A DNA stretch of 64,000 bases. It comes from Yuukianura sp. NJ FZ-2021 (lineage: Eukaryota). The DNA is taken from positions 2,108,001-2,172,000 of the forward strand of contig CM102284.1 of NCBI GenBank assembly GCA_046563655.1, given 5' to 3'. Numbering within the stretch: the stretch's first letter is position 1; each line of letters opens with the position of its first letter. The position numbers were made by a program, and so were the translations under genes. The notes under the pieces are model-generated. The model saw only the letters and a program-made list of their open reading frames with translations. It was not told the origin of the DNA and made no database searches. Below are positions 1 through 64,000 of this stretch, piece by piece.

Positions 1-1377
1 GCCCTCTTTTTTAAGCAAAAGTTACATTTTTGGCTAGACTCCCAACTTTTCGCAACATTACATATCCTCTCACAGTTTGTAAATTTGATTGATTGGATGA
101 AGGTTCTGGTTAGGTTAGGTCAGATTTAGGCAAGAGCAGGTTCGCAATTTATCAATCTGCAACAAAAAGATACTTGATACGATACTGTTCAATTTTGACG
201 CATTTTTTTTTATTTTACTTTTAGTTGTTCATTGATTTTGCTTAAATTCTTTCTTGACTTGAAAGATTGCGAGGAAAATTTTTTCAAAGCACTTTTAATC
301 GTAATTTAGATTTTTTTTAGAAAAGTATTTAAGAATAGAAAACAAAAGTGTTTTTAATCTAAATATAATATTTGCATGTCTTGAATAATTATTGATTTTG
401 AGAAAATCAATTTACTAACAATAACACCTCGACAAATTTATTGTTTTCAAAATTTTACTTTCAGGATTCTTTTTTTGTATGTTTTCGTTAAGTGATGATT
501 CTAATCGATAAAAATTGACTAATATAAAGTATTCCTGTGTGGTTTCTTTACAGGTATACTTTTTACTTTTTCTGTACTAAAATGAAAGAGAGCAGAAGGG
601 CAGGCAAAGCACGATAGATTATATATAGCTTGCTGTCTGTGACTTATTCTATCTTCTGCAAATGATTTTAACAGAAATAAGATAAGGGTAGGCAAACGTG
701 GGACCAAATTTTGGGAAAAAATTTTTCCTGTCGCTAGAAGCCAATGGCACAATGTCAAATCAGTGGCATGGAAAAGTAGTATAGATTCAGGTTGACAACA
801 TGTCACTCTATGTCAAGCTGAGAGCCACTCCTCTCCCGGGAGACGAAAACGCTTCACTATACCAATGCACTTAACGCAATGAAAATACTTTTGAAACAGT
901 ATTTTTGCAAAGAAAAAAGATTGAAAATTCCATTTCCGCCGATCAAAAAGGATTTACAGAATTTTTTTGGAAGGAAATTTTAATACTCCAGTAGATTTTG
1001 CTTGCCAGGGTTTTGTTTTTAACTAAATCAAAACCCGCACTGAGTTTCGAAGTTTGAATTCCTGAAATGTAGAATGCTTGATGTTTGTGGTTCTAAATAA
1101 TCGATGATCGCTCCAGCGTCAAGTGGATTTGATTTTGTATTTATTTAAGTTAAATATTAATTGGTAATTGATGAAAGTAAGGAAAAGTTAAGATGGCTAC
1201 TCGATGACTCATTAGAATAGAAGACCTTACAGTAGGAAGATGAAACGAAGACTGTTCTATGAATGAATATAGTGGAGGAACACTCCTCCTTGCTTATGCT
1301 ATTAGTAAAGATACACCAAAGAGCGGCGACTTACACTATAGCAATGTGAAGAGAGCGGTTACTTGGAAATTACACTT

Positions 1378-1627
1378 ATGGCCAGTTCTACCATTGCAGG
1401 TTAAAGTTAAACGGAGTTTAGTGCAAACTAGTTCCACCTTTAAACTCAATTAACTTAATTATGCGTCAATTAATTTTGACATGCAAGGTATCAAAATTCT
1501 TGTATTCCTCCGCCGGTTAAAGTCCGGTTAAATTTAACCGGCCGATTTTCTCCAGTTAAATTTTTTAATCTCCGGTTAAATATTTAAACTCCGTTAAAAC
1601 TTAACCTACAATGGACGAACTGGGCAT
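1378..1627. mobile_element. MITE-like non-autonomous element with ~40-bp imperfect terminal inverted repeats
   Basis: 5' tggccagttctaccattgcaggttaaagttaaacggagttta matches the reverse complement of the 3' end (tgcccagttcgtccattgtaggttaagttttaacggagttta); no internal ORF of note. Confidence 0.7.
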
Positions 1628-4600
1628 TACTGTACTATCTCACTGCGCAAGTCCTTACAGTAGTAAATTGCATGCAGAACCAGATTCACGCTTAACCCTT
1701 TCTCACTTCACATAAGTGGATCAAAATAAATGTAAATAGCACTAAAAGTAAATCTAACCCTTTCACTTTCTGTCTCATCTCTTCCAGAGTATTTCTAAAG
1801 TTAAAGTTAGTAACCTAATTCCCGTCTCTGCAAAACAGGAAGCAATTTCCCGAACAATTCCTACAATTTCCAAAATTCTGATTCTAACCTTCATTTTTTT
1901 AAATTTCAGGCATTTTTACAAAAACTAAAAATAAATTTCCAAAACTGATTCTTGACAGTTGGATGGCTGACGATGGATTTAAATAAATTACAATGACAAA
2001 GTTTTTATCTCCGAACTTCAACTTAAGTTTAGAAAAGTTATTTCCCAAATGCATGAGCCCAACTTCTGTCACTTGTCAGTTGGGCTTAACTTTTGCCAAA
2101 ATTTTGTAATTTGGCGAATCCGCAAATCCCAGAGTAAACGAAGCACAGAATTGAAGCGATGAGTTGAAGAGTTTATTTTTATAATTCTTCTCTATCTGAA
2201 GTTTAATTCACTTCCAACATAAAGATTTCTGTTGCTCCCGCTTTTAATTCCCCAAAGTTTCAATTCCAGTATTCCCACACAGACGTTCGTCTTCTACTCG
2301 TTATTTTTTTAAGAAACACTTTTTTCTGATCTTTATCGATTCCAAACCTGCCAAAGTAGAATGTTCCAACGTAAAAATGTGGTAATTTTTTTGCCAAAAC
2401 CTAAAATTCGACACTTATCAACCTCTTTTTTAGTGTTTTACACTTGACCTTCAATTTTTTAAGGTTAAGTTTTCAGGAAAAATTTTAGTTTTAGTTTTCT
2501 TTTTCAAGTGGAAAATATAATTTGACACATGAAAAATTTTACTTCAAAGTAACTTACCAGCATTACCGCCAATAAAAATAAACCCATATTCACTTTTAGA
2601 ATGACAGCTGCCAGCACCAATAAAAGTTCTAAGAATACAAAAAAATCCAAATTTTTTTCAAACCTAACTAGTTCAGAAGTAATGGACTGACGAAAGGCAA
2701 AATTTCAAGCGAAGAGAAAGACAGAGAGGCGCCTGAAGGCAAATTGACACAACAGTCTTAGCATAGATATATCTACGTTGTCCAACAAACAAACAGACAT
2801 ACTAAAATATCGACAGACACGAATACTGGAAAATGCTTGAACGGATGGACGGACACACAAACAACTAACAACCAAGTACATAAAAGGCGGGTATGAATCT
2901 TCTAACAGACAATTACACGGGTACGGACAGACAGACAGAAGGACACACAGTGGTAATACCATACAGTTATTTTCTGAACAGAATTTGAAAATTCGAATGT
3001 TGTCATTTTTTATGTTGCTTTTTTCAAAGATTTGTTTCTATAATTTAATTTAAGTAAAAGTGGCTTAAGGTGACCAAACGAGACTCAATTTTTCTCACAT
3101 AAAAAATGTAGGAAATGCCTTGTTTTTGCGAAAGCTGTCGCTCCTTAGGGATGGAGCTTAGCATAATTTGGGAGATGGTGAAAATGAAAGCTGGGAACGT
3201 GGACGTGAGCGGGAAGGTGAAAGGTTATATAAGGGAAGTGGGACCCACTTCCCTTATTCCTTTGAGAACAGAGGCAGAAGGGACTTAAAGAGAAGGAATT
3301 TGAGTTAAAAAGAAATTTTTACAAAAAGGTGAAATAGGAAGTGCTTTTCTGTATTCTCACGCCATCCACTATTAGTTTCTCTCCGTTCCCTTCCCAGGGG
3401 AAAAGTGAATTCGTAAGGAATTTGGAAACTTCCAAGTTGTACTTTTTTAAAGCAAAGCTTCTACTTTTGAATTTGATTTCAATGTTTCGATTTTGAAACC
3501 CAATGCTCAATCCAACGCTGTAGAAGCGATGAACTACAAAAAGCTACAGAAATCGATACTACCATTAAAATTGAAAGACTGCGGAATATTTCCAGCAATA
3601 ATTATTGAAAAGGTTTAGTCAATTTGCAACGTTTTTCGAATCGATTGTGAATGATTTGGTGTCAAAAAAACTCAAGTATCGCGTTGTGAAAAATAGTTTT
3701 GTTTTATTAAAGTGAGCAAATTTTGTTTGCAATAAAACCGTATGAAGTCACTTTGAAGGTTTTTGATTTGGAATTTTTTCCCGTTGAATTTCATGTTGTC
3801 GGATATTTTGAAACTCATGTTCTGATTTGAACACGCGGACATTTCCCAAGTCTATTGACTAAGTCTATTGACTCTGAAATTTCAATTTCTCCGTAGCACT
3901 GAACCTTGTTTTTCTAAGTAGCTGTGTGAGAACCATATCCTCTCCAAGTGTTGCACTTTTTCAAATGGAACAAAAGCGGAGAAAGTAAAAACAAGGAGAA
4001 AACAAAAAGTCTTTGTTTTCACATAGAACTAAAACTCATTTACACGCCAACAGTTTTGTGGTAGAGAAAAAGTAAAGAAGTCCGTATAACCCCCAGACCT
4101 CGGTGAAAGTGCCTCTTTGCCCACTAGATGCACTACAGTTTCCAACACACTTGGAGAAGTACGATTGTGAACAAACATTTCAAGTTGCTGAAATTTTTTT
4201 TGTTTATATGAAGGAAACAACAGTTTGTAAATGTTTTCTTGCGGTCGAATAGACATAGATGACAGATCATTCGTATTATTTATGTAGGGCTTTAAAGTAT
4301 ATTAACTGTCACTCTACAAAGACAGTTTTGTAGACAGAGTTTGAAATGGAGTTTCAGTCTTATTTGGAATACAAAAAGCTATTGCATGCGATTTTGCTTA
4401 ACAATGCCGATCTGCCTGTATCGCCGTAACCGGTAACTCAGAAACTATTCAACAAGTTTCGTAATTTCACATACACAAGTTACCAGATTTCTTTTGTTTT
4501 GAAATAATCAAAAAAATTTTAAGTCAAACAATTAATGCATTAAAAATACTATATGCGTTCACTATTTTCGAACGGCGTTTTCGCAAGTAAGTTTCAAATT

Positions 4601-5396
4601 TTCCACTCGTTGAATCCGGCATGTCCAAAAAGTAAACAATTTAATATGCGTGTCATTTCAAGCATAAAGCATTTTGACATTAAAGGTGAAACAACAATTA
4701 CCACTTCAATTTCACAATCTTTTTATTTATGCAATAGCTGTCATATGCTTACACATAACCCAAGGGCAACATGTCCTTGTACATCAATACTTTTTCTGTT
4801 ACTAGAATTTGAAATACTATATTTCTAGTTTCTCCTTATCGACCGACCTAACGAAAAAGTGTGAACATTTCACACTCTAATGAAGGAAATGCATAGAATT
4901 CATAAGTAGCATTCTCAACCCTTTTGAACAATTTGCACGAAAACTTTGTGTCTCATTTTTGAAAAAAAGAAGAAACTTGGGTATCTATTTGTAATTTGAA
5001 AAATCCCAATAAACAAAATCACTCCGTATTACAGTTTCGGTTCTTGCAAAAAAAAAAACCCTTTGAAAAAAAAAAATAACTGCCATTGCTTTTCCTAACA
5101 AAGGAGAAATTTTTTAAGATTGCCTTGATGGTCATTTTTCCTTGAAAATCACAGGATGTGGTACCTAGTACACTTTAGTACAACAAAATTTTGAATTAAA
5201 TAAAAACCGAAATTTTCAAATTCAACTCAAGTCAAGTTACTTCCGAATTTTTTTAACCAAAAAATGGAAGTGGTTACCGCCTTGGAACTTAAAAAAAATT
5301 GTTTTTGTCAAACTTTTAACTTCTGCAAAACTTCAGAACAGTCCAGCAAATCAACTGAATTAACTCAGTTGAAATATTTATTTTATTTGTGAAACA

Positions 5397-6065
5397 ATGC
5401 TGCCGGCTTTAACCATTATAATTTTGTTTGCATTCGCAACGCTTCCAAATACTGCAACTGGGCAAGACGTATTTGTAAGTTGTCAGTATTCAAACGATTA
5501 ACCAAAAAAAAATAATTACCAAGAAAAATTTTTTTCTTATATTAATAGAAATAGTTGAACATCTGTTTTTTTACCGCAGACTCCGCTTGTTGTAAAAGAA
5601 CTTTTGAAAGAAGCTTGGAAGGATTTGGCTCCATTCAAAAAAACTGCAGTTGACCGACTGCATGGAGCTGTTTTTGGACAAGGAAGAGCCGCAAGATCCA
5701 CTGACATTGTGATTTTCAATCTGACGGATTACAGATTCAAGCTCAGGGGAAGTAATTGTACAAATGGAGGTTGGACTAACACTCTACTGCCCGAGTACAT
5801 CATTCCACCCCATACTTCAGTCGTCTTTGGAGCAGAGAGTTATCGACTATTCAAGGGACTTTCAAACTGCCGTCTTCGCTACAAAAGCAGAGACAGAAAA
5901 GCATCTTTTGAAATTTCAGTAAGCAACCACTACATTGGGCGCAACATGGCCACTGCAGAAGGAAAGAATGTGGAAGTGTCAACAGTGGTAGGCAGTGGAA
6001 ACAACAATATCGTTCGATTCACTGTACACGACCACTTCGTTTCGAATAAAACCAAGGTCATGTAA
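5397..6065 (+). CDS. Secreted aegerolysin / Cry34 (crystal protein ET79)-like protein, 2 exons (5397-5474, 5580-6065)
   Basis: Exon 1 MLPALTIIILFAFATLPNTATGQDVF (signal peptide-like), GTAAGT..CGCAG phase-0 intron, exon 2 in frame with ORF 5604-6065. Motif string ARST..IFNLTDY....GGW...P.YIIPP....FGAES....G...RLRY...N.YIG.N resembles ET79/aegerolysin beta-sandwich proteins (recognised by eye). Confidence 0.65.
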
Positions 6066-6422
6066 CTCACTCTTTGAGTATCTAAAGACAAAATACTTAT
6101 TTCAAAGTTATTGCTTTTACAAGAAATTTTAAATTTAATAAATTCGCATACAACGTAAAACGATAACGTTGAAATTTGCATAAAAACGCTCATAGCATGT
6201 AGTAAATGGATTCTGTAGCTGTGCGGATTAGTGGATTATACTACTCCGGGATAAAAATTGGTTTAATCATGACAAAAATGTATTTCTCTACCAGTACAGT
6301 TTCGGAAACTATAAACTGAATTTTCGAGACGAAATGGCGTGTTTGCAAATAAGTTTATTTTGATCTGAACTTTGCAGTTGCAGCATTTTGCACTTGGTAG
6401 TAATTGACCTTTAATGTTAGTT

Positions 6423-8393
6423 TCATTCGAAACAGTAGGCGAATCCGTTTATACACTTGCCACCACTGAATCCTTCGTCCTTGCAGCACTGGCAAGCACT
6501 TTCGTTGCCGTAAATGCAAGAATGGTAGCACAGTCTCATCCGAAATGCACTTTCAAGTTCTAAAAAATAGAGAAGTTTCTATGAAATTGAAGATTCATTT
6601 CAAAATTTCGTTTTTGTTCCCATTTACCTTCTGGAGTTCCAGTACTGCAAGTTGATGCAGGCGGGGCGACAGGAACAGGAGGAAGTGCTGATTCATTTGC
6701 ACGAACCCCCACAAGCGTATCATCGTTTCGGACGCGGGGAAAGTCGACTTCTTTCAGCCAGCATTCTGGCCTCGACTTTTTCCAAACTAAAAAATACATT
6801 ATAATTAATTCAATATATGTTAAATCATTACATTCATAAAATAATCATACGCTTAAGTTACCAAATGCTCGACAACGCTTCTCCTTGTTACACATTTCAC
6901 AGCAAGTTGCCAAATTCACGCCTCGAGTCCAGGTAAGATCGTGTGTGCCAGGAGCAATGTCCCACCCAGAATTTAGTGCAGAACATTCTAAACGAAACAT
7001 TCAAATGTAGCGGTACCGAAACCGGTTTCGAAACAGTACTGGAAAGTGAGTCATGCGGCATGACTCATGCCGATCTTACCTTTTACCGGTTCAATAGCTG
7101 CAGGAATTCCAGACGTTCTGTCGTCATTGCGAACTTGTGGAGTCGTAGTGGACTTTACCCAGCAAGTTTTAGACGATTTACTCCAAACGAAGGCTTTGCA
7201 TTTTGGCGTGACCTTGCAGAGGTCACAGCATCCTTCAAGGTCAAGTCCACCTCGTGGAGAAATAAGGCTGTTTGCTCCAGCACTGTACTCAATTCCCGGG
7301 ATAACACTGCCACTACATTGCTTGTGCCCTAAGTACCAAAGCAGCACACATTTTTTTTGAAATTTTAGGCACATGTGAAGCTAAGTAGTTTTCTTTGAAA
7401 TTTCTGAAACCTGATAGTGGAGGATCCGCCAATCCAGAAATCCGATCGTCGTTAGCAGTTTTTGGAGTGTCGGTGGATTTGAGCCAACATGTGAGTCCAG
7501 ATTTACTCCAAACATAGGCTTTACACCCTGGCGTGACCTTGCAGAGGTCACAACATCCTGCAAGGTCAAATCTCTCTCGAGACAAGATGTCATGTGACCC
7601 CGGACTATAGTCAACACCCGAGTTCACATTATAGCATTGCTGCGGTGGTACTAAAATTTCAAAAACATAATTTTTTTGACACAATTTTTCCAGAATTTGT
7701 TGAAATGGCTTACTGATTGGAGTCGCCGGTTCCGGAATTCCAGACATTCGATCCTCGCTGTAAACAATTGGCGTATCGGTTGATTTGAGCCAACAAGTTT
7801 TGCCAGATTTGCTCCAAACGAATGCTTTGCACCCAGAAGTGACCTTACACAGGTCACAGCATCGACCAAGGTCAAATCCCTCTCGAGACAACATGTCATG
7901 TGACCCTGGACTGTAATCCACGCCGGAATTTATATTATGACATTGTTGATCTGTATAACCAAAATTCACATTTTTTTTTTTTTTTTTGGAAAATTTAACA
8001 CTTTTATACCAATCGGTTGGGCTGAAGGTTCCGGCAGTCCAGAAACCACATCTTCGTCATTAGTCTTTGGCGTGTCAGTGGATTTGAGCCAACATGTTTT
8101 AGTGGACACCCTCCAGGCAAATGCCCTACACCCTGGCGTGACCTTGCAGAGGTCACAACATCCCCCGAGGCCAAACCCCTCCCTGAACAAGATGTCGTTT
8201 GACCCTGGACTGTAGTCCACTCCTGAATTCACGTTAGAGCATTGTTGCTGACCTGAAATTTAGAATTGAAATTTATAAGAATTAATTGCCATTTTGATTT
8301 ACAATTTCTGTTTTAAGACACAAAATTTTAAGTACCATGAGTAGCAATTGTTCCAAAAACTAAGATGAAATAAAACAGGGATCCCAATGACAT
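6423..8393 (-). CDS. Secreted protein with five PAN/Apple (PAN_4-like) domains and a C-terminal cysteine-rich defensin-like domain, ~8 exons
   Basis: ATG 8393 gives MSLGSLFYFILVFGTIATHG (signal peptide); repeated C-x(8)-DY...CCDLCKVTPGCKAFVW......CWLKS modules; GT-AG introns between modules; last exon 6423-6559 reads ELESAFRMRLCYHSCIYGNESACQCCKDEGFSGGKCINGFAYCFE*. Confidence 0.85.
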
Positions 8394-9216
8394 GATTTCA
8401 AGATACGACTAAAATTATAGCTGAACTTTAATTATTTGAGTTAAATTAAACTTGACACAAGTATTTAAATATTGAAATATGTTTAAGTATTTGAATATTT
8501 CAGTGCTTTGTTCTACTCTCCAATTAGTCAAGCCAAGACTCAACTTCTCAAAAACGAAAATTCGACAAGCACAAGAACTAGTAAGTAACACAGACTTTAA
8601 CAAAAATTCTAAAAAAGACACAACTGAACCCTCTGTTTTTATGTAGTTTGTGTCTTATTTTTGTTTTTCCCAGTATATACAAAACTTTACTGCCTATAGG
8701 TCAACTTTTTGTATAATTGTTTTTTGTTAATAAGTAAAAACTGGATGCTAAATTGTGGTTCTCGCTAAAAATGATCTGGACCAATTATTTTCTGGGATGA
8801 ATACTTTTAAAGATGATTCACAAACAACACAACAACAACATCCAACTACTACTCAAGTTCAAATTCAAAAGCTAACTTATGTAATGTTATGTCATCCTAT
8901 TATCCTGAAGCTTGAATCATAGCAGCATATCAGCGTGGTGTTTTTGACTTTTGTACTTTTCAGGGTCAGTGAATTTTCACAGACGTCTTCAATTTTAAAG
9001 GAAAAAAAATTGTGATAACAGTATTCTTAGAAAACTAAAAATTTTGAAATACATGAATTTGAAATGAATTTTTTCGAATTCCAGAAAATTAATTTAATAT
9101 TACAACGTTTATTATAATAATATTAAAACGAACAAGATTATTCATAATTTAGAAGAATTTTTTGTATCAATTTTTGTCCTTAACGTTAAAATTGCTAGAA
9201 ACTGAAAGAAATATTT

Positions 9217-11324
9217 TTACTTGAAAATGAATTTTGAGTAGTCAAAGGACCTCGCTTTGCGCCAATACTCAAAGGCTGAAAATGTAGCTATAGCGAATAA
9301 CTTTCCTTCATTGTTTGACAACCATGATCTGGCAGAGGGATTATTTGGAATGACGTTAGCAGACAGTGATTTGTCAATTTCAGTCATATAAGCATCTTCC
9401 GCTTCCTTTTTCACCACAACAAATTTCTTCTTTTCAGCTACCATTCGCTTCAAAATTTTTAGTGCATAGTTCGTCTGAGTTTCTATCATGAATATCGCAG
9501 TTGTGATTGCAAGAAGCTGAAAACGAAGTTTGATTAGACTTTGCTATATTTTAAATAAAGCTAGAACGCTGTTTGCTGCAAATTTTAATTATTTTACGTT
9601 TACCCCAAGAGGACCTCCAATGAAAAACAAATTTGGAGCCAGAGTACTGCACAAGGCGATAAAATTTCTCGGTCTATCTTTTTTCCAAATTTCCAAAACG
9701 TCTTGGCCGTTCAGACCAATCATTTTCATTGGTCCAAAAATTTCTTGTGACTTGAATCCAGTTGCCAGAATCAAAACCTAAAAAATTATATAAAAAAAAA
9801 CTGAAATTTTGAAACAAAACAAAAAGCCAACATACACAGATTTGATGTCTAACAAACTTACATCCAATGGAGTTTCTTGTTCCCCATTTGCAACCACGCC
9901 TGTTCGCGTGACCTCTGAAATTCCATTGAAGTGAACCGTGACCTTGTCCGAGGCCAGAGCTGGAAAGTACGTGCTCGAAAACGATATAACTTTGCATCCG
10001 AAATCATAGTTGGGCACAAGTCGCTTCCACAATTCTGGTTTTGCTTTGGTTTGTTCTTTAATAAAGTTTGTTGCCATTTCTGTCACTGTGAAAATAAATT
10101 ATAATTTAGCAACGCGTGGAATTATTTTCGAAATAATTTTTGTTCAAAACACGCTTGCGCAGAAATTTTTTTCATTTTTGTGCCCGTACCTTTTTTGTTA
10201 GCTTCGGATCTGTAAACTCCCGCCTTGGCTAAATCGTTAAACTTCCAGAAATGGCTCCACCGATGACATTTCATAACGAATGGAATATTTCTAAACGCCC
10301 ATTTACGGAAAGCACTGTACTCGTGAATTTCTTTTGGCATCACCCAAGCCGTTTGGCGTTGAAATGAATGCAGTGTCTTCACTCTCGGCGCAATCGCAGG
10401 AATTAGTTGAACAGCAGATGAGCCTGTACCGACAACTCCGACGACTTTGCCCTCCAGCTCCACAGAATTGTCCCATTCGGCAGTATGAAAGCAAGGGCCA
10501 GCAAAATTTTCAAAACTTTTGGGTTTGTTGGGCTGCCAAAGAGAATTGATTCCTGAAAAACTAAAATTGGACACTGTGAGATTTCAAACTGGTGACAAAA
10601 ATAATTTTTGTCACAAGTTTCATAATTATCATAAAGCTTACACAAAATCAAAATGTCTTTCTTCCTTGATTCCGTTTTCTTCTTTTGCAATAACTGTCCA
10701 CTTGTTCGTGGCTTCATTCCAAGTCACAGATTCAATTTCTGTTTTTAACTTCAAATGGTCGTAGAGCTCGTACTTCCGTGCCACTTTTTTCATATAACTC
10801 AAAATTTCGGATTGACTTGCAAAATTTCTTGACCAATCTATGTATGCAAGAGAATCAAAATTGAACTGTTTAGATTACTTTTTTAATTAATATCGTTGTT
10901 AATTAATTAAAATTGATTATTGAATTGGATAAATTAGCCAAGCATAATTTAACTTTTCAGTGGCCTAGCATGCACACTTTTGAAAAATTGTGAATTTGAA
11001 TTTACCTGGATTTGGTTCGAATGACCATGAGTAGAAATGACTCGGAAAGTCACATTGGCTACCCGGGTAAACATTTGCAAGCCAAGCTCCTCCGATATCA
11101 TCATTTTTTTCATAAATTGTAAATGTCTTCCACTTCAACGTTCGTCTAATTTGTATGCCAACAGTAAGCCCTGCAAATCTACGGAGAAAAATAAGGTTTA
11201 CTCAAAACAAAACGAATTAAAGGAATTCGGGAAAAACTATTCCTTAAAAAACGCCAAAAATATAGTTTTTTTTAGCAATAAAAACCAACCCAGCACCAAG
11301 GATGCAAATGTCTGGTGTCCCCAT
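9217..11324 (-). CDS. Type I Baeyer-Villiger-type flavin monooxygenase, copy A (multi-exon)
   Basis: MGTPDICILGAG|FAGL (FAD GxGxxG), GGAWLANVYPGSQCDFPSHFYSWSF, BVMO fingerprint FAGPCFHTAEWD (FxGxxxHxxxWD), VGVVGTGSSAVQL (NADPH Rossmann), ILATGF, PNLFFIGGP; splice sites flank the ORF pieces. Confidence 0.9.
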
Positions 11325-11462
11325 TTCTTGTGAAGAGTGTTTTGACAACTGCGGTTCACCAAACAAAAGTAAAGTCGAAGTAATAACCTCTATGGTATCC
11401 ACTTCTGCTTGGATTTAGGCGAGATTAGAAAGGCTGTGACGCGACGATGCAATTTGAGGAGC

Positions 11463-11523
11463 ATACTGGAAGGAACTGGCTTTTATAGGCGTTTTTCTAG
11501 ACGTAATTTGAGTAACGCGTGGC
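11463..11523 (-). promoter_or_regulatory. TATA-containing promoter block conserved between the two monooxygenase paralogs (second copy 16371-16432)
   Basis: atactgga...ggcttttatagg...atttgagta.cg.gtgg is present upstream of both copies; the minus strand reads CCTATAAAAGCC. Confidence 0.55.
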
Positions 11524-12364
11524 CATGTCACTCAACTATACTTCATTACACTACACTGACTGAGAAGAGGAGTAAATTACTGCCAGTAATCTAGTGCTAC
11601 GGTACTGTTACAAAACAAGGCAAACAAGGCTAGATTTTCAAATAATAATAATATTTTTCAGGTTTAGTAAAATATTCAATTCTAACATTTTTTTTTCAAA
11701 TTTTTGTTGAATCTGCAAAATAAGGGTTTTTTACAAACGATGCATACTAATAGAAACTAATTGGAACTCATTTTATAGAGTTTATAGAATATAAATAGAA
11801 TATATAGAATAAATAGAACATAAATATAGTTCGAGTTATCCCGTAGGAGATTATACCATCCCCCAAACTGTCATTCAAATCGGAATTAGGAGAAAATTTC
11901 GAGAGTTGGATTTGAAATGTCGGAAAGAGTGCCAACTTCGTGCATTTCAACTTCCAGTTCTTCTATTTTTGAATTTCACATGGACGCCCCAATGAAACCC
12001 ACCAAAAAGTGATCCCACCATTCGTGGCAACATTTATTTAATTTTTTTTAATTAAAAAAAAACATTTACCCCAAGAAAATTTATTTATATGTTTATGAAT
12101 TAATTTTTAATTAACCAATTTTTATTTGCTCCAAATAAGTTGCCGAAGTATGCTTCAAAAATAAAACCTGAGTCGTAATTTTTTGGGAGTCGTCATCAAA
12201 AGAACTAATAGAGTTAAGAGTTTGTATTGGACAACTAAAGTTAAATAGTTAAAATAATAACTCCTTTTGCCCAATTAAGTGCTTCCAGTGCTTTTTTATA
12301 GCGTGAACTTTTGTCTGAAACCATTGGGATAGTATTAAGCAAATTCAAAATTTTACCGCGTTCT

Positions 12365-13462
12365 TCAAATGCATTTGTAGCGTAACCGGATCTGCGCATG
12401 ACCTCCAGAATAATGTAGAATAATAATAAGAAAAATTAGGTTGCCCGGGTAGATGTCGCCAGTGGGCAAGCGATGACCTGACACAAGTCTGGGCAGTCCC
12501 CATCCATCACCTTCGTTCTCTCCACATACCACATGACAACTCGTTTTCAAATACTGGCGTACGAGGTTACGCACTACTTGTATCTGTGGATTTGGATTTT
12601 CACGGACCCATCTGCGCATGTTCATAAAATGGGTGAGCAAAACAATGAGATTGCAATATTCCTCTGACAAAAGGCGTCTTTTGAGGAGACAAATGGCACG
12701 CAGTGATTGGACGAAGGGGGAAGAGGGGGACTGGATTCCGGGGTCATTGAACTTTGTGACCAAAATGACAGCATTTGGAATGGAACTGCGCAGGATTGGA
12801 TGTTGGTCCAAGTATTTTTTGAGTGTGGCAATAATTCGAGCGTCCCGTTCAGTTGAGCATGGTTGTGCAGCCAATCCTGGAGTGTCTATGATTCGCAAAT
12901 TGTTTACTCCGAATTCGACAATTTCTGATGTCCTCGGTCCTGTAGTTTGCGGAGACACTCTGTTTCGGAATAAACTTCTTATCTAAAAAAACTTCAAAAT
13001 TTAAAATTCTAAAGTGTTAATTTTAAATCCGAAGTCCTCTACAATTGTTTAATAAAATACCGTTTGAGTTTTCCCGCCATTTGCTGGACCAACCAGCAAT
13101 ACACATCCTGCGTCGGCATTTGGTGGATGTGAGTCTTTTGGAAGCTTTACAATTCATTTTGTTTTAATTTCGATATAGTTTTAAATTTCAAAAATTCACC
13201 GAAAAGTATTTTAAAGTAACAGTTGGTTAGCTGATGTTTTGAGACTTACAAAACCTTTGTCTCTCTCTGGTGATCTCAATGGTGGATGAATTTCTTGTTT
13301 CCTAAAAACATAAATTATAAATCATAAATTATAAGTTGAAAATTTATATTTTTAAGGAAACATAACTATATAGGGTGACTAATGGATTTGCTTGTTTTGT
13401 TTATAAAAGCTATAAATTTGAACAATGTTTCACCTAGTTCTCTGTAAACCATTGTCCTCCAT
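12365..13462 (-). CDS. AIG1/GIMAP-like P-loop GTPase (multi-exon; 3' end uncertain, possibly frameshifted)
   Basis: Spliced model MEDNGLQRTR|KQEIHPPLRSPERDKGF|LPKDSHPPNADAGCVLLVGPANGGKTQT|IRSLF...IIDTPGL...AVILV...LIVLLTH: G1 GxxxxGKT, G3 DTPG and AIG1-like G4 region. Confidence 0.65.
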
Positions 13463-14231
13463 ATGTCCAAAATGGTCTTTTGAATTTGTTTAGCACGCGA
13501 ACACTCTAAATTGAGCAAATCAACTGTGCTAAATTTGTTTTTGTTTTGCTAGCTGCTGGGTTACATTTCCATAAGTTGACACGATACAGTTGACACAATT
13601 TGAAAACTCTGATTGTGATAAAATGATAAATTCCCTTTTTCTAAAATGTATAACAAAGTAGACGATGATAAAGAAACAGATCGATACGTTATTGTGTACT
13701 TCAGGAAAACAAAAGTAAAAAAAGAATATTTTTTGTAAAATTTTGTTGAGTCGTAATCGAAATTTTAAATATTACTTATACAATTTAATGCTCAAGCGAA
13801 CTATGTAATTGGGCTAATGTACATAGTGGGCATAAGTAGTGGGCATCTAGCGAACATCCCTACTGTAATATTGAACCGCATGCCTAACTTAATATTTTTA
13901 CAAATGTAGGCTTCTATAGTATAACCACACAATTTGCATCAAAGACGATGTGCCATGCCATGGCGAACTCAAATTTAACAACTTCATTAGCTTTTGTGCT
14001 ATTTCCGAACATTGATTTAAAAGTTTTTATTCAGGTACCGCTTTATTTCTAGTTCATATTTCAGAAATATGAAGAAAAAAAATTTGATGTAGGGGAAAAA
14101 TTTAAAAGGCTTGTGTTTGTATTTAAACCAAAGTTTAAAGCAAATCAGATTATTCATGGCTTAACATCAATTTGCTATCAATTTTTTTCGTTGAGAACTT
14201 TAGAATTGTCAGAAACTAAAACAAAAAAGTT

Positions 14232-16245
14232 TTATTTGAAAATGAATTTTGAGTAATCAAATGACCTTGCTTTGCGCCAATACTCAAAAGCTGAAAATGT
14301 AGCTATAGCGAATAACTTTCCTTCATTGTTTGACACCCATGACTTGGCAGCGGGATTATGTGGAATGACATTCGTTGACAGTGATTTGTCAATTTCAGCC
14401 ATATAAGCATCTTCCGCTTCCTTTGTCACAACGACAAACTTCTTCTTCTCAGTTGCCATTTGCTCCAAAAGTTGCATAGCATAGTTTGTCTGGGTTTCTA
14501 TCATAAATATGCACGTTGTTGTTCCAAGAAGCTGAATAAAAAGTTTGGTTAGGTTCGGTTACATTTTTATTCCAACTGCACAGTTCCTTGTGAATTTTAA
14601 ACTTTTTTTTACCCCAAATGGACCGCCAATGAAAAATAAATTTGGAGCCATTGTAGTGCACAGTGCGATGAAATTTCTCGGCCTATCTTTTTTCCAAATT
14701 TCCAAAACGTTTTGGCCATTGAGACCAATCATTTTCATTGGACCAAAAATTTCTTGTGACTTGAATCCAGTTGCCAGAATCAATATCTAAAAAATTAAAT
14801 AAAAAATTTAGTTTAATTTTTAACATTTGTACGAAAACTTTACACAAAAGATTTGCCAAATCTAGCAAACTTACATCCAATGGGGTTTCTTGTTCTCCAG
14901 TTGCAACCACGCCTGTCCGCGTGACCTCTGAAATTCCATTGAAGTGAACCGTGACCTTGTCCATAGCCAGAGCTGGAAAGTACGTGCTCGAAAATGATAT
15001 CACTTTGCATCCAAAATCATAGTTGGGCACAAGCTGCTTCCACAAATCTGGTTTTGCTTTGGTTTGTTCTTTAATAAAGTTCGTCGCCATTTCGGTCACT
15101 GTAAAATTAGTTACAGTTTACCAACATGCAAACTTATCCTTGAGCGAAACACGCTTGTACAGAAAACTTCTCAATTCTTGTGCTCACCTTGCTTGTTAGC
15201 TATGGATTGATGAACTGCCACTTTGGCTAAATCGTTAAATTTCCAGAAATAATTCCATCGATGCCATTTCATAACAAACGGAATATTTCTAAATGCCCAT
15301 TTCTTGAAAGTACTGTACTCGTAAATTTCTTTTGGCATCACCCAAGCCGTTTGGCGCTGAAACGAATGAAGCGTTTTCACTTTCTGCACAAGCGCAGGAA
15401 TTAATTGAACAGCAGTTGAGCCTGTACCGACAACACCGACGACTTTGCCCTCCAGGTCGACAGAATTGTCCCATTCGGCCGTATGAAAGCATGGGCCAGC
15501 AAAATGTTCAAAAATTTTGGGTTTGTTGGGTTGCCAAAGAGAATTGATTCCTGAAAAACTAAAATTGGGGCAATGTGAGAATTCAATCATTTGAGATAAA
15601 AGTTTTCAAGCTTACACAAAATCAAAATGTCTTTCTTCCTTGATTCCGTTGTCTCCTTTTGCAATAACCGTCCACTTGTTCGTGGCCTCATTCCAAGTCA
15701 CAGACTCAACTTCTGTTTTCAACTTCAAATGGTCGTAGAGTTCGTACTTCCGTGCCACTTTTTTCATATAACTCAAAATTTCAGATTGGCTTGCAAAATT
15801 TCTTGGCCAATCTTTGCAAAAGAATCAAAAACAAATTAAATTTTTCAGATTATTTTTAACACTTTCAGCAGGTTATACTAGGCCAAACTTAATGTAACTG
15901 TTATTAGGGTAACTAATAACACACTTTTTAGAACTGTGGAATTTGAATTTACCTGGATTTGGTTCGAATGACCATGAGTAGAAATGACTCGGAAAGTCAC
16001 ATTCGCTACCCGGGTAAACATTTGCAAGCCAGGCTCCTCCGATGTCTTCATTTTTTTCATAAATTGTAAATGTCTTCCACTTCAACGTTCGCTTGATTTG
16101 CAAAGCAACAGTAAGTCCAGCAAACCTAGGAGAAACAGTTAGGTTTGCAAAAAATGAACAAAAAGTTGAAAAGAAAACATGTATTAATTAAAAAATAATA
16201 AAAAACGAACCCAGCACCAAGGATACAAATTTCTGGTGTCCCCAT
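14232..16245 (-). CDS. Type I Baeyer-Villiger-type flavin monooxygenase, copy B (tandem paralog of copy A)
   Basis: Same motifs and intron positions as copy A (MGTPEICILGAG, FAGPCFHTAEWD, GTGSTAVQL, YDFGCKV); introns are more diverged than exons. Confidence 0.9.
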
Positions 16246-17005
16246 TTTAGTATTTTTCTTGTGTGTGTTTTGACAACTGCAAATTGGTCAGCAAACAAAA
16301 GTTTTTGGAGTAGAAACTCAAGGTTTCCATTTATAAAAAAGATTCAAAAGACGACGACAATTTAAGAATCATACTGGAAAAAACTAGGCTTTTATAGGTT
16401 TTTCCAAGGTGCGATTTGAGTAGCGAGTGGTCACCAGACTAATCAAGGTTAGCAGTTTTTTTTTCAAACTGCGGCGTACTAACGATACGAGCATTTAATT
16501 TCTTGAGATCTTCTAAATTTGTGTTGAATTATGTAAATTTTGAAACAATTGGATTTGGTGGATGGGTTTTGGCAAAAAAAGTAACCTAAACGCAGGACAT
16601 TAATGAAAATGGCCGTCCTTGAAAAAGTTGCATGTTGTAATCATGGTTTCGAGGTCCGATTTTACCAAATTCATTACAAATTTAGTTACTTTTTATGATA
16701 AGTCGGAATTTTTTGAAAGTAAAACCAACTCAGAATTGAAAATTAAGCTCAGTAACCTACCACCTTAATCCAACAAAATATGCATTATTTGAATGTAAAT
16801 TTTGTTAAATGTAGTACATGGATTCAATAATCAAGAATATCGAAATGCCAGCCACCATTTTGGTTTCTACTTTTAGAGTAAAACAAACAAACAAAAAGCT
16901 ATTTACCACAAAAAGCATCGACTTGTAAAAAGCGATTTTTAGGGGACATTGGTGATAATACGGAGTATTGTAAACTCTTACTCCTTAACAATTCGTAACT
17001 CACAA

Positions 17006-17835
17006 TCTACTTATATAAAATCGAGACCCTGTTTATCTGTGTGTGTGTGTGTGTGTCTGTTCCTCTACTCCTCCGAAACTACTGGACCGATTTGGACAAA
17101 TGAGGTGTCTTTTTCTTCGTCAGGTCACCCCGAAGAGCGTAGGCTATGTCACATGCTGATCTGACCTTTGACCTTTGACCCAGCGCACTGACCTCATGCG
17201 AAATCAGAGGAAACATAGGCATGTAATATGTCAATCGAAAGGGTAGGTCAAATGAAGTCGATTGACGTTTCACATGATGATCTCTGACCTTTGACCTTTG
17301 ACCCAGAGCAGTGACCTCATGCGAAATCAAAGGAAACATAGGCATGTGATATACCATTTGAACGGGGAGGTTGAAAGGAGTTGATTGACGTATGACACGA
17401 TGATCTATGACCTTTGACCCTTGACCCAGAGCGGTGACCTCATATAGAATTAAGCTGAACATAGGCAAGTGACATGTCATTCGAAAGCAGAGGCTAAATG
17501 CAGTCGATTGATGTATAACATGTTAACCTGTGACATTTGACCCTTGACCCAGAGCGGTGACCTCACATAAAATTAAACCAAACACAAGCAAGTGACATTC
17601 CGTCATTCGAATGGTCATGTCCTTCCTACACGTTAAACATTAATCAGGTGGACGGGTTGTTTTAAGGGATTTCCGCCTGGGCAAATGGTAATGCAAGATA
17701 GCTTCATGAAAATAAATGATACTAATGTATCTCAAACGGGTAACGGGTTCCCAAAAGTGATACGTGTTTCTATGTGTGTCCGTATACACTACCACAAAAG
17801 CTAGCCCCGCTTTCACAAGCGGGTATCATACCTTG
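17006..17835 (+). mobile_element. Non-autonomous Helitron-like element with internal 123-bp tandem repeats
   Basis: Starts A|TCTACTTATATAAAA followed by a (GT)n microsatellite and ccgaaactactggaccgattt; 3' hairpin CCCGCTT-tcac-AAGCGGG (17806-17823) then CTTG|T; internal repeats starting tgacctttgacc at 17162, 17285, 17408, 17531. Confidence 0.7.
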
Positions 17836-18344
17836 TACTGTATATAAAAATCAAGTAAGCAACTTTGTATTTAACACCACAGAAACTGGTAAACCTTGAA
17901 CAATTTGCACATGTTGTGGCATATGCTAAATACGTGAAATGACCAACAAAAAAACTTCGAAAAAAAGGTCAGAGATCAATTTCGTTTTTATAAAAAAAAA
18001 ACGTTTTTGTTCTCTGAACTATCATGAACTGTAATAAAACCTAACCAGGCATAAGTGAAGATCTTCACACCTTATTACTTTAACCCAAATGTTAAGTGCT
18101 CGTACTTGACCTTGTCAATCTTGGTTATGCTGCGGACAATGTCGAGGCTTTGTAGACATCAATAGACACTCTTCAAAGAAAAATTCCAATGAGAATCGTT
18201 TTTTTCCATAATAAGACACTAAAACTGATTAGTTTTGTTTTACTTTTTTTTAATACATTCAAATCAAGGCGAATTTATAAGTAAAAGTGTAAATTATAAT
18301 GCGTTTGAGGAGATGTTTTTGAAATTGCTGGTATTCAGAGCTGT

Positions 18345-19017
18345 TTATCGTGGTGATCCAAACACGCATGTCCAGTATGTTTTGTACTGGCAGTTGGACC
18401 TGTTGCACTCCACAAAGTGACAGCCGACGTTTTTGAAGTCGCCGAGGATATTCCTTCGGTGACCGTCGGATTTGATCCAGCTTTCCATGACTTGCTTACA
18501 GCTTCCTTGACCCGCGGCAATGTTTTCACCAACTGAACTCCAAACGTAGCCTTCATTAGTAACACGTTGGCCAAGTCTCGGTTCTCCGTTGCACTGGTGA
18601 CTAAAACATCGCGTATCGGCCATCAATTGATTGTGCTTACGAGCAGCAGCTACCAACTAAAATTATAAAGCAAATAAAAGCTTATAAAAAGTTTTCTTTA
18701 AAATTTCAAAGTTACAATGAGATGGTAAAAAAAAATTCTGTACTTTGCTGTCGGGAGTGAGATTGGGTTTATTGTTTTGACTTCTGTAATTGTTATGTTC
18801 TCGGAGACAAACCGAAGCAGGTTCGGCTTGTCTTTCTAAAAATTCCGCTAAAATTTAAAAAAAAAATACATAAATATAAACATAATTCAAATTTGAGAGA
18901 AAAAAAATTGCTTTTTTAGTTCTTGCCAGGAAAAATAGCTTCCTCAAGGAAGTTGGTCTCAGCGTCCTCTGCCATGACAGAAGCCATAACGCATAAAATT
19001 ACGAAAAATTTAACCAT
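18345..19017 (-). CDS. Secreted CAP/SCP (PR-1-like) domain protein of bacterial type, 3 exons
   Basis: MVKFFVILCVMASVMAEDAE signal; HNNYR, AARKHNQLM, FSH, VGENIAAGQ, WIKSDGHRRNIL, YWT.VFG motifs; intron 1 (18848-18926) is GC-AG, intron 2 is GT-AG. Confidence 0.85.
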
Positions 19018-19439
19018 GGTTTTCGCTCACAATAAATTTTTACGAGAAAATTGGAATAAACTTTTAATTAAAAGGAAACTCGTACAGGATATTTATACTC
19101 TTCTTACTTCTACAAACACCTTTCGACCGAACTTCCGCTTCTGTTTTGAATTCATTGGAAATCAACAATATTTCAAACGCCATAAATTCAATCTTGACCA
19201 CAAGTACAATTAATGGCACACATCACTTTTGTTCTGCACAAAATTTATGATTGAATAAGGCAGAAACTAACAATTGGACAATTTCAGAAAAGAAACGAAG
19301 TGACGACAATTGAAAACCATAGAAATACTTTTTCCTACTAGAAATTTTTACCCGTAAGTTTTCAATTTTCAGCCATTGTCCACATTGCCAAAGGATGGTT
19401 TTGGTTAAGGGGCTCATTTTGGCCCACCAAAAAATGACA

Positions 19440-19536
19440 GATGTGCATGTTGCAGGAACGTAAAATTTTCAAGTTAAGTTCATGGAACATCGATATTGAA
19501 GTTGTCTAATTTTTACGTTCCTGCACCATGCACATC
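19440..19536. repeat. Short foldback / MITE-like inverted repeat (~28-bp arms)
   Basis: gatgtgcatgttgcaggaacgtaaaatt versus aatttttacgttcctgcaccatgcacatc (near-perfect reverse complement). Confidence 0.65.
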
Positions 19537-20029
19537 ATATCGATATCTATTTCACAATAATGACGATTTTGGAAGATTTTGGGTCGGAGAACTCCAAAAC
19601 TAGCAGGTAATCACCATGGCAACCAACATTTTATGCCCGTATACATAATGACGGTTCACCCGTAACCTACGGATCAGGATTTGGTGAGACCGATCCGGGG
19701 GTCAGGATCACACTAATCCGTGAACGGTTACATAATATAATCTTGAGCGGTGGATTTGTAAATCCGGTTCACCTGAACGTGATCATCGGATTACTCATTT
19801 TTACATGCCACATTTAAATACTTCAACAACAATGTATTATGTTGATTAAAAATGTGACAAGTTTAATGCTCCTTTTATTTTCAGGTGGCAAAGTTTTCAA
19901 ACTTTCTATAACACAACACCATTTTTGTTGTGTTTTATTAAAGTAATTAAGGAAATAGTTAATGATTCAATTAATTTCTGAACAAAATAGGAAACTAATG
20001 GGACAAAATGCGGCCATGCTGTGCATATA

Positions 20030-23000
20030 CTGCGCAAGCACTGCGCAAGTACTGCGCAAGCACTGCGCAAGCACTGCGCACTGCGCAAGTACTGCGCAAG
20101 CACTAGGCACGGCGCAAGCACTGCGCAAGCACTGCGCACTGCGCAAGTACTGCGCAAGCACTGCGCACTGCGCAAGTACTGCGCAAGCACTGCGCACTGC
20201 GCAAGTACTGCGCAAGCACTGCGCAAGCACTGCGCACTGCGCAAGTACTGCGCAAGCACTGCGCACTGCGCAAGTACTGCGCAAGCACTGCGCACTGCGC
20301 AAGTACTGCGCAAGCCCTAGGCACGGCGCAAGCACTGCGCACTGCGCAAGTACTGCGCAAGCACTGCGCACTGCGCAAGTACTGCGCACTGCGCAAGTAC
20401 TGCGCAAGCACTGCGCACTGCGCAAGCACTGCGCAAGCACTGCGCACTGCGCAAGTACTGCGCAAGCACTGCGCACTGCGCAAGTACTGCGCAAGCACTA
20501 GGCACGGCGCAAGCACTGCGCACTGCGCAAGTACTGCGCAAGCACTGCGCACTGCGCAAGTACTGCGCAAGCACTGCGCACTGCGCAAGTACTGCGCACT
20601 AGTAGGAAAATCACTCTTTTTAAATAACATAATTGGAAATTCCAAAACGTTAAAACTTTAGTAGGAAAATCACTCTTTTTAAATAACATAATTGAAAACT
20701 CCAAAACGTTAACAATTTAGTAGGAAAATCACTCTTTTTAAATAACATAATTGGAAATTCCAAAACGTTAACAATTTAGTAGGAAAATCACTCTTTTTAA
20801 ATAACATAATTGGAAATTCCAAAACGTTAAAACTTTAGTAGGAAAATCACTCTTTTTAAATAACATAATTGAAAATTCCAAAACGTTAAAAATTTAGTAG
20901 GAAAATCACTCTTTTTAAATAACATAATTGAAAATTCCAAAACGTTAAAAATTTAGTAGGAAAATCACTCTTTTTAAATAACATAATTGGAAATTCCAAA
21001 ACGTTAAAACTTTAGTAGGAAAATCAAGTACTGCGCAAGTACTGCGCAAGCACTGCGCACTGCGCACTGCGCACTGCGCAAGTACTGCGCAAGCACTGCG
21101 CAAGCACTGCGCAAGCACTGCGCACTGCGCAAGTACTGCGCAAGCACTGCGCAAGCACTGCGCAAGCACTGCGCAAGCACTGCGCAAGCACTGCGCAAGC
21201 ACTGCGCAAGCACTGCGCAAGCACTGCGCACTGCGCAAGTACTGCGCACTGCGCAAGTACTGCGCACTGCGCAAGCACTGCGCAAGTACTGCGCAAGCAC
21301 TGCGCACTGCGCAAGTACTGCGCAAGCACTGCGCACTGCGCAAGTACTGCGCAAGCACTGCGCACTGCGCAAGTACTGCGCAAGCACTGCGCAAGCACTG
21401 CGCACTGCGCAAGTACTGCGCAAGCACTGCGCACTGCGCAAGTACTGCGCAAGCACTAGGCACGGCGCAAGCACTGCGCACTGCGCAAGTACTGCGCAAG
21501 CACTGCGCACTGCGCACTGCGCAAGTACTGCGCAAGCACTGCGCACTGCGCACTGCGCAAGTACTGCGCAAGCACTGCGCACTGCGCAAGTACTGCGCAC
21601 TAGTAGGAAAATCACTCTTTTTAAATAACATAATTGGAAATTCCAAAACGTTAACAATTTAGCAGGAAAATCACTCTTTTTAAATAACATAATTGGAAAT
21701 TCCAAAACGTTAACAATTTAGTAGGAAAATCACTCTTTTTAAATAACATAATTGGAAATTCCAAAACGTTAACAATTTAGTAGGAAAATCACTCTTTTTA
21801 AATAACATAATTGAAAATTCCAAAACGTTAAAAATTTAGTAGGAAAATCACTCTTTTTAAATAACATAATTGAAAATTCCAAAACGTTAAAAATTTAGTA
21901 GGAAAATCACTCTTTTTAAATAACATAATTGAAAATTCCAAAACGTTAAAAATTTAGTAGGAAAATCACTCTTTTTAAATAACATAATTGAAAATTCCAA
22001 AACGTTAAAAATTTAGTAGGAAAATCACTCTTTTTAAATAACATAATTGGAAATTCCAAAACGTTAAAACTTTAGTAGGAAAATCAAGTACTGCGCAAGT
22101 ACTGCGCAAGCACTGCGCACTGCGCACTGCGCACTGCGCAAGTACTGCGCAAGCACTGCGCAAGCACTGCGCACTGCGCAAGTACTGCGCAAGCACTGCG
22201 CAAGCACTGCGCAAGCACTGCGCAAGCACTGCGCAAGCACTGCGCACTGCGCAAGTACTGCGCACTGCGCAAGTACTGCGCACTGCGCAAGCACTGCGCA
22301 AGTACTGCGCAAGCACTGCGCACTGCGCAAGTACTGCGCAAGCACTGCGCACTGCGCAAGTACTGCGCAAGCACTGCGCACTGCGCAAGTACTGCGCACT
22401 AGTAGGAAAATCACTCTTTTTAAATAACATAATTGGAAATTCCAAAACGTTAACAATTTAGCAGGAAAATCACTCTTTTTAAATAACATAATTGGAAATT
22501 CCAAAACGTTAACAATTTAGCAGGAAAATCACTCTTTTTAAATAACATAATTGGAAATTCCAAAACGTTAACAATTTAGTAGGAAAATCACTCTTTTTAA
22601 ATAACATAATTGGAAATTCCAAAACGTTAACAATTTAGTAGGAAAATCACTCTTTTTAAATAACATAATTGAAAATTCCAAAACGTTAAAAATTTAGTAG
22701 GAAAATCACTCTTTTTAAATAACATAATTGAAAATTCCAAAACGTTAAAAATTTAGTAGGAAAATCACTCTTTTTAAATAACATAATTGGAAATTCCAAA
22801 ACGTTAAAACTTTAGTAGGAAAATCACTCTTTTTAAATAACATAATTGAAAACTCCAAAACGTTAACAATTTAGTAGGAAAATCACTCTTTTTAAATAAC
22901 ATAATTGGAAATTCCAAAACGTTAAAACTTTAATAGGAAAATCACTCTTTTTAAATAACATAATTGAAAATTCCAAAACGTTAAAAATTTAGTAGGAAAA

Positions 23001-26000
23001 TCACTCTTTTTAAATAACATAATTGGAAATTCCAAAACGTTAAAACTTTAGTAGGAAAATCATTCTTTTTAAATAACATAATTGAAAACTCCAAAACGTT
23101 AAAACTTTAGTAGGAAAATCACTCTTTTTAAATAACATAATTGAAAATTCCAAAACGTTAAAAATTTAGTAGGAAAATCACTCTTTTTAAATAACATAAT
23201 TGGAAATTCCAAAACGTTAACAATGTAGTAGGAAAATCACTCTTTTTAAATAACATAATTGAAAATTCCAAAACGTTAAAAATTTAGTAGGAAAATCACT
23301 CTTTTTAAATAACATAATTGGAAATTCCAAAACGTTAAAACTTTAGTAGGAAAATCAAGTACTGCGCAAGCACTGCGCAAGTACTGCGCAAGTACTGCGC
23401 AAGCACTGCGCATTGCGCAAGTACTGCGCAAGCACTGCGCACTGCGCAAGTACTGCGCAAGCACTGCGCACTGCGCAAGTACTGCGCAAGCACTGCGCAC
23501 TGCGCAAGTACTGCGCACTGCGCAAGCACTGCGCAAGTACTGCGCAAGCACTGCGCACTGCGCAAGCACTGCGCAAGCACTGCGCAAGCACTGCGCAAGC
23601 ACTGCGGAAGCACTGCGCAAGCACTGCGCAAGTACTGCGCAAGCACTGCGCACTGCGCAAGTACTGCGCAAGCACGGCGCACTGCGCAAGTACTGCGCAA
23701 GCACTGCGTACTGCGCAAGTACTGCGCACTGCGCACTGCGCAAGTACTGCGCAAGCACTGCGCACTGCGCAAGTACTGCGCAAGCACTGCGCACTGCGCA
23801 AGCACTGCGCAAGTACTGCGCAAGCACTGCGCAAGCACTGCGCACTGCGCAAGTACTGCGCACTAGTAGGAAAATCACTCTTTTTAAATAACATAATTGG
23901 AAATTCCAAAACGTTAAAACTTTAGTAGGAAAATCACTCTTTTTAAATAACATAATTGAAAACTCCAAAACGTTAACAATTTAGTAGGAAAATCACTCTT
24001 TTTAAATAACATAATTGGAAATTCCAAAACGTTAAAACTTTAGTAGGAAAATCACTCTTTTTAAATAACATAATTGAAAACTCCAAAACGTTAACAATTT
24101 AGTAGGAAAATCACTCTTTTTAAATAACATAATTGGAAATTCCAAAACGTTAAAACTTTAGTAGGAAAATCACTCTTTTTAAATAACATAATTGAAAACT
24201 CCAAAACGTTAACAATTTAGTAGGAAAATCACTCTTTTTAAATAACATAATTGGAAATTCCAAAACGTTAACAATTTAGTAGGAAAATCACTCTTTTTAA
24301 ATAACATAATTGGAAATTCCAAAACGTTAAAACTTTAGTAGGAAAATCACTCTTTTTAAATAACATAATTGAAAATTCCAAAACGTTAAAAATTTAGTAG
24401 GAAAATCACTCTTTTTAAATAACATAATTGAAAATTCCAAAACGTTAAAAATTTAGTAGGAAAATCACTCTTTTTAAATAACATAATTGGAAATTCCAAA
24501 ACGTTAAAACTTTAGTAGGAAAATCAAGTACTGCGCAAGTACTGCGCAAGCACTGCGCACTGCGCACTGCGCACTGCGCAAGTACTGCGCAAGCACTGCG
24601 CAAGCACTGCGCACTGCGCAAGTACTGCGCAAGCACTGCGCAAGCACTGCGCAAGCACTGCGCAAGCACTGCGCAAGCACTGCGCAAGCACTGCGCAAGC
24701 ACTGCGCACTGCGCAAGTACTGCGCACTGCGCAAGCACTGCGCAAGTACTGCGCAAGCACTGCGCAAGCACTGCGCACTGCGCAAGTACTGCGCAAGCAC
24801 TGCGCACTGCGCAAGTACTGCGCAAGCACTGCGCACTGCGCAAGTACTGCGCAAGCACTGCGCAAGCACTGCGCAAGCACTGCGCACTGCGCAAGTACTG
24901 CGCAAGCACTAGGCACGGCGCAAGCACTGCGCACTGCGCAAGTACTGCGCAAGCACTGCGCACTGCGCACTGCGCAAGTACTGCGCAAGCACTGCGCACT
25001 GCGCACTGCGCAAGTACTGCGCAAGCACTGCGCACTGCGCAAGTACTGCGCACTAGTAGGAAAATCACTCTTTTTAAATAACATAATTGGAAATTCCAAA
25101 ACGTTAACAATTTAGTAGGAAAATCACTCTTTTTAAATAACATAATTGGAAATTCCAAAACGTTAACAATTTAGTAGGAAAATCACTCTTTTTAAATAAC
25201 ATAATTGAAAATTCCAAAACGTTAAAAATTTAGTAGGAAAATCACTCTTTTTAAATAACATAATTGAAAATTCCAAAACGTTAAAAATTTAGTAGGAAAA
25301 TCACTCTTTTTAAATAACATAATTGGAAATTCCAAAACGTTAAAACTTTAGTAGGAAAATCACTCTTTTTAAATAACATAATTGAAAACTCCAAAACGTT
25401 AACAATTTAGTAGGAAAATCACTCTTTTTAAATAACATAATTGGAAATTCCAAAACGTTAAAACTTTAGTAGGAAAATCACTCTTTTTAAATAACATAAT
25501 TGAAAATTCCAAAACGTTAAAAATTTAGTAGGAAAATCACTCTTTTTAAATAACATAATTGGAAATTCCAAAACGTTAAAAATTTAGTAGGAAAATCACT
25601 CTTTTTAAATAACATAATTGGAAATTCCAAAACGTTAAAACTTTAGTAGGAAAATCAAGTACTGCGCAAGTACTGCGCAAGCACTGCGCACTGCGCACTG
25701 CGCACTGCGCAAGTACTGCGCAAGCACTGCGCAAGCACTGCGCAAGCACTGCGCACTGCGCAAGTACTGCGCAAGCACTGCGCAAGCACTGCGCACTGCG
25801 CACTGCGCAAGCACTGCGCAAGTACTGCGCAAGCACTGCGCACTGCGCAAGTACTGCGCAAGCACTGCGCACTGCGCAAGTACTGCGCAAGTACTGCGCA
25901 AGCACTGCGCACTGCGCAAGTACTGCGCAAGCACTGCGCACTGCGCAAGTACTGCGCAAGCACTGCGCAAGCACTGCGCAAGCACTGCGCACTGCGCAAG

Positions 26001-29000
26001 TACTGCGCAAGCACTGCGCACTGCGCAAGTACTGCGCAAGCACTAGGCACGGCGCAAGCACTGCGCACTGCGCAAGTACTGCGCAAGCACTGCGCACTGC
26101 GCACTGCGCAAGTACTGCGCAAGCACTGCGCACTGCGCACTGCGCAAGTACTGCGCAAGCACTGCGCACTGCGCAAGTACTGCGCACTAGTAGGAAAATC
26201 ACTCTTTTTAAATAACATAATTGGAAATTCCAAAACGTTAACAATTTAGCAGGAAAATCACTCTTTTTAAATAACATAATTGGAAATTCCAAAACGTTAA
26301 CAATTTAGTAGGAAAATCACTCTTTTTAAATAACATAATTGGAAATTCCAAAACGTTAACAATTTAGTAGGAAAATCACTCTTTTTAAATAACATAATTG
26401 AAAATTCCAAAACGTTAAAAATTTAGTAGGAAAATCACTCTTTTTAAATAACATAATTGAAAATTCCAAAACGTTAAAAATTTAGTAGGAAAATCACTCT
26501 TTTTAAATAACATAATTGGAAATTCCAAAACGTTAAAACTTTAGTAGGAAAATCACTCTTTTTAAATAACATAATTGAAAACTCCAAAACGTTAACAATT
26601 TAGTAGGAAAATCACTCTTTTTAAATAACATAATTGGAAATTCCAAAACGTTAAAACTTTAGTAGGAAAATCACTCTTTTTAAATAACATAATTGAAAAT
26701 TCCAAAACGTTAAAAATTTAGTAGGAAAATCACTCTTTTTAAATAACATAATTGGAAATTCCAAAACGTTAAAACTTTAGTAGGAAAATCATTCTTTTTA
26801 AATAACATAATTGAAAACTCCAAAACGTTAAAACTTTAGTAGGAAAATCACTCTTTTTAAATAACATAATTGAAAATTCCAAAACGTTAAAAATTTAGTA
26901 GGAAAATCACTCTTTTTAAATAACATAATTGGAAATTCCAAAACGTTAACAATGTAGTAGGAAAATCACTCTTTTTGAATAACATAATTGAAAATTCCAA
27001 AACGTTAAAAATTTAGTAGGAAAATCACTCTTTTTAAATAACATAATTGGAAATTCCAAAACGTTAAAACTTTAGTAGGAAAATCAAGTACTGCGCAAGC
27101 ACTGCGCAAGTACTGCGCAAGTACTGCGCAAGCACTGCGCACTGCGCAAGTACTGCGCAAGCACTGCGCACTGCGCAAGTACTGCGCAAGCACTGCGCAC
27201 TGCGCAAGTACTGCGCACTGCGCAAGCACTGCGCAAGTACTGCGCAAGCACGGCGCACTGCGCAAGTACTGCGCAAGCACTGCGCACTGCGCAAGTACTG
27301 CGCACTGCGCAAGTACTGCGCAAGCACTGCGCACTGCGCAAGTACTGCGCAAGCACTGCGCACTGCGCAAGCACTGCGCAAGTACTGCGCAAGCACTGCG
27401 CAAGCACTGCGCACTGCGCAAGTACTGCGCACTAGTAGGAAAATCACTCTTTTTAAATAACATAATTGGAAATTCCAAAACGTTAAAACTTTAGTAGGAA
27501 AATCACTCTTTTTAAATAACATAATTGAAAACTCCAAAACGTTAACAATTTAGTAGGAAAATCACTCTTTTTAAATAACATAATTGGAAATTCCAAAACG
27601 TTAAAACTTTAGTAGGAAAATCACTCTTTTTAAATAACATAATTGAAAACTCCAAAACGTTAACAATTTAGTAGGAAAATCACTCTTTTTAAATAACATA
27701 ATTGGAAATTCCAAAACGTTAACAATTTAGTAGGAAAATCACTCTTTTTAAATAACATAATTGGAAATTCCAAAACGTTAAAACTTTAGTAGGAAAATCA
27801 CTCTTTTTAAATAACATAATTGAAAATTCCAAAACGTTAAAAATTTAGTAGGAAAATCACTCTTTTTAAATAACATAATTGAAAATTCCAAAACGTTAAA
27901 AATTTAGTAGGAAAATCACTGTTTTTAAATAACATAATTGAAAATTCCAAAACGTTAAAAATTTAGTAGGAAAATCACTCTTTTTAAATAACATAATTGA
28001 AAATTCCAAAACGTTAAAAATTTAGTAGGAAAATCACTCTTTTTAAATAACATAATTGGAAATTCCAAAACGTTAAAACTTTAGTAGGAAAATCAAGTAC
28101 TGCGCAAGTACTGCGCAAGCACTGCGCACTGCGCACTGCGCACTGCGCAAGTACTGCGCAAGCACTGCGCAAGCACTGCGCACTGCGCAAGTACTGCGCA
28201 AGCACTGCGCAAGCACTGCGCAAGCACTGCGCAAGCACTGCGCACTGCGCAAGTACTGCGCACTGCGCAAGCACTGCGCAAGTACTGCGCAAGCACTGCG
28301 CACTGCGCAAGTACTGCGCACTGCGCAAGTACTGCGCAAGCACTGCGCACTGCGCAAGTACTGCGCAAGCACTGCGCACTGCGCAAGTACTGCGCAAGCA
28401 CTGCGCAAGCACTGCGCACTGCGCAAGTACTGCGCAAGCACTGCGCACTGCGCAAGTACTGCGCAAGCACTAGGCACGGCGCAAGCACTGCGCACTGCGC
28501 AAGTACTGCGCAAGCACTGCGCACTGCGCACTGCGCAAGTACTGCGCAAGCACTGCGCACTGCGCACTGCGCAAGTACTGCGCAAGCACTGCGCACTGCG
28601 CAAGTACTGCGCACTAGTAGGAAAATCACTCTTTTTAAATAACATAATTGGAAATTCCAAAACGTTAACAATTTAGTAGGAAAATCACTCTTTTTAAATA
28701 ACATAATTGGAAATTCCAAAACGTTAACAATTTAGTAGGAAAATCACTCTTTTTAAATAACATAATTGAAAATTCCAAAACGTTAAAAATTTAGTAGGAA
28801 AATCACTCTTTTTAAATAACATAATTGAAAATTCCAAAACGTTAAAAATTTAGTAGGAAAATCACTCTTTTTAAATAACATAATTGGAAATTCCAAAACG
28901 TTAAAACTTTAGTAGGAAAATCACTCTTTTTAAATAACATAATTGAAAACTCCAAAACGTTAACAATTTAGTAGGAAAATCACTCTTTTTAAATAACATA

Positions 29001-32000
29001 ATTGGAAATTCCAAAACGTTAAAACTTTAGTAGGAAAATCACTCTTTTTAAATAACATAATTGAAAATTCCAAAACGTTAAAAATTTAGTAGGAAAATCA
29101 CTCTTTTTAAATAACATAATTGGAAATTCCAAAACGTTAAAAATTTAGTAGGAAAATCACTCTTTTTAAATAACATAATTGGAAATTCCAAAACGTTAAA
29201 ACTTTAGTAGGAAAATCAAGTACTGCGCAAGTACTGCGCAAGCACTGCGCACTGCGCACTGCGCACTGCGCAAGTACTGCGCAAGCACTGCGCAAGCACT
29301 GCGCAAGCACTGCGCAAGCACTGCGCACTGCGCAAGTACTGCGCAAGCACTGCGCAAGCACTGCGCAAGCACTGCGCAAGCACTGCGCAAGCACTGCGCA
29401 AGCACTGCGCAAGCACTGCGCAAGCACTGCGCAAGCACTGCGCACTGCGCAAGTACTGCGCACTGCGCAAGTACTGCGCACTGCGCAAGCACTGCGCAAG
29501 TACTGCGCAAGCACTGCGCACTGCGCAAGTACTGCGCAAGCACTGCGCACTGCGCAAGTACTGCGCAAGTACTGCGCAAGCACTGCGCACTGCGCAAGTA
29601 CTGCGCAAGCACTGCGCACTGCGCAAGTACTGCGCAAGCACTGCGCAAGCACTGCGCACTGCGCAAGTACTGCGCAAGCACTGCGCACTGCGCAAGTACT
29701 GCGCAAGCACTAGGCACGGCGCAAGCACTGCGCACTGCGCAAGTACTGCGCAAGCACTGCGCACTGCGCAAGTACTGCGCAAGCACTGCGCACTGCGCAC
29801 TGCGCAAGTACTGCGCAAGCACTGCGCACTGCGCAAGTACTGCGCACTAGTAGGAAAATCACTCTTTTTAAATAACATAATTGGAAATTCCAAAACGTTA
29901 ACAATTTAGCAGGAAAATCACTCTTTTTAAATAACATAATTGGAAATTCCAAAACGTTAACAATTTAGTAGGAAAATCACTCTTTTTAAATAACATAATT
30001 GGAAATTCCAAAACGTTAACAATTTAGTAGGAAAATCACTCTTTTTAAATAACATAATTGAAAATTCCAAAACGTTAAAAATTTAGTAGGAAAATCACTC
30101 TTTTTAAATAACATAATTGAAAATTCCAAAACGTTAAAAATTTAGTAGGAAAATCACTCTTTTTAAATAACATAATTGGAAATTCCAAAACGTTAAAACT
30201 TTAGTAGGAAAATCACTCTTTTTAAATAACATAATTGAAAACTCCAAAACGTTAACAATTTAGTAGGAAAATCACTCTTTTTAAATAACATAATTGGAAA
30301 TTCCAAAACGTTAAAACTTTAGTAGGAAAATCACTCTTTTTAAATAACATAATTGAAAATTCCAAAACGTTAAAAATTTAGTAGGAAAATCACTCTTTTT
30401 AAATAACATAATTGGAAATTCCAAAACGTTAAAACTTTAGTAGGAAAATCATTCTTTTTAAATAACATAATTGAAAACTCCAAAACGTTAAAACTTTAGT
30501 AGGAAAATCACTCTTTTTAAATAACATAATTGAAAATTCCAAAACGTTAAAAATTTAGTAGGAAAATCACTCTTTTTAAATAACATAATTGGAAATTCCA
30601 AAACGTTAACAATGTAGTAGGAAAATCACTCTTTTTGAATAACATAATTGAAAATTCCAAAACGTTAAAAATTTAGTAGGAAAATCACTCTTTTTAAATA
30701 ACATAATTGGAAATTCCAAAACGTTAAAACTTTAGTAGGAAAATCAAGTACTGCGCAAGCACTGCGCAAGTACTGCGCAAGTACTGCGCAAGCACTGCGC
30801 ACTGCGCAAGTACTGCGCAAGCACTGCGCACTGCGCAAGTACTGCGCAAGCACTGCGCACTGCGCAAGTACTGCGCACTGCGCAAGCACTGCGCAAGTAC
30901 TGCGCAAGCACTGCGCACTGCGCAAGTACTGCGCAAGCACGGCGCACTGCGCAAGTACTGCGCAAGCACTGCGCACTGCGCAAGTACTGCGCACTGCGCA
31001 CTGCGCAAGTACTGCGCAAGCACTGCGCACTGCGCAAGTACTGCGCAAGCACTGCGCACTGCGCAAGCACTGCGCAAGTACTGCGCAAGCACTGCGCAAG
31101 CACTGCGCACTGCGCAAGTACTGCGCACTAGTAGGAAAATCACTCTTTTTAAATAACATAATTGGAAATTCCAAAACGTTAAAACTTTAGTAGGAAAATC
31201 AAGTACTGCGCAAGCACTGCGCAAGTACTGCGCAAGTACTGCGCAAGCACTGCGCACTGCGCAAGTACTGCGCAAGCACTGCGCACTGCGCAAGTACTGC
31301 GCAAGCACTGCGCACTGCGCAAGTACTGCGCACTGCGCAAGCACTGCGCAAGTACTGCGCAAGCACTGCGCACTGCGCAAGTACTGCGCAAGCACGGCGC
31401 ACTGCGCAAGTACTGCGCAAGCACTGCGCACTGCGCAAGTACTGCGCACTGCGCACTGCGCAAGTACTGCGCAAGCACTGCGCACTGCGCAAGTACTGCG
31501 CAAGCACTGCGCACTGCGCAAGCACTGCGCAAGTACTGCGCAAGCACTGCGCAAGCACTGCGCACTGCGCAAGTACTGCGCACTAGTAGGAAAATCACTC
31601 TTTTTAAATAACATAATTGGAAATTCCAAAACGTTAAAACTTTAGTAGGAAAATCAAGTACTGCGCAAGCACTGCGCAAGTACTGCGCAAGCACTGCGCA
31701 CTGCGCACTGCGCAAGTACTGCGCAAGCACTGCGCACTGCGCAAGTACTGCGCACTAGTAGGAAAATCACTCTTTTTAAATAACATAATTGGAAATTCCA
31801 AAACGTTAACAATTTAGCAGGAAAATCACTCTTTTTAAATAACATAATTGGAAATTCCAAAACGTTAAAAATTTAGTAGGAAAATCACTCTTTTTAAATA
31901 ACATAATTGAAAATTCCAAAACGTTAAAAATTTAGTAGGAAAATCACTCTTTTTAAATAACATAATTGGAAATTCCAAAACGTTAAAACTTTAGTAGGAA

Positions 32001-35000
32001 AATCACTCTTTTTAAATAACATAATTGAAAACTCCAAAACGTTAACAATTTAGTAGGAAAATCACTCTTTTTAAATAACATAATTGGAAATTCCAAAACG
32101 TTAAAACTTTAGTAGGAAAATCACTCTTTTTAAATAACATAATTGAAAATTCCAAAACGTTAAAACTTTAGTAGGAAAATCACTCTTTTTAAATAACATA
32201 ATTGAAAACTCCAAAACGTTAACAATTTAGTAGGAAAATCACTCTTTTTAAATAACATAATTGGAAATTCCAAAACGTTAAAACTTTAGTAGGAAAATCA
32301 CTCTTTTTAAATAACATAATTGAAAACTCCAAAACGTTAACAATTTAGTAGGAAAATCACTCTTTTTAAATAACATAATTGGAAATTCCAAAACGTTAAC
32401 AATTTAGTAGGAAAATCACTCTTTTTAAATAACATAATTGGAAATTCCAAAACGTTAAAACTTTAGTAGGAAAATCACTCTTTTTAAATAACATAATTGA
32501 AAATTCCAAAACGTTAAAAATTTAGTAAGAAAATCACTCTTTTTAAATAACATAATTGAAAATTCCAAAACGTTAAAAATTTAGTAGGAAAATCACTCTT
32601 TTTAAATAACATAATTGAAAATTCCAAAACGTTAAAAATTTAGTAGGAAAATCACTCTTTTTAAATAACATAATTGAAAATTCCAAAACGTTAAAAATTT
32701 AGTAGGAAAATCACTCTTTTTAAATAACATAATTGGAAATTCCAAAACGTTAAAACTTTAGTAGGAAAATCAAGTACTGCGCAAGTACTGCGCAAGCACT
32801 GCGCACTGCGCACTGCGCACTGCGCAAGTACTGCGCAAGCACTGCGCAAGCACTGCGCAAGCACTGCGCACTGCGCAAGTACTGCGCAAGCACTGCGCAA
32901 GCACTGCGCAAGCACTGCGCAAGCACTGCGCAAGCACTGCGCAAGCACTGCGCACTGCGCAAGTACTGCGCACTGCGCAAGTACTGCGCACTGCGCAAGT
33001 ACTGCGCAAGCACTGCGCAAGCACTGCGCACTGCGCAAGTACTGCGCAAGCACTGCGCACTGCGCAAGTACTGCGCAAGCACTAGGCACGGCGCAAGCAC
33101 TGCGCACTGCGCACTGCGCAAGTACTGCGCAAGCACTGCGCACTGCGCAAGTACTGCGCAAGCACTGCGCACTGCGCACTGCGCAAGTACTGCGCAAGCA
33201 CTGCGCACTGCGCAAGTACTGCGCACTAGTAGGAAAATCACTCTTTTTAAATAACATAATTGGAAATTCCAAAACGTTAACAATTTAGCAGGAAAATCAC
33301 TCTTTTTAAATAACATAATTGGAAATTCCAAAACGTTAACAATTTAGTAGGAAAATCACTCTTTTTAAATAACATAATTGGAAATTCCAAAACGTTAACA
33401 ATTTAGTAGGAAAATCACTCTTTTTAAATAACATAATTGAAAATTCCAAAACGTTAAAAATTTAGTAGGAAAATCACTCTTTTTAAATAACATAATTGAA
33501 AATTCCAAAACGTTAAAAATTTAGTAGGAAAATCACTCTTTTTAAATAACATAATTGGAAATTCCAAAACGTTAAAACTTTAGTAGGAAAATCACTCTTT
33601 TTAAATAACATAATTGAAAACTCCAAAACGTTAACAATTTAGTAGGAAAATCACTCTTTTTAAATAACATAATTGGAAATTCCAAAACGTTAAAACTTTA
33701 GTAGGAAAATCACTCTTTTTAAATAACATAATTGAAAATTCCAAAACGTTAAAAATTTAGTAGGAAAATCACTCTTTTTAAATAACATAATTGGAAATTC
33801 CAAAACGTTAAAACTTTAGTAGGAAAATCATTCTTTTTAAATAACATAATTGAAAACTCCAAAACGTTAAAACTTTAGTAGGAAAATCACTCTTTTTAAA
33901 TAACATAATTGAAAATTCCAAAACGTTAAAAATTTAGTAGGAAAATCACTCTTTTTAAATAACATAATTGGAAATTCCAAAACGTTAACAATGTAGTAGG
34001 AAAATCACTCTTTTTGAATAACATAATTGAAAATTCCAAAACGTTAAAAATTTAGTAGGAAAATCACTCTTTTTAAATAACATAATTGGAAATTCCAAAA
34101 CGTTAAAACTTTAGTAGGAAAATCAAGTACTGCGCAAGCACTGCGCAAGTACTGCGCAAGTACTGCGCAAGCACTGCGCACTGCGCAAGTACTGCGCAAG
34201 CACTGCGCACTGCGCAAGTACTGCGCAAGCACTGCGCACTGCGCAAGTACTGCGCACTGCGCAAGCACTGCGCAAGTACTGCGCAAGCACTGCGCACTGC
34301 GCAAGTACTGCGCAAGCACGGCGCACTGCGCAAGTACTGCGCAAGCACTGCGCACTGCGCAAGTACTGCGCACTGCGCACTGCGCAAGTACTGCGCAAGC
34401 ACTGCGCACTGCGCAAGTACTGCGCAAGCACTGCGCACTGCGCAAGCACTGCGCAAGTACTGCGCAAGCACTGCGCAAGCACTGCGCACTGCGCAAGTAC
34501 TGCGCACTAGTAGGAAAATCACTCTTTTTAAATAACATAATTGGAAATTCCAAAACGTTAAAACTTTAGTAGGAAAATCACTCTTTTTAAATAACATAAT
34601 TGAAAACTCCAAAACGTTAACAATTTAGTAGGAAAATCACTCTTTTTAAATAACATAATTGGAAATTCCAAAACGTTAAAACTTTAGTAGGAAAATCACT
34701 CTTTTTAAATAACATAATTGAAAACTCCAAAACGTTAACAATTTAGTAGGAAAATCACTCTTTTTAAATAACATAATTGGAAATTCCAAAACGTTAACAA
34801 TTTAGTAGGAAAATCACTCTTTTTAAATAACATAATTGGAAATTCCAAAACGTTAAAACTTTAGTAGGAAAATCACTCTTTTTAAATAACATAATTGAAA
34901 ACTCCAAAACGTTAACAATTTAGTAGGAAAATCACTCTTTTTAAATAACATAATTGGAAATTCCAAAACGTTAACAATTTAGTAGGAAAATCACTCTTTT

Positions 35001-36413
35001 TAAATAACATAATTGGAAATTCCAAAACGTTAAAACTTTAGTAGGAAAATCACTCTTTTTAAATAACATAATTGAAAATTCCAAAACGTTAAAAATTTAG
35101 TAGGAAAATCACTCTTTTTAAATAACATAATTGAAAATTCCAAAACGTTAAAAATTTAGTAGGAAAATCACTCTTTTTAAATAACATAATTGGAAATTCC
35201 AAAACGTTAAAACTTTAGTAGGAAAATCAAGTACTGCGCAAGTACTGCGCAAGCACTGCGCACTGCGCACTGCGCACTGCGCAAGTACTGCGCAAGCACT
35301 GCGCAAGCACTGCGCACTGCGCAAGTACTGCGCAAGCACTGCGCAAGCACTGCGCAAGCACTGCGCACTGCGCAAGTACTGCGCACTGCGCAAGTACTGC
35401 GCACTGCGCAAGCACTGCGCAAGTACTGCGCACTGCGCAAGCACTGCGCAAGTACTGCGCAAGCACTGCGCACTGCGCAAGTACTGCGCAAGCACTGCGC
35501 ACTGCGCAAGTACTGCGCAAGCACTGCGCACTGCGCAAGTACTGCGCAAGCACTGCGCAAGCACTGCGCACTGCGCAAGTACTGCGCAAGCACTGCGCAC
35601 TGCGCAAGTACTGCGCAAGCACTAGGCACGGCGCAAGCACTGCGCACTGCGCAAGTACTGCGCAAGCACTGCGCACTGCGCACTGCGCAAGTACTGCGCA
35701 AGCACTGCGCACTGCGCAAGTACTGCGCAAGCACTGCGCACTGCGCACTGCGCAAGCACTGCGCAAGTACTGCGCAAGCACTGCGCACTGCGCAAGTACT
35801 GCGCAAGCACTGCGCAAGCACTGCGCAAGCACTGCGCACTGCGCAAGCACTGCGCAAGCACTGCGCAAGCACTGCGCAAGCACTGCGCACTGCGCAAGTA
35901 CTGCGCACTGCGCAAGTACTGCGCACTGCGCAAGTACTGCGCACTGCGCAAGCACTGCGCAAGTACTGCGCAAGCACTGCGCACTGCGCAAGTACTGCGC
36001 AAGCACTGCGCACTGCTCAAGTACTGCGCAAGCACTGCGCACTGCGCAAGTACTGCGCAAGCACTGCGCACTGCGCAAGTACTGCGCAAGCACTGCGCAC
36101 TGCGCAAGTACTGCGCAAGCACTGCGCACTGCGCAAGTACTGCGCAAGCACTGCGCACTGCGCAAGTACTGCGCACTGCGCAAGTACTGCGCACTGCGCA
36201 AGTACTGCGCAAGCACTGCGCACTGCGCAAGTACTGCGCACTGCGCAAGTACTGCGCACTGCGCAAGTACTGCGCACTGCGCAAGTACTGCGCAAGCACT
36301 GCGCAAGCACTGCGCAAGCACTGCGCAAGCACTGCGCACTGCGCACTGCGCAAGCACTGCGCAAGCACTGCGCACTGCGCAAGTACTGCGCAAGCACTGC
36401 GCACTGCGCACTG
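20030..36413. repeat. Composite satellite: 15 GC-rich 7/11-bp minisatellite blocks alternating with 14 blocks of a 59-bp AT-rich tandem repeat
   Basis: GC units ACTGCGC, ACTGCGCAAGC, ACTGCGCAAGT; AT unit tagtaggaaaatcactctttttaaataacataattggaaattccaaaacgttaaaactt (59 bp). AT blocks at 20600-21025, 21601-22085, 22400-23356, 23864-24525, 25054-25656, 26188-27085, 27433-28094, 28615-29217, 29848-30745, 31129-31200, 31584-31655, 31756-32771, 33227-34124, 34508-35228. Confidence 0.97.
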
Positions 36414-37104
36414 CTTCGTCATAGTCAATTAACTGAATGTCAATCAAAATGCTTAAGCTCGAAATAGACATAGGTCAAGTGCTGTTGTGGAAATAAAAAT
36501 CGTTTTGTCCATGATCCAAGTGAATTTTCGTTTAGCATTTAAACGCTAAAAATATTGCCTTGGCGACAGGGTGTTACGTTATGTGTGAAACGTCACGAAA
36601 TGTTGGGCCCACGTTTTAACACTACGAGAAACGCGTTTGGGCCCAGTTTCCTATCCATTTCCAAACTCCTCCTTTAAGATCCCAAAATTTACTTTGAATT
36701 TAATTCGATGAGGTCAAACTTTTAAATGACTCATTTCGTTAGCTTCATTTTTATTGTTCAAAGTACATGAAATCAGCAAATTTGTTAACTTAAAAGTTGA
36801 TGAACTATTTGTTGTTTTTTTTCCGTTTTTTTAAATTGTACAACTTACAACTAATTGAACATTTTTTAATTGCATTTTTGTTTCCGTCAATACAAAAAAA
36901 AATACAACTAATTACACGGGAAATAACGATGCCAAAACTAAAAACAATTATCAAAATCAGAAACAAACGCAGGAAGTTTTACCCTTATCATAATCGATTA
37001 CTAATTTTGATTAAACTGTTCAATACACAGGATATGTGTAGTTAACTGAATTTGTTTTACATTACTTTTAGTCAAGTGGCAATTTTCATCCTAAAGTAAA
37101 GAAA

Positions 37105-50346: not shown

Positions 50347-51345
50347 ATGAAGGTAGTTTTTGTATTGATGGTTGCATTCGTCGGTTGCGCCGTAAGCGCA
50401 AGTCTGCCAGGACCTAAAGCTGCTGCTGCTAGCAGTAGTGTGTCTGGTAGTGACAAAACCTCGAGTACCGTTAGTGGCAGCAATACATCTGGTACGGACA
50501 AGTCTTCTGTTTCATCTAACGATCGCACTGTGTCTTCTGGGACGGACAAGACTTCTAGCTCAGTCGGCAGCAGTGTATCTGGTACGGACAAGTCTTCTGT
50601 TTCATCTAACGATCGCACTTTGTCGTCTGGGACGGACAAGACTTCTAGCTCAGTCGGCAGCAGTGTATCAGGTACGGACAAGAGTTCTGTTTCATCCAAC
50701 GATCGCAGTGTGTCGTCTGGGACGGACAAAACTTCTAGCTCAGTCGGCAGCAGTGTATCTGGTACGGATAAGAGTTCTGTTTCATCTAACGATCGCACTG
50801 TGTCGTCTGGGACGGACAAGACTTCTAGTTCAGTCGGCAGCAGTGTATCCGGTACGGACAAGAGTTCTGTTTCATCTAACGATCGTACTCTGTCATCTGG
50901 GACGGACAAAACTTCTAGCTCAGTCGGCAGCAGTGTATCTGGTACGGACAAGAGTTCTGTTTCATCTAACGATCGCAGTGTGTCGTCTGGGACGGACAAA
51001 ACTTCTAGCTCAGTCGGCAGCAGTGTATCCGGTACGGACAAGTCTTCTGTTTCATCTAACGATCGCAGTGTGTCGTCTGGGACGGACAAAACTTCTAGCT
51101 CCGTCGGCAGCAGTGTATCCGGTACGGATAAGAGTTCTGTTTCATCTAACGATCGCACTGTGTCGTCTGGGACGGACAAGACTTCTAGTTCAGTCGGCAG
51201 CAGTGTATCCGGTACGGACAAGAGTTCTGTCTCATCTAACGATCGCACTGTGTCGTCTGGGACGGACAAGACTTCCAGTTCAGTCGGCAGCAGTGTATCT
51301 GGTACGGACAAGACTTCTGTTTCATCTAACGATAAGGTCGCCTAG
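50347..51345 (+). CDS. Secreted Ser/Thr-rich repetitive structural protein (9 x 30-aa repeats)
   Basis: Signal MKVVFVLMVAFVGCAVSA; 90-bp repeats starting at 50491 encoding GTDKSSVSSNDRTVSSGTDKTSSSVGSSVS; variation between copies is mostly synonymous in this frame; upstream TATA/Inr. Confidence 0.85.
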   Translation: MKVVFVLMVAFVGCAVSASLPGPKAAAASSSVSGSDKTSSTVSGSNTSGTDKSSVSSNDRTVSSGTDKTSSSVGSSVSGTDKSSVSSNDRTLSSGTDKTSSSVGSSVSGTDKSSVSSNDRSVSSGTDKTSSSVGSSVSGTDKSSVSSNDRTVSSGTDKTSSSVGSSVSGTDKSSVSSNDRTLSSGTDKTSSSVGSSVSGTDKSSVSSNDRSVSSGTDKTSSSVGSSVSGTDKSSVSSNDRSVSSGTDKTSSSVGSSVSGTDKSSVSSNDRTVSSGTDKTSSSVGSSVSGTDKSSVSSNDRTVSSGTDKTSSSVGSSVSGTDKTSVSSNDKVA

Positions 51346-52094
51346 ATCAGTACTATGTCAATCGTTTTGGGCTCCACCATCAAAACCACATCTGTCTAAC
51401 CCCCAACAACTTAAAAAATTCTCCAAGAGAATTCATGCAAATTAAAATTAGATCGCTCTTATTCCAAAAATTAGTTTTTGCAAAATTTTAAAATTATGTT
51501 AATCTTCTGCAACAATTCGGTAAAGTACTCGGAATTTATGCTTAGAATTAAAATAAACACTTACTTTTATTAGAAATTAGAATAAGTATCCAGAGAGCAG
51601 GAGCACCGCTAGCAGGTCAATCGTTACTTGTAATTAACTAATTAACTAACATAATTATTAGAATCAAAGCGATCAATCGATCAATGACACCTTACTTATT
51701 GACACTAACTTTAACAAACTAGTAAAACATTTACATGAAAAATTATAACAGGATTATATAAAGTGCATTGCCGAAATAGCAGGTTAGCTCCAGCTTGAAG
51801 TCCGTTACAATACAATCAAATTACATTTTGTTTTGAAAATTATAATTAAGAGAAATTACACTCAATTGGTTATAAGTTGCGAATAAAAATATGTTGCGTG
51901 ATTAGAGTTCATGTTGAAGATTTTTATAAAAAGGACGATTTTCTACGGAAATGTTTTCAATAATTCTATTTTCTTTCAAAAAGAACTTCAAGTTTTCGAA
52001 ATCATATATTTTTGGTCCCGCTTTGCTTCATTCATCAGTTGAATTCGGGAGAAGCGCGGAAGGAACCGCTGCTGCTGGATTGTTTCTTTTTTGT

Positions 52095-55000
52095 TTAGCG
52101 GGAGCAGCGGTTGGTGCATAGGAACTGCGCTCCTCCAGGCCAAGTACGACTGAAGCCGCCATCATCTCCACGGCCGCCTTGACTGTTGTGGTAGCACCCA
52201 TACTTGTTGATGAAGTTCATTGTGTTCAAATACTCATGTTCGTAGAGGTCAGGAATATTGCCGCCTAAAAAACACAAAAAGAAACACTTCAAACTTCCTA
52301 AATAACACTCTAATGTGCTCTAATAACATTTTGACTCACCCGCTGCCGCATTCCAGCCCATTCGCACAGTTGATTTCCCGAACAGTCGAGTCTCATAGTC
52401 AATCAGTTGACGGAAAAAACCTGGATTTGGACGAATAATTGGCCGACGAGCCTGTTTTCAAAAAACACACATTTCAAAGAATTAATTTGAAAAATTTTGA
52501 AACAAGAAAACCAATTTCAAAACATCACTTTAGTTGTGCAGAAAAAAGTAATCTAGCGGAAAAGCAATTATCCGAATCATGTTTTTTTCCCCTGCACTTT
52601 CTCCTTACAAACCACAAAGAAGGATTTTTTTTAATTTTTAAATGTATTTCGTTTTCGAGTTGCTTGAATTTTTGAAATTTTGTGACGCCTCTTTAACACT
52701 TTTGGAAATTACTCATGACAGAGTGACGCATTCCAATGTTTAAAAAAAAAATTTAAAACCAAAAGTGGACTACTTGTAACCGTCAAGTTTAAAATATTTG
52801 CACGACTTCTATCATTTTGGCATTCGGCGTGATTTGTTGCCATTTTTAAGCAAGAGTCTGGCAAATTTTCAAAAAAACTTGAACATGCCATGCCACGCGG
52901 TGCGCTCTCAGTAGTTGTATTCTCACTATAGCTATATTCATAGTAGGAAATTGGCAAAATAGAGTGCTTGTGCATTTTTGAAAAAGTTGGGGGATGACGA
53001 ATGGTTGCGTTTAAAATTAAGATAGCGAAGGAGACTGACGTGTCATCAGTTTTCGAAATTAATCAGTTTTTGAAAATTTTAGTCACTGATGACAACTACA
53101 ATTCTCTAACTGGAGGTATTTTGGTGTGTGGGTGGGTGTGGGTATGAGAAGGAAAAAAAGACGCTTTTGAGTGTACTTTGGTACGAATTTTGAAATTGGT
53201 GTAACTTTCGAAAGTTTCGAAATTTCTAAAAACTTACTTTGACATGTTCGTAGGCTCTGCGAAGCGTCATTTGTCGGTGTTTCATGAGGAAAGCAATGAT
53301 GACGGTTGATGAGCGAGAGACTCCGGCAACACAGTGCACGAGTACTTTGTTACCCTGACGCACAACTTCATCAATCTTGTCAATCGTCCGCTCAAAGTAG
53401 TAAGCGATGTTGGCGTACGGAGAGTCATCAATCGGAATTTTCACAGTTTGGATCTAAAACCAAACAATCAAAAACGTTTTAAATACTTTTAGAATATTTC
53501 GGGAGAAATTTTGTCAAATTGAAATTATTGTCGAATAATCGATGCAACTTTTTTTCAAAAACTCGCAGGAATTCAAAAACCGTTTGTGAATAATCAGTGT
53601 TGGAATGAGGAAATTTTAAACTGACGAATTCACGCAGGAAAGGAAAAGTTTTAATAAAAGTGGAGAAAGTTAAAACAAAACTTTTATAGAAAAACCAAAA
53701 ACGGAGAGGTAAAGAAATTATAAAAATGAGATTTAGGAAATTTTGGATTAAGCCACTTTTTTTTCTCTAAATTCTAAAACTGGATTCATTTTGCTTAAGA
53801 AAAACGAAGTAAGTGACATATGGATTTCATTATGTTGACTTCCGCCATCAACGAAATCTATTTTTTCCAAAATCCTAAAACAAATTGAAAGATGAACAAT
53901 ATTTTCGAAATGTCTGGAGGCCTCGGAATGTTTAGATGTAAGTTTTGTGATTGATCATGTAGAAATGTTTGGTTTAGAGCGGTGGTGACATGTAGGAAAA
54001 GCGGAAGGAATGCAAAGAGGAAGCGCACAAATAGTTGATTCAATTCCAATTCAAATAGAATCCAACCTCCAACTATTCTATTTCTGTTTCTGCTTCTTCC
54101 CTTAACTTATTACGATTAACCTAACGTGGTATATTGGCGCTGTTACCTGAGTGTCGTTGCTGGCTGCGTAGGGGACATTTGGAAGTTCGACAGTGACGTT
54201 GATGATACAAGAAATTCCAAGGTCACGCAGACTCCCCGGACTCAAAGCTAAATTAGGCCCAACAAGAGTCAGTCATTACAAAAATGATGTTGTTCTAAAT
54301 TTTTAGAACATGTTCTGAAATGTGCTTTAGAAACGTCTAACTTACCTCGAGCTCCGCAGAGGTACAGCCCATCTTCAATTTCATTAATCTGACTCAGGTA
54401 GGATTCAACCGGGGCGGCAGGCGTTCGACTAAAGAAATAGATCAAAGGTCAATTTTGAAAAAAAAACTAGTAAAAAAGAGGACATTTTGTTCAAATTCAG
54501 CTCCACAAAACTCTCATGAAGTGTTGGAAAATAGCACTGACACAATTTTTTCTTGACATTTTAACAATCCAAATTCAAATTGTCAAAAATTTTCCAAATT
54601 CAAATTCAAAAATTACTTACGTTAGCATGCTTGTGTTTGGACAACTTCGAGTTGACTTGGCTGGACGCTGAGCCTGGCCTTGACCTTGACCGTAACCACG
54701 TGACTGCTGACCCCCCTTCGTAGGAGTGCTTGTAGTTACTGTATAAGTATTTAGAGTACGACGACTCATGATTTCTGAAAAAAAAAACAGAAATGTGGAT
54801 CAAAATTCTTGACTTTCTGCCAAAAACCTTCACTTTTTGAAATTGCGTCACTTGTTATACACTACTTACTTTCAAAGTCCAATAGACTTTAACAAATAAT
54901 GCAGCTTTTAAAACTAAATTGGAAGTTTCAATTACTAAAAAATTATTATGCTAAAAAGTGAACCAGTTTGTGGTGTAGTAAAACATGGACTGAATGGAAA

Positions 55001-56327
55001 AGTAAGAAAATGATCAAGAAGAATAATTCTTGCTAAAAGAGATTTTTGTTGAAACCGGTGAAAAGCTACCAGAAGATAATCCCGTTTCCATGGAGACCAA
55101 TTGGAATAATTCTTCCGAAAAACCACTTTCCGCTTTCGTCAGTAATTTTTCGTTTGTAGAAGTAATTGGTTGTGATTCGTATTAAACAAATTAATTTCCA
55201 TGGAAACAAGGCTATGCATGACAGCTCATCTTCTGAAAAGTGACAAGCTGGAATAACATACATTTTCTAAGCAATCAATTCTTTTTGTCTTTTTTCCTTT
55301 GACAGTCACATTAAGTCGATCTGTCGCATGTCAACGGTGCAGTCATTCGCATACTGTCTCTACCACTTTCTAACTTTGTAATCATCACCCTTATGCTATG
55401 GGTCAAAGGTCAATTTAAAAAAAGAGACAAACTTTTTGCATAAAAGTTTTTTTTTTGTATATGAAAAATTTTAAAGCAGTCAAAAAGAATTATATATTTT
55501 ATTAAGCAGTGAGAGCTACTTTATGCCTCCATTTTGTCTGTCTGTCTGTCTTGCGAAAAATTGGCGGCAAAAATCTCGCAAACGGCTCAAAATTGTCAAG
55601 ATCTGTTTTCACTAGTGAACCGTATGTAACCCGGGAGTGATCACTGTTGAATATCATCGCGTCAGGTCAACTCCTTCCGGGTCAAAGGTCGAGGTCAACC
55701 AGTTTTAGAACCGGAAAGGTAATCTTTCGATACTTTTGTACATTCCGGGTTACAACCGGATCTATTCCATTTGTAGTTGAAAATAACTTTCACTTTCTCT
55801 GCTTTCACTGTAAAAAAAAAATAGCGCCTAATTTTTTTCGACAGGATGTCTCGATAACTGTAAATTTGCAACAGAAAATTCTTCAAAGAAGTAGAATTTT
55901 TAGGATAAAGTTTTGTTTACACTTTTAGCAAGCAAAATTATTTGTATATGTTTTTCTTTTGAAAACTGGATCAATTTTATGTTTATATTTTTGTAAGTTG
56001 TAAAGGCAGAACGGGAATAAAACGGAAATCATTATTTTTTTCATTTCTTTTCTCTTTCAAACCGCAGTCTCATTTGGCGTGTTTGCACTGTCCAAATTTC
56101 ATTTCGCATGTAACCTGACTCTGTTCATTTTTTGCTTTCAGAATCAGAAACAAAAAACCTCTTTCAACATTTCAATTGTAGGAAACTGGGTTAAATTTGA
56201 GCTTTGACACCTTAGACTTATTGAACTAAAAGCGACATGCACAAAAACTCTCTCTTTTATAAATTTTGATTTTAAAAAATCTTTGATAAAAAAACCAAAA
56301 TTATTTGAACTTACCGACTTCTGCCAT
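52095..56327 (-). CDS. Atypical dual-specificity protein phosphatase (DUSP14/18-like), ~7 exons; first exon tentative
   Basis: MAEV|EIMSRR...SMLT|RTPAAPVESYLSQINEIEDGLYLCGAR|...CIINVT...|IPIDDSP...VLVHCVAGVSRSSTVIIAFLMK...|ARRPIIRPNPGFFRQL; catalytic HCxxGxSRS. Confidence 0.85.
55501..55770 (+). mobile_element. Short HINE/DINE-1-like element (degenerate)
   Basis: attaagcagtgagagctactttatgc, (TGTC)n, core homologous to the element at 59125-59372 (gatctgttt.cactagtgaac, ggtcaactccttccgggtcaaaggtc), 3' stem-loop ccgggttacaaccgg. Confidence 0.65.
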
Positions 56328-59124
56328 TTTGAAGACTTCAGGCAGGAATTGCAAGATGTACGAAGGTTTTCTGCTTTCACTTTTTATGGACGGTTTAGTT
56401 TCCTGGACTTTTTTCAGAGTGGACTCAACTCCTAAACGACTCAAACTCAACTGGAAGACAAGAACCAAAGAGAAAGCGATTTTTATAATTATTGTTTTTT
56501 CCTTTGAACACACAGAGAAAAATGCTGGTTGGTCTGCCTATGAAAAATTGTGGCTTTCCTTGATGCCTTTTGTGAGAAAACTGCCGTCGTTTAGTCCAAA
56601 TCCCTTGGATTTTGCAAACTGTCGATTTCGCACAACTTTCCCCCTTTCTGCCTCCCAATGTTCAACCGAACACACAAAAAGCTTTTCCCAGTGGGATCCA
56701 CTTTTGCACTTTTTAAAACACAGCAAGCAGCTTTTAAAAACAGGTTTTGGTTGCAAGAAAGCAAACTGATGCCTTGTACCCACTGCAGTAAGAATTCACG
56801 GCTTCACAAATAATAAAAGTTTGTGTAGTTTCGTTTTTACTTGAACCAAAAACCGATTTAATTGTTTACTCCTCTTCGCTGTTAGCTTTCAAAAATCACT
56901 TTTTTTTTGTTGTTCTATTTTTTTTTTTAGAAACAAAATTGGAAGTTCGAATTCCAACTTCCTCTTTAAGGAGGGGGAGGAAGACACGAGTGGATAATCA
57001 AATTCCCACCCCAGGAATTCAAAGTCCCCGCCCCTACTCCAATTTTTAGGAAATAACAAATTCTAAAAATGTCCCTATTTTATGAAAAAACTGTAAAGAA
57101 AGAGGCAATTTGGCACACTAAACGGAAGTGAAATTATTTTCTGATTTGTTTAAACTCGAACGGATTTATTTGCATCTTGGGCTTGACTCTTCTTCAGAAT
57201 TTTAAAAACCGCTGAGGACTTCGGTTTTTTTGGAACAAGAAAAGCTAACAAACAGTTTTTCTAAGATTTTATGACCTGCAGAAAAAAAAATTGTAAAAGT
57301 GTACACTTATCCGTTTTTTTTATTTGCACAATGAATGACCTCGGAATTAGATTAAGCTTTTCCAAAAATTTCACGGATTTAGAAGTAAAAAAACTAAAAC
57401 CGAAAACTCGTATTCGCAAATTGTTGTGAAACTGTTTCTATTTTTTCTTAATTCTTACAAAGATTGTTTTCGTCTAAAAGGTGTTTTGTGAAGGAAAGTC
57501 GATTTTTTTGTTTCTGGAGGTTTTTTTTTTGTATGCTAATGAATGACGTCTGTGTTTTACACAATGGGAGAAAGTAGAAATTGGCAGATCGATACAGCTC
57601 CAATTCACTTCAAAATACCAATAACGTATTTTTAGCACAACAAAAATTACAATTCTTAACTCTGCCAAATGTTTCTATGTTTCTGAGTAGAGTTGATTCA
57701 ACTTTGGTTTTGCAGTGTTTGGAAGTGGAAATGAATCAAGAAAGTGCGAATAAAAATTATTGCAATTCTGTCACTTCTGTCCTCAGTTTGTAACTGGCTC
57801 TTGACGACTTTTACATGGATTTACTAGACAGAAATGAAGTTTTTGACAAAAAATATAGGAAAGCGAAAATAAAGCGCAGATTAAACAGTTTCAAAATCAG
57901 AACCAAAACGACAAACACACATTTTGTCACATTGTCATTGAAGAATTTCGAACTTTGAACTGGGAAGTGAAGTTGCAGAATTCTCGGTTTTCGTTTCCTA
58001 TTTTTCTTTGAAGCGAATCATGAAGATGTTGGATTTTGTTTACAACTTGATTCCAAAACTTTTTTGAAAAGTTGGCAAAACAGATAGCTTATGGATGCCA
58101 TAATGTCACTCTGCCTGTCACTTCTGACTTCCTTCGTCACTTTGTACAGAGTCTTTCAGCGCACAAAATGTTCCATGTTCAGAATACGAGTAAAATGAAA
58201 CACAAAGTAAAAGTTTGATCCAACCTGAATTATTTTGATTATTCTCTTGCCAAAAGCAGATCGACAGCAACCTTGACCTTGTGCCAAATTTTCAAAAAAA
58301 AAAAAAAGAGGATGGAATGTCAATGCCATTCCACTTACTTTTCGCTGGCCAACAAATTACAGTTGACACAGTGTACATACGGATTTTATGAGCTGTGAAA
58401 TATTTAGAAATTATTCACTTATAAAACATATAAAAAGTATAAAGAATTAAAAGCATCAAATATAGTATAAAAGTGTGTGAAATATGCAAAGTATTTTAAA
58501 TGTCAACTGGGCGTAAAAGATTAAACTGAAAATGAGTTGACTTTCTTCCAATCAAATTTTCAAGAATTCAGTTTTGCACAGATTTTTTTAGTTTTTGTAC
58601 ACACCATTCTTTGTAACCAAAACACACGATTTGGTGCAAATTTTCGTAATGACTCTACCATTATAGTATGGTCATTGTAGGAAATTGGTAATTTTTTTTT
58701 CTTTTGAAAATGAAGCTTTTAGCATAAAAGATTTTAGCAAATTGCCGAAAACTTTTCTTGTTAAAAGAGTGAAAGGTTGTGAGTCGTTACGAAACGTGCA
58801 AGCGTCAATGTAGTTTCGGTGCCATAGGAGATGCGGTACTGCCATGTACAGAACCATCAGCACGTCCGTGTGCGTCTGACATTTCAAATCAACCAACCGT
58901 TTTAGTAATTTTGGATCATTGGCCTTTATCGCTGCTTGATCGCTTCAATCACGCAAACCAAAATTAGACACTGACAGCACAAGGACAAGGAAACTGAAAG
59001 ATCCTAAAATTAGAATTTTTCCAACACAAGTTGTCCAAATTAGACACAAAATCAATACTGCCATGGTCATCGTACTGTCCACCACAGCAACTCAAAAGTA
59101 CATTGACGCAAATCTAGAATTTAC

Positions 59125-59372
59125 ATATAATAAATCCGGTCGTAACCCGGAGTATACGAAAGTAGCGAAGCACTTGACCTTTGACCCGGAAGGAGTTGAC
59201 CCACCGGGATGGTATTCAATAGTGAACATACGCCCGACCTCCGGTGTTCACTAGTGGAAACAGATCCCGGAAATGTTGAGCCATTTCCGAGATAATTGCC
59301 GCCGGCGGCCGGCCAGACAGACAGACAGACAGACCGACAAGGTCGATGCATAAAGTAGCTTCGCTACTTAAT
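59125..59372 (-). mobile_element. Short HINE/DINE-1-like element
   Basis: Subterminal inverted repeats aagtagcgaag (59160-59170) / cttcgctactt (59359-59369), 5' hairpin aagtagc-ttc-gctactt, (GACA)n microsatellite, 3' stem-loop ccgg-tcgtaac-ccgg (59136-59150). Confidence 0.75.
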
Positions 59373-59741
59373 AATTCATGTGAAGACTCAATTGGTGTAG
59401 TTATTTGAGTATTTTCAATTATCCGGAAACGAGTGAAGCAAATAACAAAGTAAAATGACAGTCTTTTAGAGTTAAAACATTAAAAAGGAGATCTTATAGT
59501 CTAACAATAATAAAAAATGCTAACATTCAGACATTAAATAAGCTGCGCACCCATAATCACAGGAAATCACAATCATGCTTAAACGTGAGCTGCTGCTTGT
59601 CTAACATTAAAAAGAAACAAGAATTGCATTATAGTCTTTGTGTTAAACTGAACACGGGTGAACGAATGGTGGAAATGTAGTTCGGGACCTTCACTACTGA
59701 ACTATTTTAGAGTCAAGTATTCTACGTTAAAGTTTCAACTT

Positions 59742-62700
59742 TCAACTTTCAGAAACTTGATCAGTTGAATGTAGTTTCCTTGGTCGTCCATTCCTTATCT
59801 TCCGTCGTCTGAATCTTCTGCAAAAATATTGAAACATTTTTACTCAACTAAGTAGCTGTTGAATTTTCACAACTTAGAAAAACACTTTGAAAACCTACGT
59901 TCCGAATACTTTTTCCCAAATCGAAGGTTCCAGAATCTCGTCGTCTCCGACATAAACAGCTCCAGCATTTTCCGTCGTCGCTGCAGAAGAGCGAGGAAGT
60001 AACGAAGAAGGTGCATCTGCATGGTGACACTCAACTTCACCGTGACATTTTTTGAGTCGCAGTAAAGTAGCCAGCATCCAATCTTCCTCTGCCTTTGGTA
60101 AGTTTCCAACAGCATTACGTAACTGGTATGGATCTGAAACATTCGATACACAAGCGTTAGTTTCTCGCATTCAAAAATGCAACTGTTATAAGTTATAAGG
60201 GAAATTGAAAAATATCTTACCTCTTCCAAGATCAAAGTACATTTTGAATCCAGTGATGAATTGGCAGTACAAGTAGTTGTGGGTTGAGTTAATTGAGCGA
60301 AGACATGAGAATGTATTGTTGTGTGAGTTCATGCAGAAGCAGAAGGAATCGCCTTCCCAGAGAGGTGCTGTTCTCCAGTGCTGTTTGTCATGCCAGAAGC
60401 AGTTCATTTTGTCCTCTTCCCCACAGGTAGCAGCCTGGAAAGAAAAGCAAAGATAAAAAATTCCAAAATTATGACTTTATAGAATTTTTTTTAGAAACTG
60501 AAAATCACCTGCTCTCTTTCTGTAGGATCTTGAATTCGATTTAGAAAACGTTGCTTCTTGCGCAGTTTGCTCAGAAGTTTCTTTCGTTTTCTCTCCATTC
60601 GTTCCTGCTGTCGAAGTAATCTTGGATCTACTTTAGAGCAATCGCAATCCCGCTTTTCCTCTGGCTCTGACAAACTAGAATTCATCGACCCTTGGCCACG
60701 GTGATGATGACCTTTGAACTGATGAGATCCTTTGATATGTTTTGTTGTCACGTTGAGTAGAGTTGACGATGTTGAGATCACTTCATCCAAATCATCTCCC
60801 TCTTCATCCGAATGTGTAAAGGTCATTGGACTGACAAACCCTAACCCATCTTCATCCAAGTCATGATCTTCTGTTCCTCCGCCTACTTCTTCCAGGTCTT
60901 CTAAATCATCTTCTGCATACACTGGCGGCGGTATTGGTTCTGGTTTCTTGGTAACAGGAGATCTCAAAATACTGATTTGGATTTCATTCTTCTTCTTAGT
61001 CCGATCCTTACCGCTGCTTTCATTTTCCAAGGAATGTGACGCCTTTTCAGTAATTTTTGCTATGTATGGTCTGGCAGTAGTCATCCAATGTTGATGTCGT
61101 AACAAGCGTTTCTTTTCACGCAACTCATCAATCCTCTTTTTCAGCATTTCGATTTCATCATCAATTTTTAGTCGCTCAGCATCCCAATCCAGCTGATGAT
61201 CTGCACTGCTTTCAGAAATCTGTCGTTTGGATCGTGACTTGGTTGTGGGACAGCGACATTGAGCGATGGGTTCAGGTGATGCATAGTCTGAATCTTTTCG
61301 ACATTTCCGGAAACGAACTCGATCGTTTTCGCGACGACAGTACTTTTTTTGACCTTTCAAACATGGATGAGGGTGGAGGTCGCAAAGTTCATTGACTTGA
61401 GCCTTTTCTTCCTCTGAAATGTGCAACGGAGCTTGAGAAGTTGGTGCTGGAGTAGTAGTAGTACTAGGGACATGTCCATGTCCACTATCACGTCTTCCAG
61501 AACTTTCAATCAAAAATGTTTGAGTCCAAGAAGTTGAAGCAGGTTCTGAATGAACTTTTGAGTATTTTCGCAGCAGGGGCACGAATGACCTTCCGTCCAT
61601 GTCTGGAGGAACAGGAAGACCTGCGAGGTCAAGGAATGTTGGAGCGAGATCAATGTTGAGAACGGGTTCCAGTATGAGCGTTCCGCCTGGAGTGGTATTC
61701 TTTGGCGTTTTGACAAAAAATGGAACACGGATGTCAAATTCGTAGGGCATGGACTTCCCCTTGATAAGTCCAAACTGTCCTATATGGTATCCGTGATCGG
61801 AAGTGTAGAAAACGTAAGTGTCATCCTCCAAACCAGTCGCTTTGAGTGTGTCCATTATGCGTTTAACTGATGCATCGACGCTTTGAAGTGTTTGAAGTCG
61901 TTTGGCCATAAGTAAGTTCGTAAAACTCTTCAAATTGGAGTTCATTTTAGGAGTAACTTGAAGAATCCATTGTTTGTCGTAATTTGGTGCGAAGTTGTAG
62001 GCTGGAGTGTGATGCAAAGTTTCGTTGAGATATAATTGTGAATATTGTGGAGCACTGTCTTCTACAATTAATACAAATAACAACTGAATTAGTTCGAACA
62101 AACTAATCGTAAGTTAAACTAATCGTAAGTTAAGATAACATTCAATTACTTGAATTACTTATTACTTATAGAAGCAGCTTACCTGGACCATGTGGCGATG
62201 GAAATGAAGCTACGAGCAGAAACGGTTGATTTGGTCTTCTAGGCTTTGGTTGAGGAGGAGACGGAGGAGCGAAACTTCCACTTCCCTCTTCATCATCTTC
62301 AGCATCGGAAGTTAACAGATCTTCATTTGTAAATACGTCGTCACCATCATCGTCAGGGATAGGATTTGCCATGCGTTCCAGAAACTTGACAGTATCATTT
62401 GCAATTGAGTCTCTGTAAATTCAAAAATGAGGTGTTGAAACGGAAGTTAGAAGGAATTGTCAAAGTTTCGGCCTTACGGATAGTAGTCTCGCTGGTAGTT
62501 GTTTCCATAACGGACATTCACTCCATTGCGATTTACTGTGTAATTGTAGAATCTTGAGTTCATCAAAAGGGCATTCCAGTCATCCCAGCCCATCTAACCA
62601 AAATAAAATTGAATTCAATTATGGCCAATAGCGCCGCATTTAGCCACGATCGGTAAAGAAAGACTTACGGGAATATGAGATCCATCGTATTTGTTCAAGT

Positions 62701-63572
62701 ATTTTCCGATATAGGAAGTAAAGTAGCCAGAACCCTGAAGGTAGGCAGCAAATGTCTTGAATTCAAACTTTTCTCTCCAGAATATGCTGCTGCAGTTGTC
62801 GTTATTTGTGTAAACTTGATGGTTGTGGACATACCTGAATTCAAGGATAACATCGAACGTTTAAAAAACTTAAAGAAAATTGTAGGCTTTTCTGCTTACA
62901 ATCCAGTTAGCATGGAACTTCGAGAAGGGCAGCACATCGGCGTAGTGACATAGCCGTGTCGAAATTCCACTCCATTTTCTCGAAATGCCTTCAAGGTTTC
63001 TGGCATGTACTCCATGCTACCTATGAAAAATGAAATGTTACACCAAAATTCCGGTAACGAAGCGTTAAATGGACTAACCTAGTTCAATATCTTGATCATC
63101 AGTTAGGATAAGAATTATGTTTGGTCTAGGTCCCTTTCCTTCACGTCCTCCATGATACTTTGACTCTGTTCGTCCATGAACACGTTTCGGTTGTTGGGTA
63201 GTCCGACCTGTCAAATCCAAAAATCAAAATCCTCCAGTTACTTCACTGTTACTGTTACTGATATAGTAAATTAAGAAAACAAAGAGTAAATTGAGAAATT
63301 AACTGACCTCTTGGCTTCCTGTCAACTTCCCAAAAAGCATCTGATTTGGGCGGAAACAATGGATTAGAATTGTCATCTCCTGCTTCTTGACCCCTTCGCC
63401 TTCCACGAACCGTTGCTCCGTCAGTATTTCGATATCGGTATCTGTCACCCCCGTTTTCCAGTTTACGTTGAGCCTCGTCCAGGTCAAAGGTACGCAATCC
63501 ACTAACCCAGTCACATAACATTACCAAGTAAATAACTAAACTGCAAGTACTTACAAATTGATTAAATAACAT
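59742..63572 (-). CDS. Sulf1: Extracellular heparan-sulfate 6-O-endosulfatase Sulf1 homolog (multi-exon; last exon tentative, alternative stop at 59895)
   Basis: [80 protein letters not shown], long hydrophilic domain, C-terminal [41 protein letters not shown]. Confidence 0.93.
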
Positions 63573-63641
63573 TATAAACAACACAACTGAGTTCACTTTC
63601 AATAAAGAAAGTAATTTAAATAATTTTAAAATTTTACATTA

Positions 63642-63938
63642 GGCAGGGTAAGCATGTTTTGTAATCTGAAATCTAGGTACATTGAAAACCAGAAATCGTA
63701 ATGTAGAGGAGTGAGGGTAAGCAAATTTTTCTTAAATGTAGGAGTAAATTTGAATCTAGAGGTTTGCCGCGCGAGAATTTCTCACTTCTCTTTTGAAAAA
63801 CTCCGAACTCTAGATTCAGATTCAAAAACCGAGACGAGTTTTAGGAAAAGGAGAATTGCAATGTAGATTTGAACTCCCGCCAGCTCTACATCACAAAATC
63901 GCTCTCTAGATTTCAGATTGCAAAATGCTTACCCTGCC
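63642..63938. mobile_element. MITE with ~35-bp TIRs and TA target-site duplication
   Basis: ta|ggcagggtaagcatgttttgtaatctgaaatctag ... ctagatttcagattgcaaaatgcttaccctgcc|ta. Confidence 0.8.
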
Positions 63939-64000
63939 TATTCTCTTATACCTAAGTTTCTTCTGTTTTTGTTTTTCCAACTTTTATTTTCTTTTTTTTT

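Follow-up and report, generated by a model that had tools for sequence, protein, structure and literature searches.

A probably very young, hierarchically amplified composite tandem repeat between two genes of Yuukianura sp. NJ FZ-2021

Two unrelated short-period tandem repeats of very different base composition alternate over 16 kb between two genes in the window (the whole 64-kb stretch of DNA analysed), and the locus raises the question of how such a regular structure was assembled and whether its regularity calls for a function. We regard it as probably an intergenic composite tandem repeat that was amplified very recently at several nested levels and is most likely selectively neutral or selfish, with lack of function assumed.

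Alternating repeat blocks and their flanking genes

The array lies between two divergently oriented animal genes with predicted secreted-type products, a CAP-domain gene and a serine protease gene (Table 1). All repeat units have one orientation, GC skew and AT skew are constant along 20030-36413, and the array edges (20028-20030 on the left, 36413-36414 on the right) both fall in GC repeat. A 30-nt string spanning the GC-to-AT junction and a 27-nt string spanning the AT-to-GC junction each occur 14 times in the 64-kb window, all copies of each being identical, and the two junction types strictly alternate, all within 20587-35239. Blocks are anywhere from 72 to 1185 bp long and follow no constant period. 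The two block types differ about six-fold in CpG density, GC block 15 having 122 CpG in 1185 bp and AT block 12 having 17 in 1016 bp. Total array length, block count and block order are those of the assembly alone.

The 15 GC blocks (100-1185 bp, GC content 0.61-0.63) are built from CpG-rich units of 7 bp (ACTGCGC) and 11 bp (AAGY+ACTGCGC) and recur as two types, alpha and beta. Outside the array the GC repeat has no further occurrence in the 64-kb window, whereas the 59-bp family of the AT blocks does recur. GC blocks preceding an AT block end in ...CzT+'AC' (14/14) and those following one begin with a T unit (14/14), so that no more than 5 nt of a single 7-bp unit can have been lost. A 250-nt single strand of GC repeat folds at -94 kcal/mol (z = -3.46; 0/200 shuffles equally stable), compared with -16.7 kcal/mol for the AT strand (z = 0 versus shuffles). 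A degenerate 11-mer (8/11 positions) lies in the flank just outside GC block 1.

Every AT block measures n x 59 + 13 bp, with the same terminal 13-mer in 14/14 blocks and 149 full 59-bp units in total; the GC content of AT block 12 is 0.226. The units comprise 14 sequence variants, the four commonest covering 125/149, and these variants sit in fixed orders that define three recurrent AT block types, I, IIa and IIb. The AT block after an internal alpha block opens with unit C in 7/7 cases, and the one after a beta block opens with unit A in 5/6. A TTGGAA-A-TTCCAA palindrome, which may resemble Rel/NF-kB sites, is carried by units A, C, E, G, I and L (81/149) and broken in the common units B and D (57/149).

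These results bear out most of a preliminary description of the locus: the strict alternation of 15 GC and 14 AT blocks (from the positions of the junction strings), both invariant junctions, the GC repeat at either end, the gene-dense surroundings (Pfam-supported exons on both sides) and the exact n x 59 + 13 bp rule with all 14 listed n values and their total. Its 'near-identical units' need the refinement that distinct 59-mer variants exist. The copy number that it calls freely variable is not entirely free, because the variants are ordered and the blocks recur in types.

Table 1. Positions of the array, its blocks and neighbouring features in the window
Feature	Position	Strand	Description
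Whole composite array	20030..36413	+	16,384 bp; 15 GC blocks (7411 bp) and 14 AT blocks (8973 bp)
Higher-order copy 1	20030..23356	+	GC1 (edge), AT1 I, GC2 alpha, AT2 IIa, GC3 alpha, AT3 IIb
GC block 1	20030..20599	+	570 bp; left edge block
AT block 1	20600..21025	+	426 bp; 7 units + 13 bp, ADCABBA; type I
GC block 2	21026..21600	+	575 bp; alpha
AT block 2	21601..22085	+	485 bp; 8 units + 13 bp, CECBBBBA; type IIa
GC block 3	22086..22399	+	314 bp; alpha
AT block 3	22400..23356	+	957 bp; 16 units + 13 bp; type IIb; unique block
Higher-order copy 2	23357..27085	+	3729 bp; GC4 beta, AT4 I, GC5 alpha, AT5 IIa, GC6 alpha, AT6 IIb
GC block 4	23357..23863	+	507 bp; beta; unique block
AT block 4	23864..24525	+	662 bp; 11 units + 13 bp, ADADADCABBA; type I
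GC block 5	24526..25053	+	528 bp; alpha
AT block 5	25054..25656	+	603 bp; 10 units + 13 bp, CCBBADABIA; type IIa
GC block 6	25657..26187	+	531 bp; alpha
AT block 6	26188..27085	+	898 bp; 15 units + 13 bp, CECBBADABAFBGHA; type IIb
Higher-order copy 3	27086..30745	+	3660 bp; GC7 beta, AT7 I, GC8 alpha, AT8 IIa, GC9 alpha, AT9 IIb
GC block 7	27086..27432	+	347 bp; beta
AT block 7	27433..28094	+	662 bp; 11 units + 13 bp, ADADCABBKBA; type I
GC block 8	28095..28614	+	520 bp; alpha
AT block 8	28615..29217	+	603 bp; 10 units + 13 bp, = AT5; type IIa
GC block 9	29218..29847	+	630 bp; alpha
AT block 9	29848..30745	+	898 bp; 15 units + 13 bp, = AT6; type IIb
Rearranged tail	30746..36413	+	GC10 beta, AT10 (n = 1), GC11 beta, AT11 (n = 1), GC12, AT12, GC13 alpha, AT13 IIb, GC14 beta, AT14 I, GC15
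Exact 455-bp tandem duplication	30746..31655	+	GC10+AT10 = GC11+AT11, identical unit strings; 563-bp exact match at offset 455; AT10 and AT11 72 bp each (n = 1)
GC block 12	31656..31755	+	100 bp; shortest GC block
AT block 12	31756..32771	+	1016 bp; 17 units + 13 bp; hybrid, type II start and type I end; unique
GC block 13	32772..33226	+	455 bp; alpha
AT block 13	33227..34124	+	898 bp; 15 units + 13 bp, = AT6 and AT9; type IIb
GC block 14	34125..34507	+	383 bp; beta; = GC10 and GC11
AT block 14	34508..35228	+	721 bp; 12 units + 13 bp, ADADCADCABBA; type I
GC block 15	35229..36413	+	1185 bp; right edge, alpha-type start; 122 CpG; unique
Candidate HINE-like non-autonomous element	41240..42262	+	Ends tentative; left flank, microsatellite, tandem repeats, right flank
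(GTCC/GTCT)n microsatellite	41373..41426	+	Directly abuts second 59-bp array
Second 59-bp-family array	41427..42134	-	Inverted, 5 kb away; 12 units, 9 exactly 59 bp
CAP-domain gene exon	18345..18656	-	PF00188, E 4.6e-14, profile positions 24-117; 5' side toward array
Serine protease gene, first trypsin-domain exons	37277-37477 + 37535-38140	+	PF00089, profile positions 1-39 and 37-112; 5' side toward array

Higher-order nesting and comparison with known satellites

GC+AT units of ~1.1 kb are grouped in threes into a higher-order repeat of 3.3-3.7 kb, present in ~4.5 copies overall. The order beta-I-alpha-IIa-alpha-IIb runs through three successive copies, the first of which opens with the edge block GC1, and is followed by a rearranged tail in which AT10 and AT11 are each collapsed to one unit + 13 bp. 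Higher-order copies 2 and 3 share 3505 matches with 13 mismatches over 3518 aligned positions (99.6% identity), and their 10 gap events all fall within GC blocks. Other pairs are free of mismatches, namely GC6+AT6 versus GC9+AT9 (0 in 1411 positions) and GC9..GC10 versus GC13..GC14 (0 in 1729), and exact repeats spanning both junction types reach 1477 bp, with others of 1158 bp (three copies) and 888 bp. Aligned copies thus differ almost solely by whole-unit length changes in GC blocks. As in higher-order-repeat satellites, ordered and distinguishable sub-units are repeated as a block with higher block-to-block identity; such satellites are long, homogeneous and usually heterochromatic or centromeric, whereas the array spans 16.4 kb with exons at most 1.4 kb to its left and at most 0.9 kb to its right.

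Comparable architectures have been described in the human genome. Human composite elements such as ajax-teucer (bioRxiv 10.1101/2021.07.12.451456) likewise join different repeats, including a variable-length internal array, in a unit whose tandem copies evolve together, for which unequal crossing-over has been invoked. The T2T definition given in that account asks for three or more components, whereas the array has two families; it also asks for tandem core units grown by unequal crossing-over rather than transposition, and the array agrees in its head-to-tail units, invariant junctions and whole-unit length differences, if the mechanism is as proposed below. Relative to the human composites described there, both components here have a short period, a three-unit level is added, and the array measures 16 kb and belongs to another animal. 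The alternation of two satellites, with 15 GC and 14 AT blocks, is that of DYZ1/DYZ2 on human Yq12 (bioRxiv 10.1101/2022.12.01.518658), which are described as unrelated satellites in blocks of widely variable size, one GC-richer and CpG-denser and the other AT-rich, with local expansion and contraction. The Yq12 region so described is megabase heterochromatin of 2.4-3.5 kb units on a non-recombining chromosome, whereas the gene-flanked array here covers 16 kb, has 7-, 11- and 59-bp units and is base-identical at all its boundaries. Fixed variant positions within blocks, as found here, are also reported for the DTC84/pearl MITEs of bivalves (PMC3879986).

The 59-bp family and a neighbouring HINE-like candidate

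The 59-mer is an abundant, dispersed family. Public-run contigs matching the queried array stretch number 9168 in run X1, 1536 in X2, 133 in X5 and 21 in X6, with 5183 of the X1 contigs matching at only 90-95%, and at least six loose ends lead from the 59-mer into differing foreign sequence. In X2, one contig leaves the GC repeat (loose end at 31745) for another sequence that resembles the 59-mer, a hint that GC and AT repeats are associated at a second site.

Within the window, the second 59-bp array has ~94% identity to the main array and carries two diagnostic changes in 11/12 units that are found in 0/149 main units, which rules it out as the direct donor in its present form. Main AT blocks and second array share their starting base within the 59-mer, the T of TAGTAGG, and their last units end 13 nt in and 6 nt in, respectively. 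The second array lies in a candidate HINE-like element that has a left-flank microsatellite followed by central tandem repeats in fixed orientation. HINEs characteristically have 11-13 bp subterminal inverted repeats, a further inverted repeat near the 5' one and a 3' palindrome; they insert at TT without target-site duplication and occur as many dispersed copies with conserved ends. The candidate contains an inverted 11-nt pair (41243-41253 / 42224-42234, 1 mismatch), one of 9 inverted pairs in 1.2 kb. Hairpins after its two arms are no better than shuffles (z = 0.22 and -0.17), and a stem at 41346-41365 is the only hairpin of the candidate that beats shuffles (z = -2.47).

Helentron cargo arrays with GTCY-type microsatellites are known from the Cg_HINEs of the Pacific oyster (PMC7492417), in which left flanks carry GTCY, GTCC or GTCK microsatellites and, as in the neighbouring candidate, (GTCY)n is followed by a tandem array. 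The cargo monomer reported there is 138-181 bp, so the 59-bp unit is much shorter. Some Cg_HINEs in that account hold two unrelated arrays in succession; here the GC partner is not a 4-nt microsatellite. Relative to the tandem-repeat-carrying Helentrons described as Cg_HINE (PMC7492417) and DINE-1/HINE (PMC4067079), the main array lacks transposon ends, and the HINE-type elements so described average 5 or fewer repeat units each, versus 149 here. The 59-mer is probably a cargo repeat of HINE elements, as judged from one neighbouring copy with tentative ends. Neither this likely transposon-cargo origin nor the three-unit higher-order level figured in the preliminary description.

Origin, growth and rival explanations

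There is good support for one GC/AT fusion and subsequent, very recent amplification, because the junctions are invariant, the GC flanks are in register, both array ends are GC repeat, the 59-bp family exists elsewhere whereas the GC repeat is confined to the array within the window, and substitutions are near zero. The same had been proposed at the outset, as one insertion of a 59-bp array into an unrelated GC minisatellite with recent amplification, and the junctions, flanks and mismatch-free alignments agree with it. The in-register GC flanks of every AT block indicate one entry of a pure 59-bp array, lacking transposon ends, into a hairpin-prone GC minisatellite that was already there. The join has 1-2 nt of microhomology with no target-site duplication and no transposon ends, suggesting end-joining or template switching rather than transposition.

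Array growth is reconstructed as follows. A CpG-rich 7-bp/11-bp minisatellite would already have been resident at the site when a pure stretch of 59-bp array, derived from the dispersed family, was joined into one 7-bp unit in a single event, probably by one of the two mechanisms just named. The GC+AT composite was then duplicated into ~1.1-kb units, and these into the three-unit higher-order repeat, probably through out-of-register exchange between GC arrays or between AT arrays. Such exchanges are confined to array interiors, so that junctions are copied unchanged and AT blocks retain their n x 59 + 13 bp lengths. Whole-unit length change is ongoing and fastest in GC blocks, whose single strands are predicted to fold into GCGC-stem hairpins that favour slippage. 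Amplification of composite units via unequal crossing-over has been described (bioRxiv 10.1101/2021.07.12.451456), as has satellite growth from arrays inside transposons (PMC12628747). In the latter cases, as here, a short array gave rise to a long one without functional transposon ends; here the expansion differs in having proceeded as a chimera with a resident minisatellite that supplied the homology for amplification.

An improbable alternative is that rolling-circle replication, through read-through or re-initiation, generated the array as a tandem series of Helentron/HINE copies. Every GC+AT unit would then be a truncated element with the GC minisatellite in place of the left-flank microsatellite. 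In the orientation of the neighbouring element, a short-period GC repeat followed by a 59-bp array is indeed the HINE order, the start base of the 59-mer is shared, Cg_HINE microsatellite units reach 8 nt (PMC7492417) and rolling-circle replication is reported to yield tandem arrays of truncated Helitrons (PMC8268682). However, the published model predicts kept 5' ends (PMC8268682), and the units of the main array consist of two repeats only, with no termini (subterminal inverted repeat, 3' palindrome or flank module) in any unit. The flanks of the main array also lack similarity to those of the neighbouring element, GC repeat at both array ends leaves no right flank after the last AT block, and the three-unit order and the length changes by whole units are better accounted for by exchange between arrays than by read-through during replication. 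An assembly artefact, in which two abundant repeats were wrongly interleaved or over-expanded, appears highly improbable. The run contigs do contain both repeats in great abundance and exact repeats of 1.1-1.5 kb can mislead assemblers, but current accurate long reads exceed exact repeats of 1.5 kb or less, and the variants are ordered non-randomly with unique blocks (AT3, AT12, GC4, GC15). Moreover, contigs of X1, X2 and X5 show the left unique flank running into GC repeat as a loose end; the three runs come from two studies, X5 belonging to a different one, with another organism label and a flank one letter off the window. Bins at both GC-to-AT junctions of the queried stretch are covered in X1 and X2.

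Selection for a functional element is very unlikely in our judgement, whether as a boundary or spacer or as a length-variable regulatory array, acting through CpG-dense/A-tract chromatin or protein-binding palindromes. The array does occupy the shared upstream region of two genes, ~0.9 kb from the first trypsin-domain exon, and the CpG switch and the palindrome could be read in this way. Against this, the palindrome is lost in the B and D units, and the very irregular block lengths without a fixed period argue against a phased function. These block lengths, and the small size of an array of only 16 kb between two genes, also weigh against the nucleosome or methylation patterning and the centromere-like or boundary role suggested in the preliminary description. 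With substitutions nearly absent, the array is not old enough for conservation to be assessed. The array structure is explicable without any function: junction invariance and the 'n x unit + constant' lengths follow from a single fusion and in-array exchange, and so are not evidence of function. We also consider improbable a broader scenario of a satellite caught at birth, in which an end-less transposon-cargo array of 59-bp units was captured by a hairpin-prone, CpG-dense minisatellite, a recombination substrate that would drive expansion, and in which the length-hypervariable product, lying upstream of both genes, would act as a tunable spacer, boundary or binding-site array altering expression of the CAP-domain and trypsin-like genes between individuals.

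The single-fusion array is an ordinary, if neat, case of satellite growth, of a kind already known and not a new class of element. Its value lies in recording the assembly of a complex satellite base by base: a resident minisatellite and a dispersed, probably transposon-borne repeat underwent one non-homologous fusion, and amplification at three nested levels came next, in a sequence of steps kept legible by the near-absence of point mutations. For annotation, it means that the two gene starts are separated by a 16-kb insertion that is probably polymorphic in length; in satellite biology, it offers a clean, small-scale counterpart of the alternating blocks of human Yq12.

Nested organization of the main array

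Tandem Repeats Finder resolved the interval ~20028-36414 into interleaved repeats with a period of 59 (95-97% matches) and periods of 7, 11, 18, 29 and 40. String searches across the 64-kb window found both junctions that the preliminary description had called invariant, GC-to-AT and AT-to-GC, 14 times each and in strict alternation, and upheld its rule that every AT-rich block measures n x 59 + 13 bp (n = 7, 8, 16, 11, 10, 15, 11, 10, 15, 1, 1, 17, 15, 12); GC repeat was also seen at the left and right edges of the array, as that description held. The AT-rich blocks comprise 149 units and 8973 bp and share the same terminal 13-mer (14/14), and the 15 GC-rich blocks, built from 7- and 11-bp units, are 100-1185 bp each, total 7411 bp and have a GC content of 0.61-0.63. 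GC skew and AT skew are constant over the whole array, indicating that all units have the same orientation. Chance is no serious alternative as the cause of this pattern. The originally described coordinates give a length of exactly 16,384 bp (2^14), which we take to be coincidental because the repeat edges are defined only to 1-2 bp.

Fourteen variants of the 59-bp unit, designated by letters, occur among the 149 units, with A, B, C and D accounting for 125. Their fixed order defines three types of AT block; GC blocks, written with the tokens T (AAGTACTGCGC), C (AAGCACTGCGC) and z (ACTGCGC), were typed as alpha or beta by their first tokens, leaving out the left edge block GC1 (Table). Several blocks are identical (AT5 = AT8; AT6 = AT9 = AT13; GC10 = GC11 = GC14). 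The order GC, I, alpha, IIa, alpha, IIb occurs three times in succession and is followed by a rearranged tail, which contains an exact 455-bp duplication with its AT block shrunk to one unit plus 13 bp. After internal alpha blocks the next AT block begins with unit variant C in 7/7 cases, and after beta blocks with variant A in 5/6, the exception being the short GC12 before the hybrid AT12. Units of 7, 11 and 59 bp make up composites of ~1.1 kb, and these in turn form the 3.3-3.7-kb higher-order repeat, so that three levels are nested in the main array. As to structure, the preliminary description is supported, and extended by a third nesting level.

Related arrangements are known from other genomes. 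A preprint on human composite elements or super-repeats (bioRxiv 10.1101/2021.07.12.451456) describes tandem units of different repeats with a variable internal array and unequal crossing-over; because the definition given there calls for three or more components, the main array, with two, is not a formal composite element. It is similar to human Yq12, where, according to bioRxiv 10.1101/2022.12.01.518658, CpG-richer and AT-rich satellites alternate with variable block lengths. Repeat variants at fixed positions inside arrays are described for the clam element DTC84 in PMC3879986.

Features of the window and block types of the main array, by window position or block number
Feature	Position or blocks	Strand	Detail
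FMO-like exons	10122-10583 and 15171-15605	minus	~5 kb apart
Microsatellite and tandem-repeat module	17009-17565		(TG)n at ~17040-17058, followed by a 123-bp repeat in 3.4 copies
CAP-domain exon, left neighbour	18345-18656	minus	E 4.6e-14
Main array	20030-36413		15 GC-rich and 14 AT-rich blocks
AT type I	AT1, 4, 7, 14		ADADCABBA-like
AT type IIa	AT2, 5, 8		CCBBADABIA or CECBBBBA
AT type IIb	AT3, 6, 9, 13		CECBBADABAFBGHA-like
GC alpha type	GC2, 3, 5, 6, 8, 9, 13, 15		start TTCzzzTCC
GC beta type	GC4, 7, 10, 11, 14		start TCTTC
GC block 12	GC12		short; start TCT
Higher-order copy 1	20030-23356		
Higher-order copy 2	23357-27085		
Higher-order copy 3	27086-30745		
Rearranged tail	30746-36413		
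Longest exact repeat	29725-31201 = 33104-34580		1477 bp
Trypsin-domain gene, right neighbour	37277-37477 and 37535-38140	plus	
11-bp minisatellite	40619-41092		43 copies, 86% matches
53-bp direct duplication	within 40619-41236		
Candidate HINE-like element	41240-42262		(GTCC/GTCT)n, then 12 inverted 59-bp units
(GTCC/GTCT)n microsatellite	41373-41426		
Neighbouring array	41427-42134		second 59-bp array
90-bp tandem repeat	50476-51333		9.5 copies, 93% matches

Genomic setting and mode of change

The 5' sides of the flanking CAP-domain and trypsin-domain genes both face the main array, which would accordingly be intergenic between divergent genes. The window also contains genes for a PAN domain, FMO-like enzymes, a putative phosphatase, a ZIP transporter, an epoxide hydrolase and a Sulf-like sulfatase, a set that marks the genome as that of an animal. 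The sulfatase exon fell only into atlas clusters labelled Eukaryota, with Chordata the commonest, so the host is placed no more closely than as an animal. Two FMO-like exons match the same part of the profile (positions 162-223), which suggests tandemly duplicated flavin monooxygenase-like genes. The observed/expected CpG ratio of the flanks is 0.85-0.95; within the array, GC15 has 122 CpG in 1185 bp and AT12 has 17 in 1016 bp, one per unit. A protein-coding role for the main array was rejected, since stop codons interrupt the AT units, whose 59-bp length is not divisible by 3; the long open frames over GC blocks are a by-product of a stop-poor repeat. Elsewhere in the window, the 90-bp tandem repeat remains open over 339-349 codons on both strands, in at least two frames of the plus strand and in one of the minus strand, whose translation is an acidic 30-residue repeat (…SLDETELLSVPDTLLPTELEVLSVPDDTVR…). 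This repeat, which has sub-threshold Pfam matches only, may be a repetitive coding exon.

The longest exact repeat in the main array and two others, of 1158 bp (three copies) and 888 bp, span both junction types. In pairwise alignments, GC6+AT6 and GC9+AT9 have 0 mismatches in 1411 positions, and GC9..GC10 and GC13..GC14 have 0 in 1729. Higher-order copies 2 and 3 match at 3505 aligned positions and differ at 13, with 10 gap events, every one of them in a GC block; 12 of the 13 mismatches arise because AT4 and AT7, equal in length and different in unit order, are forced into one alignment. These alignments show whole-unit length change to be far faster than substitution, and fastest in GC blocks. 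A 250-nt GC-block strand is predicted to fold at -94 kcal/mol (z = -3.46; 0/200 shuffles as stable) via GCGC stems, and an AT-block strand at -16.7 kcal/mol (z = 0), no better than its own shuffles. Replication slippage and out-of-register exchange would be consistent both with the length changes and with the folding of the GC strand. The main array is a real and very young three-level composite tandem repeat. The irregular block sizes make a chromatin or boundary function, which had been raised from sequence alone, less likely.

Founding join and candidate origin of the 59-bp units

Any GC block that precedes an AT block ends in ...C z T + 'AC', and any that follows one has a T unit first; the GC array is in register across the AT block, lacking no more than 5 nt (TGCGC) from a single z unit, with an ambiguity of 1 nt (T) and 2 nt (CA) at the joins. 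Direct reading of the junctions found neither a target-site duplication nor non-repeat sequence at the GC/AT joins. The flank immediately outside the left edge contains a degenerate 11-mer agreeing with the unit at 8/11 positions, as is usual for a minisatellite that has grown locally. The in-register GC flanks and the GC repeat at both ends support the earlier proposal of a single insertion of a 59-bp array into a GC minisatellite. We propose that one non-homologous event placed a stretch of pure 59-bp array in the resident GC minisatellite, and that the junctions and the '+13' never change because every later exchange fell inside the arrays.

The neighbouring array, a second array of the 59-bp family, lies 5 kb from the main array and contains 12 units in inverted orientation, ~94% identical to those of the main array and directly preceded on the plus strand by a (GTCC/GTCT)n microsatellite. 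Together they lie within a candidate HINE-like element, HINE being a non-autonomous Helentron. In non-autonomous Helentrons of the Pacific oyster (Vojvoda Zeljko et al., PMC7492417), the left flank contains a subterminal inverted repeat, a complementary inverted repeat close to it and a microsatellite of the GTCY/GTCC/GTCK kind; tandem repeats come next, in some elements as two unrelated arrays in succession, and the right flank carries both a subterminal inverted repeat and a palindrome. The candidate element has the same microsatellite-then-tandem-repeat order and the same microsatellite motif. PMC4067079 likewise sets out DINE-1/HINE features, and its reference list cites lepidopteran MITEs with 'hitchhiking (GTCY)n microsatellites'. 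The ends of the element remain candidates, because they comprise one 11-nt subterminal pair (41243/42224) with 1 mismatch and, among small hairpins, only that at 41346-41365 is better than shuffles.

Relative to the 59-bp unit, the main AT blocks share their starting base with the neighbouring array; they stop 13 nt into the last unit, and the neighbouring array 6 nt into it. An identical start phase is expected by chance about 1 time in 59 and is suggestive only, because a 6-nt unit fragment beside the neighbouring array blurs the array boundary. The neighbouring unit beside the microsatellite is of the main-array type, and the remaining 11 share two changes that none of the 149 main units has; the neighbouring array was therefore rejected as direct donor in its present form and is a relative of the main array. 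PMC12628747 reviews how satellites grow from arrays carried within Helitron/Helentron elements. Rolling-circle replication, by which truncated Helitrons can come to form tandem arrays (PMC8268682), does not fit the main array because its units hold no element ends.

Other repeats were seen near these elements. Immediately upstream of the HINE-like element are the 11-bp minisatellite (ACCAACAACAT / ACCCGCAACAT) and the 53-bp direct duplication, so that here too a 59-bp array has an 11-bp minisatellite within ~350 bp; kinship of these sequences with the GC units was rejected, the similarity of the 11-bp array being unconvincing on inspection. In the module to the left of the main array, the 123-bp repeat is rich in GACCTTTGACC motifs. 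A common motif preceding the two microsatellites (17009-17023, 41355-41370) was discarded as too short, and the degenerate pattern matched one of the two sites.

The 59-bp family in public sequencing runs

Words of 19300-21300 are present in six coded public sequencing runs, and contigs from four (X1, X2, X5 and X6) were compared with 31560-32300. The left flank of the main array is joined to GC repeat, as a loose end, in X1, X2 and X5, the last bearing a different organism label, coming from a different study and differing by one letter in the flank; the left boundary of the main array is therefore real in independent data. X5 has no cover in bins 31760-31809, just past the GC-to-AT junction, and X6 has cover mainly over the GC part; uncovered parts were taken as uninformative. 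One X2 contig has a loose end at 31745, where GC repeat passes into sequence resembling but not identical to the 59-mer, in a join phase different from that of the main array; another locus or allele may therefore have GC repeat in contact with 59-mer-like DNA.

A 26-nt core of the 59-mer had no exact match in metagenome, prokaryote genome or viral contigs, nor had a 29-nt GC-repeat word in metagenome contigs. Rfam gave 0 matches over 17000-43000 at gathering thresholds. Four unit strings, on both strands, were not found in literature full text, a search that sequences confined to figures or supplements would escape.

Contigs matching 31560-32300 number 9168 in X1, 1536 in X2, 133 in X5 and 21 in X6; as short-word contigs they carry no information on block order or total length, and their summed depths are not copy numbers. 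Those of X1 divide into 1163 at 99% identity and above, 2822 at 95-99% and 5183 at 90-95%, and different foreign sequences adjoin the 59-mer at six or more loose ends. Taken together, the contig counts, identity bands and loose ends indicate that in that organism the family is abundant, diverse and dispersed.
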